Assembly (NCBI RefSeq): GCF_044324875.1 | Contig: NZ_CP172185.1 | Direction: 5' to 3' (one strand) | DNA length: 64,000 nucleotides | DNA from: Escherichia coli | GTDB lineage: Bacteria; Pseudomonadota; Gammaproteobacteria; Enterobacterales; Enterobacteriaceae | In this document: positions 1 to 64,000 of the stretch, piece after piece | Layout of the letters: each line of letters starts with the position of its first letter | How positions within the stretch are numbered: the first letter of the stretch is position 1 | The notes under the pieces: model-generated | What the model saw: the letters and a program-made list of their open reading frames with translations, nothing else | Database searches by the model: none | Told to the model about the DNA's origin: nothing | Program-made: the position numbers and the translations under genes

Positions 1-199
1 CAAGAAAGTTCACCGCATCACACAGTGAAATACCCGCCTCAATATGCTGCTCAATCACACGTTCATCGGCGAACGGTGTGTCATTCAGCGTGAGGCCGTA
101 GTGCTGGTCCAGCAGCCGGGTGAGCAGTGTCTGCCAGATTTCAACCGGAGACGGGCAGCGCGATGTTGCCCGTACGTGTGTGTCGGGGAATGTTTTCAT
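1..199 (-). CDS. cbtA: CbtA/YeeV-family toxin, partial (3' end lies beyond window start)
   Basis: Minus-strand translation from ATG at 199-197 gives [66 protein letters not shown], recognisable as CbtA/YeeV/YkfI family; lies directly downstream of the antitoxin gene. Confidence 0.75.
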
Positions 200-257
200 C
201 TTAAGTACTCTGTAACAGGTGATGATAAAGAAGTGCTGTCCGGGGTTATGCGGTGGT

Positions 258-623
258 TCAGGGTGTTGCCGGTGTCGGATAAATGGCGATATACACGTAA
301 CCACAACTGCCGAGGGTGTCGGCATCGCAGGTCAGCCCTTTCGCATACAGTGTCACGGTATGCTGATGGCGGGGACTGAGTTCACCGCTGGTGAGCATGA
401 GTTCCAGCTGTTTCATCAGCAGCGGAAAGGCCTGGTCCAGGTGGTACGCATCTGCGTCGCTGAACCGGCCTCTGATACCGGCGCGGTCTGCAAGGTAATG
501 CAGGCGGTTACCCTCCTGCACCAGACGGGCACCGAAACAGGGCGTCACGGTGCAGGGCAGCCCCCACCAGGGGCGGTCGCTGTTGTCGTCAGGATGCGTT
601 GTCCCGGTGAGTGTGTCTGACAT
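258..623 (-). CDS. cbeA: CbeA/YeeU-family antitoxin
   Basis: 121-aa [55 protein letters not shown]..., recalled similarity to YeeU/CbeA; upstream partner of the toxin ORF. Confidence 0.85.
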
Positions 624-673
624 GATAAAGTCCTCACTGATAATCGGTTAAGAATGGTTTTAACAATGACGGG

Positions 674-1330
674 TCAGCCGGCGCGCAGACCGGCTTCGGT
701 GAAGGTGTATCCGTTGATGAGAAGGGCCTCATCCACGGCGTCGTCTGAGGTCAGCCAGTCGTACTCGTTTTCCAGTTGACTGTATAACCAGAAGGCAAGG
801 TCCCGCAGGGCGTCACAGACAACGGTTTCCGCGCTGGCTGTCATTGCCTGTCCGGTCGGACTGTCCCGGGTGACGGTGATATCCATGCTGTACGGATGGC
901 AGTAGTGTCCCCGGTGGCGGATTTCAGCCTGAAGCTGCCGGAAGTTACGCTTCTGCACCGCCTGCAGGGCATCCGCGATACGATGAAGCTCACGGTCCTG
1001 CGGGGCATATTCCCTGATTTTCCGGGGTGCCGCTGGCTGCCAGCGCCAGCGTCCTTCAAAACAGGCTCCGTCCCCCTGGCTGCAGAATCCGCTGAACCAG
1101 ATGCACGGCTCTTCCATAAACCTGCCGTTGCTGAGCCGGATAACACGCTGGCGGAGGGCAATCCCGACAATCTCACAGACCGTCCTGAAGTCCTCATACA
1201 CGTTTTCATACCAGTTGCTGTCAGCATGATGCTGACGGTACCATTCACGGGCCTTCTCCCGTGCTGTGGCGGAAAGTTCATCCGGCGTATACACGGTGGT
1301 GATGATAATTCTGCTCATCCGCATCTCCAC
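674..1330 (-). CDS. hypothetical protein within the TA/antirestriction operon (family not recognised)
   Basis: 218-aa ORF tightly packed between the YeeT-like and CbeA genes (5-bp and 50-bp gaps), same strand; start may be M1 (1330) or MSRIII (1318). Confidence 0.45.
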   Translation of the reverse strand: MEMRMSRIIITTVYTPDELSATAREKAREWYRQHHADSNWYENVYEDFRTVCEIVGIALRQRVIRLSNGRFMEEPCIWFSGFCSQGDGACFEGRWRWQPAAPRKIREYAPQDRELHRIADALQAVQKRNFRQLQAEIRHRGHYCHPYSMDITVTRDSPTGQAMTASAETVVCDALRDLAFWLYSQLENEYDWLTSDDAVDEALLINGYTFTEAGLRAG

Positions 1331-1334
1331 TGAC

Positions 1335-1556
1335 TCAGTTCAGGGTGACGCTCATCAGCCGGACATACGGGCCAAAACTGTCCTTCCGGCGTTCGGCAAA
1401 CACGGCAAGCACACCGGGGATATCCTGCACTTCACGACCGGTATACGCTTCAGCACTGCCGTGCCAGCGGTATTTACCGGTACAGAACGGAAAAAGACGG
1501 GATGACGGATACTGACGGTGAACGCGCATGGCTTCACCACGGGTGATGATTTTCAT
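1335..1556 (-). CDS. YeeT/YkfH-like DUF987 protein
   Basis: 73-aa ORF MKIITRGEAMRVHRQYPSSRLFPFCTGKYRWHGSAEAYTGREVQDIPGVLAVF..., conserved position between the RadC-like and antitoxin genes. Confidence 0.7.
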   Translation of the reverse strand: MKIITRGEAMRVHRQYPSSRLFPFCTGKYRWHGSAEAYTGREVQDIPGVLAVFAERRKDSFGPYVRLMSVTLN

Positions 1557-1645
1557 GAGAACAGTCCTCCTGAATGTGAAAGTGAGAAACAGCTGAGAAA
1601 GAGAAACTGAAGTGACAATATGAAGGTGGCTGTGACGGTGACGGA

Positions 1646-2122
1646 TTAAAGCAGACCGTGTTCCGCAAAGGAGAACACCCGGCTGCCACCGACTATCAAA
1701 TGGTCCGGTACCCGGATATCCACCAGGGCCAGTGCCTGTACCAGACGTTCAGTGATAAGGCGGTCTGCCTTACCGGGTGTGACCTCACCGGACGGATGAT
1801 TGTGCGCCAGCACCACGGCAGCGGCATTGTGGTACAGGGCGCGTTTAACCACCTCCCGGGGATGCACTTCCGTGCGGTTGATGGTGCCGGTGAAGAGGGT
1901 TTCACCGGCAATCAGCTGATTCTGGTTGTTCAGGTACAGCACCCGGAACTCTTCCCGCTCCAGTCCCGCCATGTGCAGAATCAGCCATTCCCGTGCCGCA
2001 TGCGTGGAGGTGAAGGCCACGCCGGGTTCATGAAGATGGCGGTCCAGGGTTTTCAGGGCCCGCTGAATGAGGCTGCGCTCGCCGGGCGTCATCGCGCCGG
2101 GCAGAAAGGAAATCTGTTGCAT
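1646..2122 (-). CDS. RadC-like JAB-domain protein (YeeS/YfjY/YkfG family)
   Basis: Translation from internal Met MQQISFLPGAMTPGERSLIQRALK... contains HNHPSG and the D-rich JAMM-like region (VLAHNHPSGEVTPGKADRLITERL); start 2122 chosen by agreement with family N-terminus. Confidence 0.8.
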   Translation of the reverse strand: MQQISFLPGAMTPGERSLIQRALKTLDRHLHEPGVAFTSTHAAREWLILHMAGLEREEFRVLYLNNQNQLIAGETLFTGTINRTEVHPREVVKRALYHNAAAVVLAHNHPSGEVTPGKADRLITERLVQALALVDIRVPDHLIVGGSRVFSFAEHGLL

Positions 2123-2133
2123 AACCTCACTCC

Positions 2134-2607
2134 TCAGTCGATGATGCGCATAATGGCGCTGCATTCCGGATGCTGCAGGGCGTAATCCCGCAGCCGGTAA
2201 TAATGGACCGTCATGGCATAATGCTCCGTACGGCAGGCGTGATGACTGTAGGCCATCAGGCAGGCGGCAATGCCGGCGGCTTCAGGGCTCATTTCCGCGC
2301 GGTTGCCGTTCATGGTGTTAAACAGTGCCCATGTTTCGTCATCATCGTCACCCGGTTCGGGAGCCATAAATGCGCCGCCGTTGTTCAGGGTGTACATATT
2401 CCAGATACCCCCACTGTAGTCTTCACACAGACGGTCCATCCAGCCGAAGATTCGGGGCTCAAGGGTCACCCACTGCGGAATGAGGCCAAAGTGCTGCGGC
2501 CAGAAGCTGATGCGCTGTTCGTCAGGCACTGGGCTGGCAACCAGCTGAGGTGGATTATTCCCGGATGCAGTGGTTGCGGAAACAGAGTCATGCGAAACCG
2601 TTTTCAT
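2134..2607 (-). CDS. antirestriction protein (YfjX/YeeR-region antirestriction family)
   Basis: ORF with MKTVSHDSVSATTASGNNPPQLVASPVPDEQRISFWPQHFG... and acidic GDDDDETW stretch; the track ORF starts further upstream inside the IS21 end, so start trimmed to ATG at 2607. Confidence 0.75.
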   Translation of the reverse strand: MKTVSHDSVSATTASGNNPPQLVASPVPDEQRISFWPQHFGLIPQWVTLEPRIFGWMDRLCEDYSGGIWNMYTLNNGGAFMAPEPGDDDDETWALFNTMNGNRAEMSPEAAGIAACLMAYSHHACRTEHYAMTVHYYRLRDYALQHPECSAIMRIID

Positions 2608-2825
2608 AAGTGAAATCCTTAAGTGCAAAATGGCATCTGAATCGATCGCAGTTTGGCATTCGAATCGATCATGATTTGGCATCCATCTCCGATCACAGTT
2701 TGGCATCACAATCGATCACGATTTGGCATGCTTCCGATCATTGATTGGCATCCTGCCAGTCACTCCGGGAATTAACTCTTTTCACCACAGTCTCCATTGC
2801 CGTGTTTAAACCAGTGGAGACGTCA

Positions 2826-4391
2826 ATGTCCAGAAAGAGAAAATCCAGGAGCACTATGGAAACCTGTTTTAAGATCCTTCAGCTCAAGTTCGACAAGAAG
2901 CTGACTAACCGTTGTATCGGACTGACGTTACACATCAGCGCCTCAACCGTTTTTGAGGTTCTTGCCCGCTTCAAAGCCTCTTCTCTGTCATGGCCATTAC
3001 CTGCTGATATATCCCATGACACGCTGGAGAAACTCATTTTTCCGCCCAAAGACACCTTTGCATCAGAGCTTGTAATGCCTGACATGTTGTACTTCGATAC
3101 GGAAATGAGAAAACCAGGTGTGACGCGGCAACTGTTGTGGATGGAATACAAGGCACAGGCGGGTAACAAAGCGATGGGATACTCGCACTTCTGCCGTTGC
3201 TACCGGGAGTGGAAAAAAACGCGACGTCTCTCCATGCGCCAGGAGCATCGTGCCGGCGAAAAGCTTTTTATCGACTTCTGTGGTCCTACGGTTCCTGTTA
3301 TTAATCCGGACACCGGTGAGATACGCCGCGTGGCAATCTTCGTGGCCGTAATGGGGGCGTCCAACTATACCTACGTTGAAGCGTGCGAAGGTCAGGACAT
3401 GATGTCATGGTTAAATGCCCACAGCCGTTGCCTGACCTTCCTGGGCGGCGTACCGAAGCTGCTCATCCCCGATAACCTCAGAAGCGCAGTGAAAAAGGCC
3501 GATCGATATGAGCCTGTCATCAACGACAGTTATCAGGCACTGGCTGAGCACTATGGCACGGTTATCATCCCGGCCCGACCACGCAAACCTAAAGATAAAC
3601 CAAAAGCAGAAAACGGCGTCCTCATCGTTGAACGATGGCTTCTTGCCCGCATCCGTAATGAAACCTTCCACACGCTCAGGGCGCTGAATGCGCGCCTTAG
3701 GGAGTTACTGACAGACATGAATAACCGGCCAATGAAGGGGTACGGCAATCAAACCCGTGCAGAACGCTTCCGCATACTGGATGCGCCAGCACTCTCTCCG
3801 CTGCCTCTGGCACCTTATGAATACACGGAATACAAAGCTGTGAAGGTTGGCCCTGACTACCACGTTGAATATGCCCGTCACTGGTACTCCGTTCCACACG
3901 AACTGGTCGGTCAGCGTCTGTCACTGAAGGCGGGGCAGTCGGTGGTACAGCTCTGGCACAAGGGGCAGTGTGTGGCGCAACATCCGCGCAGCACACATGA
4001 ATATAAACACACAACCAATCCGCTTCACATGCCAGAGCGCCACCGGCAGCACGGGACATGGACACCGGAACGCCTGATCGAGCAGGGAAAACGTACGGGC
4101 CCGTCCACAGGCCGGGTGGTTGAATCCATGCTGAAGGCAAAACCCCATCCGGAACTGGCTTATCGTGCAGTTCTGGGGCTGCTGGCACTTCAGAAAAAAT
4201 ACGGCCCGGAACGGCTGGAAAAGGCCTGTTACGTTGCCCTGCACTATAACGCCCCTGACAGACGCTTTATCGACAATCTGCTGCGTCACCATCGGGAGAA
4301 CCTGGAGCTTCCATTATCCCGCCAGGGCGAACAACATCCGGCATATGCTTCAGAGCATGAAAACCTGCGTGGTCCGGGCTACTACCACTGA
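2826..4391 (+). CDS. istA: IS21-family transposase IstA
   Basis: ATG at 2826 preceded by GGAG; translation has the IS21 IstA integrase-type core; N-terminal 27 residues of the track ORF read through the IS end and were trimmed. Confidence 0.85.
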   Translation: MSRKRKSRSTMETCFKILQLKFDKKLTNRCIGLTLHISASTVFEVLARFKASSLSWPLPADISHDTLEKLIFPPKDTFASELVMPDMLYFDTEMRKPGVTRQLLWMEYKAQAGNKAMGYSHFCRCYREWKKTRRLSMRQEHRAGEKLFIDFCGPTVPVINPDTGEIRRVAIFVAVMGASNYTYVEACEGQDMMSWLNAHSRCLTFLGGVPKLLIPDNLRSAVKKADRYEPVINDSYQALAEHYGTVIIPARPRKPKDKPKAENGVLIVERWLLARIRNETFHTLRALNARLRELLTDMNNRPMKGYGNQTRAERFRILDAPALSPLPLAPYEYTEYKAVKVGPDYHVEYARHWYSVPHELVGQRLSLKAGQSVVQLWHKGQCVAQHPRSTHEYKHTTNPLHMPERHRQHGTWTPERLIEQGKRTGPSTGRVVESMLKAKPHPELAYRAVLGLLALQKKYGPERLEKACYVALHYNAPDRRFIDNLLRHHRENLELPLSRQGEQHPAYASEHENLRGPGYYH

Positions 4392-4407
4392 CAGAAGGAA
4401 CAACAGT

Positions 4408-5163
4408 ATGAGTGATAACCTGTTAAACAAACTGACCCAACTGAAACTCCCGGCGATGGCCGGGAGCCTGATACGGCAGCGGGAAACGCCTCAGACCTAC
4501 GACGAACTGTCGTTCGAGGAAAGGCTGACGCTGCTGGTTGATGACGAGCTTCTGAGCAGGGAAAACAGCCGTGTGGCACGGTTGAGAAAAAATGCCGGCC
4601 TGAAATACCAGGCAACACCGGAAGGGCTGCGCTATCCGGCCTCAAGAGGTCTGCGGGCTGAACAGATGAGAGAACTGCTGAACGGCCACTACATAACCCA
4701 CAGGAAAAACCTGCTGATAACCGGTCCGACAGGATGTGGCAAGAGCTGGATAGCCAATGCGCTGGGCGAACAGGCATGTCGACAGAAACACAGCGTCCGG
4801 TACTGTAGAACCGGGCGATTACTGGAACAACTGGCTCAGGGACGTGTTGATGGCAGCTGGCTGAAATATCTGAAACAGTTGCAAAAAATACAGGTTCTAA
4901 TCCTGGACGATCTGGGGCTGGAACAGTTAAGTAACGCCCAGTGTAATGACCTTCTGGAGCTCATAGAGGATCGTTACGGACAAAGCAGCACGATAGTGGT
5001 AAGCCAGTTCCCGGTAGATAAATGGCATGGTCTGATGGAGAACCCAACAACAGCAGATGCCATCCTGGACAGACTGGTACATAACTCACACCGAGTGGTC
5101 CTTCAGGGAGAGTCACTGAGGAAAAATCCCCCGGTAGTGGAAAGCAGCGAAAAAACGCGTTAA
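4408..5163 (+). CDS. istB: IS21-family helper ATPase IstB
   Basis: MSDNLLNKLTQLKLPAMAG... with Walker A GPTGCGKS and Walker B ILDDLG; 16 bp after istA stop. Confidence 0.9.
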   Translation: MSDNLLNKLTQLKLPAMAGSLIRQRETPQTYDELSFEERLTLLVDDELLSRENSRVARLRKNAGLKYQATPEGLRYPASRGLRAEQMRELLNGHYITHRKNLLITGPTGCGKSWIANALGEQACRQKHSVRYCRTGRLLEQLAQGRVDGSWLKYLKQLQKIQVLILDDLGLEQLSNAQCNDLLELIEDRYGQSSTIVVSQFPVDKWHGLMENPTTADAILDRLVHNSHRVVLQGESLRKNPPVVESSEKTR

Positions 5164-5262
5164 AAAGCGGTAGAAAAAGTTAAGTTCCCGGTTGATCGAA
5201 TGGATGCGAATCGCTGATCGGACTTCGATGCCAATCCGTGATCGAATAGAGCGGAATACGCA

Positions 5263-5320
5263 CTTAAGTGAATAAGTGAACAAGTGAATTAAGGAAATAA
5301 GTGAATGAATAAGTGAATAA
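5263..5320. repeat. array of AAGTGAA(T/C) 8-bp repeats; target of the IS21 insertion
   Basis: Copies at 5266, 5274, 5282, 5299, 5311 plus one at 2608 on the other side of the IS; lies upstream of the antirestriction-RadC-TA operon. Confidence 0.5.
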
Positions 5321-5356
5321 GAGAGAAAAGACAGGGCACTGACAGCGTCGCGTTAA

Positions 5357-6175
5357 TCAGCGCAGGCTCTCCAGCAGCGTTTCCGTCATCACCCACAATG
5401 CGCGGTTGAGCTTAATGTCGGTGTCAATGCTGTGAATGGCCCGGGTGTGGATACGTTTTCCTTTTGCACTGCGCCCCTGAAGACCACCCTTGAGCATATT
5501 CTCCTGGATGGTCTGATAAGCACTCCACAGGTCCTTACCGTAATCCTCCCGGCGTCGTGGCGTCAGAATGTCAGCGGTGGTGACGGGCTGATGTTCGTCA
5601 CCATAACGGTAAGTCAGGGCGGCCTGTGCCAGCGCTTGGCGAGCCGGTGGTGGTAAAATCAGCGACTGCATGGCATCACGCTTCTCCTCAATCCGGTCAA
5701 AAACCCCCACCACTTCGTAAGCCCCTTCGATGACCCTGTCCACCACGTTTCCCCGGTGTGGCACACGCACCTCTCCGAGAGACTGACCGCAGACGCACCC
5801 GTTCTGACACACGAACCGGAAGTAACCCGGCAGCATCTGGTAGCTGGAGGTACCGTCATGGGAGTTGAGCAGAATGATTTCCGGGACATGCTGCCCGTTT
5901 ATCTCCCCGTCACGGCGCAGACGCAGCATGTGCTTTGTGTATCCCCGACGTCCCGGGTCCCGCACGCGGGTCTGGCAGGCAAAGAAGGGCTGAAAGCCTT
6001 CCCGCTGCAGGCTTTCCAGCACGGTAATGGTGGGGATGTATGTATAGTTCCGGCTCCGGGAGGTGTGCTTATCTTCCCCGAAAATCCCGGGCACATGGTG
6101 CATCAGTTCTTCATGTGTCAGCGGACGGTCACGGCGTATCTGGTTCGCATAACCAAAACGACTGGCTAATCGCAT
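5357..6175 (-). CDS. DUF932-family protein (YfjQ/YafZ-like)
   Basis: 272-aa ORF MRLASRFGYANQIRRDRPLTHEELMHHVPGIFGEDKHTSRSRNYTYIPT..., family typical of CP4-like islands. Confidence 0.8.
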   Translation of the reverse strand: MRLASRFGYANQIRRDRPLTHEELMHHVPGIFGEDKHTSRSRNYTYIPTITVLESLQREGFQPFFACQTRVRDPGRRGYTKHMLRLRRDGEINGQHVPEIILLNSHDGTSSYQMLPGYFRFVCQNGCVCGQSLGEVRVPHRGNVVDRVIEGAYEVVGVFDRIEEKRDAMQSLILPPPARQALAQAALTYRYGDEHQPVTTADILTPRRREDYGKDLWSAYQTIQENMLKGGLQGRSAKGKRIHTRAIHSIDTDIKLNRALWVMTETLLESLR

Positions 6176-6218
6176 ACTTTGCTCCTTATCAGTGGTTAAG
6201 ACTGACTGACGTAATCAA

Positions 6219-6244
6219 TGAAAAAGCCGCGTCTCCCGGAGAAG
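6219..6244 (-). terminator. candidate Rho-independent terminator hairpin
   Basis: GCCGCGTC..GACGCGGC 8-bp stem; on the minus strand it is followed by a T-run (TTTTTCATTG). Confidence 0.4.
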
Positions 6245-7253
6245 ACGCGGCCTGATGGATGAAATGAATGAGGGTTTACCGAAGTCCTTCAGCATTGAGG
6301 TGAAGCCGCCGGAAATGTGTTCCCGGGTCATCTTCGATAAATACATTGCGGTAAGCTGTTATGGCAGAAACCGCCTGCACGTGTGAGAAAGGTCTTCGCT
6401 TAAGACGTACTCTGTGTGATCCGGTATTTCTGGTTTCTCCTGATTAATAGCCTCTGCCACAAAGTGTGGAAGAGGCTGAATCATGGTATTTACTTCTTTC
6501 ATCATGGTGGTATTCCGGTGTATTAACCGGGATCTGATTCCGGAAAATAAGGAATAAACGTAAAGGAGCAGAATGCTCGTTATGCCAGACACGCAGGGGG
6601 TAATGCCTCTTCCGGGTGGTTAACCATATTGCCGGGATGTGATGCTTCATATTCCATAACAGAGCGTTGCCTGATGATACTGACTACCAGTGGTTTGATT
6701 CACATATTGGTCGCTGCCCGTTGCTGTACGCCGGCGGCGAAAATGATCTCCAGAGCATTCTGATCGATAACACGGGCCAGATTCGCGTTCAGATTTTCAG
6801 TTTCATTTTCGGTCAGCAGGAAACTGACGGCAAGCCACGTCACCTGCTCCTGAATCATGGCAGGAATTTTGATGCGCTCCTCTTCAGCCAGAGTACCGGC
6901 AATTTTTCCTGATACCACTGCAATCATTCCTCCCGGAACGCCGCCCGCCAGCGAATATGAAATAACCGGGGTATGCGTTCAGTGATACAGCCAGCCAGTA
7001 AAGCCGGACCGGACAGACACAGCAATATGAGTCCTGCCAGCACAGACGCTGTGCTGGTTAATGCTCTGAACAAAAAGCGAAGAATGGCAAATCCTGCGAT
7101 AAGCAGGATCAGCACGCCGACTATCTGTAACATAGTCCCCCTGATAAATATCATGTTATTGTTAATGCCAGCGAATGTGGCGTTGAATATCCGTTGCGCC
7201 GGTCCGGGTCCCGATCATGATGACCGGGACCACAAAGAGGCAATGCAGAATTG

Positions 7254-10200
7254 TCAGAAAGTCACATTCAGCGTGGCCTGACCGTTATAACCTTCAGCGC
7301 TGCTGCCGCTGACGCTGCGGGCATAACCGGCCTGAACACCCAGGGTGATATTTTCCCGGACACGGGCTTCCAGTCCGGCCTGCAGGTCCAGTGATGTGCC
7401 ATTCTGTGACGGTGAGAACATCATGTTACTGCCGGCTGCGGCTGTACCCATGCTCATGTCTCCCCGGGAGCTGAAGGTGCGGATAACAGAAGGCTGTACC
7501 CACCCGTTCACCGGCAGTTCACTCACACTGTGTCTGGCACTGCCGCGCAGGGTGTCACGGGATGAGCTGCCTTCACCAAAGCTCATATCGTTGTGGCTGC
7601 CCAGACGGAAACCGGCACGCACATGTTGTGCACTGCCATGCCCGAACTTCACATAACCGGCGTTATCCTGGCCGTCATCCAGGGAGAGTCCCTGCCAGGT
7701 GTACTGCAGTTGTGGCTCCAGCATCAGATGGTCAGTGATACTGAAGGGCAGACCGGTTTCCAGTGAGCCCAGCCAGCCCCGGCCCCGGGCGCGGAAGTCG
7801 TTACTGTCCGATGACGCTTTCATGCTGTGGCGGGTTTCCTGTGCCACAAGGTCAGCCCACAGGCCGGAGGACGTGTGTACCAGATTCAGGTATCCGCCCA
7901 GGCTGCCGGCATCATCCCGGACCGTGCCGGCGCGGGAGCCGTTATCATCCCTGACATCAACGGCAGAATGACCCGCAGCACCATATACCCCTGCGGTCAC
8001 AGACATACCGGCAACCTCTGTTCTCAGCAGGTCCCCCTCCAGACGGACGAAGCCATAGCTGCCGCTGCTTTCCGGCGTGGCCCCACGGACAATACCGCCG
8101 TTGTTACCGTGACCGAGATGACCGCCCTGAATGCTGAGGCGGACGCTGTTATTTTCACCGTTCACATCGCTCTGATGGCTGCGGGAGCCTGCCAGAATCC
8201 GGTCGTAGTCCATCCCCTGCGTCAGCATGGAGGCGTACAGGGGGACTTCCGCGCGATAACGCGTTTCACTGCGCAGATACCAGCTCTGGTCACCGTCACG
8301 GGTCAGGCTGTAGTCATACACCCCGGCCTGCAGCGGGTTGCCCTGAACAAAAGCGCCTTCCTCCGTGGTGGCACCATTAATGGCCTCCACCACCTGAATG
8401 CCCTTACCGGTGGTCGCCAGCCCCGACGCACTGTTGCCGGCGTTCACCAGGTTCAGGGTGGTTTTCCCGGTGGCACTGCCACCGTCAATCACCAGCCTGT
8501 CGGCATTGTGCTGTGCCAGGTCAGGGCGGACACGCAGGGTGATGCTGCCGTTCTGTCCCCGGAGATTTTTCACCGTCAGGGTGGCCGGCGTGAAGGCTCC
8601 GCTGCGGGTGCTGACGAAGTTAATCTTCCCGGCATGACGGAGTTCATCCACCACCGATTTCACCGTGGCGTTGTCCGGAATGTTCCAGGTGGCACCGGAG
8701 GTGAGGGTGACATCCGTGGGGTCAATGGCACCGGTCAGCACGGTGCTGCCGGTCAGGCTCAGGGTGGTACCGCGCCGGGCAATGATATCCGTGGTGACGG
8801 TACTGTCGGCCAGCGTCAGTGCGCCTTCGTTAAGGCTGACGGCGTTCCGGGTGAGAGTGGTGTTGCTGACAGTGAGTGTGCCGCTTCCTGATTTTTCCAC
8901 CCTGCCGTTACCGGTGAGTACGCCCCCCTGCAGAAGCGCATCGCCTTCACGGGTGACCAGGGTGCCGTCATTCACCGTCTTCCCGGAGAGGGTCAGCGTG
9001 GCACCGTTATTCAGCGTGGTGGTGCCGGTCAGGGTTCCGCCCTGCGCGGTGAGCTGCCCGCCGTTCACGGTGGTGTCACGGGCGCTGTCGCCGGCCTTCA
9101 GGGTAAAGGCGCTTCCCTTGCCCAGCGCGAGTCCTGAGGCGTGTCCGCTGCCGATACTGAAGGCACCTCCACCGTCATACTGACCGCTGACAGTGGCACC
9201 GGAATCGGCCAGCAGCATACCGCCTCTGCCCATGGATACCGTGGTGGCTGTACCACCGGTCAGGACTGCCAGCGTGCCCCCGTCATCCACCCGGGTGTCA
9301 GTGGCCGTGTGACCGTTCAGTACATCAAGACGACCGCCTGACTCCAGCAGCACGCCGTCAGCCTTTCCGTCTGCCACGGAAAAGTGGCCCGCACGGTTTG
9401 TGCCGGAGACGGTGGCTGCCGTACCGGTAACCAGCGCACCGCCCGTATTCTGGGTGACGGCGGTGGCCTTACCACCGGCATTCACCTGCAGCTTTCCTTT
9501 CTAATTGATGGTGGTATTCTCAGCCACCGCTCCCGTCTTCACCACCTGCCAGCCACCGTCGTTAATCACCGTGTTCTGTGCCACACCGCCCTGATGAACA
9601 TACTGGTTGCCGCCGTTAAGGGTGGTGGACAGAGCGTGACCATGTACCGACTGGTCGCCACCGGCCTGTATGGTGGTTTCTCCTGCCATACCTTCGCCCG
9701 CAATGACCTGCCGCCCGTTTCTGTTCACGGTGGTGGAGAGTGCCATCCCTGCCACGAGCTGACCGGTGGCATCGTTATCAGAGTCCGGCCCGCCTTCAGC
9801 GCCGGTATTCACAACGGTGTCGGTTGCCACTGCGCCGGGTTTAACGGTCTGATAACCGTCGCGGTTAATGACAGTACCGACAGCCCTGCCTCCCTGATGT
9901 ACCCACTGCTCACCACCGTTCAGGGTGGTGTTCACCGACTGCCCCCGGAGGCTCTGCCCCCCGCCGGCATGGATAACGGTGTCAGTGGCTGTACCGCCCG
10001 TCATCACAACCTGACGACCATTTGCGGTGACCGTGGTGTTGCTGGCTGTCCCGCCATTATCTATCCACTGCCCACCGTTGTTTTCCTCACTGTCCGGCCC
10101 CAGCTCCAGCCCGGTACTAATGGTCATGCCACTGGCCGTACCGAAGACAATCTGGTTGTCGTGATTTGTCAGCGTACCGCCATTCACTGTATCTCCTGCC

Positions 10201-10373
10201 TGTACAGCGCTGTCAGCAGCCGGCGCGGGCGCTGACATGACTGCAGCAAGGGACAGTGCGGCAGCCACGCCCGCACGCTTCCCCCGCGTGCGGGCCAGTT
10301 CAGAGGCCACCGCGAAGGTGCCCGTGACGTGATTCCATACCAGCCGGTAACTGGTGTTCAGATGTCGCTTCAT
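7254..10373 (-). pseudogene. flu: antigen 43 (Ag43) self-associating autotransporter, inactivated by in-frame amber codon
   Basis: N-terminal ORF MKRHLNTSYRLVWNHVTGTFAVASELARTRGKRAG... (9501-10373) and C-terminal beta-domain ORF ending ...SAEGYNGQATLNVTF (7254-9485) are in the same frame, separated by TAG at 9503-9501 where Ag43 has Gln (NTT-x-N-Q-KG context). Confidence 0.9.
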
Positions 10374-10412
10374 TAGTAAGCGTACAGCGAGAGCCGTATT
10401 GACGGGGATGTG

Positions 10413-21204: not shown

Positions 21205-22078
21205 ACAGTTCTCCCAGTAAATTTTTAGTATAATCTTCAGGATTTTCTTCAAATGCGTTCAAATCAAAATTTACAGGCCTGATAAGTAATTCAAAATTAC
21301 CAGATTCCACATCACTTATACATTGATTATATTGTTCAGTATTGATCGCCCTGAACTTAATGATGTCCCCTGCCCGGAAAAACACCATAGAGTCTTTGAA
21401 ATATGATAATTTCTGTTCTGTGTCATAAATCGGAGCTGGTGTTATACCGAACAATTGATACCCACCTGCCCCCCGGACTGGATATATAGCCCCGAAGCAC
21501 CCGCCATGACCAACAGAATGTTTTGGTGTATCAGTTCTGGGAACAAGATATTTTGGAACCTGGATTTGCTTTTTCCGGTCAACCATCTGATACATAAAAG
21601 GCAGCCCGGCAACGAAGCCAACCATAGAAACAAACCAGGGACTTGAATGATGGGCCTCAATAAACGTCTGAACATCCGGATATCCGTTTATTTCAGCAGC
21701 ATACTCAAGATCGGTTAATGCCGGGTTTTGATGATTATTCCGGAACCGCATCAGGGTTTCATGAGTCCATGGATCATTATACAATACAGGAATTTCAATT
21801 ATACGTGTCTGTAGTGTCATTTCTCCATTCCCGGAGAGCACATTAACATTTCGTATCTGTTGTAACAAATCATCAGGGTGTATAATGTCGGGATTAAATC
21901 TTATCTGACATGATGCATTTGCAAGGCAAATATCGAGCACACCATTAATATTTAATGATTCTATTTTTCTCGTAAGAGACAAGCTGTGAAAAAATGCTTT
22001 AAGAGACATTTCCTCACTGACTTCGATGAAAAGATGCTCATCAGCACCAAATGTATAGCGCAAATTTATATCAGTCAT
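21194..22078 (-). CDS. KipI/PxpB-like protein (allophanate hydrolase subunit 1 family)
   Basis: 294-aa ORF with cyclophilin-like KipI signature; overlaps downstream gene by 11 bp. Confidence 0.8.
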   Translation of the reverse strand: MTDINLRYTFGADEHLFIEVSEEMSLKAFFHSLSLTRKIESLNINGVLDICLANASCQIRFNPDIIHPDDLLQQIRNVNVLSGNGEMTLQTRIIEIPVLYNDPWTHETLMRFRNNHQNPALTDLEYAAEINGYPDVQTFIEAHHSSPWFVSMVGFVAGLPFMYQMVDRKKQIQVPKYLVPRTDTPKHSVGHGGCFGAIYPVRGAGGYQLFGITPAPIYDTEQKLSYFKDSMVFFRAGDIIKFRAINTEQYNQCISDVESGNFELLIRPVNFDLNAFEENPEDYTKNLLGELYGN

Positions 22079-22087
22079 ACAGGTTCC

Positions 22088-23449
22088 TCATTTAAATGCA
22101 CCGGTATTCAGCCAGTCTTCAAGCGTTTTATTATGAAACTGAGCATTTCTGAAAAACTCAGCTGATAATAATGCTTCATGAAGAGGTATAGTTGTATGAA
22201 CGCCTTCTATTTGCATATTACCAAGGGTCTCCCGGGCAAGACTTATCGTTTTTTCTCTGCTGTCAGTATGAATAATAAGTTTTGCCAGTAAAGAATCATA
22301 CCAGAGAGGCATCTTATACCCTTCAAACATGTGAGTATCGACTCTTATTCCCTGCCCTTCAGGTATCTGCAATACCGATATTGTTCCGGGACTGGGCATA
22401 AAACCATTGTAAGGATTTTCTGCATTAATCCTCATTTCAATTGCAGCTCCCTGTAACGTAATCTCATCCTGTCCAAACGACAGAGAGTCGCCCCCGGCAA
22501 TTCTCAGCATCCAGTCGATAATATCAATGCCTGTGACCATTTCTGTAACCGGATGTTCAACCTGAATCCGCGTATTCATTTCAATAAAAAAGAATTCCCC
22601 GCTCCGGTCATCGACCAGGTACTCAATAGTTCCTGCGCTTGAATAATTCAGCATTCTGGCGAGATTCAGTGCACTCTGACATAAGGCCTCACGTAGTGAC
22701 GCTGAAACAGAAGGCGATGGCGCTTCTTCTGTCACTTTTTGTCTTTTTCTCTGCAGAGAACACTCTCGTTCAAACAGGTGAACGATGTTTTTTCCGTCTC
22801 CAAGGATCTGAACTTCAACATGACGGGCTTCCGGTATATAACGTTCCAGATATACACCATCGTGCCCGAAAGCTGCTTTTGCTTCAGCACGCGCTACTGT
22901 ATATTCATGCACCAGCTGTTCCGGAGAATGTACAATCCGTATCCCCTTCCCGCCTCCCCCGGCCGAGGCCTTTATCAATAAAGGATATCCGGTAATATCC
23001 GATGCTACTGATAATGCCTCCTCAGGGCTTATAACCTCGCCATTTGAGCCTGGTACAACCGGGACACCTGCCTTTATCGCGCAATCTCTCGCGATTGCTT
23101 TATCCCCCATTTGCTCAATAATCTGAGGAGATGGCCCAACAAAAATAAGCCCTGCATCGAGCACCGCACGGGCAAAAGACGCATTCTCCGACAGAAAACC
23201 ATATCCGGGATGAATGGCCTGAGCGCCAGACTGAAGGGCTGCATCAATTATCTTCTTTCCGTCCAGATAACTGTCATCGGCACGGGATTTACCTATGACA
23301 ATAACTTCATCGGCGCTCTTTGCCGGAAGAGAATTGATGTCTGATTCGCTACATGCCAGCACCGTTTTTATATTCAGCTTCTTTGCACTTCGTATAATTC
23401 GTAATGCAATCTCACCTCTGTTGGCAATAAGCAGTTTTTGAATACTCAT
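22088..23449 (-). CDS. biotin carboxylase (AccC-like) subunit
   Basis: 453-aa ORF MSIQKLLIANRGEIALRIIRSAKKL... with ATP-grasp motifs and EMNTRIQVEH. Confidence 0.9.
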   Translation of the reverse strand: MSIQKLLIANRGEIALRIIRSAKKLNIKTVLACSESDINSLPAKSADEVIVIGKSRADDSYLDGKKIIDAALQSGAQAIHPGYGFLSENASFARAVLDAGLIFVGPSPQIIEQMGDKAIARDCAIKAGVPVVPGSNGEVISPEEALSVASDITGYPLLIKASAGGGGKGIRIVHSPEQLVHEYTVARAEAKAAFGHDGVYLERYIPEARHVEVQILGDGKNIVHLFERECSLQRKRQKVTEEAPSPSVSASLREALCQSALNLARMLNYSSAGTIEYLVDDRSGEFFFIEMNTRIQVEHPVTEMVTGIDIIDWMLRIAGGDSLSFGQDEITLQGAAIEMRINAENPYNGFMPSPGTISVLQIPEGQGIRVDTHMFEGYKMPLWYDSLLAKLIIHTDSREKTISLARETLGNMQIEGVHTTIPLHEALLSAEFFRNAQFHNKTLEDWLNTGAFK

Positions 23450-23621
23450 GCTCAGTTCCTTATATTATTTCTATGGTAGCCAGTACCTGACCAGGTTCCA
23501 CTTCCTCCCCATTCTCCACCTTAAACTGGATAGACTGGCCCCCTGAATCTCCAGACAACCAGTATCACTTAAATAAGTGATAGTCTTAATACTAGTTTTT
23601 AGACTAGTCATTGGAGAACAG

Positions 23622-23987
23622 ATGATTGATGTCTTAGGGCCGGAGAAACGCAGACGGCGTACCACACAGGAAAAGATCGCAATTGTTCAGCAGAGCTTTG
23701 AACCGGGGATGACGGTCTCCCTCGTTGCCCGGCAACATGGTGTAGCAGCCAGCCAGTTATTTCTCTGGCGTAAGCAATACCAGGAAGGAAGTCTTACTGC
23801 TGTCGCCGCCGGAGAACAGGTTGTTCCTGCCTCTGAACTTGCTGCCGCCATGAAGCAGATTAAAGAACTCCAGCGCCTGCTCGGCAAGAAAACGATGGAA
23901 AATGAACTCCTCAAAGAAGCCGTTGAATATGGACGGGCAAAAAAGTGGATAGCGCACGCGCCCTTATTGCCCGGGGATGGGGAGTAA
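23622..23987 (+). CDS. insC: IS2 InsC (OrfA)
   Basis: [52 protein letters not shown]... Confidence 0.9.
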
Positions 23988-24850
23988 GCTTAGTCAGCCG
24001 TTGTCTCCGGGTGTCGCGTGCGCAGTTGCACGTCATTCTCAGACGAACCGATGACTGGATGGATGGCCGCCGCAGTCGTCACACTGATGATACGGATGTG
24101 CTTCTCCGTATACACCATGTTATCGGAGAGCTGCCAACGTATGGTTATCGTCGGGTATGGGCGCTGCTTCGCAGACAGGCAGAACTTGATGGTATGCCTG
24201 CGATCAATGCCAAACGTGTTTACCGGATCATGCGCCAGAATGCGCTGTTGCTTGAGCGAAAACCTGCTGTACCGCCATCGAAACGGGCACATACAGGCAG
24301 AGTGGCTGTGAAAGAAAGTAATCAGCGATGGTGCTCTGACGGGTTCGAGTTCCGCTGTGATAACGGAGAAAAACTGCGAGTCACGTTCGCGCTGGACTGC
24401 TGTGACCGTGAGGCACTGCACTGGGCGGTCACTACGGGCGGCTTCAACAGTGAAACAGTACAGGACGTCATGCTGGGAGCGGTGGAACGCCGCTTCGGCA
24501 ACGAGCTTCCGGCGTCTCCAGTAGAGTGGCTGACGGATAATGGTTCATGCTACCGGGCTAATGAAACACGGCAGTTTGCCCGGATGTTGGGGCTTGAACC
24601 GAAGAGCACGGCGGTGCGGAGTCCGGAGAGTAACGGCATAGCAGAGAGCTTCGTGAAAACGATAAAGCGTGACTACATCAGTGTCATGCCCAAACCAGAC
24701 GGGTTAACGGCAGCAAAGAACCTTGCAGAGGCGTTCGAGCATTATAACGAATGGCATCCGCATAGTGCACTGGGTTATCGCTCGCCACGGGAATATCTAC
24801 GGCAGCAAGCCAGTAATGGGTTAAGTGATAACAGGTGTCTGGAAATATAG
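23945..24850 (+). CDS. insD: IS2 InsD (OrfB) transposase
   Basis: 301-aa ORF overlapping insC in the -1 frame, DDE core. Confidence 0.9.
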
Positions 24851-25058
24851 GGGCAAATCCACTGGATATTAGTCCCGGTTGTTTCAGCATGAATTTCGTT
24901 AAACTGCTTCATTATTTCAATCAACCCAATGACGGTACTCTCCTGAACAGTGTCACCATTCTCCAGAAACGGGGCACTATCAGGTGCTGGTTTCCGATAA
25001 AATACACCAGGTAAAGGTGAAAGAATTTCTGTAACAGCCATAACATCCTCCATGTATA

Positions 25059-25820
25059 TCAGTTTTGAGAATTTACACTTATGTCTGCCTCACGTAAGGC
25101 TTTATTTATTGCAATCAGAAGAGATAAGGCACCGGGCGTATCACTATGGACACAGACAGAAGAGAAATGAATGTCAATATCCTGATCTTCTACAGTACGA
25201 ACTTTTCCCTCCAGACAGGCACGCAGCACTTTTTTTGCGACATCATCAGGATTAAGAGGTTCAGTTCTCCGTATAAATACAATGGAACCGCTTTGATCAT
25301 AATCCCTGTCGGCATAAAACTCACAAATAACAGGATGTCCGATTTGCGTCGCTTCTTTCCAGATGGCACTACCATACATGCAATATATTCTCAATTCAGG
25401 CGCATAACTATGAAGCGTTGAGACAAAATGCTTTGCAGCATCCCGATCATGAGCAAGATGCATATACAACGCGCCATGAGGCTTAACATGGTTTACAGGC
25501 ACATTGTGTAATGTGGCAAATTCACGCAAGGCCCCCAGCTGATAAATCATGTCATTGGTGATTTCCTCTGCGGTGCAGTGAATATGACGCCGGCCAAAAC
25601 CAGCCAGATCACGATAACCGGGATGAGCACCGACAGACACACCACTGTCACGGGCGCTGATTATTGTACGGTGCATAATCCCCGGATCACCTGCATGAAA
25701 ACCTGTCGCTATATTCGCTGAGGAGATGTATGGCATAATATCAATATCCCGGATATCTCCGAGAGTCCATGCTCCAAAGCTTTCCCCCATATCAGAGCTG
25801 ATATCAATACTGCGAAGCAT
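25059..25820 (-). CDS. LamB/YcsF-family protein (PxpA-like)
   Basis: Translation from MLRSIDISSDMGESFGAW...; first gene of the minus-strand operon. Confidence 0.8.
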   Translation of the reverse strand: MLRSIDISSDMGESFGAWTLGDIRDIDIMPYISSANIATGFHAGDPGIMHRTIISARDSGVSVGAHPGYRDLAGFGRRHIHCTAEEITNDMIYQLGALREFATLHNVPVNHVKPHGALYMHLAHDRDAAKHFVSTLHSYAPELRIYCMYGSAIWKEATQIGHPVICEFYADRDYDQSGSIVFIRRTEPLNPDDVAKKVLRACLEGKVRTVEDQDIDIHFSSVCVHSDTPGALSLLIAINKALREADISVNSQN

Positions 25821-25962
25821 TAAAACCTCCGTCTGACAAATACGGTAACAGTATGTCATGTAGCACATTTGTTTCTTTATTGTAAATTATTATTTTTCTA
25901 TGGTAATATATTAAATTTATTTATAATTACTGTTGCAAAAATATCTTTATCAGGAAAATTTG

Positions 25963-26898
25963 ATGAACATCACACTCAGACAGATAAAATATTTCGTATC
26001 AACAGCGGAGTCCGGATCGTTATCAACTGCAGCCAAATCACTCAATATTTCACAGTCTGCGATAACAACAGCAATTCAGGGGCTTGAAAGGGACATCGGT
26101 TATAAATTACTGATTCGCTCAAAATCTGGCGTTGATTTAACAGATGAGGGAAGACTGTTCTTATACAATGCCTACAATATTATCCGGACATATGATGAGG
26201 CAATAAATACAGTGCATGTTCAGAAGCCTTTGCATGGAACAGTTTCCATTGCGGCGACTTATACAATAATGGGATATTTTTTACCTGTTCATCTGAAACA
26301 ATTTTCAAGAATTTATCCACATATAAAGCTGGAGCTTTTTGAAAATCAAAGAAGCATTATTGAAACCGGACTTCTCAGCGGAAAATATGATATTGGGATT
26401 GTAATCAATGATAATCTGACATGTCCCGATATTGTATCAGAAACACTGTTACGGTCGGAGCGCCGTATATGGTTACCATCCGGCCACCCTCTGCTGGAAA
26501 AAGAAATTCTCTCCCTGAATGATATTGTCTCAGAGCCTTTTATTATCCTTGATGTGGATGAAGCATGGGAAACAGCAAAACGTTACTGGAATACGGCCAG
26601 TACCATGCCAGATGTAATTTTACATACGCATTCTATTGAAGCTGTACGAAGTATGGTTGCGAATGATATGGGTATAACCATTCTTTCTGACATGGTTTAT
26701 CGCCCATGGTCGCTTGAAGGGAAACGTATAGAAACACGCGCATTATCTAAATCAGAAGTTTTCCCAATGAGTATTGGCCTGGCATGGCGTAATAATGTTG
26801 AGTTTACGCCTGCAATGCAGGCTTTCATCAATTATTTCAGAAAGATTTTTATGTGTTCTCCCGGTTATCAAAACCGGAATGTTGACCACTTTATCTGA
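25963..26898 (+). CDS. LysR-family transcriptional regulator
   Basis: MNITLRQIKYFVSTAESGSLSTAAKSLNISQSAITTAIQGLE... HTH; divergent from the pxp-like operon. Confidence 0.8.
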   Translation: MNITLRQIKYFVSTAESGSLSTAAKSLNISQSAITTAIQGLERDIGYKLLIRSKSGVDLTDEGRLFLYNAYNIIRTYDEAINTVHVQKPLHGTVSIAATYTIMGYFLPVHLKQFSRIYPHIKLELFENQRSIIETGLLSGKYDIGIVINDNLTCPDIVSETLLRSERRIWLPSGHPLLEKEILSLNDIVSEPFIILDVDEAWETAKRYWNTASTMPDVILHTHSIEAVRSMVANDMGITILSDMVYRPWSLEGKRIETRALSKSEVFPMSIGLAWRNNVEFTPAMQAFINYFRKIFMCSPGYQNRNVDHFI

Positions 26899-27039
26899 TG
26901 TGTTAAAGACATCACTTTATTATTACCACTATAGCTGAACTCATTGAAGATGATTAACTACTGTCTGCTCAGAGAAACGATGTAAAGTGAAATGTGAATA
27001 CTCCTGACCAGAGTGTTGTTCCCTCTGTTACCAGCCACC

Positions 27040-28497
27040 TCAGACCTTTACCAGCACCTGAGGGCAGTGATGGCGCAAACAGGTCAGAAGCGTGGCGAAA
27101 GCCTCTTCCATCTGCGCTTCCGGCAGACTCGCAAATCCCATCAACAGTCCTCTTTTACGCTGTGCTGTCAGGTAGTAAAGCGACAGCGGACGCACCAGTA
27201 TATTTTGTGCATTGGCGCTGGCCGCAACCGCAACATCATCAACATCGTCCGGTAAATTTAATATCAGATGCAGCCCGGCATTATCGCTGAAATCTGACAG
27301 TGCCTGTGTTCCACAGTGACGTTCAATCAGTTCACCAAGAAAGGCGCGACGGCGACTGTACAGTAACCGCATACGGCGAATATGAGCAGAATAATGCCCT
27401 CCGTTGATAAACTCAGCCAGTGCCATCTGGATCAGTGTATGCCCGCCACGATAAAGCTCAGCATGGGCACGTTTTAAAGCCTCTTTCAGCGGGCGCGGTA
27501 ATACCAGATAACCCAGCCTCAGTCCGGGATACACTGTCTTGCTGAAAGTACCAATATACACCACTGGTGCATCGTCAATAAGCCCCTGTAGTGCCGGAAC
27601 TGGTTGACCGGAAAAGCGAAATTCACTGTCATAATCATCTTCCACAATCCAGCTTCCATGCTGTCTGGCAAGGGCCAGCAAGCGTTGCCGTCGCTCAAGA
27701 CTCATCACCACGCCCAGAGGGTATTGATGGGATGGCGTGACGAAAATCAGCCTGGGAGGTGGCATCAGGCGTTCGGGAGGTACCAGACCACTGGCATCAA
27801 CGGCAACAGGGGTGATCTGCACAGCATTCATTGCCAGTACATGGCGTATTCCCCAGTAAGACGGCTCTTCCACCCATGCCATATCACCGGCATCTGCCAG
27901 CATGCGTGCAACAAGATCGATCGCCTGATGGATACCTTCGGTGATAAGTATCTGATCAGCCTGACAGCGTACGCCACGCGCAATCCGTAAATAATCAACC
28001 AGTGCATGCTGTAATTCCGGTGTCCCTCCGGTACAGCTATAGCTCAGCCGCTCCGGCTCAGGACGGCGACTGATACGCGCCTGAATCCTGCTGAACAGGG
28101 GGTGGGGAAAGGCACTGACATCCGGGACGCCGGGAATAAATGCCCCCCACTGGCACGGACTGGCGCTGACATGCCGGAGCAGATAATCCCCGCGGTGAGA
28201 AACAGCAGAACTCAGCCTGGCATCTTCACTTTTTTCCGTGTTACTGAACGCCATTAAGAAGGTATCAGGAGCCGTCTGTGCGACGAATGTTCCGCTTCCA
28301 CGACGTGATACCACATATCCTTCCGCCTGTAATTGTTCATAAGTTGTTAATACTGTGTTTCTTGAGATTCCAAGTTCAACTGCAAGTTCCCTGGAGGCAG
28401 GGAGACGGCTGTGCGGCGGTAAAGAGCCATCGAGAATAGCATAGCGAAGCGCATTATAGAGCCGTTTGTGCAGAAGTTTATCCTGCTCCTGACCCAT
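27040..28497 (-). CDS. MocR/GabR-type regulator (GntR HTH fused to aminotransferase-like domain)
   Basis: N-terminal GntR HTH (LPASRELAVELGISRNTVLTTYEQLQAEGYV) followed by a fold-type-I aminotransferase-like domain; start trimmed to ATG 28497. Confidence 0.8.
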   Translation of the reverse strand: MGQEQDKLLHKRLYNALRYAILDGSLPPHSRLPASRELAVELGISRNTVLTTYEQLQAEGYVVSRRGSGTFVAQTAPDTFLMAFSNTEKSEDARLSSAVSHRGDYLLRHVSASPCQWGAFIPGVPDVSAFPHPLFSRIQARISRRPEPERLSYSCTGGTPELQHALVDYLRIARGVRCQADQILITEGIHQAIDLVARMLADAGDMAWVEEPSYWGIRHVLAMNAVQITPVAVDASGLVPPERLMPPPRLIFVTPSHQYPLGVVMSLERRQRLLALARQHGSWIVEDDYDSEFRFSGQPVPALQGLIDDAPVVYIGTFSKTVYPGLRLGYLVLPRPLKEALKRAHAELYRGGHTLIQMALAEFINGGHYSAHIRRMRLLYSRRRAFLGELIERHCGTQALSDFSDNAGLHLILNLPDDVDDVAVAASANAQNILVRPLSLYYLTAQRKRGLLMGFASLPEAQMEEAFATLLTCLRHHCPQVLVKV

Positions 28498-28651
28498 TCT
28501 GAACAGCAGCAGATCGCCTATGAATGCCCTCAACTGGATCCCTCAGATAATCAAAATTGGTACTCGATTATAGTGCCATCGCCTGCCTAAATAAACAACA
28601 CAGCGTCTCATTTGTTGCAGTTAAGTGACATATTTAACAGGAGAGTCGGGA

Positions 28652-29917
28652 ATGAAAAATTCTGAACTGAATCATCGTCGCCAGCAGGCGACTCCCCGTG
28701 GTGTGGGGGTAATGTGTGACTACTTTGTCGGGAAAGCGGAGAACGCCACGCTGTGGGATGTGGAAGGCAATGAAGTTATCGACTTTGCCGCCGGTATTGC
28801 CGTACTGAACACCGGCCATCGGCATCCAAAAATTGTGGCGGCGGTAGAGCAGCAGTTGCAGTCGTTTACCCATACCGCTTATCAGATTGTCCCTTATGAG
28901 AGTTACGTTTCGCTTGCAGAACGTATTAATGCTGTCGCCCCTGTCGATGGACCTGCCAAAACGGCATTTTTTACCACCGGTGCCGAAGCAGTTGAAAATG
29001 CGGTGAAAATTGCGCGCGCATACACCGGTCGTCCGGGGATTATTACTTTTGGCGGTGGGTTCCATGGTCGTACATTCATGACCATGGCACTCACGGGCAA
29101 AGTCGCTCCCTACAAAACAGGGTTTGGCCCGTTCCCGGGCTCAGTTTACCACGCCGTCTATCCTAATGATGCCCATGGCATTTCCGTTGATGATGCTCTC
29201 AGGAGTCTTGATCGTATCTTTAAAGCAGATATTCCTGCTGATCAGGTCGCCGCGATTGTACTGGAGCCCGTTCAGGGAGAAGGCGGGTTCAATGTCGCTC
29301 CGGCCGCTTTTATGCAGGCATTGCGTGAGTTGTGCGATACACACGGGATCCTGCTGGTTGCCGACGAAGTACAGACCGGTTTTGCCCGTACTGGCAGGCT
29401 ATTTGCGATGCAGCACTACGCTGTGAAAGCCGATCTGATAACAATGGCGAAAAGTCTGGCTGGCGGCTTCCCGTTATCGGGGGTTGTGGGGCGTGCCGAA
29501 GTCATGGATGCCCCGGCTCCGGGAGGACTGGGAGGTACTTATGCCGGTAATCCGCTGGCAGTAGCTGCTGCGCATGCGGTGCTGGATATCATTGAAGAAG
29601 AACAGCTCTGCCAGCGTGCCGATCAACTTGGCGAACATCTGAAAGAGGTGCTCAGTCAGGCCCGGGCAGGATGTCCGGCAATTGCGGATGTGCGTGGACT
29701 GGGTTCAATGGTGGCAGTGGAGTTTAACAATCCGCAAAGCGGTGAGCCGTCGGCGGAATATGCACGACAGGTACAGCACAAAGCCCGGGAAAACGGCCTG
29801 CTGCTGTTGAACTGTGGTATCTACGGTAACGTTATCCGTTTTCTCTACCCTTTAACAATCCCGGATGCTCAGTTCAGCAAAGCGCTGAATATTCTGACCC
29901 GAATTCTGCGTACCTGA
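28652..29917 (+). CDS. class-III aminotransferase, GabT/PuuE-like (4-aminobutyrate aminotransferase family)
   Basis: Strong resemblance to GabT including DEVQTGFARTG and the TMAK PLP-lysine region; ATG 28652 with AGGAG RBS. Confidence 0.85.
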   Translation: MKNSELNHRRQQATPRGVGVMCDYFVGKAENATLWDVEGNEVIDFAAGIAVLNTGHRHPKIVAAVEQQLQSFTHTAYQIVPYESYVSLAERINAVAPVDGPAKTAFFTTGAEAVENAVKIARAYTGRPGIITFGGGFHGRTFMTMALTGKVAPYKTGFGPFPGSVYHAVYPNDAHGISVDDALRSLDRIFKADIPADQVAAIVLEPVQGEGGFNVAPAAFMQALRELCDTHGILLVADEVQTGFARTGRLFAMQHYAVKADLITMAKSLAGGFPLSGVVGRAEVMDAPAPGGLGGTYAGNPLAVAAAHAVLDIIEEEQLCQRADQLGEHLKEVLSQARAGCPAIADVRGLGSMVAVEFNNPQSGEPSAEYARQVQHKARENGLLLLNCGIYGNVIRFLYPLTIPDAQFSKALNILTRILRT

Positions 29918-30051
29918 TATGCACGGAAAATTGCCACAACGGCAGGGAAGCCTTTCTTTCCCACGTGTCGTTTGTGCCAGGCGTGAGTGATTTATTCCTG
30001 ATATCACCTTTTTCCGGCGGCAATAGTCGCCGGTGTAATACGGAATCTGTT

Positions 30052-31296
30052 ATGTCTGAAAATGCCACCTTTTCCCCTGAACAGTCATGCCGCAAACATA
30101 CCGCTGCGCCGGCGAAATCCCTGAGTTTCGTTGAAGGTGTGTCGATGATTGTCGGCACGAACATTGGCGCAGGTGTACTGTCTGTGGCCTACGCCTCCGG
30201 TAAAGCCGGTTTTCTGCCGCTGTTATTCTGGCTCGTGCTGGTCGGGAGCCTGACCACCATAACCATGCTGTATGTGGCTGAATCGACTTTACGTACCCGT
30301 AAACATTTGCAGTTAAGCGGATTGTCACATCGTTATGTCGGACGCTGTGGCGCGCTGATAATGTTCCTTTCCGTCTGTGTGAACAGCGTTGGCGCTCTGA
30401 TTGCATATATGAGCGGAAGCGGTAAGCTGCTGCACTCACTGCTGGGCATTTCTCCAGCTCTGGGTAGCATGTTATTTTTCATTCCCGCCGCAGGAGTGCT
30501 TTATCTCGGCCTGAAAGCGATAGGTCGCGGGGAAAAATTTATAAGTATCGGTATGGTGGTGATGCTCACTATCCTTATCGTCGCCACAATGCTGAAAGAC
30601 ACAACACAAATGCGTTACCTGCTGGATGGCAACTGGCTGTATATGGTGCCGGTCTTTAACGTTGTGGCATTTTGTTTCTCGGCACAATATATTGTTCCGG
30701 AAATGGCGCGCGGTTTTTCTGATAAACCAGAAAAATTGCCGAAGGCAATTATGGTCGGGATGGGAATTACCTTCATTCTGCTGGCTCTGGTGCCTATGTC
30801 TGTCATAGCACTCAACGGGCTGGACAATATTTCTGATGTGGCGACCATTTCCTGGGGACGTGCGCTGGGTGAGTGGGCCTTTTTCTCTGCGAATCTGTTT
30901 GCTCTTTGCGCGATGCTGACTTCTTACTGGGGACTTGGTGGCAGTTTTCTGACCAATATCGTTGACCAGTTCAGTCCGGGCGATGACAGCCAGCCTCTAA
31001 GACGCTTTCTGTTACTGCTGATCGTTGTCATACCACCGTTTATTCTTGCTTATAGCGGCATGGTATCGTTTGTAAATGCGCTTTATTTTGCGGGGGTCTT
31101 CAGTGGCGTGGTCCTGTCTGTTATGCCCATTCTGATACTGAAAGGGGCGCGCCAGCACGGTGACCTGACACCTGGCTGGACGTGTCCTGCACTCATTATT
31201 CATCCGCTACTCCAGAGCTTTATTGTGTTGTTATATCTCTGTAGCGCTGCGTATGCAATTGCTTCTGCGCTGGGCCATCTCCCGGCAGGCTGGTAA
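30052..31296 (+). CDS. amino acid permease (HAAAP-like)
   Basis: Polytopic membrane ORF; start chosen at MSENATF (30052); substrate unknown. Confidence 0.7.
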   Translation: MSENATFSPEQSCRKHTAAPAKSLSFVEGVSMIVGTNIGAGVLSVAYASGKAGFLPLLFWLVLVGSLTTITMLYVAESTLRTRKHLQLSGLSHRYVGRCGALIMFLSVCVNSVGALIAYMSGSGKLLHSLLGISPALGSMLFFIPAAGVLYLGLKAIGRGEKFISIGMVVMLTILIVATMLKDTTQMRYLLDGNWLYMVPVFNVVAFCFSAQYIVPEMARGFSDKPEKLPKAIMVGMGITFILLALVPMSVIALNGLDNISDVATISWGRALGEWAFFSANLFALCAMLTSYWGLGGSFLTNIVDQFSPGDDSQPLRRFLLLLIVVIPPFILAYSGMVSFVNALYFAGVFSGVVLSVMPILILKGARQHGDLTPGWTCPALIIHPLLQSFIVLLYLCSAAYAIASALGHLPAGW

Positions 31297-31569
31297 ACAT
31301 AAAGGAAAAGTATTATCGACCTCCTGTATATTAAAATTGAGTTAGCATAGTGACGAACAGATTTGGCAGGGCATATGTAGCCTGCTCCCCTCCGGGGTTT
31401 AAAGCTCTTTTTGTAAGCAACGGGCGCATGTGCTGACCCACTCATTTGACATCATGACGGTTTATCTGTACGTCACCATAACGCATTTTATAAGAATGTT
31501 TTTTGTCCCATAACAGGTGTCCACTGGTTAAAAAGGTGGGCACCTGTCGTTACCAGTACTGGCTTAATT

Positions 31570-31598
31570 GCTACATACGGCTGTCGGTTTACGCTTAC
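31570..31598. repeat. solo IS66-family terminal inverted repeat
   Basis: GCTACATACGGCTGTCGGTTTACGCTTAC differs at 2 of 29 positions from the right end of the IS66-family element at 41991-42019; no transposase body adjacent. Confidence 0.5.
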
Positions 31599-31621
31599 TT
31601 TCAACTTGTGGGTAAGGGGAT

Positions 31622-31682
31622 GGAGTGCGAATAAATGATCGAGCTTCGTGCGAATCACTGATCGAATACATCGGAATGCGCA
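31622..31682 (+). mobile_element. IS21-family right-end remnant
   Basis: ...GATCGAATACATCGGAATGCGCA matches the right end of the intact IS21-family element (…GATCGAATAGAGCGGAATACGCA) including GCGAAT subterminal repeats. Confidence 0.5.
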
Positions 31683-32687
31683 CTCTGAAGCAAACTTAAA
31701 ACATCTCTGCACCATTCCATGCACGCATAAAAGTCATTCCGGCATTTCATTTTACATAACATAAACAGAACAATAATAATTACAACAACATTCACACCAG
31801 CATTACAGAACACACTCTGTCTGTTGTTATCACCAGAAATATCAGGAGTATTTAAATGATTATTTCCTCACCTGCAGATTACAGGGACGCCGCAAAACAC
31901 AGACTGCCACGCTTTCTTTTTGATTACATAGACGGCGGGGCTGTTACTGAAAAAACCATGCATGAAAATATGACCTCTTTATCTTCGGTCAGCCTCCGGC
32001 AGCAGGTGCTTTGTGGCGCCGGAGCCCCCGAACTGAACACCACCATCCTTGATTCAGAATGGGCCATGCCTGTTGCTCTGGGCCCCGTCGGTGCCACTGG
32101 CATGTACGCCCGTCGTGGAGAGGTGCAGGCAGCCAGAGCGGCCTCAGCAATGAACATCCCTTATACTCTCTCAACCGTCTCCGTCTGCCCGATCGAAGAG
32201 GTCGCCGGACACGCTGACGGGCAACTGTGGTCCCAGTTATACGTCCTTCGGGATCGTGGTTATATGCAAAACGCACTTGAACGCGCCTGGACTGCAGGTA
32301 TGAAAACCCTGGTATTTACCGTCGACATGCCTGTGCCGGGCTCCCGGTACAGGGATAACCATTCAGGGATGTCAGGTCCCCACGCCACACTGCGTCAGTA
32401 TCTTCAGGCCGTTCTTCATCCCCGCTGGGCGCTGGATGTGGGAATTGCCGGTCGTCCTCTGTCATTTGGTAACATCGAAACGTACACCGGGCATAAAATG
32501 TCGATGGATGACTATATGGGCTTTATCAGCAAAAACTTTGATCCCTCTATTGCATGGAACGATCTCGAATGGATCCGTGATGGCTGGAAAGGTAAACTGA
32601 TAATAAAAGGGATCCTTGTTCCGGAAGATGCAAAAAATGCTGTACTGAACCGCCCCGGGTTTCCTGGAGAGTGTTTTATCTGTGAAC

Positions 32688-33578
32688 TCAGGCTGCCAGA
32701 TCATCGTTTCCGATGGAAGCATAATAAGATTTTTCTGCTTCTGCCGGTGGGATATGGCCCAGCCTTTCCAGCAATCGTCGATTGTTATACCAGTCCACCC
32801 ACGTGAGTGTGGCCAGCTCCACTTCTGTCCGGTTTTTCCAGCTCTTACGGTGTATTACCTCCGCTTTGTAAAGGCCATTGATGCTCTCCGCCATCGCGTT
32901 GTCATACGAGTCACCAGTACTTCCTGTTGATGCCAGTAATCCGGCTTCCTTAAGCCGCTGTGTGTAGGCCAGCGATACATACTGAGAACCTTTATCACTG
33001 TGATGGACTGTGCCGGACGGTCGACGGGCCCATAACGCCTGCTCCAGAGCATCCAGCACGAATGTCGTTTCCATAGACGATGAGACCCGCCACCCCACGA
33101 TGTATCCGGCAAACACATCAATGATGAACGCCACATAGACGACCCCCTCCCATGTGCTGACGTAAGTAAAATCAGCCACCCACAACTGGTCAGGACGTTC
33201 TGCCACAAACTGACGGTTTACGCGGTCGCCTGCGGCAACGGCTTTCCGGCTGACGGTAGTGCGGACCTTTTTACCCCGGAGAACACCGGCAAGTCCCATA
33301 ACCGCCATGAGGCGCGCCACTGTACATCTGGCTACCCTGATTCCTTCCCGTAACAACTGACGCCAGACTTTACGCACACCGTATACCTGATGATTCCCAT
33401 CGTATACGCGCAGTATCTCTTTCTTCAGCCAGTCATCGCGCTGCGCACGGGCACTGCGTTTATAAGGATGATGTCGCTGTTGCTGACAGTGGTAATACGT
33501 TGACGGGGCAATATGTAGTTCACTGCATACCGGTCCGACCCCGTACAGCTTACGCAGCTTATCCAGCAGTGGCATCAC
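32688..33578 (-). CDS. IS629 OrfB transposase
   Basis: 296-aa DDE ORF. Confidence 0.9.
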
Positions 33579-33901
33579 TTTTTCCAGAGGCGGTCGAACT
33601 CCGCCTTCGCAAAATAAGCGGAAGCCTGGCGAAGGATATCGTTACTGCGGCGCAGTTCACGATTTTCACGTTCCAGCTCTTTCAGACGCTGACGTTCAGC
33701 GGTGGTGAGCCCGCCATCACCGCCTCCGGTATCCCGCTCATGCTGGCGTACCCAGACACGCAGAGTCTCCGGTGTACAGCCAATCTTTGGGGCAATGGAA
33801 CAAATTGCCGCCCACTGTGAGTCATATTCGCCCTGACTTTCCAGAACCATACGAATCGCCCTCTGACGGACTTCGGGGGAAAAACGAGTATTTTTAGTCA
33901 T
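33575..33901 (-). CDS. IS629 OrfA
   Basis: [33 protein letters not shown]... Confidence 0.9.
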
Positions 33902-34412
33902 TCTGTTTACCTCTTTCTCAGGGAGTTTAGTCTCCAGGATTCCCGGGGCGGTTCAGTACGGCTTGGCGCGGATGGCATCATTGTCTCCAATCATGGCGGA
34001 CGTCAGCTTGATGGTGCCATCCCCACGGCCAGGGCATTACCGGCGATAGCAGATGCAGTGGGTGATGACATCACGGTACTGGCGGATTCAGGTATTCGTT
34101 CCGGTGTGGATGTGGTCCGGATGCTTGCTCTGGGGGCAAAAGGTGTGCTGCTGGGAAGAGCGTATATTTACGCACTTGCCGCTGCGGGAAAAAAAGGCGT
34201 TGAGCACCTGCTCAGACTTTATGCTGAAGATATGAAAGTCACCATGACGCTGATCGGCGCTTCTTCTCCCGCTGATATCAGCAGCAGAAATCTTGAATAT
34301 CTGGAAAAAGAATTCTCCCGACATTCATCATCCTGACCAAAGTAAACCAGGCACATATCCTCCATGCTCCCGGGACAACAGAGCGCAGTTCGGGCACTAC
34401 AGCCTTACTGGT

Positions 34413-34703
34413 TTACCAGTATGGTCTGCATTCAGAAGGGACCGACAACAACTCAGCCAGCTCCGCCACAAGGCGGTTGGTTTCCAGTAATTTCCGCAGA
34501 CTCACCGAAAAATAGCCTTGTGCCACATCGTGATTTTCACAGGCTTCCCTGCGCGTCAGCCCCAGAACAAAATAATCCCTCAGCGCCAGGATAACCTTTT
34601 TACTGTTAACGGGAGAAAGCGCTGCAAGTATTTCAAAATGTGCATCTGACATGCTTCCGGGCGTGTCATATATCCCGGCAACACGACTGTGATATATCCC
34701 CAC
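34413..34703 (-). CDS. PapB/FocB-family transcriptional regulator
   Basis: 96-aa ORF with GSMSDAHFEILAALSPVNSKKVILALRDYFVLGLTRREACE, resembling PapB-type fimbrial regulators. Confidence 0.6.
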   Translation of the reverse strand: MGIYHSRVAGIYDTPGSMSDAHFEILAALSPVNSKKVILALRDYFVLGLTRREACENHDVAQGYFSVSLRKLLETNRLVAELAELLSVPSECRPYW

Positions 34704-35584
34704 GGATACCCCCTGATTACCGCCTGCCCTTATTCCCCGGGAGACTGAGAACAGGCTGAGATATAAGTATATTTATATAATATTATATTTCGGATTATTC
34801 GCAGAATACTGAAAAAACCGGTCGGGTCAACCGCAGGAAAACAGAAAGAGCCTGTAATAACGCATAGAAACGATATTTAAAACCAGAACAACCATCAAAA
34901 ACAGAACATAAAGTCACAAAAACCGTCAAAAACGACCAGGTACTGCATTTTTAACACCTTTTTTAAATTTTGGTATCTTTACAAAAAACACCACCTGAAA
35001 ATCATTTATTTAATTAAATAAAGTAAATTGCTTAGCCTGATAAATATTGTTCTGCAACACTCCGGTTCAGGCAGAATGTATTTTCATGGCTTACCCATTC
35101 AGGCGTAAATGCGATATTCCGCACATGACAGAGACCACACAAAGAAAAACAGGCGCAGACAGCCGGATACAGGATAAATTAACACTTCACAATCCGGCAT
35201 TATTACGCTACAACATTCACGGGCAACTGCCCTTGTAACGAAAACTTCCTTAATTTGGGTATTTGTGTGCCGTACGTCTGTGGTGTACGGCTTTTTTTCA
35301 TTTTTTTATAATTTCTATAAATAAAGATATAATCAATACGTATATACCGTCGTATAAGATCCTTCTTCACCTTTCATTAAAAAGATCCGGAACAAAACAG
35401 ACGATGAGATTGTGGTACTACCAGATTTACACCCTTACTCCGGATAATTCACAAATCCTGAAATTACGACCTTCCTCCCGTTGCCGGACTGAAACAATAT
35501 GCAGACACTCTGACGGACATGTCAGCAATGCACTCGCTCTCTGCTGTACAGGTATTACACCATACTTCACCAGGAGGTCTGTTC

Positions 35585-37228
35585 ATGGATATCTGGTCAC
35601 AGGACTATGATCCCGTCGGAAATATCTGGCTGTCCAGCCTGACAGCATCGCTTCCCATTCTGTTTTTTTTCTTTGCCCTGATTAAGCTGAAGCTTAAAGG
35701 CCATGTTGCTGCCACATGGACTGTCATTATCGCGCTCATCGTGGCCCTTCTTTTTTATAAGATGCCTCTCACAGCCGCACTCGCTTCCGTGCTCTATGGT
35801 TTCTTCTATGGCCTGTGGCCCATTGCCTGGATAATTATTGCCGCAGTTTTTGTTTATAAAATTTCTGTAAAAACCGGACAGTTCGATATCATTCGCGCTT
35901 CAGTGCTGTCCGTTACGCCTGATCAGCGTATTCAGATGCTGATTGTGGGGTTTGCCTTTGGTGCCTTTCTCGAAGGGGCCGCCGGTTTTGGAGCACCTGT
36001 GGCCATAACAGCAGCACTGCTCGTGGTGCTTGGGTTCAGACCACTTTACGCGGCCGGGTTGTGTCTGATCGTCAATACAGCTCCCGTGGCCTTTGGTGCG
36101 ATGGGGATCCCCATTCTCGTCGCAGGCCAGGTTACCGGGCTGGACAGCTTTGAAATCGGTCAGATGGTTGGTCGTCAGTTACCCTTCCTGACCATTATTG
36201 TGTTGTTCTGGATCATGGCAATTATGGATGGCCTGCGTGGCATTAAGGAAACCTGGCCCGCCGTTCTGGTTGCCGGAGGTTCCTTCGCCATAGCCCAGTT
36301 TCTCAGTTCCAACTTTCTGGGCCCGGAGCTCCCGGACATCATATCATCACTGGTGTCGCTGGTTTGTCTGACGCTTTTCCTGAAACGCTGGCAGCCTGTA
36401 CATATTTTTCGCTTTGACAACACCCCGTACCAGAATACGGACTCATCACCACTGAGCCGTTCACAGGTGATACGGGCATGGTCGCCATTTCTGTTTCTGA
36501 CTGCCACGGTGACACTCTGGAGTCTTCCTCCCTTTAAAACACTGTTCGCACCGGGCGGTACACTGCATGACCTGGTGATTACTGTTCCTGTGCCGTATCT
36601 TGATAAACTCATTGCACGTATGCCTCCGGTAGTCAGCGAAGCCACTGCTTATGCCGCGGTGTTTAAGTTTGACTGGTTCTCTGCCACCGGTACCGCCATC
36701 CTGTTTGCAGCATTGCTCTCTGTGATCTGGCTGAAGATGAAACCGTCAGATGCTGTCAGCACCTTTGGCAGTACACTGAAAGAACTTGCCCTGCCCGTCT
36801 ATTCCATCGGCATGGTGCTGGCTTTCGCCTTTATCTCTAATTATTCGGGGCTTTCATCCACACTTGCCCTGGCTCTGGCACAGACAGGCAGCGCCTTTAC
36901 GTTCTTCTCACCGTTTCTGGGCTGGCTGGGCGTATTTCTGACGGGATCAGATACCTCATCCAATGCATTATTTGCATCACTCCAGGCAACGGCAGCTCAT
37001 CAGATCGGGGTCTCCGATATTCTGATGGTTGCCGCCAACACCACAGGGGGAGTAACCGGCAAAATGATTTCTCCACAGTCCATTGCCATCGCCTGCGCAG
37101 CAACCGGACTTGTTGGCAAAGAATCAGAACTCTTTCGTTTTACTGTTAAACACAGCCTGATCTTCACCTGTATTGTGGGAGTCATCACCTCTCTCCAGGC
37201 ATGGGTATTCACCTGGATGATCCCATGA
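35585..37228 (+). CDS. lldP: L-lactate permease (LctP family)
   Basis: Near-collinear with E. coli LldP from [19 protein letters not shown]; start set to ATG 35585. Confidence 0.85.
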
Positions 37229-37403
37229 AATATTTGTTGTGCCGGATCTTTTCCGGCATGATGATGTGTGTTACAGCCTCTGGCTTATAACACTCTGCAG
37301 TAGTGCTGGCTGACGTGACTGCCGGATATTCTGGTTTTCTTAAGTCACGGATATACTGACGACAGGGTTTCACATTCAATATTCAACTGACAGGTATGTT
37401 TAT

Positions 37404-38696
37404 ATGGCACACCGCTACCTGACACGACAGGATCACAGGACCTTATCTCTGGCTGCGCTCGGAGGCGCACTTGAATTCTATGACTTCATCATTTTTGTTT
37501 TTTTCGCCGCCGTCATTGCTGAGCTCTTTTTCCCGCCGGATATACCGGAATGGCTCCGTCAGCTCCAGGCATTTGGTATATTTGCTGCCGGGTACCTGGC
37601 ACGACCTCTCGGCGGAATAATTCTGGCCCATTTTGGCGATATACTTGGGCGAAAGAAAATGTTCACCCTGAGTATTTTGCTTATGGCAGTACCGACACTT
37701 GTTATCGGTATTTTGCCAACCTACAGCTCTGTGGGTACCCTGGCTCCTGTGCTGCTTCTTCTGATGCGTCTGCTTCAGGGCGCAGCGATTGGCGGTGAAG
37801 TGCCCGGTGCCTGGGTTTTTGTTGCTGAGCATGTACCGGAGCGCCGAACCGGTATTGCATGCGGAACACTGACAGCAGGTTTAACCGCCGGGATCCTGCT
37901 TGGTTCAGTGGTTGCCACACTTGTCAATTCAGTATTGTCTCAGGATATTGTTTACGATTACGGCTGGCGATTCCCCTTCCTTCTTGGTGGTGTTTTTGGC
38001 CTGGCAGCAATGTACCTGCGCCGCTGGCTGGAGGAAACTCCGGTATTTCTGGAAATGAAAGCCAGAAAAAAACTGGCTCAGGAATTACCGGTAAAAGCTG
38101 TCGTTTTAAGACATAAAAAAGCTGTTGTGATTTCCATGCTGTTGACATGGCTGATATCCGCAGGGATTATTGTGGTGATACTGATGGCACCGGTCTGGTT
38201 ACAGAAACAGTATGACTTTTCGCCGACAGTCACCTTACAGGCTAACAGCATTGCAACTATTATGCTGAGTCTGGGATGCCTGCTGGCCGGTATGGCCATT
38301 GATTCTTTTGGTGCCGGAAAAACCTTTATATCAGGCAGTATTCTGCTTGGATGTTCAGGATGGCTGTTCTATCACACTGTCGGTGAGTATCCTGAAATGT
38401 TGTTCTGGCTGTATGGGCTGGCGGGATTCAGTGTGGGCATTGTCGGGGCCGTCCCTTATGTTCTCGTGCGTATTTTCCCCGCAGAGGTCAGGTTTACCGG
38501 CATTTCATTCTCTTACAATGTCGCTTATGCAGTGGTGGGGGGACTGACTCCTGTTGTGGTCACGATGTTAACGGAAATCTCCCCGATGGCTCCAGCATGG
38601 TATGTTATGCTGTTATCACTTGTGGGATCAGGACTGGGAATATGGTTCTGCAGGGATCCCCGTCTTTTTATCTGTCACGCAGACAAAGACAAATAA
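37404..38696 (+). CDS. MFS transporter, metabolite:H+ symporter type
   Basis: 430-aa 12-TM ORF with MFS motifs (GDILGRKK, LLMRLLQGAAIGGE). Confidence 0.8.
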   Translation: MAHRYLTRQDHRTLSLAALGGALEFYDFIIFVFFAAVIAELFFPPDIPEWLRQLQAFGIFAAGYLARPLGGIILAHFGDILGRKKMFTLSILLMAVPTLVIGILPTYSSVGTLAPVLLLLMRLLQGAAIGGEVPGAWVFVAEHVPERRTGIACGTLTAGLTAGILLGSVVATLVNSVLSQDIVYDYGWRFPFLLGGVFGLAAMYLRRWLEETPVFLEMKARKKLAQELPVKAVVLRHKKAVVISMLLTWLISAGIIVVILMAPVWLQKQYDFSPTVTLQANSIATIMLSLGCLLAGMAIDSFGAGKTFISGSILLGCSGWLFYHTVGEYPEMLFWLYGLAGFSVGIVGAVPYVLVRIFPAEVRFTGISFSYNVAYAVVGGLTPVVVTMLTEISPMAPAWYVMLLSLVGSGLGIWFCRDPRLFICHADKDK

Positions 38697-38738
38697 TGTT
38701 TCACCGTTATATAACGGTATCATTCAGTTTTTAAAAAT

Positions 38739-38760
38739 GGCGACAGGTTAACCTGTCGCC
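38739..38760. terminator. candidate terminator hairpin after the MFS gene
   Basis: GGCGACAGG-TTAA-CCTGTCGCC perfect 9-bp stem, 43 bp after the stop; no clean T-run, so efficiency uncertain. Confidence 0.4.
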
Positions 38761-39328
38761 ATCCGGTCAGATGCTCACCAGACCGCGCCCCCCATCAGTC
38801 TCCATATCCTCCCCCTTGCCCTGCCGGATGATAGCGCCACGCGACATCACCAGGTAGTGGTCCGCCGTCATGTTCCGGTGAAATCGTCCTGACACGTTTC
38901 CGGGCTCGTTATCAGCGGTTTTTGCGAATGATCGCCGCCCTGCGATGGTTGATTTATTTTATTGCGCCCCGGCGTCTGCCTTGCCAGGTACCGGAGGCGG
39001 GCTCTGAAGTACTGAGTAGGGTGAGCGCGTCAGGCCACGAAGTACTGACACGGGAGTTTGTGGCAGGCAGTGAAGTCCTGACCAGGGTAAGGGAGGGGCT
39101 GACGTGCATGCCCTGACTGTCAGCCAGGGCGCGTGGTGACTGACTTTCTCAATAACCCGCTGTCAGGCGCTCAACGCCCGACAGCAGGCCATGGCCCGGT
39201 GTGCAAAGACCTGACGGCAGGCCTTGTGTCACCCGGATAAGGTAAATCCCTCAAGAGGCAGCAACTCAGCCAGTCGGTCCTCAGGCCACTCCGGCAGGCG
39301 CGTCAGTACGTCCGTCAGCCAGGCATGT

Positions 39329-39432
39329 TGCAAAATCGCATCGTGTTCGATCGCCGATTCGCATCGTACTCGATCGCTGATTCGCATTGTCCGATCATTG
39401 ATTCGCATCCTGCAGTCACTCCTGGAATTAAC
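39329..39432 (+). mobile_element. IS21-family left-end remnant
   Basis: TGCAAAATCGCAT… with four ATTCGCAT subterminal repeats and …CCTGCAGTCACTCCTGGAATTAAC, paralleling the left end of the intact IS21-family element; sequence diverges after 39432. Confidence 0.5.
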
Positions 39433-39517
39433 TTTTCTGCATAGTCTCTACTGCTGAATTTTCTTCTCAGTAGAGGTCTTGATGGCTGTAAGCGTCAACG
39501 GAGCACCGTATTGACGC

Positions 39518-41131
39518 TTATTTATTGGTGAGTACTACGTTCCATGGCAGGAGTTCGTCAACTCGGTTGGAAGGCCATTCCGGCAGTACGCTCAGGATAT
39601 GGCGCAGATACGCTTCCGGATCGATACCGTTCAGACGGCAGGTGCCGATCAGCCCGTACAACAGTGCTCCACGCTCGCTGCCGTGATCGCTGCCAAAGAA
39701 CATAAAGTTTTTCTTTCCGAGACAGACTGCACGAAGCGCTCTTTCCGCAGCATTATTATCCGCCTCCGCCAGACCGTCATCACTGTAATAACAGAGGGCA
39801 TCCCACTGATTCAGTACATAGCTGAACGCTTCGCCCAGTCTGGATTTTTTCGACAGCGTACCATTCTTCTCCACCATCCATTCATGCAGCGACGTCAGTA
39901 ACACTTTGCTTCGCTGCTGCCTGACGGCAAGACGCTCTGACTCCGGTAATCCCCGTATTTCATCCTCGATGGCGTACAGTTCACTGATTCGCTTCAGGGC
40001 TTCTTCTGCCGTCGCACTTTTGCTGCTGATGTATACATCGTGGATTTTTCGCCGGGCATGGGCCCAGCACGCAACTTCTGTCAGTGCACCACCTTCACGT
40101 TCTGCACTGAACAACCTGTCGTAACCTGTGAACGCATCCGCCTGCAGGATACCCCGGAAGGGGCGGAGGTGTTGCTCCGGGTGTTTCCCCTGCCGGTTCG
40201 GCGAGTACGCGAACCAGACCGCTGGAGGAGATGACGAACCCACATTGCGATCATCCCGGACATACGTCCAGATACGCCCTGTTTTCGCCTTTTTCTGACC
40301 CGGTGCCAGTACCTTTACCGGTGTGTCATCAGTGTGAACCTTGCGGGTGTTCATTACATAACGGTACAGGGCATCATTCACCGGTGTCATTAACTGGCAG
40401 CACGCGTCAACCCAGTTGGAGAGTAAGGCCCGGCTCAGTTCGACACCCTGGCGGGCAAAGATTTCACTCTGACGATACAGTGGCAGGTGTTCGCAGTATT
40501 TTCCCGTTAACACGCGGGCAAGTAACCCCGGGCCCGCGATACCACGCTCTATCGGACGGGATGGTGCCGGTGCTTCAACGATACAGTCACATTTTGTACA
40601 GGCTTTTTTTACCCGTTCTGTGCGGATCACTTTCAGGGCGCTGCTCACCAGTTCCAGTTGTTCTGCACTGACTTCCCCCAGATAATCCAGCTCACCGCCA
40701 CACTCCGGGCAACAGCTTTCTTCAGGCTCCAGGCGGTTTATTTCGCGGGGCAGATGCTCCGGTAACGGACGACGATGGCGTGACTGTCGCAACTGGCGGG
40801 GAACCTGCCGGTCATCCTCTCGCCCACTGTAACGATCGCTGTCCTGTTCGCGTTGCTTCAGCAGGGCCTCAGCCTGTTCAACTTCACGACGCAGTTTTTC
40901 AGAACGGGTACCGAACAGCATCCGGCGCAGTTTTTCTATCTGAGCCCGCAGATGTTCTATTTCCCGTTCATCTTCTTCGATCTTTTCTTCGGCACGTGCC
41001 AGCGCAGAACGCAGGAAGGCCTCCGTCTCTTCAACCAGACTCAGTTGTTGGTCTTTCTGACGGAGGGCTTCAGCCTGCTCAGAGAGCAACCTTTCCAGCT
41101 CTGCGATGCGAATGAGGTATTTCTGACTCAT
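39518..41131 (-). CDS. IS66-family transposase TnpC
   Basis: 537-aa ORF, CCPECGG motif. Confidence 0.9.
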   Translation of the reverse strand: MSQKYLIRIAELERLLSEQAEALRQKDQQLSLVEETEAFLRSALARAEEKIEEDEREIEHLRAQIEKLRRMLFGTRSEKLRREVEQAEALLKQREQDSDRYSGREDDRQVPRQLRQSRHRRPLPEHLPREINRLEPEESCCPECGGELDYLGEVSAEQLELVSSALKVIRTERVKKACTKCDCIVEAPAPSRPIERGIAGPGLLARVLTGKYCEHLPLYRQSEIFARQGVELSRALLSNWVDACCQLMTPVNDALYRYVMNTRKVHTDDTPVKVLAPGQKKAKTGRIWTYVRDDRNVGSSSPPAVWFAYSPNRQGKHPEQHLRPFRGILQADAFTGYDRLFSAEREGGALTEVACWAHARRKIHDVYISSKSATAEEALKRISELYAIEDEIRGLPESERLAVRQQRSKVLLTSLHEWMVEKNGTLSKKSRLGEAFSYVLNQWDALCYYSDDGLAEADNNAAERALRAVCLGKKNFMFFGSDHGSERGALLYGLIGTCRLNGIDPEAYLRHILSVLPEWPSNRVDELLPWNVVLTNK

Positions 41132-41161
41132 GACCGTTTTTATAATGCGGTCAGGCGTTTT

Positions 41162-41512
41162 TTACAACATTGTCAGTGAGTTAAGGCGGGATGTTTTTGG
41201 CTGACGCCAGTCCAGCTTATCGAGGAGCATTACCAGTTGCGAACGGGTAATGGATACCTTGCCGTCACGTACCGCAGGCCAGATAAACTGGCCTTCCTCC
41301 AGGCGTTTGGTGAACAGGCACAGACCATCAGCATCAGCCCAAAGAATTTTAACGGTGTCACCCCGTCGGCCACGGAAGATAAACAGGTGGCCGGAGAAGG
41401 GATTATCATTCAGCACATGTTGTACCTGTTCTCCCAGTCCGTTGAAGGATTTACGCATATCGGTAACGCCGGCAACGAGCCAGATACGGGTACCTGATGG
41501 GAGTGAAATCAT
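41162..41512 (-). CDS. IS66-family TnpB (Orf2)
   Basis: 116-aa ORF MISLPSGTRIWLVAGVTDMRKSFNGL... Confidence 0.9.
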   Translation of the reverse strand: MISLPSGTRIWLVAGVTDMRKSFNGLGEQVQHVLNDNPFSGHLFIFRGRRGDTVKILWADADGLCLFTKRLEEGQFIWPAVRDGKVSITRSQLVMLLDKLDWRQPKTSRLNSLTML

Positions 41513-41934
41513 CTTCCCCTCCCGCTCAGTTCGCGGATCAACACCGTGAGCAGCTCTGGCGATGGATTTTCCAGCGTCATGTTACCGTGATGGAACTCCA
41601 CCTTGCAGGAACTGGCACTGACTCTGGTCTGAGTGGAAGTGGATAAAGACGGCGCAATGGCCGCCACAGGTTCTTTCTGCTCATCCGGCGTTATTTCTAC
41701 AGGTAATAATTCAACGCCAGTGTCAGAAGAGGTCGTTACCGGAAGACGCCGCGAAACACGCCCTTCGTTCTGCCAGAGCCTGAGCCATTTGAAAATAACA
41801 TTATCATTGACGCCATTTTCACGTGCAATCTGTGCAACACAAGCTCCAGGTTGTGATGCCAGTTCAACCATACGAAGTTTGAATTCATTCGAATAGTTTT
41901 TACGAGGTTCTTTTCGCCAGTCCTGTAATTCCAT
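41509..41934 (-). CDS. IS66-family TnpA (Orf1)
   Basis: 141-aa ORF, 4-bp overlap with tnpB. Confidence 0.85.
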   Translation of the reverse strand: MELQDWRKEPRKNYSNEFKLRMVELASQPGACVAQIARENGVNDNVIFKWLRLWQNEGRVSRRLPVTTSSDTGVELLPVEITPDEQKEPVAAIAPSLSTSTQTRVSASSCKVEFHHGNMTLENPSPELLTVLIRELSGRGR

Positions 41935-42019
41935 ACTTAGATGTCCGTCTATATCAGATGGGCGTCTAAGTTACCAATTTTCGTCTGATGGCTACATACG
42001 GCGGTCAGTTTACGCTTAC

Positions 42020-42290
42020 CATTGAGGCAATTGAAAAACCACTTTCTTCCCTGCCTTACTCACTTTCCCGTCACATCCTGGAACATCTGCGTAAACTCAC
42101 CAGTCACGAACCCGTGATTGGCATTATGGGGAAAAGCGGGGCCGGTAAATCCTCACTCTGTAATGCACTGTTTCAGGGGGAGGTCACCCCGGTCAGTGAT
42201 GTTCACGCCGGCACCCGGGAAGTGCGGCGCTTCCGTCTGAGTGGCCACGGTCACAGCATGATTATCACTGACCTGCCCGGGGTGGGCGAG
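42020..42290 (+). pseudogene. YeeP-like GTPase gene fragment (second copy), truncated on both sides
   Basis: Encodes IEAIEKPLSSLPYSLSRHILEHLRKLTSHEPVIGIMGKSGAGKSS…DLPGVGE, near-identical to the full gene at 13161-14033; 5' end replaced by the IS66 end, 3' end cut by IS629 at GVGE. Confidence 0.7.
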
Positions 42291-42332
42291 TGAACCGCCC
42301 CGGGTTTCCTGGAGAGTGTTTTATCTGTGAAC

Positions 42333-43223
42333 TCAGGCTGCCAGATCATCGTTTCCGATGGAAGCATAATAAGCTTTTTCTGCTTCTGCCGGTGGGATAT
42401 GGCCCAGCCTTTCCAGCAATCGTCGATTGTTATACCAGTCCACCCACGTGAGTGTGGCCAGCTCCACTTCTGTCCGGTTTTTCCAGCTCTTACGGTGTAT
42501 TACCTCCGCTTTGTAAAGGCCATTGATGCTCTCCGCCATCGCGTTGTCATACGAGTCACCAGTACTTCCTGTTGATGCCAGTAATCCGGCTTCCTTAAGC
42601 CGCTGTGTGTAGGCCAGCGATACATACTGAGAACCTTTATCACTGTGATGGACTGTGCCGGACGGTCGACGGGCCCATAACGCCTGCTCCAGAGCATCCA
42701 GCACGAATGTCGTTTCCATAGACGATGAGACCCGCCACCCCACGATGTATCCGGCAAACACATCAATGATGAACGCCACATAGACGACCCCCTGCCATGT
42801 GCTGACGTAAGTAAAATCAGCCACCCACAACTGGTCAGGACGTTCTGCCACAAACTGACGGTTTACGCGGTCGCCTGCGGCAACGGCTTTCCGGCTGACG
42901 GTAGTGCGGACCTTTTTACCCCGGAGAACACCGGCAAGTCCCATAACCGCCATGAGGCGCGCCACTGTACATCTGGCTACCCTGATTCCTTCCCGTAACA
43001 ACTGACGCCAGACTTTACGCACACCGTATACCTGATGATTCCCATCGTATACGCGCAGTATCTCTTTCTTCAGCCAGTCATCGCGCTGCGCACGGGCACT
43101 GCGTTTATCCGGATGATGTCGCTGTTGCTGACAGTGGTAATACGTTGACGGGGCAATATGTAGTTCACTGCATACCGGTCCGACCCCGTACAGCTTACGC
43201 AGCTTATCCAGCAGTGGCATCAC
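42333..43223 (-). CDS. IS629 OrfB transposase
   Basis: 296-aa DDE ORF. Confidence 0.9.
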
Positions 43224-43546
43224 TTTTTCCAGAGGCGGTCGAACTCCGCCTTCGCAAAATAAGCGGAAGCCTGGCGAAGGATATCGTTACTGCGGCGCAG
43301 TTCACGATTTTCACGTTCCAGCTCTTTCAGACGCTGACGTTCAGCGGTGGTGAGCCCGCCATCACCGCCTCCGGTATCCCGCTCATGCTGGCGTACCCAG
43401 ACACGCAGAGTCTCCGGTGTACAGCCAATCTTTGGGGCAATGGAACAAATTGCCGCCCACTGTGAGTCATATTCGCCCTGACTTTCCAGAACCATACGAA
43501 TCGCCCTCTGACGGACTTCGGGGGAAAAACGAGTATTTTTAGTCAT
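43220..43546 (-). CDS. IS629 OrfA
   Basis: 108-aa ORF. Confidence 0.9.
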
Positions 43547-43600
43547 TCTGTTTACCTCTTTCTCAGGGAGTTTAGTCTCCAGGATTCCCGGGGCGGTTCA

Positions 43601-44608
43601 GTACTGCCGAATTAGCCCATTTGTGTTCTCATTTGTTCCCCGCTGCCAAGGACTCTGAGGATCGCAGAAGTAAACTTTAACGCCGGTGCTGACAGTAAAT
43701 TCTAGATGTCTGGCCAGTTCCATTCCTCTGTCCCATGTCAGTGATTTTCTGAGTTCTGACGGTAAACTCAGGAATTTGTCGGTAAGAGCCTGATTTACTG
43801 AGACAGAATCTTTGCCCCTGAGTCTAAGGATGATCGTATAACGTGATTTTCGGTCTACAAGTGTGGCTATATGAGAGTTTTTTGTACCTGAGACTAAATC
43901 GCCCTCCCAATGCCCCAGAGAGCGTCTGTTATCGATATTTCGGGAACGTTCGTGAATTGGTGTTCCGTTCACTATGTTAATCGTACCTCTTTCGCCTTTG
44001 CGGGTATGACGCCTGCCATGGCGAAGGCTATGCGACCGTCGCAGATGCTGTATATTCAGGTGGTGTAGCGCTTCACGGCTACGAAAGTACAGCGTTTTAT
44101 AAATTGTCTCAGGTGATATTCGCAGCGTTTTTTGACGTGGTTTTGTTCGCCTTAACCATCCTGATATTTGCTCTGGAGACCATTTCATCTCCAGCTTTTC
44201 CAGAACAAGCTTTCGCAATGGTAAATTTTGATCCAGTAAGCACGGTTTTGGCCTTTTCGCCATTCTGTTGGCTCGGTTATTAGCATCAACAGCTTTGTAA
44301 TAGCGTCTGCCCCGATTACGCTGAACTTCACGTGAGATCGTCGAAGGACTGCGATTCAGCGCAGTAGCTATCGCACGAATGCTCATTTTGGCTGACAAAC
44401 CAGCTCGTATCTCCTCGCGCTCAGACAGTGTCAGGTGAGCTACAGCCCGCTTACGCTCATGGGGTTTTATGCCGCCAGTATCCCTTAACATAGTGAAGAT
44501 CGTTCCGGGTTTTGAACCCAGGATATTCGCTATTTCACTGAAGCCTGTTCCGTTCTTCCATAGTTCAAAAACAGAGGCTTTTTCCTCTGCTGTAAATGTT
44601 CGTCTCAT
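43601..44608 (-). pseudogene. IS30 transposase, C-terminally truncated
   Basis: [38 protein letters not shown]…; last residues replaced by read-through into IS629. Confidence 0.85.
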
Positions 44609-44670
44609 TCAAAAAACCTCCGCAACCCCATGTTTTCACATAACTGTTGCGTTGACCAATTGAATCTACA
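43601..44670 (-). mobile_element. IS30, 3'-truncated
   Basis: Left IR TGTAGATTCAATTGGTCAACGCAACAG (reverse complement ends at 44670); transposase ORF from ATG 44608 runs straight into the IS629 end at 43600. Confidence 0.85.
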
Positions 44671-45005
44671 GTAGCCTTTTTTAATATTTCATTTTCCATT
44701 TCAATACGTTGTAGCTTTTTCCTGAGCTCACGGATTTCAATTTGTTCCGGGGTAATGGGGGAGGCTTTTGGTGTTTTTCCCTGCCGCTCATCACGTAATT
44801 GTTTCACCCATCGCGTCATTGTGGAAAGGCCGACATCCATAGCGCTGGCTGCATCTGCCACGGTGTAATTCTGGTCAACGACCAGTTGAGCGGATTCGCG
44901 TTTAAACTCTGCGCTGAAATTTCTTTTTTTCATTATGGCACCTGTGTTGTTCTGAGGTGAGCATATCACCTCTGTTCAGGTGGCCAAATTCAGTAAACCA
45001 CTTCA
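44671..45005 (-). mobile_element. IS911 5' fragment (left IR plus start of orfA), cut by IS30
   Basis: IR TGAAGTGGTTTACTGAATTTGGCCACC (reverse complement ends at 45005); orf[47 protein letters not shown]… from ATG 44933. Confidence 0.8.
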
Positions 45006-45164
45006 ATCACCCTGCGGGCATGCCGCAGGTCACTGCCGCTCAGGTTCTCCACCGTCACACCCGGTGGGATTGTTGGGTTTCTCATCGTGAGTTACCGGTT
45101 CAATATTCCAGACAGACTCGCGGTTCATTTAAGCATCCATGCCCGCCCTGAACTCCGGGCACAC
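45006..45164 (-). mobile_element. group II intron 5' fragment (first 159 nt), duplicate of 58800-58958
   Basis: Identical to the 5' end of the full intron (GTGTGCCCGGAGTTCAGGGCGGGCATGGATGC…); cut by the IS911 end at 45005. Confidence 0.75.
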
Positions 45165-45372
45165 TATAGGTCACATCACCGCACCACACCTGATTTGGCT
45201 CGGTCACGGCGAACTGCCGTTCAAGGTAGTTAGGGATAGCAACATGTTCATGACCACCACGTTTATACCGGTGAGTCGGCTGCTGACAGCTGACCAGCCC
45301 CAGCTCCTTGGCAATTTGACGTCCTTTCAGGCCTGGTGACCCACCTAATAACTCTGAGACTGCCTTCAGCAA
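45165..45372 (-). pseudogene. IS911 OrfB N-terminal fragment (5' exon of the intron insertion)
   Basis: …[36 protein letters not shown] ends one base before the intron 5' GTGTG; upstream IS body is missing and the fragment abuts the hsdR stop. Confidence 0.7.
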
Positions 45373-45386
45373 ACCATCACTCCTTT

Positions 45387-48300
45387 CTACCTACCCACCA
45401 TTCGTTGCATACTTTGCGTCCACGAGGCTTTAAATGCTGAATCTCCTGCGAACAACTTGTAGAGCTCAAGTTCATCTTTACGGCGTTGCAGCATGATTTC
45501 CTTGAGCATTTTTTCGAAGGCCAAATCTCGATTATGGGGATCTGGGTTGTTTTTGTATTTCGATTCGAAGTCAGGGTGATTGCGGATACTTTCAGCGATG
45601 TTCACGAACTTAACCTTTTGCTCTTCAGGTGTGGCACTCCAGCCCTGGAACCATCGCTCATTAAATGTGCGAATGATTTCATCCAGCGGGTCAGTTTCTT
45701 TTTCACCGCCATGCACCCCACGTGGGTTCGGATTTTGAGGATCAAGCTCCGCTTCTTGGTCACTAAGTTTAATGCTGTGGTTAAGCTTCACACGTTGCAA
45801 ACCGTATGAACTCAGATCGACAGAATCGAGAAGCTCATCAATAGCATCAGCATCGGGATCTTCCACTTTCAATTTCGGTATTAAAAACTTCAGGAACCAA
45901 AACAGTTTTTCCCAGCTGACCATTTCATAAGGCATGATAGAAGCCATCTGCCCATAGATTTTAACGAACTGTTTGGCTTTAATCTTAAAGTCCACTTTAG
46001 CTTCAGCTTCAAGATCTAGTTCATGGTCAAACCGCGCTGCGGCAATATCAATGATTGGACTGAGTGTTTGGGCGTCTTCATTCTTGAAATAACGCGTCAC
46101 AAAGTCTTCAACTTCATACCACTCGTACACACCGACATCGTCCATTTCATCTTTCAACTCGTGCAGTACGTTTATATCTGTAGCTTGGGACAATGACGTT
46201 GCTGTATAGAAAGGATCGAATGCTGATTGAATATCTTCAACCGAGTTGAAAAAATCCAGGATAAACAAGTCTTCTGTTTTCTTCCCTAGCTTAGGTGCAC
46301 TGCGATTGAGCCTAGATAGCGCCTGAACACACAAGACACTGGCGAGCTTCTTATCTACATACATGGCGCAAAGCTTAGGCTGGTCAAACCCAGTCAGATA
46401 CTTGTTAGCAACCACTAAAAGTCGATACTCATCGGTATCAAACATATCTTTGGTATCTGACTCGGCAAAACCATTAATATCTGCTTCGGTATATTCAATA
46501 CCATCAACTTCTTTGGTTCCTGAGAAAGCAATGGCAACTTTAAACGGGTTTCCTTGCTCCTCAAGTATTCGCCTTATCGCTTTGTAGTATCGAATGGCCG
46601 CCTCAATATTTTGAGTGACCACCATTCCTTTACCTTTACCTTTGAGCTTTTTCGTATTCACGACATGCGGAACAAAATGCTCCAGCATAATCTCTGCCTT
46701 GATATCAATTGTTTGCTGGCTTCGTTCTACATAAGCTCTGAGTTTTTTCTGCGCCTTTTTGGTATCAAACTCAGGGTTATCAGCAATTGATTTCTCAATC
46801 TCATAATAACTTTTGTACGTCGTATAATTTGCCAGCACATCCAAGATGAAGCCTTCTTCAATGGCTTGTTTCATCGAATACAAGTGAAACGGCTTGTAAG
46901 AGCCATCTTCTTGGCGTTGACCAAATTTCTCCAAAGTGCTGTTTTTTGGTGTCGCTGTAAATGCCAGGTACGACGCATTCCCGCGCATCTTACGCGATCT
47001 CATCGCCTGAAGGATTTTATCCTGAGCATCTTCTGCCTCTTCGACTTCAGACTTGCCCATCGCTCGGTTCATATTGTCATGCGCCGAACCAGACTGTGAG
47101 CTGTGTGCTTCATCGATGATCACTGCAAAGCGCTTGTCACTAAGATCGGCGATACCATCAATAATGAACGGGAATTTCTGAATCGTCGTTATAATAATCT
47201 TTTTGCCATTCTCCAGCGCCTGCTTAAGCTCAGAAGACTTATTCGCTGGGGCAATAATGTTCTTTACTTCAGAAAACTCTTTAATGTTATCCCGCAGCTG
47301 CTTGTCCAATAGGCGTCTATCGGTGACCACAATCACAGAGTCAAACAACGGCTGCTCCAAGCTTTTTCCGCCTGCCACATCAGACGAAGCAGGATAGGTT
47401 TCAATTAGCTGATAAGCTGCCCAGGTAATCGAGTTAGACTTACCTGAACCGGCTGAGTGTTGAATTAAGTAAGTCTGACCGACACCGTGCTGGGCGGCAT
47501 GGTCTACTAATTTTCTCACCACATCCAATTGATGGTATCGAGGAAAGAACAGGGTTCGCTTTGGTAATGGATCTTTGCTTGACCCATCCAGACGCACAAA
47601 ATGCTGAATAATATTCGCCAAGCTGTCTTTAGTGAATACTTCTTGCCATAGGTATGCCGTTTTATGGCCAGATGGATTCGGCGGGTTGCCTTGTCCAAGA
47701 TTGTGACCTTTATTGAACGGCAAGAAGAATGTACTGCTACCTGATAACTTGGTGGTCATATACACTTCGTCGGTATCGACCGCCATATGCACTAGGCAGC
47801 GGCCAAAGGTCAGCAATGGCTGAGTTGCATCCCGATCATCTCGATACTGCTTTTGGCCGTGATAACGTGCTGTTTGCCCGGTCCATGCGTTCTTCAACTC
47901 CAGCGTTATCAAGGGTATTCCGTTGATAAACAATACCATGTCGATTTCTTGTAGGGGATTTACCATGGAATAGCGCACTTGGCGAGTACAACTAAACACG
48001 TTATCTGCAAAGTTTTGCTTTACCTTCTCACTACTACTTGCCAAAGGGGCTGGATAGAGCAAATTGAAATGAGCATCGTCTACGCTTAGCCCTTTCTTAA
48101 GTAAATGAAGAATGCCATGCTTCTTAATCAGTCGGTCAAATCGTTCGAGTAACTTACGTTGCCAATCTGAGGGGTTGTTCTTTTGCAGTTTGGCCAACTC
48201 TACTTCTTGTGTCTTTTGCAGAAATTGCCAGAAAAAACGTTCATCAATGGCATATTGCATATTAAAGTCACTAGCAGCACCAATGAAGTATCCAGCACCC

Positions 48301-48404
48301 AGTGACTGCTGACTCAGTCCCTCTTTAAGCTCTTCAGCACTGATCCCAGCCAGACATTTCTCAATGGCCGACTCTAATGCTTGTTCATTGGTTTGACTGA
48401 CCAT
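45387..48404 (-). CDS. hsdR: Type I restriction enzyme R subunit (HsdR)
   Basis: 1005-aa ORF with N-terminal PD-(D/E)xK nuclease motif (DMVLF…ITLELK), SF2 helicase motifs ([12 protein letters not shown]-type IIDEAHSSQ); 14 bp after the upstream gene with AAGGGA RBS. Confidence 0.9.
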
Positions 48405-48418
48405 AATTGTAAATTCCC

Positions 48419-49582
48419 TTAATCAAAATTCTTCTGTTTCATTGCCTCAGCCGCTTTTTGCAGCGGTCCTTTTAAGGCTTTTTCTAACTTTGTCATCTGC
48501 TCTAAGTGCCACGCAACCGCTTGGGGCCAAGTCTCTTTGTTAAACCCGTCAGCTTTGGTCGAAAACTGGATACGGCAAGATTTCTTCTCATCCAGCCTCA
48601 TCCACTCAAGTTCTGCACCAAAAGTATGCTCAATGTCTTGTTTGGACTGACTCAACAAATCAAAAAGGTATTTATTCTCTTCGGTAACCCCACGGCTGAT
48701 CCAAAGCTCTACTCGAAGCTCTTTTTGCAGAAATATCAGGTTATACGGACATCCACTTAGCCCTGAGCCTGCTGATAACCAATGATCTTTGCTTGGGCTA
48801 ATGTTGTTATAGAGTTGGCAAGAGCTTTTCTGAAACGCCTCTAAGGCACGCTCCCAGTACTCGCGACGCACGGTATGGCGGTTTTTTAGTACCACTTCGG
48901 TGGTTTTTTCTTCCGCTTCCTTGGCATTAATGCCGATCATCAACTCTTTCGCTTCTGGCGTTGGAATGATCTGGTCAATATTAATCAGTAGCTGTTCACC
49001 CAGTGAATAAGGCGTGATTTTGAAGCAGGCAATGCTAATGCCTTGACCCAATAACCACAGCGCGGTGCTGGTCACTTCTTTGCGAAAGTTTGCCGCAACT
49101 AACATAATGCGCTGGCTGTTACCCAGGTTGAGCTTTAACTCATCGAGATCGGGCGCATCCAAAAACTCACATATTCTAGCAGAGGCACTTGCAGGGGTAT
49201 TAAACAAGTCAACCTCTCCTGTTACAGGCTCATAGCGGTCTAAGTACTGCTGGTAAATTTCAACGATTTGCGCTTTGGTTAAACTTGCGCAGTAGGAGGC
49301 ATATTTAAGCGCCTGCCACACCACATCGCGGCCACTATCGTCCAGCTTGTTTTCAATAATGACCAAGTTGCCATCTTTATCCAGTGCCAGTAAATCTAAG
49401 CGTTCACGGGTGTCATCAAAGCCATCGAACTCTTTTTGAATAATCAGCAGCTCTTCACCCAGTGCGGAAGGCTCGTGTGCCAACCATTCCTGAAGATTTT
49501 TGCGCTCAGTAAAGCCCAACTCACTGAATCTCTTCGTCTTAACCGGACTAATCCTGTTGGTCTGATAATTTACCGTGAACAT
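48419..49582 (-). CDS. hypothetical protein embedded between hsdS and hsdR; N-terminal PD-(D/E)xK-like nuclease motif, family not assigned
   Basis: 387-aa ORF; motif LDLLALDKDGNLVIIENK (D…E-x-K); no Walker A; ancestral hsdS stop is 9 nt before its ATG; same position that PrrC occupies in the EcoprrI locus but not PrrC-like in sequence. Confidence 0.7.
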   Translation of the reverse strand: MFTVNYQTNRISPVKTKRFSELGFTERKNLQEWLAHEPSALGEELLIIQKEFDGFDDTRERLDLLALDKDGNLVIIENKLDDSGRDVVWQALKYASYCASLTKAQIVEIYQQYLDRYEPVTGEVDLFNTPASASARICEFLDAPDLDELKLNLGNSQRIMLVAANFRKEVTSTALWLLGQGISIACFKITPYSLGEQLLINIDQIIPTPEAKELMIGINAKEAEEKTTEVVLKNRHTVRREYWERALEAFQKSSCQLYNNISPSKDHWLSAGSGLSGCPYNLIFLQKELRVELWISRGVTEENKYLFDLLSQSKQDIEHTFGAELEWMRLDEKKSCRIQFSTKADGFNKETWPQAVAWHLEQMTKLEKALKGPLQKAAEAMKQKNFD

Positions 49583-49646
49583 ATTCGCTTCCTATTGCTC
49601 AACCTGAACCGCCCCGGGTTTCCTGGAGAGTGTTTTATCTGTGAAC

Positions 49647-50537
49647 TCAGGCTGCCAGATCATCGTTTCCGATGGAAGCATAATAAGCTTTTTCTGCTTC
49701 TGCCGGTGGGATATGGCCCAGCCTTTCCAGCAATCGTCGATTGTTATACCAGTCCACCCACGTGAGTGTGGCCAGCTCCACTTCTGTCCGGTTTTTCCAG
49801 CTCTTACGGTGTATTACCTCCGCTTTGTAAAGGCCATTGATGCTCTCCGCCATCGCGTTGTCATACGAGTCACCAGTACTTCCTGTTGATGCCAGTAATC
49901 CGGCTTCCTTAAGCCGCTGTGTGTAGGCCAGCGATACATACTGAGAACCTTTATCACTGTGATGGACTGTGCCGGACGGTCGACGGGCCCATAACGCCTG
50001 CTCCAGAGCATCCAGCACGAATGTCGTTTCCATAGACGATGAGACCCGCCACCCCACGATGTATCCGGCAAACACATCAATGATGAACGCCACATAGACG
50101 ACCCCCTGCCATGTGCTGACGTAAGTAAAATCAGCCACCCACAACTGGTCAGGACGTTCTGCCACAAACTGACGGTTTACGCGGTCGCCTGCGGCAACGG
50201 CTTTCCGGCTGACGGTAGTGCGGACCTTTTTACCCCGGAGAACACCGGCAAGTCCCATAACCGCCATGAGGCGCGCCACTGTACATCTGGCTACCCTGAT
50301 TCCTTCCCGTAACAACTGACGCCAGACTTTACGCACACCGTATACCTGATGATTCCCATCGTATACGCGCAGTATCTCTTTCTTCAGCCAGTCATCGCGC
50401 TGCGCACGGGCACTGCGTTTATCCGGATGATGTCGCTGTTGCTGACAGTGGTAATACGTTGACGGGGCAATATGTAGTTCACTGCATACCGGTCCGACCC
50501 CGTACAGCTTACGCAGCTTATCCAGCAGTGGCATCAC
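49647..50537 (-). CDS. IS629 OrfB transposase
   Basis: 296-aa DDE ORF. Confidence 0.9.
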
Positions 50538-50860
50538 TTTTTCCAGAGGCGGTCGAACTCCGCCTTCGCAAAATAAGCGGAAGCCTGGCGAAGGATATCG
50601 TTACTGCGGCGCAGTTCACGATTTTCACGTTCCAGCTCTTTCAGACGCTGACGTTCAGCGGTGGTGAGCCCGCCATCACCGCCTCCGGTATCCCGCTCAT
50701 GCTGGCGTACCCAGACACGCAGAGTCTCCGGTGTACAGCCAATCTTTGGGGCAATGGAACAAATTGCCGCCCACTGTGAGTCATATTCGCCCTGACTTTC
50801 CAGAACCATACGAATCGCCCTCTGACGGACTTCGGGGGAAAAACGAGTATTTTTAGTCAT
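50534..50860 (-). CDS. IS629 OrfA
   Basis: 108-aa ORF. Confidence 0.9.
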
Positions 50861-50914
50861 TCTGTTTACCTCTTTCTCAGGGAGTTTAGTCTCCAGGATT
50901 CCCGGGGCGGTTCA

Positions 50915-51526
50915 TTGGGAAGTTGTGCCTCTAAAAAGGTTGGCGGTCTTGAGCCCTTCTGTGAAAGTTTCAAATAGAAAGTCCAAAGAATTAGTTACTT
51001 TCTTAGCGATAGAAAAGGTTTCAACAGATGGATTTATTGATCAAGATACATTAATGCCTATATGTGATGTGAGCCAAGGTTTTACGGTTTTTAACCGGGG
51101 GGATGTGATTGTTGCAAAAATTACACCTTGCTTTGAAAATGGGAAATCTGCTTGGCTTAACAATCTTCAAACTGAGTTTGGTTACGGCTCAACCGAGTTT
51201 CACGTTTTAAGATGTGGTCAGAGAATTATAGGAAGTTTTCTCTACTTAATCGTTAGTTCGCCCCTTTTTCTTAATGCCGGTGAGGCTATGATGACTGGTT
51301 CAGCTGGTCAGAAGCGCGTGCCTAGTTCATTTATCCAAAACTTTCCTACCGCAATTCCCGGAGTTGCAGAGCAAGAAAAAATAGTATCAAAGGTAAAAGA
51401 GCTGTTTTCACAGATTGATGTTGTTGTGGCTTCTACGGTAAATCAAATCGAAAAGCTCAAAGAATACAAAACCACCCTGATCAACAGCGCCGTGACAGGA
51501 AAAATAAAAATCACCCCAGAAATGGT
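50915..51526 (+). pseudogene. hsdS: hsdS 3' segment (second target-recognition domain and C-terminal conserved region), inverted relative to the rest of hsdS
   Basis: Plus-strand ORF …VPLKRLAVLSPSVKVSNRK… continues the minus-strand hsdS 5' part when reverse-complemented (…DWIGDIPEH + WEVVPLKRL…); bounded by inverted IS629 copies. Confidence 0.8.
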
Positions 51527-51580
51527 TGAACCGCCCCGGGAATCCTGGAGACTAAACTCCCTGAGAAAGAGGTAAACAGA

Positions 51581-51907
51581 ATGACTAAAAATACTCGTTT
51601 TTCCCCCGAAGTCCGTCAGAGGGCGATTCGTATGGTTCTGGAAAGTCAGGGCGAATATGACTCACAGTGGGCGGCAATTTGTTCCATTGCCCCAAAGATT
51701 GGCTGTACACCGGAGACTCTGCGTGTCTGGGTACGCCAGCATGAGCGGGATACCGGAGGCGGTGATGGCGGGCTCACCACCGCTGAACGTCAGCGTCTGA
51801 AAGAGCTGGAACGTGAAAATCGTGAACTGCGCCGCAGTAACGATATCCTTCGCCAGGCTTCCGCTTATTTTGCGAAGGCGGAGTTCGACCGCCTCTGGAA
51901 AAAGTGA
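51581..51907 (+). CDS. IS629 OrfA
   Basis: 108-aa ORF. Confidence 0.9.
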
Positions 51908-52794
51908 TGCCACTGCTGGATAAGCTGCGTAAGCTGTACGGGGTCGGACCGGTATGCAGTGAACTACATATTGCCCCGTCAACGTATTACCACTGTCAGC
52001 AACAGCGACATCATCCGGATAAACGCAGTGCCCGTGCGCAGCGCGATGACTGGCTGAAGAAAGAGATACTGCGCGTATACGATGGGAATCATCAGGTATA
52101 CGGTGTGCGTAAAGTCTGGCGTCAGTTGTTACGGGAAGGAATCAGGGTAGCCAGATGTACAGTGGCGCGCCTCATGGCGGTTATGGGACTTGCCGGTGTT
52201 CTCCGGGGTAAAAAGGTCCGCACTACCGTCAGCCGGAAAGCCGTTGCCGCAGGCGACCGCGTAAACCGTCAGTTTGTGGCAGAACGTCCTGACCAGTTGT
52301 GGGTGGCTGATTTTACTTACGTCAGCACATGGCAGGGGGTCGTCTATGTGGCGTTCATCATTGATGTGTTTGCCGGATACATCGTGGGGTGGCGGGTCTC
52401 ATCGTCTATGGAAACGACATTCGTGCTGGATGCTCTGGAGCAGGCGTTATGGGCCCGTCGACCGTCCGGCACAGTCCATCACAGTGATAAAGGTTCTCAG
52501 TATGTATCGCTGGCCTACACACAGCGGCTTAAGGAAGCCGGATTACTGGCATCAACAGGAAGTACTGGTGACTCGTATGACAACGCGATGGCGGAGAGCA
52601 TCAATGGCCTTTACAAAGCGGAGGTAATACACCGTAAGAGCTGGAAAAACCGGACAGAAGTGGAGCTGGCCACACTCACGTGGGTGGACTGGTATAACAA
52701 TCGACGATTGCTGGAAAGGCTGGGCCATATCCCACCGGCAGAAGCAGAAAAAGCTTATTATGCTTCCATCGGAAACGATGATCTGGCAGCCTGA
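51904..52794 (+). CDS. IS629 OrfB transposase
   Basis: 296-aa DDE ORF. Confidence 0.9.
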
Positions 52795-52836
52795 GTTCAC
52801 AGATAAAACACTCTCCAGGAAACCCGGGGCGGTTCA

Positions 52837-53543
52837 CAATGCTCTGGAATATCTCCAATCCAATCCACACCGGAGTCTTTCATTGGCACATTGGGATCAA
52901 GCCCTTGGGTCACCGCCTGTTGGATGATGATCTGCTTATGTTCTTTTAACAGATTAATTTGCTTTTCTTTGATCGAAATCGCTTCGTCGATTAGAGCGAT
53001 TTTCTTGTCTAGGAAGTTGGCGATACGGGTTTGTTGCTCATGGGGAGGAACAAACGTCTTAAAACTCAGAAATGAATCTTTAGGAATTGTATTTCTCAGG
53101 CCACGATAAAGCGGTTTAAGCATCTTTTTTGCATCAAGGTTCATATAAAAATAGTATAAAAACCTATTATCAAAATTGTCATTTAGTTCAAAAACGGTAT
53201 ATGCACCAGTAATCATCCCATTAAATGGCGACAACCCAACAGTTCTGGGTGTTTCTTCCACGTCGAACAAGCAGAAAATGAAATCTCCACACTGCACTTC
53301 TTGATAAGTATCGAACTCTGCTGGGAACTTACCCTCTGGGTTTTCCATATCACGCTTAATCACACCTCTGAGAGTAAGCGATAGCAAATCATATTCGCTT
53401 GAGCGTTTTCCAACCTGTTTTTTCTTCAAGCGAAAGATGTGCTTATTAGCTAATAAGCTCCAAGACGCAGGAATATCCCCTAGCCATTCAACACCTGAAT
53501 CCTTATAAACCTCATATTTCGGCATTTCAGAAATCTTCATCAT
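52837..53543 (-). pseudogene. hsdS: hsdS 5' part (first target-recognition domain and central conserved region)
   Basis: MMKISEMPKYEVYKDSGVEWLGDIPASW… with repeated KDSGV(E/D)W(L/I)GDIP motif at the start of each TRD; interrupted after …DIPEH by IS629. Confidence 0.85.
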
Positions 53544-53549
53544 AACGAC

Positions 53550-64000: not shown

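Follow-up and report, generated by a model that had tools for sequence, protein, structure and literature searches.

Gene content and organization

The locus described here lies at the left end of a 64,000-nucleotide stretch of an Escherichia coli contig (NZ_CP172185.1), to which we refer as the window. On the minus strand the gene order is DUF932, antirestriction, RadC-like, DUF987, an ORF of 214 or 218 codons of the DUF8835 family, CbeA and CbtA, and a complete insertion sequence lies between the first two of these. The features are as follows, with the domain matches from Pfam unless another library is named.

1..199, minus strand: 5′ part (66 codons) of a CbtA_toxin gene (Pfam match 2-199; PF06755, E = 1.3e-36, profile positions 1-66 of 112), the rest of which is cut off by the window edge
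258..623, minus strand: CbeA/YeeU-family type IV antitoxin gene, 121 aa (PF06154, E = 1.1e-54; PGAP 'type IV toxin-antitoxin system YeeU family antitoxin')
674..1318 (214 aa from the PGAP ATG) or 674..1330 (218 aa from a GTG at 1330), minus strand: DUF8835-family gene, product identical to WP_045145966.1
1335..1556, minus strand: DUF987 (YeeT-like) gene, 73 aa (PF06174, E = 1.7e-38)
1646..2122 (ORF open to 2164), minus strand: RadC-like JAB-domain gene, YeeS/LfgB-like (PF04002, E = 7.8e-44; TIGR00608; PGAP start taken from the allele L001)
2134..2607, minus strand: antirestriction gene, 157 aa (PF03230, E = 6.9e-37; start at the ATG at 2607, as annotated by PGAP in the uninterrupted allele)
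2608..2623, minus strand: 16-bp leader remnant on the antirestriction gene, read from the sequence (unit AAGTGAAA at 2608-2615, Shine-Dalgarno AAGGA at 2616-2620, left CTTAAG at 2618-2623)
2618..2623 and 5263..5268, no strand: left and right copies of a 6-bp target-site duplication, CTTAAG, present once at the empty site of L001
2624..5262, plus strand: complete IS21-family element of the ISSso4 type, 2,639 bp (NCBIfam NF033546 and NF038214), with ends TGCAAAATGG...GAATACGCA
2856..4391 (alternative ATG at 2826), plus strand: istA
4408..5163, plus strand: istB
5266..5318, minus strand: degenerate 8-bp tandem array of five AAGTGAAY units (TTCACTT in the operon sense), starting at 5266, 5274, 5282, 5299 and 5311
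5319..5356, minus strand: remainder of the 104-bp spacer between the DUF932 and antirestriction genes
5357..6175, minus strand: DUF932 gene, YfjQ/YafZ-like (PF06067, E = 1.1e-51), with the insertion sequence now between it and the downstream genes
6224..6253, minus strand: strong hairpin resembling a terminator, 13 pairs with a T tail, upstream of the DUF932 gene

Gene by gene, these domains agree with the operon composition proposed in an earlier note on this DNA. The antitoxin gene (PF06154, 258-623) is directly upstream of the toxin gene (PF06755, start at 199) and on the same strand, as expected of a CbtA/CbeA type IV pair, and in the identical allele L001 the complete toxin gene is annotated at 378 nt. 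In type IV pairs of this kind the toxin inhibits polymerisation of FtsZ and MreB, and the antitoxin counteracts it without binding the toxin. The hairpin at 6224..6253 is probably the upstream limit of the transcription unit. The mechanical ORF list also has a 191-aa ORF at 2134-2709, an artefact that arises because its frame reads into the end of the insertion sequence. A search of the whole window with Rfam at gathering thresholds gave no match in 1-6175, and no known RNA element accounts for the spacer; PADLOC returned zero matches among the five accessory proteins.

Relationship to the K-12 islands

The modules of the three cryptic prophages of K-12, CP4-44 (yeeS-yeeT-cbeA-cbtA-yeeW, with yeeR in place of the antirestriction gene), CP4-57 (lfgA/yfjX-lfgB/yfjY-ypjJ-yfjZ-ypjF) and CP4-6 (yafX-ykfG-ykfH-yafW-ykfI), share with the window the order antirestriction, RadC-like JAB, DUF987, YeeU-family antitoxin and CbtA-family toxin. 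The wider setting also marks these as the same type of island, with DUF932 upstream and an Ag43 gene (the ORF from 7254) beyond it. In the K-12 modules DUF987 is followed directly by the antitoxin, whereas in the window a 645-nt gene is interposed, so that its order departs from the canonical one, and the K-12 antirestriction genes have a hairpin-containing spacer upstream in which there are no TTCACTT repeats. The absence of the interposed gene from CP4-44, CP4-57 and CP4-6 bears out the suggestion that it lies outside the canonical yeeS-yeeT-cbeA-cbtA set. We note that lfgA and lfgB are yfjX and yfjY renamed, and have no bearing on the 214-aa gene.

The locus is the ordinary accessory end of a common island, hit by a known mobile element and carrying an extra gene that is a catalogued DUF. 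The explanation that best accounts for the whole, and which we consider probable, takes the locus as a distal accessory module from an E. coli integrative island of the CP4-44/CP4-57 type, with an ISSso4-type insertion in its spacer, DUF8835 as optional cargo, and lineage-specific repeats.

An ISSso4-type element in the spacer

The inserted element has the features of the IS21 family throughout. An IstA DDE transposase (NF033546, E = 9.7e-85, 284.6 bits against a cut-off of 160) is followed by an IstB AAA+ helper (NF038214, E = 9.4e-77, 257.8 bits against a cut-off of 200), the ends are of the TG...CA type (TGCAAAA...ACGCA), and the sub-terminal regions contain five direct repeats of about 20 nt at 2641-2752 with inverted partners at 5193-5257 (repeat families D2, I1 and I2). 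Copies that are identical over their full length are found at other E. coli loci, on both chromosomes and plasmids, and are named ISSso4 family by PGAP; with these the window element shares IstA and IstB, the sub-terminal repeats, the ends and the short duplications, and differs in its insertion site alone. Several further IS elements are present within the window, and islands of this type accumulate such elements generally.

The empty site can be reconstructed exactly. Deletion of the element together with one CTTAAG gives a 136-bp string that is matched without difference in L001, the uninterrupted allele of E. coli 23CRST013, where the repeat array is intact and joined at a single CTTAAG. 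This comparison, which the earlier note had proposed, verifies the flanking direct repeats as a short target duplication and places the element inside the repeat-bearing spacer, as had been claimed along with its family identity. The distance of 17 bp from the antirestriction start was also essentially right, there being 16 bases (2608-2623) between the end of the element and the ATG at 2607-2605. The exact junction of the window is found in no complete RefSeq E. coli genome. At five other copies the duplications are 5, 6, 5, 7 and 5 bp long with no common target sequence, and targeting of the 8-bp repeats by the element was ruled out because these targets are unrelated.

On the account that fits best, a complete ISSso4-type IS21 element transposed into the 104-bp DUF932-antirestriction spacer and duplicated CTTAAG at a distance of 16 bp from the antirestriction ATG, on its upstream side. 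The ribosome-binding site of the antirestriction gene is preserved because this hexamer and the Shine-Dalgarno sequence overlap. As a result, 2.6 kb of antisense IS would now stand between the six downstream genes and any promoter upstream of DUF932. No sigma-70-like site was found by a consensus scan of L001 7000-9000, which includes the intact spacer, nor any consensus match to an outward promoter reading out of the element, the latter being a weak negative. Judging from these scans, which miss weak or non-sigma-70 promoters, the element probably disconnects the downstream genes from transcription that begins upstream, and their expression is probably reduced, or dependent on internal promoters.

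Three more independent ISSso4-type insertions occur within about 700 bp of this spot, at different sites in other alleles. Together with the one described here they make four around the DUF932/antirestriction junction, which, with the neat retention of the ribosome-binding site, might suggest that the insertion was selected for activating or silencing the operon and was not simply a neutral event in a dispensable island. We regard such an adaptive origin as improbable. The insertions have different sites and duplications with no target motif in common, of the other three two destroy DUF932 and the third truncates the antirestriction gene, there is no outward promoter-like site, the single orientation seen is the only one that the query could detect, and, as noted above, such islands collect IS elements as a matter of course. 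The island is of a well-known, IS-rich kind, and as it stands a further IS hit in it matters little.

The 8-bp repeats and the leader

Five of the six AAGTGAAY matches in the whole window fall in the array, against an expectation of 4.5 over both strands of the entire 64 kb, and this clustering is therefore not due to chance. The five copies at 5266-5318 stand as the earlier note described them; the sixth unit, left at 2608 on the other side of the element, is AAGTGAAA and agrees with that consensus at only seven of its eight positions. The array itself is rare. About 11 of 5,426 complete E. coli genomes have a window-type spacer allele containing it, and in ten of these a 451-bp query matched without change in length. 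There are two arrangements, of 6 or 7 units in spacers of 104 or 101 bp, and the genome AR_0085 has six perfect tandem units. The array is absent from all of the other homologous spacers examined, among them those of alleles L005-L009, L164 and L165, the upstream regions of K-12 lfgA and yafX, and those of O157 and ATCC 25922; in the common alleles L164 and L165 the motif is present as a single copy, the precursor CATTTATTCACATTACAAGGATTTCAC. Among 100,044 species genomes the exact three-unit repeat gave 58 unrelated matches (in Vibrio, Shewanella, Acinetobacter, Gastranaerophilales and others). None of these is in an antirestriction context, and a conserved repeat module is thus without support. 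The leader is poor in G (2-3 per 60 nt) and is not significantly folded (z -1.2).

Given that only about 11 of the 5,426 genomes contain the array and that common alleles have a single copy, it looks like a local tandem duplication and not an operator. In mRNA sense, the TTCACTTA units would be a lineage-specific tandem duplication of a motif that common alleles have once. The leader that contains them, immediately 5′ of the Shine-Dalgarno sequence, is G-poor and unstructured. Any effect of the units would at most be a modulation of translation initiation, and they are not a conserved operator.

It had been proposed that the repeats are regulatory sites for the operon, that is, operator- or iteron-like binding sites for a regulator of the genes from antirestriction to cbtA, now split by the element. 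The six to seven evenly phased copies directly upstream of a start codon, unchanged in ten near-identical alleles and kept in the identical uninterrupted one, do give this some appeal, but we consider it very improbable indeed. The array is missing from thousands of homologous spacers, the K-12, O157 and ATCC 25922 ones included, and is not conserved in homologous loci with diverged flanks; its rarity, its absence elsewhere and the lack of a promoter-like site that it could overlap, adjoin or act on (by consensus scan) rule it out as a general control element for operons of this type. Moreover, an 8-bp phase does not hold sites on one face of the helix, the sporadic occurrence of the same array in the 58 unrelated genomes is that of a generic microsatellite, and the insertion left all but one unit on its far side yet kept the ribosome-binding site. 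That the array is a contingency locus, a phase-variable simple-sequence repeat with a copy number that tunes expression of the antirestriction gene, is in our estimation also very improbable. The six perfect 8-mers of AR_0085 would form a slippage-prone tract, and both 6- and 7-unit arrangements do exist, but the perfect tract is confined to one genome, slippage is suppressed in the window-type array by its interruptions and degeneracy, and copy number is not polymorphic among close alleles, the ten window-type genomes sharing the 451-bp length and one diverged allele alone differing. The perfect array of six 8-bp units in AR_0085 is in itself an uncommon feature in E. coli, and might be functional.

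The DUF8835 gene

The gene between DUF987 and the antitoxin had been regarded as unassigned. A homology search shows instead that it is a known family member of these islands, the outcome that the earlier note itself had named as counting against its view. It is a routine island gene that 1,967 of the 5,426 complete E. coli genomes (about a third) possess, and at each locus inspected in this species it separates DUF987 from the antitoxin. PGAP has already named it: the identical protein WP_045145966.1 is labelled DUF8835 domain-containing or hypothetical in PGAP/RefSeq. Similarity to proteins with this label is full-length, as is the match of the 214-aa protein to PHROG 5162 (E = 1.3e-34). No match to the ORF was obtained in the Pfam and NCBIfam libraries used, of which the Pfam copy lacks a DUF8835 model. 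Relatives at 82-93% identity have the legacy NCBI name 'antitoxin of toxin-antitoxin stability system', and a literature search for DUF8835 or this name found nothing relevant. At E<=1e-3 the relatives form 3,446 clusters at 50% identity; at least 491 are on viral contigs, and others are on 108 plasmids that are mostly alphaproteobacterial. The homologues have a common length of about 210 aa and common motifs, and in label, length and motifs nothing sets the window copy apart from the DUF8835/PHROG 5162 family.

An AF2 model of the 214-aa protein has a compact alpha/beta fold (pLDDT 96.2) with no relative in the PDB, and a fold search of BFVD recovered uncharacterised phage proteins only. Near-invariant motifs are SQGDGA, His141, Glu14 and N-x-x-x-F-x-x-x-G. 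When compared with antitoxins of the Phd/YefM, RelB and StbD types, the protein shows no similarity in sequence or fold.

Homologues at about 60% identity occur without CbtA or CbeA nearby, on an alphaproteobacterial conjugative plasmid, where the neighbours encode an ArdC-like zincin, ParB_N and strawberry notch proteins, in an ICE-like chromosomal locus with RadC, ParB_N and an AAA_34 helicase, and on phage contigs, where most neighbours are unannotated and the others include ArdA and PD-(D/E)XK nucleases. A census of neighbours on 78 phage contigs revealed no recurrent partner family. DUF8835 homologues sit among genes of the kind found in leading- or early-region anti-restriction clusters (ArdA, ArdC, KlcA/ArdB, ParB_N and RadC). 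The present locus resembles such clusters by neighbourhood only, its DUF8835 gene being three genes downstream of the PF03230-family gene.

The occurrence of DUF8835 without CbtA/CbeA and beside ArdA, ArdC-like, ParB_N and RadC genes indicates that it most likely acts alone. From this neighbourhood we suggest, with low confidence, that it is a stand-alone factor for mobile-element establishment or anti-defence, and that it is probably not a third toxin-antitoxin component. Were it such a component, it would serve as a co-antitoxin, chaperone or regulator acting through CbeA. That it immediately precedes the antitoxin gene at each E. coli locus inspected accords with that role, as do the legacy name and the natural in-frame DUF8835-CbeA fusion proteins of 342-343 aa that are found in several E. 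coli assemblies, in one of these on a 4.66-Mb contig. We nevertheless think a third component unlikely, as about two thirds of E. coli genomes and the three K-12 systems lack the gene, the plasmid, ICE-like and phage homologues lack the toxin-antitoxin pair, there is no likeness to any antitoxin family or solved antitoxin structure, and the legacy name, on which the literature is silent, appears untested. A further reading, which we offer tentatively and believe to be somewhat doubtful, takes the protein to be of an unrecognised functional class with a new fold, for example an anti-defence or establishment effector shared by phages, conjugative elements and E. coli islands, or an enzyme built around the invariant SQGDGA loop, His141, Glu14 and Asn202; in E. 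coli its recruitment to a place next to CbeA, with occasional fusion, may serve to couple toxin-antitoxin activity to transfer of the element.

Neither sequence nor fold nor context backs the label 'antitoxin of toxin-antitoxin stability system', which should not be taken as a function. The family comprises more than 3,400 clusters at 50% identity, has a confidently predicted fold with no solved relative, and recurs next to antirestriction genes in mobile elements of three kinds. These features make DUF8835 a sensible choice for anti-defence screens and as a target for structure determination.

Gene organization of the module

The locus is an ordinary one, consisting of a known island module, a catalogued optional gene, and a known IS that inserted without site specificity; the IS-hit allele is rare and carries a short tandem duplication. 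The sequence observations of the earlier note were accurate and non-random, and every gene that it named is present on the minus strand. The real upside is limited to the unknown function and the apparently new predicted fold of the DUF8835 family, properties of the family and not of this locus.

Genes of the module (all on the minus strand; Pfam assignments except the DUF8835 ORF)
2-199, minus: CbtA_toxin; 66 codons inside the window, the rest beyond its edge
258-623, minus: CbeA_antitoxin
674-1330, minus: DUF8835 ORF; 218 aa from GTG, 214 aa from the ATG at 1318 (PGAP start)
1335-1556, minus: DUF987
1646-2164, minus: RadC
2134-2607, minus: Antirestrict (PF03230)
5357-6175, minus: DUF932

An IS21-family element occupies the gap from the antirestriction gene to DUF932, with its istA and istB genes identified by NF033546 and NF038214, each exceeding its cut-off by a wide margin. 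The antirestriction gene starts with the ATG at 2607, as annotated in uninterrupted alleles; a mechanically listed ORF extends this frame to a GTG at 2709, an artefact because that codon lies inside the IS. The RadC-like gene (1646-2122) belongs to the same Pfam family (RadC, PF04002) as K-12 lfgB and occupies the equivalent operon position, and LfgB is reported to cleave the antitoxin MqsA (PMC10846083, 2024). We note that RefSeq has renamed yfjX and yfjY as lfgA and lfgB, the latter described as a 'CP4-57 prophage protease' (13920-14869 in the K-12 CP4-57 locus, L004).

The IS21-family insertion

E. coli 23CRST013 contains a stretch with 100% identity to the 2,623 bp left of the IS, and in that genome just 104 bp lie between the antirestriction gene and DUF932. 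Strain 135 likewise has the identical allele without the IS. Removal of 2624-5262 and one CTTAAG from the window yields a string matched exactly in 23CRST013, thus proving the insertion, the boundaries of the IS (TGCAAAATGG...GAATACGCA, 2,639 bp), and a 6-bp target duplication. The element has the multiple sub-terminal repeats characteristic of the IS21 family, and the identical 2,639 bp (100%, full length) are found at many other chromosomal and plasmid sites in E. coli, labelled by PGAP as the ISSso4 family. Five of these other copies have target duplications of 5, 6, 5, 7, and 5 bp in unrelated sequences, which shows that the IS was not drawn to the repeats.

The exact window junction was found in no complete RefSeq E. 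coli genome. Independent ISSso4-type insertions occur nearby in three genomes (detected by a query that recognizes one orientation only), with DUF932 hit in two of them and the antirestriction gene, within its 5′ end, in the other; these may reflect a hot spot in this region or no more than neutral accumulation.

Other island alleles with ISSso4-type insertions in or adjoining the DUF932/antirestriction junction
L103, 3427-6066
L104, 3641-6280
L105, 3828-6466

Two further copies (L098 and L102) lie in 'dynamin family protein' genes, a gene type also seen in one such island, L006.

The IS is oriented antisense to the operon, no promoter-like site directed from it into the antirestriction gene was found, and its antisense strand contains several terminator-like hairpins, in a number not above chance. 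Because of these features the six genes downstream of the IS are probably cut off from upstream transcription. The entry point CTTAAG overlaps the Shine-Dalgarno sequence of the antirestriction gene, so that the duplication keeps the ribosome-binding site intact on the gene side.

The 8-bp repeat array

Five of the six AAGTGAAY matches in the window are clustered (5266, 5274, 5282, 5299, and 5311), against an expectation of 4.5 for the full window with both strands counted, and the clustering is thus non-random; a 7/8 copy, AAGTGAAA, is at 2608. The intact spacer reads, in the operon sense, ...TTTTCTCTCTTATTCACTTATTCATTCACTTATTTCCTTAATTCACTTGTTCACTTATTCACTTAAGGATTTCACTTATG, and contains six TTCACTT units, the final two of which are on either side of the Shine-Dalgarno AAGGA. 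The suggested comparison with uninterrupted alleles thus recovered an intact six-unit array in the identical allele, but the array is missing from every other homologous spacer fetched, including those of O157:H7, ATCC 25922, two other common types, and the regions upstream of K-12 yafX and lfgA.

The proposal that the repeats are regulatory sites of the operon fares poorly. Of 5,426 complete genomes, only about 11 contain the window-type spacer in one piece, and in ten its length is unchanged; in the eleventh, strain AR_0085 (90% identity), six perfect tandem TTCACTTA units are followed by one more past the Shine-Dalgarno. An apparent single-copy precursor, CTCTCATTTATTCACATTACAAGGATTTCACTCATG, is found in a common allele (L164/L165). 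No sigma-70-like site was found in the intact spacer, and upstream of DUF932 there is a strong terminator-like hairpin, such that the spacer is most likely internal to a predicted DUF932-led transcript. When three units were searched for exactly, using one genome per species, 58 scattered arrays were returned from unrelated bacteria, none in an antirestriction context. Together, the rarity of the allele, the array-free spacers, the single-copy precursor, the lack of a promoter-like site, and the scattered unrelated arrays indicate a lineage-specific tandem duplication in a leader between genes, and not a conserved operator. The array may have a modest effect on translation initiation. In the repeat alleles only 2-3 G occur in the 60 nt preceding the ATG, versus 6-11 G in the other alleles examined, and the repeat leader has no significant structure (z -1.2).

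The DUF8835 family

The 218-aa gene is missing from all three K-12 islands, placing it outside the canonical K-12 set as the earlier note stated. It had also been considered unassigned, and although ORF 674-1330 has zero matches in local copies of Pfam and NCBIfam, a homology search identifies it as a DUF8835 member, present at 2,830 places in 1,967 of 5,426 complete E. coli genomes and located between DUF987 and the antitoxin in every E. coli locus inspected. In RefSeq the identical protein is called 'DUF8835 domain-containing' or 'hypothetical', and 'antitoxin of toxin-antitoxin stability system' is the legacy name given to close relatives; the annotation 'DUF8835 domain-containing pootine' of E. 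coli hits H1, H5, and H20 is a typographical corruption of 'protein'. The family is very large. At E<=1e-3 the relatives comprise 3,446 cluster representatives (50% identity), of which 412 reach E<=1e-30, and relatives are encoded on at least 491 viral contigs and on 108 plasmids, mostly alphaproteobacterial. The protein matches PHROG 5162, a family without assigned function. The family is acidic (median pI 4.75), and near-invariant positions in a 78-sequence alignment are E14-L15, the loop G77-F-x-x-Q-G-D-G-A-x-F-x-G89, H141, W177/Y179, and N202-x-x-x-F206-x-x-x-G210.

Homologues with about 60% identity occur where CbtA and CbeA are missing. In a Roseibium ICE-like region the neighbors are RadC, ParB_N, and an AAA_34 helicase, and on a Haematobacter conjugative plasmid they are an ArdC-like zincin, DUF2958, ParB_N, and strawberry notch. 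Annotated neighbors in phage contigs are few, among them ArdA and PD-(D/E)XK nucleases, and no recurrent partner family was found there. Because of these CbtA/CbeA-free contexts and the features of the family, the 'antitoxin' label is without support, and from its neighborhoods DUF8835 is best read as an accessory protein that mobile elements carry and that acts on its own, possibly in establishment or anti-defence. A link to the toxin-antitoxin pair nonetheless stays a live minority view, since several E. coli assemblies encode in-frame DUF8835-CbeA fusions of 342-343 aa; in three of these (P0024, P0029, and P0006) the stop codon of DUF8835 is gone, as is most of the 50-nt spacer (equivalent to window 623-676), and the two parts are joined by the linker LPEDFIV.

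In both alphaproteobacterial loci examined (L012 and L166) an upstream 138-aa ORF with no Pfam match, at 5592-6008 in each, overlaps the DUF8835 gene by 8 nt, and it may be a translationally coupled partner, distinct from DUF987.

Island surroundings

Five ALIL frameshift pseudoknots (Rfam RF01497) are located at 33504-33620, 43149-43265, 50463-50579, 51862-51978, and 59302-59418, four scoring identically, and identical 296-aa ORFs (32688-33578, 42333-43223, 49647-50537, and 51904-52794) accompany four of the five. These indicate multiple copies of one IS3-family element, so that the window is very IS-rich. At 56690-56776 on the minus strand, a match to the group II intron catalytic domain (RF00029, 64.9 bits) adjoins an 819-aa ORF (53550-56009), and in another E. 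coli allele (L008) the DUF932 gene is split by a group II intron reverse transcriptase. An IsrC-type RNA is matched at 12845-13041 on the minus strand (Rfam IS102 sRNA, 88 bits); in K-12 CP4-44 such an RNA lies just upstream of flu, and the window match fits the same island architecture. The upstream autotransporter gene at 7254-10373 (minus strand) is apparently split into ORFs of 743 aa and 290 aa, in keeping with the identical 23CRST013 allele, where an Ag43/Cah pseudogene is annotated with an 'internal stop'.

Follow-up and report, generated by a model that had tools for sequence, protein, structure and literature searches.

A probable GabR-type GABA-utilisation divergon on a genomic island of Escherichia coli

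Genes and features of the locus

The window, which is the whole 64-kb stretch of E. coli DNA analysed here, contains a triad of genes (Table 1): a regulator gene is divergent from an aminotransferase gene, which is followed on the same strand by a permease gene. The original prediction had placed this triad at 27040-31296 and had described it as a compact module, with a divergent MocR regulator, that takes up and transaminates an amino compound. Three ORFs are indeed present at these coordinates, RefSeq gives an identical three-gene annotation in the E. coli copies that are 100% identical to the triad, and the reading as an uptake and transamination module is supported. Homology at the DNA level with the loci of Klebsiella, Citrobacter and Raoultella runs from 27052 to 31296 exactly, and the predicted boundaries are therefore those of the module. 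No Rfam element was found within the triad.

Table 1. Features of the triad (positions counted from the first letter of the window)
Feature	Position	Strand	Length	Basis or remark
MocR/GntR-aminotransferase fusion regulator	27040-28533	-	497 aa	ORF and Pfam
Class-III aminotransferase	28652-29917	+	421 aa	ORF and Pfam
Permease, Trp_Tyr_perm / HAAAP type	30052-31296	+	414 aa	ORF and Pfam
Predicted operator box 1, TGGATCC, direct repeat	28535-28541	+		Conserved in the intergenic-region alignment
Predicted operator box 2, TGGTACT, direct repeat of box 1	28558-28564	+		23-bp start-to-start spacing
Predicted operator box 3, AGTGCCA, inverted copy of box 2	28572-28578	+		TGGTACT-N7-AGTGCCA with box 2
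Putative sigma-70 promoter, regulator gene	28567-28595	-		Read from the sequence
Conserved hairpin CCGGCGGC-AATA-GTCGCCGG	30014-30033	+		134-nt spacer, alignment

The regulator is composed of an N-terminal GntR winged helix and an aminotransferase-like PLP-binding effector domain (Pfam GntR and Aminotran_1_2). Its PLP lysine is K332, which aligns with K312 of Bacillus subtilis GabR. The start codon is most likely the TTG at 28533 rather than the ATG at 28497: this TTG is preceded by GAGGGA (Shine-Dalgarno, minus strand) and the N-terminus that it opens, MRSLxGDLLLQRL, is conserved at the protein level in 10 orthologues. With this start, the intergenic region is 28534-28651 and not 28498-28651, the region in which MocR direct repeats had been expected.

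The repeats are present. The predicted operator, TGGATCC-N16-TGGTACT-N7-AGTGCCA (28535-28578), consists of three boxes; this pattern has a single occurrence in the window, where 0.02 would be expected, and is found upstream of 57 of the 80 regulator orthologues surveyed. Box 1 lies 2 nt upstream of the regulator TTG and overlaps the Shine-Dalgarno sequence, and its offset from the start codon is identical in 26 of the 57 operator-bearing loci. The putative promoter of the regulator gene has a -35 TTTATT (28595-28590) and a -10 TATAAT (28572-28567) on the minus strand, separated by a 17-nt spacer. This -10 would fall between boxes 2 and 3, where 29 of the 57 operator-bearing loci have, on the regulator strand, a hexamer that agrees with TATAAT at five or more of its six positions (in 14 of these loci at all six). 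A search for a consensus sigma-70 promoter of the aminotransferase gene found none, the hand-picked candidates being unconvincing.

In the spacer between the aminotransferase and permease genes, whose folding has a z of -2.2, the hairpin is located a short way 5' of the ribosome-binding site of the permease. A compensatory change in it (CCGGCAGC...GCTGCCGG) is seen when the region is aligned with those of K. oxytoca and Raoultella.

The regulator and its relatives

Suvorova and Rodionov (2016) have reconstructed the regulon of the "GabR (Proteobacteria)" group (PMC5320631). The group lists Serratia Spro_4307, Klebsiella KPN_03826, Acinetobacter ACIAD3447 and Cupriavidus necator H16_B0980, and the regulon members are gabT, gabD, gabP, and gbtABCD or dppABCD, while for Klebsiella gabT alone is given (PMC5320631). 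Group members in these four genera are 57-78% identical to the regulator of the triad (78% for K. pneumoniae and for K. oxytoca, 69-71% for Serratia, 57-59% for Acinetobacter and 59% for C. necator). They share with it the divergence from gabT, and the three-box operator, compared by description, agrees with the published motif, in which two repeats are direct and one is inverted (PMC5320631). The orthologous loci carry gabD, gabP or a permease of the triad type, and those surveyed include locus kinds that the reconstruction lists for the group. On the basis of sequence and context, the regulator is a member of this group. The triad differs from the reconstruction in that it adds a Trp_Tyr_perm-type permease and sits on an island, not at the native rpoH-livJ site. 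The C. necator GabR reporter, which is the only orthologue-level reporter tested, shows a modest induction, a 1.9-fold response to GABA (PMC7057948).

The context survey covered 80 loci with a regulator orthologue. The regulator is divergent from an aminotransferase-permease pair in Klebsiella, Raoultella, Pluralibacter, Pantoea 1.19, Aeromonas, Citrobacter sedlakii, Cronobacter and Rouxiella, and from an aminotransferase-gabD-permease operon, with a permease of the same type, in Serratia, Mangrovibacter and Mixta. Most of the other orthologous loci contain gabD and/or gabP: gabD-aminotransferase is divergent from regulator-gabP in Acinetobacter, and gabP-aminotransferase from the regulator in Pantoea WMus005 and Tatumella. 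The order aminotransferase-(gabD)-permease is kept across Enterobacteriaceae, Yersiniaceae, Erwiniaceae and Aeromonas. The literature searched holds no experiments on the E. coli locus or on its Klebsiella and Serratia orthologues.

Some RefSeq E. coli genomes label the regulator as PdxR, which controls vitamin B6 (PLP) synthesis. The name pdxR is given in two of the listed E. coli genomes, and the protein passes the NCBIfam model NF052282 (409 bits for a cut-off of 320). However, the rhizopine-MocR model outscores the PdxR model (477 bits), the island has no annotated pdx gene, the neighbours of the regulator being the aminotransferase and the permease, and 60 of the 80 orthologue loci have an aminotransferase, gabD or gabP at 7 kb or less from the regulator, mostly directly upstream and divergent. 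The solved PdxR of B. clausii (7PQ9) is no more similar to the regulator than B. subtilis GabR (4N0B), the scores being about 206-208 bits. A role as PdxR is scarcely credible on this evidence, and the label is likely a mis-annotation.

The GabR-gabTD system of B. subtilis was reportedly described by Belitsky and Sonenshein in 2002. It resembles the triad in the architecture of the regulator, the PLP lysine, the divergence of gabR and gabT and the spaced direct repeats. The operator boxes of the triad are of the form TGGnnC, unlike the B. subtilis GabR box, which is ATACCA. In B. subtilis GabR, R207 and R430 hold the carboxylate of GABA. These arginines align with G228 and L452 in the regulator and are not conserved, so that the recognition of the effector is not transferable from the solved GabR structure; a transfer of the effector-binding residues was considered and discarded. 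The similarity between the two proteins amounts to about 206 bits, and they are placed in different orthologous groups (PMC5320631).

The autorepression and the GABA/PLP-dependent activation of B. subtilis GabR provide the model that we carry over to the triad by analogy. The regulator would bind the three-box operator and, because the latter extends over the ribosome-binding site and the inferred -10 of the regulator gene, would repress its own synthesis. Formation of a GABA-PLP aldimine in the regulator would activate the aminotransferase-permease operon, for which no sigma-70 promoter is recognisable. The succinate semialdehyde produced by the aminotransferase may then be oxidised by the chromosomal GabD or Sad of the host.

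The aminotransferase, the permease and their substrate

The aminotransferase (Pfam Aminotran_3, 445 bits) passes the cut-offs of the NCBIfam equivalogs PRK06777 (842 bits for 725) and PRK09792 (766 for 747), and that of TIGR00700 (667 for 507). It is 57% identical to E. coli GabT and 75% identical to E. coli K-12 PuuE, which has the same length and the same residues at the 17 active-site positions checked (17/17). All the GabT residues for dual-substrate recognition are conserved, as is the catalytic lysine (I50, R141, E211, K268 and R398 correspond to I49, R140, E210, K267 and R396). Judged by equivalog score and active-site residues, the enzyme is a PuuE-type 4-aminobutyrate:2-oxoglutarate aminotransferase. 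For PuuE itself, PMC9397018 gives the name GABA aminotransferase, citing Kurihara 2010.

The original prediction had called for a phylogenetic placement of the enzyme, and would have been refuted if the orthologues were the characterised gabT or puuE in the same context. Half of this holds: the enzyme groups with the characterised PuuE, but it is not its orthologue. In a neighbour-joining tree, it clusters with the enzymes of K. oxytoca, Raoultella and Pluralibacter, beside the Serratia gabT-gabD clade and in a clade distinct from that of PuuE. The contexts differ too: puuE closes the puuPADRCBE cluster, to which the gene of the repressor PuuR also belongs, whereas the aminotransferase of the triad has a MocR regulator beside it and a permease of its own. 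Among the closest known counterparts is the triad of K. pneumoniae, where the same three genes are found in the same order and orientation; the identity is 86% for the aminotransferase (the K. pneumoniae enzyme is 100% identical to the crystal structure PDB 6WJ8), 78% for the regulator and 86% for the permease. The K. pneumoniae triad differs from that of E. coli in being chromosomal, in the rpoH-livJ interval.

As the original prediction had noted, the triad has no succinate-semialdehyde dehydrogenase partner: when the whole window was searched by tblastn (E<=1e-5) with GabD and PuuC of E. coli as queries, none was found. The prediction had deduced from this that GABA may not be the substrate, which would then be another omega-amino compound, such as 5-aminovalerate, beta-alanine, homotaurine or a polyamine-derived amine. 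GabT/PuuE-type enzymes also take 5-aminovalerate and related omega-amino acids, a promiscuity which is in line with this idea, as are the lack of conservation of the carboxylate-binding arginines of B. subtilis GabR and the company of the probable Pseudomonas orthologue of the permease, which is co-regulated by the polyamine repressor PauR with the 5-aminovalerate genes davD-davT. Nevertheless, the deduction is unsupported. The orthologous operons of Serratia, Mangrovibacter and Mixta hold a gabD whose product shares 60-65% identity with its E. coli counterpart GabD. The enzyme agrees with PuuE at each active-site position checked and scores above the GABA-transaminase cut-offs, and the GABA permease GabP replaces the permease in sister loci. 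Moreover, 5-aminovalerate would likewise need a GabD-type oxidation, and the missing dehydrogenase therefore does not discriminate between these substrates. E. coli PuuE, too, has no adjacent succinate-semialdehyde dehydrogenase, and 5395 of 5426 complete E. coli genomes have gabD, which allows the host to provide the activity in trans. That a dehydrogenase gene is missing from the neighbourhood tells little about the substrate when orthologous operons hold one and the host supplies it. A substrate other than GABA is possible but rather unlikely.

The reading that we favour, and consider probable, is that the triad is a GabR-type GABA-utilisation divergon, made of a PLP-dependent MocR regulator, a PuuE-like aminotransferase and a permease for GABA, possibly also for 5-aminovalerate.

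Permeases of the Trp_Tyr_perm (PF03222) / HAAAP type are expected to have about 11 transmembrane segments. A crude hydropathy scan of the permease of the triad gives overlapping hydrophobic stretches over its full length, with no clean segment count. The protein matches PF03222 with 105 bits (gathering score 22) and also Aa_trans (34.6 for 25.6). This match, and the label "aromatic amino acid transport family protein", would make it a tyrosine or tryptophan transporter, functionally uncoupled from the aminotransferase. Such a role is improbable, however, as the scores are far below the cut-offs of the aromatic transporters (TIGR00837, 85 for 350; TyrP, 48 for 482; tryptophan permease, 24 for 515), the gene order with the aminotransferase is conserved across families and in Aeromonas, and the permease alternates with GabP in a single slot. 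Sources give no functional name to any of its homologues beyond "aromatic amino acid transport family", no solved structure of a homologue was found, and a literature search for a link between HAAAP-type permeases and GABA returned nothing.

GabP and the permease of the triad never occur together in the 80 loci. GabP, an APC-family GABA permease, holds the same operon position beside gabT in Pantoea WMus005 and Tatumella and adjoins the regulator in Acinetobacter, although it belongs to an unrelated subfamily (AA_permease versus Trp_Tyr_perm/Aa_trans). This suggests that the permease imports GABA or a close omega-amino acid.

The permease gene also occurs alone, without the aminotransferase, in Pseudomonas and Xenorhabdus. 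The P. aeruginosa relative is 67% identical and is a likely orthologue; provided that it is PA3766, which is a direct target of PauR along with davD-davT (PMC7901475), it belongs to the polyamine regulon. We would give even odds to the broader proposal that this permease is an unrecognised importer of GABA (or of GABA and 5-aminovalerate), which substitutes for GabP in many Enterobacterales and is controlled by PauR in Pseudomonas. The published GabR regulon tables include no Trp_Tyr_perm-type permease (PMC5320631). Otherwise an ordinary locus of its kind, the triad has in its permease a type that had not been linked to GABA before. The proposal offers a testable substrate for a widespread family that is labelled aromatic in Klebsiella, Serratia, Citrobacter and Pseudomonas.

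Distribution and origin in E. coli

Of 5426 complete E. coli genomes, only 11 have the triad; it is carried by a genomic island, which in strain GF4 is located at a tRNA-Ser gene. In Klebsiella, Citrobacter and Cronobacter, the module is found between rpoH and livJ; it is native to this interval and reached a few E. coli as island cargo. The E. coli copy is horizontally acquired and is probably a GabR-controlled GABA-utilisation locus, like those on the chromosomes of Klebsiella, Citrobacter and Serratia. The nucleotide identity to the sampled K. oxytoca, Raoultella, Pluralibacter, C. sedlakii and Cronobacter loci is only 71-78%, and none of these relatives is therefore the direct donor. A plasmid origin was considered and rejected, the one weak match (73%) being to an unrelated gabT.

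GABA is a nitrogen source available to gut and poultry E. coli, for which the triad may represent a rare accessory trait, GABA-inducible uptake and transamination of GABA. If this is true, rare lineages, several of them from poultry, would have gained an efficient use of GABA that is absent in typical E. coli, by acquiring a third GABA transaminase together with the permease and a GABA-inducible regulator.

A functional link between the triad and its neighbours on the island (a LysR regulator, a pxpA-BCCP-biotin carboxylase-pxpB-pxpC-DUF1097 cluster and lldD), for example in a lactam-to-GABA route, was considered and rejected. The LysR gene, the pxp cluster and lldD never accompany the triad in other taxa, the homology to other genera ends exactly at the ends of the triad, and the BCCP gene and lldD are each interrupted by an IS in the window.

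Gene content and identity of the aminotransferase

The triad belongs to a known GabR regulon, described by computation, and was acquired horizontally; the published tables of this regulon do not contain the permease of the window type (PMC5320631). Three long open reading frames are seen where a MocR regulator, a divergent class-III aminotransferase and a permease had been predicted, and these genes are also annotated by RefSeq in E. coli genomes whose sequence across 27000-31400 is 100% identical. The regulator most likely starts at the TTG at 28533. A GAGGGA stands in front of this codon, and the N-terminal peptide, MRSLxGDLLLQRL, is kept at the protein level in organisms ranging from Klebsiella to Acinetobacter and Cupriavidus. 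This start places the shared intergenic region at 28534-28651.

Coordinates of the triad, its predicted control elements and other features of the window
Feature	Coordinates	Strand	Remarks
MocR regulator	27040-28533	-	497 aa; GntR winged-helix domain + Aminotran_1_2 domain
Class-III aminotransferase	28652-29917	+	421 aa
Trp_Tyr_perm-family permease	30052-31296	+	414 aa
Predicted operator box 1	28535-41		TGGATCC; 16 nt before box 2
Predicted operator box 2	28558-64		TGGTACT; 7 nt before box 3
Predicted operator box 3	28572-78		AGTGCCA; inverted copy of box 2
Putative regulator promoter	28567-28572 (-10)	-	-10 TATAAT, between boxes 2 and 3; TTTATT 17 nt upstream; read from sequence
Hairpin	30014-30033		GC-rich, conserved; directly 5' of the permease ribosome-binding site
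pxpA-type cluster and LysR regulator	19724-26898		LysR regulator divergent from pxpA/BCCP/biotin carboxylase/pxpB/pxpC/DUF1097
IS3-family element in the BCCP gene	23533-24860		orfA 23577-23987, orfB 23945-24850
1.31-kb IS3-family element, five copies	32646-33956; 43149-43265; 49605-50914; 51527-52837; 59302-59418		ALIL frameshift pseudoknot
IS21-like element	2626-5262		548-aa transposase (rve + Mu-transposase C-terminal domains) and a second ORF
Group II intron catalytic domain	56690-56776		Rfam match

The aminotransferase scores above the NCBIfam equivalog cut-offs for 4-aminobutyrate--2-oxoglutarate transaminase (842 bits for PRK06777, cut-off 725; 766 bits for PRK09792, cut-off 747; 667 bits for TIGR00700, cut-off 507). 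It is 75% identical to PuuE of E. coli K-12 and 57% identical to GabT, and is the same as PuuE at 17 of the 17 active-site positions compared, which were chosen from GabT and include the equivalents of I50, R141, E211, K268 and R398. The closest PDB match is 6WJ8, a chain with 100% identity to the enzyme encoded in the K. pneumoniae triad; that enzyme is 86% identical to the one of the window. In a neighbour-joining tree, the window enzyme clusters with the enzymes from K. oxytoca, Raoultella and Pluralibacter; this cluster has the Serratia and Mangrovibacter enzymes as its sister group, and lies outside the PuuE clade and a long way from GabT.

Gene order in other genomes and the permease

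The regulator was used to scan species-representative genomes, which gave 80 loci onto which reference proteins were mapped. In Serratia oryzae, S. plymuthica, Mangrovibacter and Mixta, the regulator is divergent from an aminotransferase-gabD-permease operon, whose gabD product shares 60-65% identity with GabD of E. coli and whose permease is 72-80% identical to that of the window. K. oxytoca, Raoultella, Pluralibacter gergoviae and Pantoea sp. 1.19 have the order of the window, without gabD. Among the other arrangements are gabD-aminotransferase divergent from regulator-gabP (Acinetobacter), gabP-aminotransferase opposite the regulator (Pantoea WMus005 and Tatumella) and aminotransferase-gabD in many Betaproteobacteria. 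The window-type permease never occurs together with GabP in the surveyed loci.

The original prediction noted that the triad has no succinate-semialdehyde dehydrogenase partner and proposed that the substrate may not be GABA. The first point is correct, since no homologue of GabD or PuuC is present anywhere within the 64-kb window. The second is not supported, given the equivalog scores, the PuuE-like active site and the gabD genes of orthologous loci. K-12 PuuE is likewise encoded without an adjacent dehydrogenase of this type, and gabD is found in 5395 of 5426 E. coli genomes, so that the host may provide the missing enzyme in trans.

When the look-ups started from the permease, the triad was seen in Aeromonas, Citrobacter sedlakii, Cronobacter, Rouxiella and K. 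pneumoniae; in Pseudomonas and Xenorhabdus the permease stands alone. The triad of Klebsiella, C. sedlakii and Cronobacter has ftsYEX-rpoH on one side and livJ-panZ-livK on the other. The E. coli copy is homologous to these loci at the DNA level (71-78% identity) exactly from 27052 to 31296.

The permease reaches the Pfam Trp_Tyr_perm model with 105 bits and falls far under the aromatic-transporter models (85 vs 350 for TIGR00837, 48 vs 482 for TyrP). No solved relative was found, no source gives a functional name for any homologue, and the literature searched held no paper tying the family to GABA. The permease may be a new GABA importer. Omega-amino acid or polyamine catabolism is suggested by two regulatory associations that are independent of each other. 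In Enterobacterales and Aeromonas, the permease gene is in an operon with gabT, with or without gabD, under GabR. The second association comes from a 67% identical relative in P. aeruginosa (gene order purL-mltF-DUF2239-permease), which we take to be PA3766 by PAO1 numbering. If so, it is reported to be a direct target of PauR, along with davD-davT (PMC7901475).

In K. oxytoca, the hairpin between the aminotransferase and permease genes is altered in a compensatory manner, and Aeromonas has a hairpin at the equivalent place. The hairpin of the window is preceded by a T-run, and its layout is not that of a terminator.

The regulator and its predicted operator

Suvorova and Rodionov have set up a "GabR (Proteobacteria)" group, whose members include Serratia Spro_4307, Klebsiella KPN_03826, Acinetobacter ACIAD3447 and C. 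necator H16_B0980 (PMC5320631). They predicted an operator with two direct repeats plus a single inverted one, and regulons comprising gabT, gabD and alternative transporters. Alignment of the intergenic regions shows an operator of exactly this type; the search for MocR repeats proposed earlier thus yielded three boxes within 28535-28578. Of the 80 orthologues, 57 have a loose form of the pattern upstream, and the fixed-spacing form occurs once in the window, against 0.02 expected.

Box 1 abuts the start codon of the regulator, covering its ribosome-binding site, and its offset from this codon is equal in 26 loci. In 29 of the 57 loci the regulator strand carries, between boxes 2 and 3, a sequence that agrees with TATAAT at 5 or more of the 6 positions. 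The regulator may repress its own synthesis by occluding its promoter and ribosome-binding site. No consensus promoter was found 5' of the aminotransferase gene, which fits a dependence on an activator. The same combination of autorepression and activator behaviour is described for B. subtilis GabR (summary in PMC5320631).

The PLP lysine is kept in the regulator (K332, aligned to GabR K312). In B. subtilis GabR two arginines hold the carboxylate of GABA, whereas the aligned residues here are G228 and L452. The assignment of the effector therefore rests on context and on the weak, 1.9-fold response to GABA of a C. necator GabR reporter (PMC7057948).

The identical regulator goes by two names in RefSeq: two of the listed E. 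coli genomes (H2 and H7) have "MocR-like pyridoxine biosynthesis transcription factor PdxR", and the rest have "PLP-dependent aminotransferase family protein". With the PdxR model it gives 409 bits, for a lenient cut-off of 320, but another MocR model scores higher and no pdx gene is annotated near the regulator; the PdxR identity is very unlikely. The name looks like an over-annotation resulting from the low cut-off.

In Citrobacter and Buttiauxella loci and in a second Raoultella locus (L025, L026, L028, L035, L041 and L044), the closer orthologue of E. coli PuuE (78-81% identical to it) is likewise transcribed divergently from a MocR paralogue, and the three-box operator is present there too. 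K-12 puuE may accordingly have lost a GabR-type regulator on joining the puu cluster.

The island and its mobile elements

Among 5426 complete E. coli genomes, 11 carry the triad, in every case with at least 99% identity. It sits in an island which, in strain GF4, starts at a tRNA-Ser gene next to ghrA. The other cargo includes CP4-type genes, Ag43, IS66, an ABC transporter, a pxp-like cluster, copies of lldD/lldP and a type I restriction system.

The pxpA-type cluster combines 5-oxoprolinase-like subunits with a biotin carboxylase. Other taxa show no link between this cluster and the triad, although in two Pseudorhodoferax loci (L068 and L070) a pxpA homologue lies at 6-7 kb from the regulator. 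The small biotin-carboxyl-carrier gene of the cluster, intact in LH50-c and GF4, is interrupted by an IS3-family element. One copy of the 1.31-kb IS3-family element splits the lldD gene of the island, and a 617-bp segment between two copies, inside the type I restriction S-subunit gene, is inverted relative to GF4. The IS21-like element is inserted, relative to GF4, in the CP4-type part of the island. At the group II intron domain, related genomes annotate an ltrA reverse transcriptase/maturase.

Follow-up and report, generated by a model that had tools for sequence, protein, structure and literature searches.

Stumps of two IS21-family copies beside a lactate gene block in an Escherichia coli tRNA-Ser island: probable separate insertions, not a supported composite transposon

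A block of lld and MFS genes in a genomic island of Escherichia coli is most probably (we put the chance at about three in four) flanked by what is left of two separate IS21-family copies, each reduced by nested IS insertion and subsequent IS-mediated deletion or recombination. The window analyzed here is a stretch of 64,000 nt from contig NZ_CP172185.1 (assembly GCF_044324875.1), in which the order on the plus strand is an IS21-family right end, then lldD, a papB-like gene, lldP and an MFS gene, and then an IS21-family left end (Table 1). An initial annotation had read this order as the relic of a composite transposon, a reading that is not supported: judging from strain comparison, the two stumps would be separate acquisitions and not the vehicle that delivered the cargo.

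Table 1. Coordinates of the IS remnants, reference element and cargo genes in the window
Feature	Position	Strand	Basis or remark
ISSso4, intact, IS21 family	2624..5262	+	IstA NF033546, IstB NF038214; reference for ends
IS66-family element, terminal 50 bp	31549..31598	-	Tip at 31598 (...GTTTACGCTTAC); lost body to the left
Putative IS4/Tn5-like IS, terminal 24 nt	31599..31622	-	Reverse complement CATCCCCTTACCCACAAGTTGAAA; tip at 31622
IS21-family right TIR remnant	31623..31682	+	Two 23-bp-spaced repeats; tip ends in CA at 31682
lldD upstream region	31683..31855	+	Holds the sole promoter-like site, 31751-31780
lldD, FMN-dependent L-lactate dehydrogenase	31856..34336	+	NCBIfam NF033901 on the uninterrupted L001 allele
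Orphan PapB/FocB-family regulator gene, 96 aa	34413..34703	-	RefSeq annotation of identical DNA; Pfam PF03333
lldP, L-lactate permease	35585..37228	+	NF007740; 86% identical to K-12 LldP
MFS metabolite/H+ symporter	37404..38696	+	TIGR00883 match below cut-off; annotation
ABC-transporter ATPase gene, 3' fragment	38767..38865	-	RefSeq pseudogene annotation on identical DNA
Older IS66-family element, right-end fragment	38867..39328	-	About 78% identical to ISEc49-like copies; insertion target of the right IS21-type copy
IS21-family left TIR, leader and first two istA codons	39329..39487	+	Alignment to ISSso4 left end
ISEc23, IS66 family (tnpA, tnpB, tnpC)	39488..42019	-	Annotation; NF033517; truncates the right IS21-type copy

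Both stumps are recognizable by comparison with the intact ISSso4 of the window, whose IstA is 98% identical to an ISSso4-family IstA. On the left of the cargo, positions 31620-31684 give a same-strand alignment with the ISSso4 right end (5200-5264; 80% identity over 66 bp, E = 1.8e-9 within the window), and the tips read ...GGAATGCGCA at 31682 and ...GGAATACGCA at 5262 of the intact element. On the right, the sequence from 39329 onward aligns, again on the same strand, to the left end of ISSso4 (2624-2800; E = 9e-17), with a tip reading TGCAAAAT... that starts with TGCAAAATCGCATC as against TGCAAAATGGCATC in the intact element. These same-strand alignments confirm the plus orientation and the right-then-left order of the two ends. 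Both ends are real, with small corrections to their limits: the right end, originally placed at 31622-31682, has its inner limit at 31623, and the left end, originally placed at 39329-39432, extends a further 55 bp to 39487.

The stumps share the end architecture of ISSso4, namely TG...CA tips, GATC-N4-(A/T)TT(C/G)GCA repeats every 21-24 bp, and a leader hairpin before istA, but their DNA is 77-80% identical to it, and they thus belong to a different IS. The TG at 39329-39330 and the CA at 31681-31682 are in register with the ISSso4 termini, which the CTTAAG duplication bounds. The surviving lengths in the window are 60 bp and 159 bp, as against a complete ISSso4, and left-end repeats number three or four in the stump versus six in ISSso4. 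In the left-hand remnant, which finishes in ...GCGCA, there are two repeats of 18 nt (31625-31642 and 31648-31665) at 23-bp spacing; the right-hand remnant has three, spaced by 23 and 21 bp, and its leader hairpin stands just before the istA start codon, an ATG at 39482. The TIRs of IS21 consist of direct repeats at 23-bp spacing with a terminal CA, and IstA needs two repeats in vitro (PMC10122671). Both stumps are like these TIRs in their multiple 23-bp-spaced repeats, terminal CA, and at least two complete repeats each; unlike them, they are without a cognate transposase.

That the stumps are not ordinary intergenic sequence is evident from the motif GATCNNNNATTCGCA, which occurs eight times in the 64 kb when up to one mismatch is allowed, always within one of four IS21-type ends, as against a mean of 1.25 in shuffled sequence (0 of 100 shuffles reached eight). 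No further IS21-type fragments were found in the window. The use of ATTCGCAT in place of TTTGGCAT, which had been taken to set the stumps apart from the intact element, proved not to be a clean discriminator, since the right end of the intact element itself contains GATTCGCAT (at 5205-5219).

The right-hand side offers a series of strains in which the loss of an IS body, proposed by the initial annotation, can be traced from locus L013 through L014 to the window. In L013, the IRL is followed by a 500-aa IstA that begins at the equivalent of 39482, and ISEc23 is absent. In L014, ISEc23 is inserted in istA with an 8-bp duplication (TGATGGCT), and istA resumes beyond it. In the window, the remnant is cut at 39487/39488 by the terminal repeat of ISEc23, the flanks of ISEc23 (tgatggct and cattgagg) show no duplication, and the DNA beyond it is unrelated to the right flank of L014. 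The IstA of the right copy in L013, L014 and L026 has 500 aa with the Pfam domains rve and Mu-transpos_C_2, and is 74% identical to the IstA of ISSso4, with which it is colinear over 485 residues; the remnants thus come, as had been suggested, from an IS related to yet distinct from the intact one. The istB gene and right end of the right copy are missing from every copy found, these three best-preserved ones included. For both IS21-type stumps, the partner ends that would delimit a target duplication, of 4-8 bp in the IS21 family, are lost in all genomes examined; that of the window's ISSso4, for comparison, is 6 bp (CTTAAG).

No intact ATTCGCAT-type IS turned up in complete E. coli genomes, in plasmids or in a protein search with its IstA, and the nearest IstA to that of the right copy, among 5.8 billion proteins, is 77% identical. 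Several candidates, namely L028 (a Logan contig, 77%), L043 (Enterobacter ludwigii, 76%), L044, L045 and L029, were set aside when reading their ends revealed different ISs in each case; L029, an EPEC-type plasmid contig considered as an instance of the same junction between an IS66 fragment and an IS21-type element, is in fact ISSso4-type, and its junction is unrelated. Each carrier genome has a single occurrence of the stump sequences. The IS of the right copy is assignable to the ISSso4 subgroup of the IS21 family, and in the large sequence collections searched it is present only as a fossil.

The right copy lies in the fragment of an older IS66-family element in which tnpC is represented by its last 29-32 codons (39229-39327, by tblastn to amino acids 501-529 of ISEc23 TnpC). 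In two loci, L015 and L037 (AR_0085), there is no right copy: homology with the window stops exactly at 39328, the sequence beyond is GGCTCCAG..., and the TnpC homology crosses the site, extending over amino acids 430-529 versus 501-529 in the window (100 versus 29 residues). The genes from rpn onward lie downstream with or without the right IS copy, at 99% identity. Because the tnpC fragment is contiguous in the IS-free alleles, the right boundary is an insertion site in pre-existing DNA and not a junction between transposon and target. The empty-site and IS-bearing alleles are separated by 11 SNPs clustered at 39010-39264, which mark a tract of recombination within the IS66 remnant, such that either state could have been imported and the polarity of empty and occupied alleles is unproven.

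On the left, the debris is a triple nest of an IS66 end, a 24-nt Tn5-like tip and the 60-bp IS21 end. The IS66 end matches the distal end of ISEc23 (41970-42019) in the same orientation, with 80% identity over 50 bp (E = 2.7e-7), and carries a terminal repeat of the GTAAGCG... type, its reverse complement beginning with GTAAGCGTAAACC. The solo IS66-type IR reported earlier at 31570-31598 is genuine and forms the best-conserved part of this end; no second IS66 IR was found upstream of it. A mini-IS66 (MITE) at 31413-31598 was considered as the deleted element and rejected, the repeat near 31413 scoring no better than shuffles. The 24 nt between the IS66 end and the IS21 remnant, outside of which they lie, are truncated on their inner side by the IS66 end. 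We infer that they are the tip of a separate IS4/Tn5-like IS from two other loci, L041 and L046, in which the same 23 nt precede an IS4/Tn5-family transposase ORF (NF049926) by about 68 nt; they presumably resemble the Tn5 outside end. Neither an intact element nor a second IR was found for this tip, of which the window holds 24 nt only. The left stump is identical in all carriers (11 of 11 complete genomes and all contigs read), whether or not they have the right copy, and no genome examined retains the body of the left-hand copy.

The lld/MFS block resides in a mosaic genomic island at an E. coli tRNA-Ser gene, in which partial IS66, IS21, IS3, IS4 and IS2 elements are stacked between metabolic modules up to a bounding integrase. 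From the tRNA-Ser gene to the integrase the island is colinear with that of TUM1886, where the ISSso4 copy at 2624-5262 is not present. Nested IS 'graveyards' occur in tRNA-linked E. coli genomic islands, and the window locus matches them with no essential difference. The cargo has this one context in all 11 complete genomes and in every contig read (24 blocks with the longest contigs, of about 3000 with cargo proteins, a sample that rarer contexts may have escaped), and had no match among the 72,556 plasmids searched; the same cargo with complete flanking IS, which the initial annotation proposed to look for, was not found in this material. The leftward junction, between an aromatic-amino-acid-transporter gene and lldD, is invariant among complete genomes, and the only variation on the left consists of additional IS insertions at 31527-31531 in some strains. 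With regard to the origin of the cargo, a scan of species representatives gave Klebsiella pneumoniae LldD, at 81%, as the sole relative, and no source was found.

The cargo amounts to an accessory lactate module of lldD, lldP and the MFS gene, without lldR. In the window, lldD is interrupted by an IS629-like IS3-family element (32646-33956, minus strand; NF033516) with a 3-bp duplication, TAC. A hybrid promoter for lldD derived from the IS21 right end found no support, the sole promoter-like site being internal to the upstream DNA of the cargo.

Composite transposons may have directly repeated flanking IS copies, and the 'inside-out' use of their inner ends is known from Tn10 and Tn5. The locus resembles them in that an inner right and an inner left end face a block of accessory genes, and a genuine IS21-type composite might have moved lld/MFS into the island and then lost its outer parts to IS66-type and Tn5-like insertions. 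A right end, the cargo and then a left end, with both ends in one orientation and inner flanks that do not match, would fit the inner ends of direct copies, and the two stumps, both about 78-80% identical to the ISSso4 ends, could come from the same IS, for which no reference with both ends was found. Nevertheless, we hold such a transfer to be quite unlikely: the right copy sits in a tnpC fragment that is continuous with the downstream genes in alleles without the IS, which identifies it as having inserted later into uninterrupted DNA; carriers that have no right copy retain both the cargo and the left stump; and neither outer ends, nor an outer target duplication, nor a second genomic context was found in the window, carrier genomes, contigs or plasmids. 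Moreover, the CA tips face the cargo, and the pair is therefore an 'inside-out' unit that cannot mobilize the lld genes and, as preserved, could act only on the remainder of the chromosome.

Composite transposons also arise by independent insertions of one IS, and the insertion of the right copy was independent, so that one IS, inserting twice on either side of resident genes, might have created a unit with mobile potential that never moved before it decayed. This seems to us very unlikely, in that the truncated left stump is common to all carriers, those with an empty right site included, from which it follows by parsimony that the left copy was no longer functional when the right one inserted; the best right copies, too, already lack istB and the right end. 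A single IS21-type insertion whose ends were parted by tandem duplication or circular permutation, or when a circle was excised and re-integrated, would produce the observed order in one orientation. However, the sequence after the right end (ctctga) differs from that before the left end (gcatgt), with no shared target duplication, in agreement with the earlier judgment that the remnants stem from two insertions and not from a single one, and the empty-site sequence is unrelated to what follows the tip of the left stump. The flank comparison rules out a permuted single insertion unless one flank was replaced later, and we regard it as extremely improbable.

Under the preferred reading of two separate copies, the right side began with the insertion of an ISSso4-subgroup IS21-type element at a site that lies downstream of the MFS gene, in the tnpC remnant of the older IS66-family element. 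This copy then lost istB and its right end, ISEc23 entered istA at codon 2 with an 8-bp duplication, and, in the lineage of the window, everything beyond ISEc23 was replaced, probably by recombination between ISEc23 copies or by an adjacent deletion, leaving 159 bp. These steps are shown by strain comparison; those on the left derive from the anatomy of 134 bp only. There, an IS21-type copy may formerly have ended 173 bp upstream of lldD; a Tn5-like IS would have inserted 60 bp from its tip, and an IS66-type IS 24 bp from the Tn5-like tip, after which all three bodies would have been deleted. The IS21-type stumps that remain are inert relics.

The junction between the Tn5-like tip and the IS21 end recurs elsewhere. 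In 15 of 15 occurrences examined the tip adjoins an IS21-type repeat, and the IS21-type ends beside it differ between the window, a plasmid of Escherichia fergusonii and the genome of E. coli 55989; of these three ends, about 79% alike, one is of the right-end and two are of the left-end type. In each of the three cases the tip lies exactly 3 nt beyond the GCA core of a predicted IstA-binding repeat. One explanation, which we consider unlikely, is that the Tn5-like IS inserts site-specifically into IS21-type terminal repeats; alternatively, there may have been one old junction whose IS21 side was later converted. If the targeting were true, it would represent an IS homing to the transposase-binding sites of another family.

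Overall, the locus represents ordinary layered IS wreckage, with little significance past annotation, and the strain series provides a stepwise record of the decay of one IS copy. On present evidence, the lactate module of lldD, lldP and the MFS gene is not IS21-borne, and it should be neither annotated nor modelled as self-mobile.

Both IS21-type ends that enclose the cargo (the lldD, papB-like, lldP and MFS genes) are genuine. When aligned with the intact ISSso4 element at 2624-5262, the remnant left of the cargo matched its right end (31620-31684; 80% over 66 bp, E=1.8e-9) and the sequence from 39329 onward matched its left end (E=9e-17; first bases TGCAAAATCGCATC), each on the same strand, which bears out the initial annotation in placing a right end left of the cargo and a left end right of it, both in plus orientation. 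Its coordinates were near-exact, except that the right remnant runs past 39432 to 39487, taking in a leader hairpin and the istA ATG at 39482, and stops where the terminal repeat GTAAGCG of the IS66-family element ISEc23 begins. Direct repeats with a spacing of 21-23-bp are present in both remnants, matching the architecture described for IS21 ends, in which repeats lie 23 bp apart, the CA is reactive and IstA needs at least two repeats (PMC10122671). The motif GATCNNNNATTCGCA (at most 1 mismatch) has 8 sites in the window, all of them in the four IS21-type ends (the two remnants and ISSso4), and 0 of 100 shuffles reached 8. The last 23 nt of the left remnant read GATCGAATACATCGGAATGCGCA, as against GATCGAATAGAGCGGAATACGCA in ISSso4; however, ATTCGCAT repeats cannot serve to mark the remnants off from the intact element, as had been proposed, because the ISSso4 right end itself holds one copy. 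That the remnants come from a related but distinct IS is nonetheless upheld, the IstA of the right copy being 74% identical to that of ISSso4.

A possible explanation for this arrangement, and the one originally advanced, is that two direct IS copies flanked the cargo as a composite transposon. In its favor, the ends stand in the expected order and share an orientation, and the inner flanks (ctctga after 31682, gcatgt before 39329) are unrelated, as fits two copies; a single permuted IS21-type insertion is excluded by these same flanks. But to read the locus as a composite-transposon relic goes too far: the right copy is polymorphic and lies within continuous DNA, the cut-down left stump is common to carriers with and without that copy, and no outer ends occur in the window or elsewhere in the carrier genomes, each of which has a single place matching the ends. 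The cargo is confined to one context, with 11 carriers among 5426 complete E. coli genomes and 0 among plasmids, and the sole relative found among species representatives was a Klebsiella LldD (81%). The locus is instead ordinary nested IS debris containing two independently acquired IS21-type copies, each of which would have been destroyed by later IS66-type insertions and deletions, and the left one also by a Tn5-like insertion. The CA tips of both stumps point at the cargo, such that the stumps as they stand enclose everything but the cargo; no cognate transposase for them is present, and any residual activity would be inside-out.

Features of the locus and resident IS elements (window coordinates; remarks on extra segments and empty sites are relative to E. 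coli strain TUM1886)
Feature	Position	Strand	Remark
IS21-family element (ISSso4)	2624-5262	+	extra
IS2-like element	23530-24861		ends of TGGATTTGCCCCTATATTTCCAGACA type; site without IS in TUM1886
IS66-type end	31549-31598		80% identical over 50 bp to ISEc23 far end
Putative Tn5-like IS tip	31599-31622		reverse complement CATCCCCTTACCCACAAGTTGAAA
IS21-type right end	31623-31682	+	
IS629-like element within lldD	32646-33956		extra
IS66-family tnpC 3' end	39229-39327	-	directly left of 39329
IS21-type left end	39329-39487	+	
ISEc23	39488-42019	-	
Additional segment	~43.6-59 kb		extra

Roughly 3000 assemblies carry the cargo, and carriers in differing states were found by exact-protein look-ups of MFS, LldD and IstA, which returned E. 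coli contigs. In two of these (L015 and L037, the latter from AR_0085), the cargo and left stump are retained, and window homology ends at 39328 with the IS21-type sequence absent. The tnpC 3' end at this point belongs to what is left of an ISEc49-like element, a right-end fragment of ~460 bp, and TnpC homology spans residues 430-529 in the two empty-site loci as opposed to 501-529 in the window. In the empty-site loci, the genes from rpn onward then follow, 663 bp further on, as in the occupied locus L014 (99% identity). The empty-site and occupied alleles differ by 11 SNPs, all in 39010-39264, with 0 in the preceding 5 kb, so that a recombination tract inside the IS66 remnant separates the two states; the polarity of insertion is not proven. 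Whichever the polarity, the right junction is an IS-in-IS insertion site and not a boundary between transposon and target. Beyond the MFS gene come, at 38737-38865, a 26-bp perfect palindrome and an ABC-ATPase 3' fragment, and next the IS66-family remnant. At a second locus, TUM9803 has a 98.6% identical ABC-fragment/IS66 block beside a manganese/iron ABC transporter gene, and there tnpC runs on beyond the IS21 insertion point.

Among carriers of the right copy, homology in L013 and L026 (LH50-c) extends to 39487 and then passes straight into a 500-aa IstA, without ISEc23. L014 has ISEc23 in the same place, with an 8-bp duplication, TGATGGCT, on either side and istA resuming beyond. In the window, the right flank of ISEc23 is cattgagg plus a GTPase-gene fragment, so the remainder of the IS21-type copy was replaced once ISEc23 had inserted. 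Neither istB nor a right end survives in even the best-preserved right copies, where homology to relatives gives way ~1.48 kb into the element to 154 bp of other DNA, with the rpn gene next. As this 154-bp segment (L014 16097-16250, between the cut istA and rpn) has no match in IS21 relatives or in the empty-site allele, the loss was not a simple deletion. The duplicated TGATGGCT (39480-39487) also occurs within the far end of ISEc23, at 41986-41993, probably by coincidence.

The left stump packs three nested IS ends into 134 bp, and the solo IS66-type repeat noted earlier at 31570-31598 proved real and longer than first described. Two other loci, one on an E. fergusonii plasmid (L041) and one beside shiF-iuc in E. 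coli 55989 (L046), also contain CATCCCCTTACCCACAAGTTGAAA, each time ~68 nt upstream of a transposase ORF of the IS4/Tn5 family (NF049926). The segment 31599-31622 resembles the Tn5 outside end and is interpreted as the terminus of a Tn5-like IS whose insertion hit the IS21-type end; it was in turn cut at 31598 by the IS66-type end. This junction is identical in 11/11 complete genomes having it and in all contigs read, none of which holds more of the left IS21-type body; the left side varies only by additional IS insertions at 31527-31531.

The window belongs to a chromosomal island of E. coli and is colinear with TUM1886 (NZ_CP128970.1); the island is a mosaic of metabolic modules and IS elements that in TUM1886 runs from a tRNA-Ser gene beside ghrA to a tyrosine integrase beside dgcT. 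ISSso4 codes for IstA (NF033546; 98% identical to 'ISSso4 family' IstA) and IstB (NF038214), has TG...CA termini and is flanked on both sides by the 6-bp duplication CTTAAG. Since its target, in an antirestriction-gene region, is empty in TUM1886, this copy looks recent and is probably active. Within the cargo, LldD and LldP are 63% and 86% identical to the K-12 proteins, there is no lldR, and gene order is lldD-papB-lldP-MFS as against lldP-lldR-lldD in the core operon. The stretch between lldD and lldP (34413-35584) holds an orphan regulator gene of the PapB/FocB family and then ~880 bp without a called gene, and the only promoter-like site upstream of lldD falls within the cargo's own leader. 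An IS629-like element of the IS3 family (ends TGAACCGCCCCGGG..., 3-bp duplication TAC) interrupts lldD, a gene that is whole in TUM1886 and in the majority of other carriers, so the island lactate dehydrogenase is inactivated in this strain. Near-identical IS629-like copies occupy 42291-43601, 49605-50914 and 51527-52837, and a partial match starts at 58959.

Among 5.8 billion proteins, none comes closer to the right-copy IstA than 77% identity, and the relatives fetched (L028, L043, L029, L044) are different ISs sharing a similar end design; the right-copy IS is therefore an unsampled member of the ISSso4 subgroup for which this fossil is the sole record. The 24-nt Tn5-like tip was joined to an IS21-type repeat, each time 3 nt beyond the GCA core, in 15/15 occurrences examined, which include window 31599-31622, L041 4001-4061, L046 2947-3030 and the loci L048-L059. 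Three different IS21-type ends are involved, 1 of right-end and 2 of left-end type, and between L041 and 55989 the Tn5-like side is conserved at 97% versus ~79% for the IS21 side. This fixed offset could reflect either a Tn5-like IS that targets IS21-type sites or a single old junction whose IS21 side was converted later. Mildly new, then, are an IS21-family member for which very large collections yield no intact copy and, in the 15 occurrences examined, a Tn5-like tip found only at a fixed offset on IS21-type repeats.

Follow-up and report, generated by a model that had tools for sequence, protein, structure and literature searches.

What occupies the DNA between an intact MFS transporter gene and the complete insertion sequence (IS) ISEc23 in a 64-kb stretch of Escherichia coli DNA (referred to throughout as the window), and do two sequence motifs noticed there, a short perfect palindrome and a degenerate tandem repeat, have a common origin or any function? 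A first-pass annotation had held that neither motif is explained by genes or IS ends; this is correct for the palindrome, which lies outside any gene or IS, but not for the repeat, which falls inside the end of an IS66-family element. From 38697 rightwards, the region very probably represents the junction of native island DNA with a stack of broken IS ends, the palindrome being unrelated to the repeats. A terminator spacer, a stump of urtE, and three nested IS ends, namely those of an IS66-family element, an IS21-family element, and ISEc23, together explain all of the DNA that separates the MFS gene from ISEc23 (Table 1), and each of these constituents is of an already-known kind. The relevance of the nested ends is mainly to annotation and they carry little biological weight; the sole loose thread is the array in ISEc49-like tails, which may be of interest to transposition specialists.

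Table 1. Features of the region from the MFS gene to ISEc23 (coordinates are those of the window; strand is given where one applies).
Feature	Coordinates	Strand	Basis or remark
MFS transporter gene (metabolite/H+ symporter family), intact	37404..38696	+	430-aa ORF; TIGR00883 (2e-88); RefSeq WP_029490234.1
16-bp perfect palindrome ACCGTTATATAACGGT	38703..38718		Weak AU-rich RNA hairpin
26-bp perfect palindrome ATGGCGACAGGTTAACCTGTCGCCAT	38737..38762	-	GC-rich hairpin, then TTTTT on the minus strand
urtE 3' stump (urea ABC transporter ATPase; last 33 codons and stop)	38767..38867	-	Translation, TIGR03410, Klebsiella homology, RefSeq pseudogene
ISEc49-like IS66-family right-end remnant, 464 bp	38868..39331	-	Homology to complete tnpA-tnpB-tnpC elements
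Terminal inverted repeat of the IS66-family remnant (GTCATGTTCCGGTGAAATCGTCCTGACACG...)	38868..38900	-	Aligns with GTAATATTCCGGCGAACTCATATTGACGCG of L003
Three degenerate 33-bp tandem units	39006..39104		Each begins GAAGT(A/C)CTGA
Long conserved inverted repeat (CTGTCAGG / CCTGACGG and extensions), just 3' of the tnpC stop	39157..39222	-	Counterpart in L003; not supported by covariation
tnpC fragment (IS66-family transposase; last codons and stop)	39229..39331	-	RefSeq pseudogene, PF13817, alignment to L003 and L085 tnpC
IS21-family left end, reaching the istA start region	39332..39487	+	77% identity to an IS21-family left end with ISSso4-family istB
23-bp tandem repeat, 3.3 copies (TCGCATCGTGTTCGATCGCTGAT)	39336..39409	+	Tandem Repeats Finder, repeat search, alignment to L184 upstream of istA
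Complete ISEc23 (IS66 family, 2532 bp; tnpA, tnpB, tnpC)	39488..42019	-	RefSeq; tips GTAAGCGTCAAC at 39488 and GTAAGCGTAAAC (minus strand) at 42008-42019

The junction of the MFS gene with urtE is found at 100% identity in 10 complete E. coli chromosomes, and the whole interval is common to 8-9 of them; NZ_CP128970.1 is an example of a carrier genome. Past the MFS gene, RefSeq annotates identical loci with three features in order: an ABC ATPase pseudogene on the minus strand, a 'transposase domain' pseudogene, and complete ISEc23. The first of these corresponds to the urtE stump, the translation of which ends ...ADHYLVMSRGAIIRQGKGEDMETDGGRGLVSI*, gives a weak match to the part of TIGR03410 that covers the UrtE C-terminus, and is encoded by DNA with 83% identity to the urtE 3' end in Klebsiella plasmids. 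Homology to urtE ends exactly at ...GTGGTCCGCC (38867), and by this alignment the gene is cut by an IS66-family insertion at 38867/38868.

The segment that begins at this breakpoint, 38868-39331, is collinear with the right ends of complete elements at 75-78% identity over 460 bp (L003, L085, which belongs to the ISEc49 family, and L087), each of which has annotated tnpA, tnpB, and tnpC genes. In ISEc49-like elements the tnpC stop codon is located about 360 bp from the tip, and the window keeps that non-coding tail together with the last 34 or so codons of tnpC; RefSeq labels the tnpC fragment as a 'transposase domain-containing protein' pseudogene, and the PF13817 domain (DDE_Tnp_IS66_C) was detected on the corresponding gene call in an identical contig (L088). 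By homology, the segment constitutes an ISEc49-like IS66-family right end, the element being dead at this location. It shares with ISEc49-type IS66 elements (tnpA-tnpB-tnpC, about 2.77 kb) the GTAA...TTCCGG-type inverted repeat, the tail, the 33-bp units, and the tnpC C-terminus, but differs from them in keeping the last 464 bp only, in having a tip that reads GTCA instead of GTAA, and in representing a distinct variant about 75% identical to them. The IS66-family tips of relatives read GTAATATTCCGG or GTAAGCTTCCGG, and that of the window reads GTCATGTTCCGG, with one tip mismatch. The L003 element is 2773 bp long, possesses 33-nt inverted repeats beginning GTAAT, with the two ends pairing at 85% over 33 nt, and is flanked on both sides by the 8-bp target duplication GATATAAC; the left end of the window remnant is gone. 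The segment is 96% identical to other remnants (L002 and L100), and this variant has been met only as fragments. A complete ISEc49-like copy is located at 1951345-1954117 of NZ_CP148453.1.

Remnants of the IS66-family tail are widespread, being present in 2684 of 5426 complete E. coli genomes (about half), K-12 included; the copy in K-12 DH1 (L092, 2355-2645) contains a single repeat unit and adjoins IS4 and a tnpC pseudogene. When E. coli AR_0085 (L084, 5001-5681) is compared with window positions 38650-39331, the first 360 bp are identical and are followed by 12 differences in the IS66-family tail, a mosaic that suggests recombination between IS remnants. AR_0085 has kept a longer tnpC fragment and contains no IS21 or ISEc23 insertion. 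Elsewhere in the window, a minus-strand copy of GTAAGCGTAAAC at 31587-31598 is identical to the left-end tip of ISEc23 at 42008-42019 and may mark another IS66-family end.

The tnpC fragment of the remnant is interrupted in turn. The adjoining 39332-39487 shares 77% identity with sequence upstream of istA/istB in L184, including the same repeated units, and the 23-bp repeats at 39336-39409 are, on the strength of that match, the multiple terminal repeats of an IS21-family end. As read from the breakpoints, an IS21-family element is inserted into the IS66-family tnpC and is itself cut by ISEc23. The order of events would accordingly have been insertion of an IS66-family element into urtE, of an IS21-family element into the tnpC gene so introduced, and of ISEc23 into the IS21-family end. 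Relatives of the IS21-family left-end fragment are found in 875 E. coli records, at up to 22 places per genome.

The repeat that had drawn attention to this locus is thus embedded in the non-coding tail of the IS66-family remnant. Exact matches to GAAGTMCTGA occur in the 64-kb window only at 39006, 39039, and 39072, with a spacing of exactly 33 bp, and the identities of the 33-bp units (21/33, 18/33, and 17/33) compare with 8.9 +/- 2.7 for adjacent 33-mers in the window. The three-copy repeat of the first-pass annotation is therefore real, although it spans 39006-39104, not 38985-39090, and the ...CAGG ending attributed to it is present in units 1 and 2 only. Tandem Repeats Finder was silent on the array even at a minimum score of 30, which fits a degenerate repeat. 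The array lies 139-237 bp from the IS66-family tip.

Comparison with related tails provides a view of how the array has evolved. In 734 E. coli records the tail is conserved over at least 80% of its length, and a search for a tnpC-end pattern yielded 86 metagenome stretches, most of which carry the 33-bp units; the pattern also matched unrelated genes (e.g., L105), which were discarded. Three units are present in most relatives, two in L091 and L133, and one in K-12 DH1 (L092), and these copy-number variants are deletions of one or two unit lengths. Since copy number varies by whole units among relatives, the array behaves as a tandem repeat, and the units would be expected to expand and contract by unit-length slippage or recombination. 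The segment 38985-39071, comprising the pre-repeat sequence and units 1-2, is better conserved than any other part of the tail, with 75-89% identity between the window type and other types; outside it, the same comparison gives 52-63% for the flanks and 62% for the inverted repeat. The pentamer CTGAC/GTCAG occurs 10 times in the 364-nt tail (38868-39231; seven on the plus strand and three on the minus), against 0.8 in shuffled sequences and 4.4 per kb window-wide, and CCTGAC occurs six times in the same interval.

These features indicate that the 33-bp units form a minisatellite intrinsic to the roughly 360-bp non-coding tail and possibly functional in this IS subgroup, and the higher conservation of units 1-2 makes pure neutrality less likely. 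Units 1 and 2, the conserved ones, would probably act in cis at that end of live elements, through protein binding or hairpins; in the window, where the element is dead, the units are inert. How IS66-family elements transpose is poorly understood, and we know of no described role for a conserved, phased, copy-number-variable array in ISEc49-like tails; a literature search returned nothing on these motifs or on IS66-family tails. We put forward as a tentative suggestion, less probable than its negation, that 38985-39071 and the enrichment of CTGAC/GTCAG together constitute a cis-acting module of ISEc49-like right ends, either a binding array for the transposase or an accessory protein or a regulatory RNA controlling transposition, of which the window contains an inert relic.

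The first form that such a module could take, by analogy with the ends of IS21, Tn7, and Mu, is a set of subterminal binding sites for TnpC or TnpA that would aid assembly of a transposition complex at the right end. The regular 33-bp phasing, the better conservation of units 1-2 relative to the inverted repeat, and the abundance of CTGAC/GTCAG over shuffled sequence all speak for binding sites, and the inner part of the window inverted repeat (GTCCTGACACG) agrees with unit 2 (GTACTGACACG) at 10/11 positions. An IS21-family end with exactly such repeats is located next door and serves as an analog. The 33-bp units resemble the multiple terminal repeats of IS21 in being short, phased direct repeats just inside an IS end, and a true IS21-type example, the 23-bp units at 39336-39409, lies 230 bp from them; unlike the IS21 repeats, they are carried by an IS66-family element, at one end only and beginning 139 bp from the tip, and the protein that would bind them is putative. 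Against binding sites, the left end of complete elements (L003) is without the 33-bp motif, the similarity of inverted repeat to unit falls to 8/11 in L003, and remnants with two copies or one exist, though these may be inactive. The units thus do not provide a motif common to the inverted repeat and both ends, and we regard binding sites as a possibility that the balance of evidence leaves doubtful.

Alternatively, the tail and its units might act as RNA, either as the structured 3' UTR of the tnpABC mRNA or as a small RNA controlling the expression or stability of the transposase. The minus-strand fold of the tail has a z-score of -2.1, a hairpin of the form GUGUCAG...CUGACGC is conserved across units 1-2, a long stem follows the tnpC stop, and GTCAG/CTGAC pairs could give several stems. 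However, the RNAalifold covariation term of +0.55 lends no net support (from a 20-sequence alignment with 91% column identity and hence little power), two-sided changes affect 5 of 77 pairs and come mostly from two window-type rows, and no Rfam family reaches threshold for the IS66-family tail. A role as RNA seems rather improbable. More improbable still, to the point of being negligible, is a peptide origin for the period, in which 33 bp would equal 11 codons of an 11-residue repeat (EVLSRVSASGH / EVLTREFVAGS / EVLTRVREGLT) within the 64-codon open frame that covers the units on the plus strand (38922-39116): arrays in relatives contain frame-breaking indels (+1 in L137, -2 in L094), wobble bases in GAA GTA CTG vary no more than the other bases, the variation falling at a second codon position, the TTG start is in a poorly conserved stretch, and a different 47-codon ORF, annotated in L003, L087, and L090, is broken by early stop codons both in the window and in L085. 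On the strength of the indels, the invariant wobble positions, and the interrupted ORF, coding readings were rejected.

Two further observations concern sequences related to the array. In E. coli O157:H7 Wll001 (L089, 2998-3150), compared with L090, the first 150 bp or so of the IS66-family right end are present in an extra, diverged copy; this additional copy runs from its inverted repeat to the first GAAGAACTGA and directly adjoins the end of GAAGAACTGA in another copy, and the same arrangement is found in five metagenome contigs (the L115 group). The structure looks like the product of recombination after one element had inserted into another's repeat array. Within the window, GAAGTACTGG, one mismatch from the repeat core, occurs at 32914, 42559, 49873, 52559, and 53763; at least the copy at 42559 lies inside an IS3-family transposase gene, and these sites probably represent IS copies unrelated to the 33-bp array.

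The palindrome belongs to the other side of the junction, the 70-bp spacer (38697-38766) between the converging ends of the MFS gene and urtE. The strongest feature of this spacer is one that had been overlooked in the first-pass annotation, the 26-bp palindrome ATGGCGACAGGTTAACCTGTCGCCAT (38737-38762), which is much stronger than the 16-bp palindrome, begins 19 bases downstream of it, and is the longest perfect palindrome in the window. Its predicted fold has an energy of -20.1 kcal/mol on the plus strand and -21.8 kcal/mol on the minus strand (z = -5.0 and -6.7, respectively), and on the minus strand, the sense of urtE, UUUUU directly follows the stem. Rfam gave a local match (E = 6e-4), below the gathering score, to the hairpin of the CsrC terminator, and a consensus terminator scan of the window did not list 38737-38762. 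From the hairpin and its T-run, the 26-bp palindrome is likely to be the intrinsic terminator of the urt operon; it is also placed at the presumed 3' end of the MFS transcript, although the plus strand has no T-run after the hairpin. It resembles the intrinsic (Rho-independent) terminators of converging genes in being a GC-rich perfect hairpin between two stop codons, bounded by an A-run and a T-run at its two ends, and MFS homologs bear such hairpins at the same place. It differs from shared converging terminators in that the T-run is on the minus strand only and that the 16-bp palindrome forms an extra, weak hairpin.

The 16-bp palindrome itself was described correctly: ACCGTTATATAACGGT is perfect and occupies 38703-38718, starting 6 nt beyond the MFS stop codon (last base 38696) and lying 49 nt from the urtE stop. 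Spacer-less perfect palindromes with arms of at least 8 nt occur at a mean of 1.05 in dinucleotide-shuffled windows, with at least one in 65% of shuffles. The real window contains five, against about one expected, so that the class is somewhat enriched; the 16-bp palindrome is within chance expectation. No second copy of ACCGTTATATAACGGT was found in the 64-kb window at up to two mismatches, and one further match at three mismatches lies inside a CDS. It is absent 3' of about 58 MFS homologs from other genera, most of which have an ordinary terminator hairpin at that position, and 3' of Klebsiella urtE. This uniqueness in the window, and the lack of copies at homologous MFS and urtE loci, is the pattern that the first-pass annotation had itself taken to indicate chance. 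Six copies in all were found in viral contigs, where chance would be expected to give about that number or more (a rough estimate that assumes the size of the collection).

As RNA, ACCGTTATATAACGGT is predicted to fold into a 6-bp stem with an AUAU loop and outer AAUG/CAUU pairs, at -6.5 kcal/mol on the plus strand and -8.4 kcal/mol on the minus strand. It has no adjacent T-run, the nearest beginning 3 nt past the extended stem. The palindrome would therefore form a weak AU-rich hairpin at the position occupied by the terminator in MFS homologs, a few bases after the stop codon. Most likely it has little or no function of its own, and at most it contributes to transcript-end formation or 3'-end stability.

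The first-pass annotation had also implied that the palindrome might be an operator, that is, a site for a dimeric transcription factor regulating the MFS gene or the urt operon. A 16-bp perfect dyad has the symmetry and the length typical of the operators of dimeric repressors, and palindromes are modestly over-represented in the window. Unlike palindromic operators, however, it is located between converging 3' ends and not in a promoter or 5' regulatory region, stands as a single copy with no half-site cluster in 64 kb, has no adjoining regulator gene, is not conserved at the homologous loci, and is at chance level in viral contigs. LacI/GalR-type operators are CG-centered, which the TATA center of the palindrome does not fit. 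An operator is thus very unlikely. All carriers of ACCGTTATATAACGGT are identical copies of the island, 10 E. coli genomes having a spacer 100% identical, and a diverged syntenic MFS-urtE locus was sought without success (look-up of the exact MFS protein returned the same island, and that of the urtE stump returned only itself); because the carriers are identical and such a locus is lacking, a binding site specific to this lineage is still conceivable.

Two connections between the palindrome and the neighboring IS were considered and rejected. As a degenerate IS66 inverted repeat, it would align at 15/19 positions (TTTCACCGTTATATAAC against TTTCACCGGAACATGAC), but the MFS gene, intact to 38696, bars an IS interior on the left; as a preferred IS66 target, it shares 9 nt with the L003 target GATATAACGG, and ten other flanks show no resemblance. 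A different derivation, suggestive only, is that the palindrome is what remains of the terminator hairpin of Citrobacter orthologs, with which it shares its offset and ATAACGG on the 3' side.

Below its own cluster (100% identity), no known relative of the MFS protein exceeds 79% identity, so the donor lineage of the island is, as far as protein comparison indicates, unsampled. The MFS gene is preceded by second copies of lldD and lldP, with a gene for a PapB/FocB-type regulator between them, the whole occupying window positions 33170-38696 (521-6047 in L001).

Follow-up and report, generated by a model that had tools for sequence, protein, structure and literature searches.

An IS66-family hybrid and a yeeP stub as a probable double rearrangement scar between two CP4-type islands of Escherichia coli

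Results

A scar at the seam of two islands

The segment described here comes from a 64,000-nt stretch of the Escherichia coli contig NZ_CP172185.1 (the window) and comprises an IS66-family element, a truncated yeeP-like GTPase gene (yeeP') and an IS629-type element. We propose that it is very probably a double rearrangement scar at the seam of two different CP4-type genomic islands, produced by IS recombination. The window's island would thus be a fusion of two such islands stitched together through their IS copies, which would account for an intact-looking IS without target duplication, and the yeeP stub would be a relic of the second island, not a duplicate. The features concerned are as follows.

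38980-39328, minus strand: 3' end of an older IS66-family remnant, cut by the IS21-family element; its left end possibly lies further left, as the query began at 38980
39329-39487, plus strand: left end of an IS21-family element (IS21'), about 159 bp, broken at TGATGGCT, from comparison with LH50-c
39488-42019, minus strand: hybrid IS66-family element of ISEc23 type, 2532 bp, from sequence, open reading frames, Pfam and RefSeq
39518-41131, minus strand: tnpC of this element
41162-41512, minus strand: tnpB of this element
41509-41934, minus strand: tnpA of this element
39488-40430, minus strand: Part A of the element, canonical ISEc23 type (IS positions 1-943), from 136 informative sites
40431-40486, no strand: putative interval of the crossover between two IS copies, from the switch of informative sites
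40487-42019, minus strand: Part B of the element, BEN5202 type (IS positions 1000-2532), from 48 informative sites
41988-42293, plus strand: chimeric open reading frame of 101 aa, with ATG plus 11 codons from the ISEc23 end, 90 codons from yeeP and the stop from IS629
42020-42290, plus strand: yeeP' pseudogene, 5' fragment of 271 bp (about codons 7-96 of 290), from alignment, Pfam and RefSeq
42291-43600, minus strand: IS629/IS1203-type IS3-family element, 1310 bp, without target duplication; putative second rearrangement joint
43601-44670, minus strand: IS30 without its last ~151 bp, first element of a block collinear with AR_0085 (IS30, IS911', hsdR and onward), from comparison with GF4 and AR_0085; the far end is computed from an IS30 length that we take to be 1221 bp
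13161-14033, minus strand: full-length yeeP-like GTPase gene of the first island, the comparison paralogue (Pfam MMR_HSR1)

An ISEc23-type element between unrelated flanks

The element at 39488-42019 carries the three-gene set of the IS66 family (tnpA with a helix-turn-helix, tnpB of the IS66 Orf2 type and tnpC with a DDE domain). Pfam returned HTH_Tnp_1, TnpB_IS66 (E = 2e-36) and DDE_Tnp_IS66 (E = 4e-97), the last accompanied in tnpC by zf-IS66, LZ_Tnp_IS66 and IS66_C, and ISEc23 is the family label that RefSeq gives to identical DNA. The ends read GTAAGCGTCAAC... on the left and ...TTTACGCTTAC on the right (also read as ...GTTTACGCTTAC); the terminal inverted repeats begin with GTAAGCG, as is characteristic of IS66/ISEc23, and 18 of the 24 terminal bases are complementary. 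ISEc23 is present in the window only once.

What this copy lacks is the 8-bp target-site duplication of its family. As the sequence-only reading of this DNA had noticed, different 8-mers flank it, TGATGGCT (39480-39487) and CATTGAGG (42020-42027), which agree at 2 of 8 positions, and inspection of the flanks revealed no longer or shifted duplication around the element either. A decayed or shifted duplication was rejected as well, since the flanks come from unrelated sequences. Both the ISEc8 element of the same window, which served as control (10376-12817, 2442 bp, perfect 8-bp duplication CTTCATTA), and the BEN5202 copy described below have proper duplications. The missing duplication reflects the history of this copy, not its membership of IS66.

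On the left, the unoccupied site (site A) is found in LH50-c, the only one of 5426 complete E. coli genomes searched in which the flank is uninterrupted. There the sequence runs from ...tcttgatggct directly into AAAAAGAAAATC..., through TGATGGCT and on into an annotated IS21-family istA. The window's intact IS21-family element (2626-5262) has an end similar to the terminus TGCAAAATCGCATCG of IS21'. In all 8 other genomes with this flank, the IS21 portion past the break is absent. The junction of IS21' with ISEc23 is present in 8 genomes, including CM2 and 23CRST013, where it has other right-hand partners and the yeeP junction is missing; thus, the left junction is older than the yeeP junction and independent of it. 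Further left, 38980-39331 shares 96.6% identity with the 3' ends of annotated IS66-family transposases and ~80% with ISEc49, and on identical DNA of GF4 RefSeq labels the equivalent of 39230-39328 a transposase domain-containing protein, missing its N-terminus.

On the right, the site (site B) is empty in AR_0085, which reads ...tctgatgccattgaggcaattg... uninterrupted. In BEN5202 a related IS occupies it in the same position and orientation, with a perfect 8-bp duplication of CATTGAGG.

A two-part mosaic inside the IS

Compared with the canonical ISEc23 of O145:H28 and with the BEN5202 copy, the window element falls into two blocks. In Part A it equals the canonical type, unlike BEN5202, at 136 informative sites, with no site of the opposite pattern; in Part B it equals BEN5202, unlike the canonical type, at 48 sites, with 4 of the opposite pattern (136/0 left of IS position 971 against 4/48 right of it; Fisher exact p = 1.7e-40). 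A-type sites run up to IS position 943 (window 40430) and B-type sites begin at position 1000 (window 40487); the parental copies are ~5% divergent, so that the crossover can be placed within 56 bp. In the matching comparison, Part A of the copy that CM2 carries at this IS21' junction has a pattern equivalent to that of the window. Four sites of Part B (IS positions 1043, 1814, 1815 and 2028) run against the simple two-block pattern; the first of them borders on a gap in the aligned BEN5202 copy, and the tnpC of that copy carries a frameshift according to its annotation. Full-length copies at least 99.9% identical to the hybrid occur at this locus only, in 5 complete genomes, and the best full-length match at other loci is 98.1% identical. 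It could in principle be the BEN5202 element that is the recombinant, but this would require two separate events with a common breakpoint.

The sequence-only reading had favored recombination between IS copies over simple insertion. This view is strongly supported by the unrelated flanks with empty sites in other genomes, by the properly duplicated IS of BEN5202 at the yeeP site and by the clean mosaic.

The yeeP stub belongs to another island

A truncated yeeP-like copy does lie between the IS66 end and IS629, as that reading had described. Its homology begins 16–17 nt past the ATG of the full copy; it retains the P-loop and terminates at DLPGVGE, just past the DxxG motif, so that MMR_HSR1 matches over profile positions 2–57 of 113, the first half only. 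A functional YeeP GTPase has the complete G1 to G4/G5 set in ~290 aa, whereas here there is a 101-aa reading frame, the stop codon of which (TGA) is the first three bases of the IS629-type element. RefSeq labels it 'GTPase, incomplete, missing C-terminus' (pseudogene), and the stub is a non-functional pseudogene. In the BEN5202 annotation, the equivalent IS-borne start is used for an otherwise full-length GTPase.

Between 42019-42290 and the full copy at 13161-14033, 254 of 272 nt are identical (93.4%, 18 differences, E = 1e-116); the encoded proteins share 88 of 90 residues, with 15 codons differing synonymously and 2 non-synonymously. This divergence of 6.6%, mostly synonymous, marks the two as old paralogues, and yeeP-like GTPase paralogues occupy a median of 2 places per genome. 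Against the intact yeeP genes of AR_0085, BEN5202 and others, the stub is 100% identical; the resident full copy is only ~94% identical to the AR_0085-type yeeP.

The second joint and the right-hand block

The IS629 copy at 42291-43600 has the orfA/orfB organization with an rve core, the 1310-bp length and the TGAACCGCCCCGG terminal repeats of its type (Pfam HTH_Tnp_1, HTH_21 and rve; RefSeq, programmed-frameshift IS3-family transposase). It lacks the 3–4 bp target duplication of the IS3 family, its flanks being ...GCGAG and GTACTG..., that is, GAG and GTA. IS629 is present in the window in four full copies and a partial one, besides several other IS elements. A (G)TAC duplication surrounds the copy at 32646-33955, and the copies at 49605-50914 and 51527-52836 are 100% identical to the one beside the stub. 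The latter two, inverted relative to each other, enclose an inverted 612-bp piece of hsdS with the flank triplets ACC/GGT and TTG/CAA; at 49605-52836, near the stub, IS629-driven recombination can thus be seen directly. In TUM1886 and 673, the IS30-hsdRSM block has been lost between two direct IS629 sequences.

To the right of IS629 the AR_0085-type island continues with IS30, hsdRSM, a group II intron and scrY (a restriction-modification and sucrose section). Positions 43600-62313 are collinear with the tRNA-Ile island of AR_0085 at 99.2–99.95% identity (99.95% for 43600-49604) and in the same orientation; in orientation the yeeP piece alone differs, being turned around with respect to the IS30-hsdRSM-scrY block that comes after it in AR_0085. 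GF4 carries 188 bp extra at the IS629/IS30 joint, namely 37 bp of an older IS3-family element and the IS30 end. The AR_0085-type island sits at tRNA-Ile beside mug and the window's island at serX, and the yee modules of the two types are 89–94% identical overall. The stub's complete identity to the yeeP of the other island and the presence of that island's remainder right of IS629 together indicate a fusion of two distinct islands, not of a duplicated one. An inverted island, with the yee module beside the tRNA gene, was considered and dropped, as AR_0085 and GF4 are arranged in this way too, the integrase lying at the other end.

Discussion

A proposed order of events

The history that we propose has two parents. 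In a serX island with lldP and an MFS transporter gene, a canonical ISEc23 (copy A) would have entered an IS21-family element near its left terminus, at TGATGGCT; in none of the 5426 genomes does TGATGGCT stand at both ends of a simply inserted copy A, and so this step is one that we infer. A BEN5202-type element (copy B) had inserted 17 nt into the yeeP gene at the head of an AR_0085-type island, with duplication of CATTGAGG. A and B would then have undergone homologous recombination, with the crossover at 40431-40486, to give the hybrid, in which the left ~950 bp are of canonical ISEc23 type and joined to the broken IS21-family end and the right ~1530 bp are of copy B type and joined to yeeP. 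Site A would account for the left flank of such a hybrid and site B for the right one, hence the absence of a target duplication. A second event, between IS629 copies, probably shaped the right side; it would explain why yeeP ends after 271 bp at an IS629 without duplication and why the fragment is flipped.

Two orders appear equally economical. In the first, two inverted IS629 copies would recombine and invert the segment with the yeeP 5' end, after which A x B would delete the intervening DNA. In the second, A x B would invert the intervening DNA, and IS629 x IS629 would then delete it. Both routes would leave a single island in place of two, without Ag43, the dynamin-like gene, the yeeP sequence beyond the stub and whatever else belonged to the second yee module. 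The copies may have met on one chromosome, with islands in tandem, or as incoming against resident DNA.

Chimeric probes for four intermediate or simple-insertion junctions were run against the 5426 complete genomes. The junction predicted for a simple copy A insertion or the reciprocal hybrid is GTTTACGCTTAC-TGATGGCT-AAAAAGAAAATCTCC, and no IS-occupied reciprocal of the IS21-family site was found among them. The yeeP upstream sequence with CATTGAGG and the IS left end is present in BEN5202 only, besides insertions at other yeeP sites. For IS629, neither the predicted reciprocal junction with the rest of yeeP (GGGGCGGTTCA-GAG-AGCCGGGACAGGGATG) nor its left end (reverse complement, then CGC-CTTTATCCGTGACAAC) joined to the rest of the old IS3-family element beside IS30 occurs in these genomes, the latter giving just unrelated two-piece plasmid matches. 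With no intermediates among the 5426 genomes, the order of events could not be fixed. The missing reciprocal ISEc23 junctions are consistent with loss of the intervening DNA; within the window, the missing partners (the rest of the IS21 element, the yeeP upstream sequence, the second Ag43 and dynamin genes) had only paralogous matches of 74–95% identity.

Other explanations

A possible, though clearly less probable, variant differs in where the IS copies met. Thus, an incoming AR_0085/BEN5202-type fragment with copy B, yeeP, hsd and scr would have replaced resident DNA, by one crossover in the resident copy A and another further right, in a lineage that never had a second island in tandem. In its favor, the AR_0085-type island sits at another tRNA gene than the window's, the search turned up no genome in which two such islands stand in tandem at serX, and the right block is nearly identical to AR_0085. 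It would still leave the flipping and truncation of yeeP to a separate IS629 event, however, and neither the second crossover point nor a donor with the flipped yeeP'-IS629-IS30 arrangement and no IS21' junction was found.

It is quite improbable that a single ISEc23 in yeeP made an adjacent deletion by its own transposase, through intramolecular transposition into the IS21 end and with no second copy involved. Such deletions likewise leave an IS without target duplication, and the intervening DNA is indeed gone; but a two-type mosaic within the IS is not predicted, and CM2 and 23CRST013 have the left junction apart from yeeP.

The sequence-only reading had also offered island duplication followed by deletion, and had itself named excessive divergence of the two yeeP copies as the finding that would count against it. 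Two yeeP-like sequences do lie 28 kb apart in one island region, but it is very improbable that this genome recently duplicated its island or its yeeP and then lost most of the second copy by deletion. Instead of near-identity, the alignment gave 93.4% over 272 nt with 15 synonymous codon changes, too divergent for a recent duplication; the stub matches a different island's yeeP perfectly, and the two yee modules are themselves 89–94% identical overall. The island type whose yeeP the stub matches exists in AR_0085, BEN5202 and others; it is a different island and not a duplicate.

Least probable is a misassembly across IS copies, for which so many IS629 and other IS elements pose a classic risk, since ISEc23 is single-copy in the window and the arrangement IS21'-ISEc23-yeeP'-IS629 recurs at 99.9–100% identity in GF4, TUM1886, 673, 135 and LR-31, complete genomes that are independent of one another, with Switzerland and Japan as well as human and chicken sources among their origins.

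Target choice and implications

There is a resemblance among the target sites in IS21 (TGATGGCT) and in yeeP (TGATGCCAT and CATTGAGG), and also between these and TCTGATGGCTAC, a subterminal sequence of the IS. Insertions that arose independently are concentrated within the first ~200 nt of yeeP, in different paralogues (BEN5202, ECCTRSRTH03 and O145:H28). We nevertheless think it unlikely that ISEc23-group elements choose their targets by sequence. On the same unlikely reading, the in-frame ATG at the IS end might let some insertions redirect the expression of yeeP and not kill it.

IS-mediated fusion of two islands is an ordinary and well-known kind of genome rearrangement. The present case is a clean worked example, with the crossover confined to a short interval, and a caution for annotation, since a chimeric reading frame with an IS-borne start and stop may be called a gene. 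Its value is mainly in bookkeeping, and it raises no new biological question.

Comparison with known systems

The window element agrees with ISEc23/ISEc43 (IS66 family, E. coli) in its 2532-bp length, GTAAGCG...CGCTTAC ends, tnpA-tnpB-tnpC order and all Pfam IS66 domains. Unlike the widespread ISEc23 copies, to which it is 98.1% identical, it is a chimera of two subtypes, without target duplication and confined to one locus.

The genes yeeP, ykfA and yfjP are, as we take it, the GTPase genes of CP4-type cryptic prophage islands such as CP4-44. As there, an MMR_HSR1-domain GTPase gene heads an Ag43-to-cbtA/cbeA module beside a tRNA gene; here, however, just the first ~96 codons are left, joined to an IS-borne start and an IS629-borne stop. 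The yeeP of CP4-44 in E. coli K-12 is likewise a pseudogene.

IS629 copy number and location vary among close E. coli relatives (PMC7430833). Multiple identical IS629 copies are shared with the IS629/IS1203-associated rearrangements of E. coli, although the strain here is not O157 and our case is based on flank triplets and relatives, not on experiment.

A parallel in outcome is the IS66 x IS66 deletion of Agrobacterium tumefaciens pAt15955/pAtAch5, which likewise left a single IS66 element with unrelated 8-bp flanks. In pAt15955 the two flanks correspond to the outer flanks of two different parental insertions, one from each, from which homologous recombination between the copies was inferred (PMC6778807). 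There, both parental copies were seen with their own duplications and were identical to each other, whereas here one occupied parental site is available (BEN5202), the parents are divergent enough for the crossover to be mapped, and the event would also have fused two islands.

Layout of the locus

The window covers a genomic-island region of E. coli and is near-identical to the island that strain GF4 (NZ_CP172217) carries at serX (tRNA-Ser), except that it has additional IS copies. The feature under study is a scar where two distinct islands fused, and it includes a dead gene stub. Its coordinates, as assigned by the sequence-only reading, proved accurate, and the yeeP-like fragment is indeed cut by the IS66-family end on one side and IS629 on the other:

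39488-42019, minus strand (tnpC, tnpB, tnpA), IS66-family element of 2532 bp, ends GTAAGCGTCAAC... and ...TTTACGCTTAC
42020-42290, 5' fragment of a yeeP-like GTPase gene, directly right of the IS66-family element
42291-43600, IS629/IS1203-type element of 1310 bp, adjoining the fragment on the right

A Pfam search found the full set of IS66 domains in the first element, and RefSeq labels identical DNA 'ISEc23 family'. As that reading had also remarked, the 8-mers beside it differ (TGATGGCT left, CATTGAGG right). The control ISEc8 at 10376-12817 carries a perfect 8-bp duplication (CTTCATTA); therefore, intact IS66-family insertions in this window do retain theirs.

The two junctions

In AR_0085, the right-junction site is empty and reads ...tctgatgccattgaggcaattg..., and in BEN5202 exactly that yeeP position is occupied, in the same orientation, by a 2531-bp IS66-family element annotated as ISEc43 family and bracketed by two copies of CATTGAGG. 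The right junction is thus a genuine insertion site. On the left, the flank at 39329-39487 is an IS21-family left end, which in LH50-c runs on via TGATGGCT into a gene annotated as istA. This continuation is absent from all 8 other genomes with the flank, and in all 8 the break falls at the identical base; ISEc23 was present there in each of the four genomes inspected (GF4, TUM1886, CM2, 23CRST013). The right-hand partner of this flank is the yeeP fragment in GF4, TUM1886, 673, 135, LR-31 and TUM9803; in CM2 it is another IS66-family tail together with an integrase fragment, and in 23CRST013 an IS629 truncation. Because the partners vary, the IS21-ISEc23 junction predates, and is independent of, the link to yeeP.

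In LH50-c (L011 1-30000), the island with lldP, an MFS transporter gene and the IS21 element extends via Rpn, zinc-ribbon, Gp2 and TOTE genes, and the integrase at its end adjoins clpA. The clpA neighbourhood is that of serW rather than serX, which hints at a large rearrangement between the two tRNA-Ser loci in this strain.

A mosaic element

The window element was aligned with the BEN5202 element and canonical ISEc23 copies (O145:H28 RM12761, ECCTRSRTH03, CM2), with positions counted from 39488. At 136 informative sites through position 943 it matches canonical ISEc23, unlike BEN5202, and at 48 sites from position 1000 on it matches BEN5202, unlike canonical ISEc23. Only 4 sites run contrary (Fisher exact p = 1.7e-40), one of which, at 1043, adjoins an alignment gap in the BEN5202 copy. 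The crossover maps to window 40431-40486. The full-length hybrid occurs at at least 99.9% identity in only 5 complete genomes, each time at this locus; canonical ISEc23, 98.1% identical to it, is scattered across many loci and plasmids. Such a mosaic is the signature of in-place homologous recombination between two IS66-family copies. Recombination between one parental copy resident in the IS21 end and another in yeeP would account for the mismatched flanks, and the earlier suggestion of recombination between IS copies, rather than simple insertion, is thereby well supported.

The copy of ISEc23 that CM2 has at the same IS21 junction (L010 9121-11900) is itself a hybrid: its canonical part ends at about position 1900-2026, where a different IS66-family element, with a 678-nt tnpA, takes over. 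Here the same resident copy recombined a second time, independently.

Source of the yeeP stub

The sequence-only reading had also offered island duplication followed by deletion, and had suggested aligning the two yeeP-like copies. The nucleotide alignment of the fragment with the full gene (13161-14033, minus strand) gave 254/272 identical nt (93.4%, E = 1e-116); 15 of the 17 differing codons are synonymous and 88/90 residues are identical. This pattern indicates long separation under purifying selection, and the copies are paralogues, not recent duplicates. In E. coli, yeeP-like genes are multi-copy (per-genome median, 2 places). Intact genes annotated as 'GTPase family protein' in AR_0085, WCHEC025985, M159-1, GD33, B1W1, ECGC74, BEN5202 and others match the fragment at 100% identity. 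With copies at 93.4% identity and a stub matching the distinct AR_0085-type island, duplication followed by deletion is not supported.

The identical AR_0085 gene stands at the head of a yee module (Ag43, dynamin-like, RdcB ... CbtA/CbeA, DUF4942) adjoining tRNA-Ile. Beyond yeeP, in the opposite direction, come an hsdM N-terminal fragment, an old IS3-family remnant, IS30, an IS911 fragment and hsdR-DUF4268-hsdS-hsdM, then a group II intron within an IS629-like copy, an IS66 tnpC fragment and an IS1414 fragment, followed by sucrose/raffinose genes and lastly an integrase. Window 43600-62313 is collinear with this non-yee side, in the same orientation, at 99.2-99.95% identity. On the right, therefore, the window's island consists of the right part of an AR_0085-type island. 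The yee module of the window itself (265-14127) is just 74-94% identical to that of AR_0085. The stub is a leftover of the left-hand module of the AR_0085-type island. Relative to AR_0085 it is flipped, the hsdM fragment is absent, as is most of the old IS3-family remnant, and IS629 sits at the joint.

At ~56200-59753, a group II intron, whose ltrA is annotated in both GF4 and AR_0085, interrupts an IS629-like copy recognisable only as IS629 positions 516-1310 (58959-59753, 99.7% identity).

History of the fusion

The IS629 at the joint has no duplication (flanks GAG vs GTA). Two two-step histories fit the data equally well. An IS629-pair inversion may have flipped the yeeP 5'-end segment, after which an IS66 x IS66 deletion would have removed the DNA between; or an IS66 x IS66 inversion may have come first and an IS629 x IS629 deletion second. 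Junction probes found none of the predicted reciprocal junctions among 5426 genomes, so either order is possible. The partners may have met in one chromosome or as incoming and resident DNA.

GF4 is longer by 188 bp at the right end of the joint IS629 (43600/43601): it retains 37 bp from the old IS3-family remnant and the final ~151 bp of IS30, and a further small deletion beside IS629 has therefore occurred in the window strain. Other parts of the window also show recombination driven by IS629. At 49605-52836, an inverted 612-bp hsdS piece lies between two inverted, 100%-identical IS629 copies, which split this type I restriction specificity gene, intact in GF4; the flank triplets (ACC...TTG, GGT...CAA) fit two separate 3-bp-duplication insertions, then recombination. 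In TUM1886 and 673, the entire IS30-hsdRSM-intron block is gone between two direct IS629 sequences.

The source strain has had a recent burst of IS activity, and three insertions have no counterpart in GF4:

2626-5262, IS21-family element, 8-bp overlap CTTAAGTG
23533-24860, ~1.33-kb insert, identified as IS2 by its end sequences
32646-33955, IS629, (G)TAC duplication

At 31567-31598, 32 bp ending in CGCTTAC match the right terminal repeat of ISEc23 (90.6%) with no IS body alongside; this orphan probably survives from an earlier IS66-family element.

Insertions into yeeP genes and known systems

Different yeeP paralogues carry independent insertions of ISEc23-group elements, each within the first ~200 nt:

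L005 (BEN5202) 4469-7000, duplication CATTGAGG
L008 (ECCTRSRTH03) 4615-7146, duplication GATGCCAT, 5 bp away
L009 (O145:H28 RM12761) 4770-7301, duplication GTTTCAGG

The search that yielded these sites was biased to one orientation, and the list is no measure of enrichment. The IS21 site TGATGGCT resembles the yeeP site TGATGCCAT and the subterminal TCTGATGGCTAC of the IS itself.

The ISEc23 end supplies an ATG in frame with yeeP (L005 of BEN5202, 6969-7856; window 41988-42293). The window ORF is chimeric, with the ATG and opening 11 codons from the ISEc23 end, 90 codons from yeeP, and a stop TGA that is the first triplet of IS629. In BEN5202, a full-length GTPase is annotated from the IS-borne start, so these insertions may swap the N-terminus instead of inactivating the gene.

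Events of this kind are textbook material, and RefSeq already annotates the elements. The same logic for mismatched flanks has been documented in Agrobacterium, where the outer 8-bp flanks of a lone surviving IS66 are those of two parental copies (PMC6778807).

Follow-up and report, generated by a model that had tools for sequence, protein, structure and literature searches.

A DUF4268 (PDC-S11) protein nested between hsdS and hsdR of an IS629-damaged Type I operon in Escherichia coli is most likely a self-contained DNA nuclease

The analysis of a 64,000-nucleotide stretch of Escherichia coli DNA (contig NZ_CP172185.1; hereafter, the window) centred on the 387-aa protein encoded between hsdS and hsdR of a Type I restriction-modification operon, here designated X. 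On the strength of its profile matches, X belongs both to the Pfam family DUF4268 and to the PADLOC family PDC-S11, and its sequence features and distribution indicate that it is most likely a self-contained DNA nuclease carried inside restriction operons, rather than a PrrC-like partner of the Type I enzyme. X is a functional gene, under purifying selection and horizontally mobile, and the locus that contains it represents a common module, hsdM-hsdS-DUF4268-hsdR, that spreads horizontally and has here been damaged recently by IS629. The operon and the insertions it has received are laid out in the window as follows.

45387..48404, minus strand: hsdR, intact, 1005 aa (ORF; matches the hsdR genes of loci L001 and L083)
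48419..49582, minus strand: X, ORF of 387 aa with an ATG start, DUF4268 / PDC-S11 protein, identical to RefSeq WP_001349632.1
49592..49604, minus strand: hsdS fragment 3, the last codons and the stop (..VEQ*, at 49592-49603), 9 nt before the ATG of X; maps to the reference
49605..50914, minus strand: IS629 copy A, 1310 bp, three codons before the hsdS stop and immediately upstream of X; IS end sequence read
50913..51529, plus strand: hsdS fragment 2 (TRD2 region), 617 bp, inverted with respect to the operon; maps reversed to 12788-13404 of L082 and 11368-11984 of L001
51527..52836, plus strand: IS629 copy B, 1310 bp, in hsdS, 100% identical to the other copies, with an ALIL frameshift pseudoknot
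52833..53543, minus strand: hsdS fragment 1 (N-terminal part, TRD1 and central repeat); maps to 13396-14106 of L082
53550..56009, minus strand: hsdM, intact ORF (100% tblastn match to the hsdM of L001)

The reading frame of X, its distance to hsdR and the AAGGGA ribosome-binding site in front of hsdR are exactly as described in the first-pass annotation. The stop codon of X occupies positions 48419-48421 and the hsdR ATG lies at 48404, leaving a gap of 14 nt that reads TAAGGGAATTTACAATTATG on the coding strand and contains the AAGGGA site. The layout of hsdS was resolved by comparison with an undamaged version of the locus on two E. coli chromosomes, L001 (NZ_CP033635) and L082 (strain GF4), the latter carrying the same hsdS allele as the window. 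The window is collinear with the reference at 48312-49604, which spans the last hsdS codons, the spacer and X, and again at 52833-53637. The 9-nt distance between the hsdS stop and the start of X, which had been put forward from a reconstructed hsdS, is present in both intact loci, and the order hsdM-hsdS-X-hsdR is shared by the window (with hsdS broken), L001, L082 and L083.

The disruption of hsdS was likewise recognized correctly at first pass. It involves two oppositely oriented IS629 copies, which share 100% identity with one another and with a third copy (42291-43600), and the 617 bp of hsdS between the two are inverted. This arrangement is explained if IS629 inserted twice in hsdS and the two inverted copies then recombined. 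The disruption is recent, because the copies are identical to each other, and the Type I system of the window should be dead, since HsdS is required for methylation and restriction alike (PMC11411939). The suggestion that X might now be decaying as a result did not hold: the same ORF, without a single change, is carried by other strains, those with an intact locus included, and the break is recent. Furthermore, comparison with the Vibrio cholerae allele yielded a dN/dS of 0.045 for X (37 synonymous and 7 non-synonymous differences), comparable to the 0.053 obtained for hsdR.

The first-pass annotation had left X unassigned, with a C-terminal region that could be placed in no family. Database searches resolved both points. 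The nucleotide sequence of X is 100% identical to genes annotated as encoding a DUF4268 domain-containing protein (WP_001349632.1). Of 5,426 complete E. coli genomes, 58 carry X, on the chromosome in 38 cases and on a plasmid in 20. Residues 238-372 match the Pfam DUF4268 model (PF14088; E=2e-39, positions 1-138 of 140), and the only further Pfam matches are weak hits to PD-(D/E)xK and NucS_C within aa 29-104. The whole protein aligns end to end with the PDC-S11 model PDLC04913 of PADLOC-DB (aa 1-383 on positions 1-373 of 375; E=4.5e-182, 603 bits), and seven additional PDC-S11 models match it at E<=2.3e-30. A filter-free phmmer search against 1.84 billion cluster representatives (50% identity level) returned 5,540 proteins at E<=1e-3; the 478 relatives at E<=1e-30 are mostly full length, at approximately 360-400 aa. 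Proteins 97-99% identical to X are encoded in V. cholerae, V. parahaemolyticus, Proteus, Providencia, Morganella, Salmonella, Alteromonas and Marinomonas.

These assignments also bear on the claim that X is a candidate novel defence gene. A defence role remains plausible; the novelty does not, given that PDC-S11 had already been nominated, that the family counts more than 5,000 representatives and that X occurs in 58 E. coli genomes. The PDC families, 145 "phage defence candidates", were compiled from genes that lie within Type I, BREX and DISARM clusters (Payne, Hughes, Fineran & Jackson 2024, bioRxiv 10.1101/2024.01.29.577857). The argument from embedding is hence not new for X, because those authors made it systematically and PDC-S11 was among its outputs. 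Earlier work had thus already recorded the protein and its family, its embedding in the operon and its candidate role in defence, and publications describe the hsdS-hsdR gap as a place where complementary defence genes dock (PrrC, RloF, TgvAB and the PDC candidates). X agrees with PDC-S11 in matching the profile at full length and in sitting embedded in a Type I cluster, with no structural difference, and PDC-S11 is itself a bioinformatic candidate, defined by "guilt-by-embedding". The literature searched returned no experimental test of PDC-S11 (phenotype, mechanism or anti-phage activity), nothing further on PF14088 or NucS-like defence and, as far as found, no direct experiment on the X subfamily or explanation of target recognition by DUF4268.

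The check by Pfam and structure prediction that had been proposed at first pass returned the architecture it had anticipated, with a PD-(D/E)xK fold at the N-terminus (AlphaFold2, Foldseek) and DUF4268 at the C-terminus. The corresponding features are located in the window as follows.

48467..48871, minus strand: DUF4268 domain, aa 238-372, predicted T3SS-chaperone/YbjN-like fold between two long helices
48965..49582, minus strand: predicted NucS/RecB-type PD-(D/E)xK nuclease domain, approximately aa 1-206 (weak NCBIfam and Pfam NucS matches, profile against PDB, Foldseek, AlphaFold2)
49301..49315, minus strand: motif IV, Q90-x-x-x-Y94 (RecB/NucS type), aligned to NucS Q187/Y191
49346..49396, minus strand: motifs II-III, D63 ... 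E77-N-K79, aligned to NucS D160/E174/K176

An N-terminal D...E-x-K nuclease motif had been noted from the sequence of X, and conservation across the family bears it out. The motif, LDLLALDKDGNLVIIENK, contains D63, E77 and K79, and all three residues are invariant or nearly so when X is aligned with 60 full-length homologues at 29-59% identity (n=61). Invariant positions in these 61 members comprise E26, D63, K79 and Y94, and conservation of at least 90% was observed for E51, D68, E77, Q90, W243 and W327, with E77 and Q90 each present in 60 of the 61. Searched as a single sequence against PDB chains, X returned nothing at E<=10; the profile of the 61-member alignment matched Pyrococcus abyssi NucS (2vld), with D63/E77/K79/Q90/Y94 aligned to NucS D160/E174/K176/Q187/Y191, the D...ExK...QxxxY set of the RecB/NucS group. 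AlphaFold2 modelling with the family alignment reached a pLDDT of 94.5, and Foldseek searches of the model against PDB placed NucS 2vld (E=2.8e-4) and EndoMS 5gke at the top for the N-terminal ~200 residues, with a weak match to Shedu SduA (8ps5, E=0.026).

X therefore shares with NucS/EndoMS its catalytic core, residue for residue, and these enzymes provide its best structural matches. It differs from NucS in falling far below the family cut-off, in the missing N-terminal domain, in the added DUF4268 and in its mobile, defence-island context. The NCBIfam NucS model scored 23.7 bits against a cut-off of 216 and covered only aa 25-101, Pfam NucS_C matched at E=0.072 and the NucS N-terminal domain had no Pfam match in X. 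Orthology of X with NucS was discarded on the unreached cut-off and the missing domain.

The commonest fusion partners described for DUF4268 are GmrSD Type IV enzymes, and the domain has been predicted to bind DNA (PMC4619093; PMC5714182). In the model, its likeness to T3SS chaperones and YbjN is seen at the fold level only; this fold is not among the known modified-base readers, and among viral structures (BFVD), the DUF4268 model had no Foldseek match at E<=0.001.

The genomic context of X homologues was surveyed in one genome per species, which yielded 80 loci with 49-87% identity to X. Type I genes were located by tblastn and all neighbouring ORFs were clustered. In the well-flanked subset, the 48 loci in which X has 5 kb or more of sequence on each side, Type I genes were sought within 7 kb and detected near X in 28 loci (58%). 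In about 19 of these 28, X is flanked by hsdS and hsdR, all in the same orientation; in a few, it comes immediately before hsdM or after hsdR. The remaining 20 of the 48 (42%) presented no Type I gene within this distance. The homologue survey suggested at first pass thus shows the hsdS-hsdR location in about 19 of the 48 loci and no nearby Type I gene in 20. The Type I partners themselves fall into at least two distant groups in tblastn searches with the window proteins, a near one in which HsdM is 70-97% and HsdR 67-84% identical to those of the window, and a distant one with values of 23-30% and 22-25%, respectively. Nesting of X in Type I operons of different families is hence frequent and non-obligatory.

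No recurrent neighbour of X was detected in the 20 well-flanked loci devoid of Type I genes, where the flanks hold integrases (7 loci), a Type IIG restriction-modification gene or housekeeping genes, such as gyrA, hisS and bamA in L009 and L010. Elsewhere, a GmrSD-like DUF262 pair resembling TgvAB/HEC-06 lies directly beside the X homologue in L002 and L006, and a SoFic cluster, present in six loci, is located between X and hsdR in L011, L019 and L026. The RhuM/Doc-like PDC-S23 shares the slot with X in L022 and L023, and the same cluster is found downstream of X in L066. X is among the commonest occupants of the hsdS-hsdR gap.

This distribution weighs directly on the proposal, made at first pass, that X is a restriction-modification-coupled effector in the sense of PrrC, kept inactive by the Type I complex and set free, at the cost of the cell, as a last resort once a phage blocks the enzyme. 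X resembles the PrrC of EcoprrI in occupying the slot between hsdS and hsdR of a Type I operon, and several features would fit such a partnership: the tight spacing of 9 and 14 nt, the presence of Type I genes near X in most well-flanked loci and the maintenance of the M-S-X-R order in nearly all relatives at least 66% identical to it. PrrC, however, has been described as almost exclusively embedded (bioRxiv 10.1101/2024.01.29.577857), and because 20 of the 48 well-flanked loci lack Type I genes, X appears autonomous rather than PrrC-like. That its partners come from distant Type I families also makes a conserved, specific protein-protein interface unlikely. In agreement with the earlier observation that X is not PrrC-like and lacks a Walker A motif, no GK[ST] was found in its translation, no ATPase domain in Pfam and no PrrC family in PADLOC at E<=1, and X differs from PrrC in its predicted DNA-nuclease fold and in lacking an ABC-type ATPase. 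Moreover, the window retains an intact X next to a destroyed hsdS, and the host evidently tolerates it. Selection should act against a toxic nuclease set free in this way, but the IS insertion may silence it. Taken together, we regard the PrrC-like reading as improbable, and an obligate Type I subunit or PrrC analogue was set aside as the main interpretation in view of the solitary loci. As a related and still less probable idea, DUF4268 might sense proteins, by binding either the anti-restriction proteins of phages or the Type I complex, in which case X would be a guard nuclease that fires when Type I is attacked. In function it would then parallel PrrC, with DNA as its target and a new sensor domain, and DUF4268-only tandem-repeat proteins and phage-encoded DUF4268 proteins would be decoys.

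The mobile elements that carry X speak to a different alternative, namely that it has no defence role and either serves repair or recombination as a NucS-like nuclease or is a selfish gene lodged in a permissive Type I gap. Its only recognizable catalytic relative is indeed the mismatch endonuclease NucS/EndoMS, and the hsdS-hsdR gap accepts many unrelated genes. X nonetheless lacks the N-terminal DNA-binding domain of NucS and scores far below the NCBIfam cut-off, and it travels on ICEs and plasmids in defence hotspots. In V. cholerae, the gene order is rumAB - brxR (WYL) - hsdM - hsdS - X - hsdR - ... - CBASS - traI, which places the module in the defence-rich variable region of an SXT/R391-type ICE, between rumAB and traI and near brxR and CBASS; the E. 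coli copy starts about 130 bp upstream of hsdM, without brxR. The plasmid location of 20 of the 58 E. coli copies, the defence genes that share its slot and the strong purifying selection across hosts, which speaks against junk, further weaken this alternative, and we consider it highly improbable. Together with its Type I system, X travels on SXT/R391-type ICEs and plasmids across Vibrio, Proteus, Providencia, Salmonella and E. coli.

Among characterized proteins, the closest functional parallel to X is provided by MdgA and MdgB, two DUF4268-containing nucleases recovered by functional selection that protect E. coli against T4 and not against T4-GT7 (Cell Host Microbe 2025, PMC12366544). Purified MdgA degrades T4 DNA far better than the unmodified DNA of T4-GT7, and its E77A mutant is inactive (PMC12366544). 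Like X, MdgA and MdgB combine a nuclease with DUF4268 in a single gene and are widespread across phyla. The catalytic Glu of MdgA is E77, and because the motif-III Glu of X is also E77 and is numbered exactly 77 in 46 of the 61 aligned members, MdgA probably belongs to the X family, a likeness judged by DUF4268 and residue number. MdgA differs from X in originating from a metagenomic insert, and text searches found no mention of its nuclease type or of a PDC or Type I context.

A second parallel is provided by position. The Type IV system TgvAB is embedded in the Type I operon of V. cholerae VPI-2 and is independent of HsdR restriction activity (PMC11411939). TgvAB, RloF of Campylobacter jejuni and other GmrSD-like systems share with X the hsdS-hsdR slot and the nesting of a modification-dependent system in a modification-blocked one. 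The proteins are unrelated: TgvAB comprises two genes, with DUF262/ParB-like and DUF1524/HNH domains, and X is a single PD-(D/E)xK gene with no DUF262 or DUF1524 match in Pfam and no GmrSD, BrxU or HEC-05/06 match in PADLOC. PADLOC also returned no Shedu/DUF4263 match. With their defining domains absent from its sequence, X is not assignable to PrrC, GmrSD/TgvAB or Shedu.

By analogy with these systems, X is probably, if by a modest margin of confidence, a Type IV-like modification-dependent DNA endonuclease, through which the operon would cover hypermodified phages that escape the Type I enzyme. The nuclease activity, the dependence on DNA modification and the complementary role that we infer for X can be put together as follows. 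X would be a DUF4268 / PDC-S11 nuclease that provides defence autonomously, from a single gene; its N-terminal domain would cut DNA by means of E26, D63, E77-x-K79 and Q90-xxx-Y94, and DUF4268 would serve as a sensor or specificity module. It would recognize and degrade phage DNA with hypermodified bases, such as the glucosyl-hydroxymethylcytosine of T-even phages, which a Type I enzyme cannot restrict; embedding X between hsdS and hsdR would therefore cover unmodified and modified invaders with one co-transferred operon. X would work without HsdMSR, and the IS629 break should therefore kill the Type I system and spare X, provided that X is still transcribed. A promoter and terminator scan of positions 45200-51000 identified fewer promoter-like sites than in shuffled sequences and none upstream of X, and so says little about transcription of X behind IS629.

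The step from DNA cleavage to modification dependence admits another interpretation, in which X is a defence nuclease with a different trigger, such as a phage protein, DNA ends or some other DNA structure (compare Shedu-type systems), that releases a non-specific NucS-like nuclease and confers direct immunity or abortive infection. The resemblance of the predicted DUF4268 fold to a protein-binding module would accord with it. The discrimination of T4 from T4-GT7 DNA by purified MdgA in vitro implies, on the other hand, that at least one DUF4268 nuclease reads DNA directly (PMC12366544), and both the repeated fusion of DUF4268 to GmrSD Type IV enzymes and the missing Shedu HMM match in PADLOC point away from it. 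We deem a trigger other than modified DNA rather unlikely and regard it as the main alternative. If the modification-dependent reading is correct, X and its Type I partner would make up a compact four-gene module that restricts both unmodified and hypermodified, T-even-like DNA, and this would bear on the host range of therapeutic phages in enteric and Vibrio pathogens. The window locus itself, as an IS-damaged copy of a common module, adds little to this picture.

The analysis of the hsdS gene located between hsdM and X identified two IS629 copies in inverted orientation within its coding sequence, and the 617-bp inversion observed in hsdS is the product of recombination between this pair. 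Five IS629 copies or fragments are present in the 64-kb window, all of them harboring the ALIL frameshift pseudoknot. Three of the five are identical over 1310 bp, one more presents 99.7% identity and the fifth is a 795-bp partial element. The copy at 42291 cuts short a GTPase-family ORF (41988-42293).

IS629 elements and group II intron in the window
32645-33955, IS629 copy or fragment
42291-43600, IS629 copy or fragment
49605-50914, IS629 copy, one of the inverted pair within hsdS
51527-52836, IS629 copy, other member of the inverted pair within hsdS
56690-56776, group II intron (RF00029), within the region upstream of hsdM (about 56100-59750)
58959-59753, IS629 copy or fragment

An IS3-family/IS629-like remnant shortly upstream of hsdM is interrupted by the group II intron (RF00029 in Rfam), which is accompanied by a reverse transcriptase of the ltrA type. 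This layout is common to the window and to the E. coli loci L001 (NZ_CP033635) and L082 (strain GF4).

The first target-recognition domain (TRD1) of hsdS is wholly unlike between the window and strain GF4, on the one hand, and strain ECCNB12-2 on the other (window 52833-53460 versus L001 10764-11176), whereas the operon outside TRD1 shows approximately 99.6-99.9% identity. The hsdS difference is a TRD1 swap, and the specificity of the Type I system would hence differ between window/GF4 and ECCNB12-2.

X-bearing Type I operons were also identified in other genera. In Marinomonas foliarum (L002 11161-14546) and Celerinatantimonas diazotrophica (L006 11161-14507), a two-gene DUF262 cassette resembling GmrSD/HEC-06 and TgvAB lies between the X homolog and hsdR, so that two putative Type IV-like modules are stacked in each of these operons. 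In Vibrio cholerae GCA_053220635.1 (L083 2064-21164), the operon resides within an SXT/R391-like ICE region that includes rumB/rumA. A WYL regulator of the BrxR type is encoded immediately 5' of hsdM, and hsdR is followed by a CBASS pair (SAVED-HNH effector and DncV-like cyclase) and then traI. The E. coli window lacks brxR, and the sequence it shares with L083 begins approximately 130 bp upstream of hsdM.

Three proteins (P0172, P0205 and P0229) consist solely of three to five tandem DUF4268 repeats, without any nuclease domain, and could operate as binding scaffolds, regulators or decoys. The phage protein family phrog_27742 (PHROGs) matches the DUF4268 region of X (residues 220-371, E=2.7e-17), indicating that phages also carry this domain, but its N-terminus (~120 residues) is unlike that of X. 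In P0244 (822 aa), the whole NucS-like nuclease module is duplicated in tandem within a single polypeptide; by visual inspection, the C-terminal region following each nuclease copy shows no resemblance to DUF4268.

Over its initial ~14 kb, the window is similar (74-94% identity) to the Ag43/DUF932/antirestriction-protein island segment of L001, and an Rfam IS102 RNA match (RF00124, 88 bits) was obtained at 12845-13041 on the minus strand.

Follow-up and report, generated by a model that had tools for sequence, protein, structure and literature searches.

In the 64,000-nucleotide stretch of Escherichia coli DNA analysed here (the window), the specificity gene hsdS of a type I R-M operon in a genomic island is divided by two opposed copies of an IS629-group insertion sequence (IS), and the part of the gene that lies between them is inverted. 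A first-pass annotation had placed the 5' part on the minus strand (52837-53543) and the 3' part on the plus strand (50915-51526), between opposed IS copies, and both placements are confirmed. We regard two insertions, followed by homologous recombination between the inverted copies, as the probable route to this arrangement, and the original type I specificity has most likely been lost in the strain. In window coordinates, the features concerned are as follows.

45387-48404, minus strand: hsdR (1005 aa), restriction subunit; NCBIfam hsdR match and annotation
48419-49582, minus strand: DUF4268 gene, between hsdS and hsdR; Pfam DUF4268 in homologous loci, and annotation
49592-49604, minus strand: hsdS 3' tail, GGT (49602-49604, ACC on the plus strand) and then TGAGCAATAG, which includes the native stop
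49605-50914, minus strand: IS629-group copy 3; its IRR end (49605) is on the side of the hsdS tail and the DUF4268 gene, its IRL end (50914) faces the inverted segment
50915-51526, plus strand: inverted hsdS segment (segment X), from codon 236 up to a point 7 nt short of the stop, encoding the second target-recognition domain (TRD2) and distal helix
51527-52836, plus strand: IS629-group copy 4; its IRL end (51527) faces the inverted segment, its IRR end (52836) lies against the hsdS 5' fragment
51581-51907, in copy 4: orfA, 108 aa
51904-52794, in copy 4: orfB, 296 aa, overlapping orfA
52837-53543, minus strand: hsdS 5' fragment with TRD1 and the central helix (codons 1-235 and 2 further nt), ending in the TTG/CAA duplication at 52837-52839
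53550-55973, minus strand: hsdM (807 aa), type I R-M methyltransferase subunit and first gene of the operon; NCBIfam hsdM match

The interrupted operon and its rebuilt ancestor

The surroundings of the broken gene are those of an hsdS, with hsdM directly upstream and hsdR downstream, beyond both IS copies and a DUF4268 gene whose position between hsdS and hsdR is conserved in this operon type. The hsdM assignment is further supported by a subunit M annotation in the collinear locus of strain GF4, and by Pfam HsdM_N and N6_Mtase in homologous loci. When both IS copies and one copy of each 3-bp duplication are taken out in silico and 50915-51526 is re-inverted, hsdS becomes a single uninterrupted 441-aa open reading frame, which reads ...DWIGDIPEHWEVVPLKRL... 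and closes with PEMVEQ and the stop. The repaired protein matches Pfam Methylase_S twice (residues 115-197 and 235-404), its two halves align end to end (E = 4e-13), and it has two TRDs, each with a conserved helix after it, such that the full-length, two-domain HsdS in continuous frame anticipated by the first-pass annotation was indeed recovered.

The reconstruction also agrees with alleles found in nature. Five complete E. coli genomes match all 2313 bp of the rebuilt locus in a single unbroken alignment, the sole difference being a private SNP in segment X at window position 51011 (A versus G), and the repaired HsdS is essentially identical to the natural intact allele WP_000975823.1. The 5' fragment by itself is 100% identical to hsdS in six complete genomes. 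Against GF4 the window is collinear once segment X and the two IS copies are set aside: segment X aligns in reverse (L006, 26613-26002) with both flanks collinear, and copies 3 and 4 are both absent from the equivalent sites. One detail of the break required correction, in that the split position stands as first described but the interrupted codon is W236, and the 5' reading frame continues across the IS boundary, forming a 248-aa ORF (52797-53543, minus strand) of native residues 1-235 and 13 IS-encoded residues.

Signs of rearrangement are seen in the trinucleotides that border the IS copies. Read directly from the sequence, these are ACC at 49602-49604, TTG at 50915-50917, GGT at 51524-51526 and CAA at 52837-52839, giving ACC-IS-TTG for copy 3 and GGT-IS-CAA for copy 4; segment X accordingly starts with TTG and ends with GGT. 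The flanks are thus reciprocal, as had been claimed, and undoing the inversion restores a TTG duplication around one IS and an ACC (GGT) duplication around the other. Both pairs would be reciprocal by chance with a probability of about (1/64)^2, or 1/4096, and in GF4 each of TTG and GGT is present as a single copy. An inversion by homologous recombination between inverted IS copies would be expected to show inverted repeats that are identical, duplications that are reciprocal and an ancestor that can be rebuilt exactly, and all of these are found here.

The same flanks bear on whether the IS-X-IS unit of 3.2 kb was inserted whole as a composite transposon, an idea suggested by a passenger flanked by two inverted IS copies. 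The outer flanks, ACC and CAA, form no direct repeat around the unit, the passenger supplies just the part that the interrupted gene lacks, with the whole of that gene accounted for, and the unit has no other occurrence among 5426 E. coli genomes and 72,556 plasmids. The hsdS reconstruction refutes this origin, to which we attach next to no probability.

The insertion sequence copies

Copies 3 and 4 are each 1310 bp in length, which is the reference length of IS629, and direct comparison finds them to be exact reverse complements separated by 612 bp. Both start with TGAACCGCCCCGGG and end with CCCGGGGCGGTTCA, consistent with the TG...CA inverted repeats of the IS3 family and IS629 group. The IS3 transposase profile NF033516 (NCBIfam) is matched over profile positions 1-86 and 93-369, and the ALIL frameshift pseudoknot (Rfam) is found at 51862-51978 in copy 4 and at 50463-50579 in copy 3, with 116 bits each. 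Both copies therefore display the architecture of the IS3 family (overlapping orfA and orfB, -1 frameshifting, and a DDE transposase), and from the presence of both reading frames with the pseudoknot they look intact. An identical third copy (copy 2, 42291-43600) lies 6 kb off and is a potential donor.

The name IS629 given by the first-pass annotation holds in the form of an IS629-group isoform, an assignment that length, reading frames and transposase profile support. ISfinder counts as isoforms those elements with at least 95% nucleotide identity to the type sequence. With sampled copies, rather than the type sequence, as the standard, nucleotide identity is 97.6% to a copy on a plasmid of S. 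boydii and 95.8% to the S. sonnei Ss046 pSS copy; a copy that carries the label 'IS629 transposase OrfB' is 95.6% identical, and IS1203-labelled copies are about 95% identical. On these figures the element would be a putative isoform, 95-97.6% identical to the sampled Shigella and IS1203-labelled copies. Target duplications of 3-4 bp are described for IS629 (PMC3271280); TTG/TTG and GGT/GGT flank the copies here once the segment is re-inverted, and copy 1 of the window has a 4-bp GTAC duplication.

Order of events, mechanism and orientation

The history we favour would begin with an intact minus-strand type I R-M operon in the island, in the order hsdM, hsdS, DUF4268 gene and hsdR. An IS629-group element would have entered hsdS at codon 236, at the start of the second TRD, duplicating TTG; a second copy would then have entered in the opposite orientation 7 nt ahead of the hsdS stop, duplicating GGT; and recombination between the identical inverted 1310-bp copies would have flipped the 612-bp piece, leaving on each IS one flank from each duplication. 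Other genomes hold related states. The draft GCA_040713135.1 has the insertion at the TTG site, with no second IS at the GGT site: its contig L003 terminates as hsdS5'-TTG-IS, and the order on contig L019 is IS-TTG-X-GGT-TGAGCAATAG-DUF4268-hsdR, in which the 3' piece has kept its junction with the downstream gene. The TTG junction also occurs in the complete genome 23CRST013, which has kept hsdM and lost hsdR, which shows the TTG insertion to be the older of the two. Other drafts, among them GCA_027706465.1 and GCA_036632015.1, have both insertions, with segment X on contigs of 863-866 bp bordered by IS ends, and the same 248-aa product is encoded in at least four draft assemblies. Homologous loci gathered through a look-up of the DUF4268 protein all have an uninterrupted hsdS, and none carries an IS at the ACC/GGT site. 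Separately, two loci (L017, L018) with adjacent 248-aa and 191-aa ORFs were considered as scars of IS excision and rejected; they have another TRD1 allele, which is frameshifted, and no connection with the IS events.

The reciprocal flanks, the continuous frame and the natural TTG-only intermediate all fit a stepwise history and so support the earlier proposal of two insertions followed by recombination; the insertions were most likely sequential. That the inversion was a separate step of homologous recombination is likewise most likely, although we infer this step rather than observe it, since no sequence was found with both copies and an un-inverted segment, a state that short-read drafts cannot reveal as they break at the IS.

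Reciprocal flanks fit more than one mechanism, however. The same structure would arise from a single insertion if intramolecular transposition with inversion came next, the general lesson being that reciprocal duplications prove a rearrangement but do not specify its mechanism. By such a one-step origin, a single IS at the TTG site would have attacked the GGT site 609 bp off on the same molecule, copying the IS and inverting the segment at once; the route could have been replicative intramolecular transposition 'in trans', or a reaction by way of a reactive IS-dimer junction. This model predicts exactly the flanks observed, a-IS-rc(t) ... rc(a)-IS-t, and its precursor, the single-insertion state, occurs in nature. 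The 100% identity between the two copies is in keeping with it, but is equally expected from a recent paste-in by copy 2. Deletions adjacent to IS copies also lie close by (187 bp beside copy 2 in the island of the window, and 640 bp beside the IS of 23CRST013); on our own reading these would fit events mediated by a transposase or by an IS-excision enhancer, and they slightly raise the prior for non-homologous routes. Against this, elements of the IS3 family (IS911, IS2, IS3, IS629) move by copy-out/paste-in through a circular intermediate, the products of which are simple insertions and not inversions, and to our knowledge inversions of the Shapiro type are not a documented outcome for the family. 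This mode of movement is the sole ground on which we prefer the two-step route, and with it in mind we judge the one-step origin unlikely, even though it is the reading preferred for equivalent IS26 structures (PMC4471558). In O157 genomes, matched duplications were kept by 21 of 47 IS629 copies (PMC3271280), and one reading of that figure, ours and not that of its authors, is that insertions of IS629 are commonly followed by rearrangement.

The orientation of the segment merits separate consideration. Segment X is bordered by an IRL end both to its left and to its right, the draft contigs L021 and L022 likewise show one and the same IS end on either side, and the inner junction sequences are identical in either orientation. 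Junction PCR and short reads are therefore blind to orientation, and only reads that cross a whole IS are informative, a caution that extends to any segment bordered on both sides by the same IS end. The inverted orientation is known from one closed assembly. A search for segment X with 150 bp of IS on each side returned no record at 80% coverage or above (5426 complete E. coli genomes; PLSDB, 72,556 plasmids), and hence no natural orientation polymorphism is documented; nor did the same complete genomes include a closed genome with both IS copies. It might be argued that the inverted orientation is not fixed, the culture being mixed or the assembler having made a choice across a 1.3-kb perfect inverted repeat, in which case the events reduce to two simple insertions. 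The like junctions would permit this, and every short-read draft is broken at the IS copies; but the 204-aa product of the segment is recorded, as an exact match, on one 5.75-Mb E. coli contig, which implies a long-read closed assembly, and long reads normally cross 1.3 kb. We consider such an unfixed orientation doubtful. With the two insertions and subsequent inversion retained as the preferred history, continued flipping of the segment is plausible from the sequence, as the remaining 1.3 kb of perfect inverted homology could allow re-inversion, though this would not restore the gene.

Consequences and comparison with known systems

To judge from the sequence, the native HsdS, with its TRD1 plus TRD2 specificity, would be destroyed in either orientation, and the loss of a type I specificity may lower the barrier to foreign DNA. 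The locus is a clean but ordinary case of IS-driven gene decay, of a kind already known and with no new type of system; its value lies in being a fully rebuildable example of IS elements dismantling a defence gene stepwise, with natural representatives of the intact allele, the single insertion and the double insertion, the last of which is seen inverted in the closed sequence of the window.

Phase-variable type I hsdS shufflons share with this locus a TRD-encoding hsdS segment that lies between inverted repeats and is in principle invertible. Here, however, the repeats are insertion sequences and not hsdS-internal, a second hsdS copy is lacking, and the annotations of the equivalent GF4 region include no dedicated recombinase. 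A shufflon was rejected, as by sequence logic and reconstruction the two IS copies interrupt hsdS in both orientations, neither of which yields an intact gene.

A closer likeness is the Tn5-truncated hsdS of EcoDXXI, the truncated subunit of which dimerises and recognises a palindrome (PMC3874165, summarising Meister et al. 1993). In both cases hsdS is cut by a transposable element close to where the C-terminal TRD begins, or inside that TRD, leaving TRD1 and the central helix, and the two hsdS halves here share homology with each other from end to end. The present case differs in R-M family and in having hsdR downstream of two IS copies. By this analogy the 248-aa half-subunit (TRD1 and the central dimerisation helix) could conceivably dimerise with HsdM and methylate, perhaps even restrict, a new palindromic target, which we think improbable; its ORF is unchanged in several assemblies and in 23CRST013. 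If true, the half-HsdS would represent a natural change of specificity by transposition and not simple gene loss.

With the inversions between opposed IS copies that were analysed for IS26 (PMC4471558) the locus has in common identical opposed IS copies bracketing an inverted segment, swapped duplications and an exactly rebuildable IS-free ancestor. IS26 (IS6/IS26 family) is replicative, whereas the IS here belongs to the copy-out/paste-in IS3 family, for which homologous recombination after two insertions is favoured over one-step transposition; in addition, the inverted segment here is only 612 bp and lies inside one gene.

Finally, IS629 and IS1203 are known to inactivate genes and diversify genomes in E. 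coli O157 and Shigella, as in stx2::IS629 (PMC3271280, PMC7430833). Our case shares with these the element group, the 1310-bp length, duplications of 3-4 bp, gene inactivation and many copies without matched duplications; it differs in occurring in another E. coli lineage, in having a type I R-M specificity gene as its target, and in involving an isoform about 95% identical to the O157-type IS1203-labelled copies.

Structure and reconstruction of the divided hsdS gene

The locus is part of an E. coli genomic island rich in IS elements and comprises a type I restriction-modification operon on the minus strand (hsdM, 807 aa; hsdS; a DUF4268 gene; hsdR, 1005 aa). As the first-pass annotation had proposed, hsdS is divided by two inverted IS copies, copy 3 (49605-50914, minus) and copy 4 (51527-52836, plus), which are 1310 bp each, exact reverse complements, and separated by a 612-bp hsdS segment (50915-51526, here termed X). 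Direct reading of the sequence returned the same reciprocal flanks that had been claimed, ACC (49602-49604) and TTG (50915-50917) for copy 3 and GGT (51524-51526) and CAA (52837-52839) for copy 4; two such trinucleotide pairs have a chance expectation of roughly 1 in 4096. Each copy contains two overlapping reading frames (108 and 296 aa) that match the NCBIfam IS3-family transposase model over its length, a full-length Rfam ALIL frameshift pseudoknot, and the termini TGAACCGCCCCGGG...CCCGGGGCGGTTCA. Judged by full-length identities to plasmid copies (95.6% to one labelled 'IS629 transposase OrfB', 95.8-97.6% to Shigella plasmid copies, about 95% to copies labelled IS1203), the element is best read as an IS629-group isoform.

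The gene was rebuilt in silico by joining the minus strand from 53543 down to 52837, the plus strand from 50915 to 51526 and the minus strand from 49604, with one TTG and one GGT copy taken out. Removal of the IS copies and re-inversion of X in this manner gave the uninterrupted HsdS that had been predicted: a single 441-aa ORF ending in PEMVEQ, with two Pfam Methylase_S domains (residues 115-197 and 235-404) and halves that align to each other end to end (E = 4e-13). The IS insertion point falls at codon W236, where the second target-recognition domain begins. The decisive evidence came from a rebuilt 2313-bp query, from the 3' end of hsdM across hsdS as far as the DUF4268 gene start, which matched over its whole length and in one piece in five complete E. 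coli genomes (DLI.6n, GF4, MS 119-7, LR-31 and BEN5202), whose annotation gives hsdS as restriction endonuclease subunit S (WP_000975823.1). The sole difference, A for G at 51011 (Met to Ile), lies in X and is private to the window, G being present in GF4 and in the draft contigs L019, L021 and L022. The window and GF4 are collinear on both sides, except for the two IS copies, absent there in GF4, and the reversed 612-bp segment; GF4 has one copy each of the duplicated TTG and GGT trinucleotides.

Operons of this type (window 45387-56009; loci L008, L010-L012 and L015-L018) are widespread in E. coli. Their HsdM is unusually long at 807 aa, the DUF4268 gene between hsdS and hsdR has a weak NucS-like match, and their hsdS alleles show whole-TRD1 swaps, with 436-aa and 441-aa forms; a frameshift is present in one of these alleles, which comes from two metagenome or SRA contigs.

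Insertion history and origin of the inversion

At least four NCBI draft assemblies encode the 248-aa product of the hsdS 5' part, in which 13 IS-encoded residues follow native residues 1-235; the contigs concerned end within the IS. In GCA_040713135.1, a second, 7105-bp contig (L019) runs from an IS end through TTG, X, the native stop, the DUF4268 gene and hsdR up to the next IS629; its GGT site is without an IS and X is native-oriented relative to the DUF4268 gene, so that this strain has the mid-gene insertion only. In GCA_027706465.1 and GCA_036632015.1, X lies on 866- and 863-bp contigs with IS ends at both sides, and both insertions are evidently present. The sister complete genome of 23CRST013 (NZ_AP045773.1) has the hsdS5'-TTG-IS junction in common with the window, has lost window 40814-51526, and with it hsdR, X, copy 3 and the DUF4268 gene, and carries window 51527-58986, the block extending from hsdS5' across hsdM to the intron, in reversed orientation with two IS629 copies, inverted relative to each other, at its ends. 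Of its breakpoints, one is within the old partial IS629, and beside the other IS 640 bp (window 59754-60393) are gone. Since the single-insertion draft has TTG only and 23CRST013 retains the TTG junction, the oldest event is evidently the insertion at TTG, that at GGT being later; by the same assemblies, the island's IS629 copies have been rearranged more than once.

The first-pass annotation held that two independent insertions in opposite orientations were followed by homologous recombination between the inverted copies, which would have flipped X. The structure is what such insertions and a reciprocal exchange would leave, and yet it would equally be the product of a single step, in which the first IS would transpose intramolecularly into the GGT site and invert X as it did so; the end structures are identical and cannot be separated by sequence alone, and for equivalent flank patterns of IS26 the one-step reading is preferred (PMC4471558). 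What would tell the routes apart is an intermediate in which X is still native-oriented between the two IS copies, a state that short-read drafts are unable to show. However, IS3-family transposition is a copy-out/paste-in process that proceeds through a circular intermediate and results in simple insertions, and an identical donor copy lies 6 kb away; for these reasons we consider insertion followed by recombination the probable route.

A point absent from the first-pass annotation is that X faces the IRL (orfA-proximal) end of both copies, so that the inner junction strings are the same pair whichever way X lies; junction PCR and short reads are therefore blind to its orientation, and only molecules spanning the whole 1310-bp IS are informative. 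This is visible in L021 and L022, the X-bearing contigs of the double-insertion drafts: one and the same IS end is matched at both sides of the contig, in opposite orientations. The orientation of X in the window rests on the long-range information of the assembly, and the exact X product on a single 5.75-Mb contig suggests a long-read assembly. The IS-X-IS arrangement was not found in any closed genome or plasmid of the searched collections (5426 complete E. coli genomes; PLSDB plasmids).

Other mobile elements in the window

Further IS629 copies and mobile-element features, by window coordinates
12845-13041: IS102 RNA (Rfam, 88 bits, minus strand)
23531-24861: IS2-type element, 1331 bp, 5-bp CTGGA duplication; not at the GF4 counterpart site
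32646-33955: IS629 copy 1, 4 nt differences from copies 2-4
42291-43600: IS629 copy 2, identical to copies 3 and 4
56690-56776: group II intron domain (Rfam, minus strand)
58959-59753: partial IS629, 795 bp; other 515 bp absent nearby

Compared with GF4, copy 1 represents a simple insertion flanked by a 4-bp GTAC duplication, while copy 2 is also present in GF4 and has no matched duplication in either sequence. The 187 bp that follow the IRL end of copy 2 in GF4 (positions 19813-19999 of its locus, L006) are missing from the window, which cuts the adjacent IS30 transposase gene (43601-44608) to 336 aa versus 383 aa; the gap looks like an IS-adjacent deletion. The group II intron adjoins the partial IS629 (combined region 56690-59753), and its GF4 equivalent has an annotated RT/maturase gene. 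A stretch of 188 bp (58800-58986) extends into the first 28 bp of the partial IS629 and recurs, at 95% identity, at 45006-45192. We take the 23531-24861 element to be IS2-type from its ends, and the IS102 RNA match hints at an element of the IS903/IS102 type in the upstream portion of the island.

Consequences for the restriction-modification system

Full-length HsdS cannot be made with X in either orientation; as such, ongoing flipping of X, which 1.3 kb of perfect inverted homology makes plausible, would have no obvious phenotypic output. Both IS copies precede hsdR in the operon; their polarity need not be complete, since in stx2::IS629 the element did not abolish downstream transcription (PMC7430833). 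The 248-aa ORF retains TRD1 and the central helix. Truncated type IC HsdS subunits, one of them truncated by Tn5, form dimers with a palindromic recognition sequence (PMC3874165); the truncation here is comparable, and on this precedent it is conceivable, if improbable, that specificity has been changed rather than lost. Overall, the locus is a textbook type of IS-mediated disruption and inversion rather than a new kind of system.
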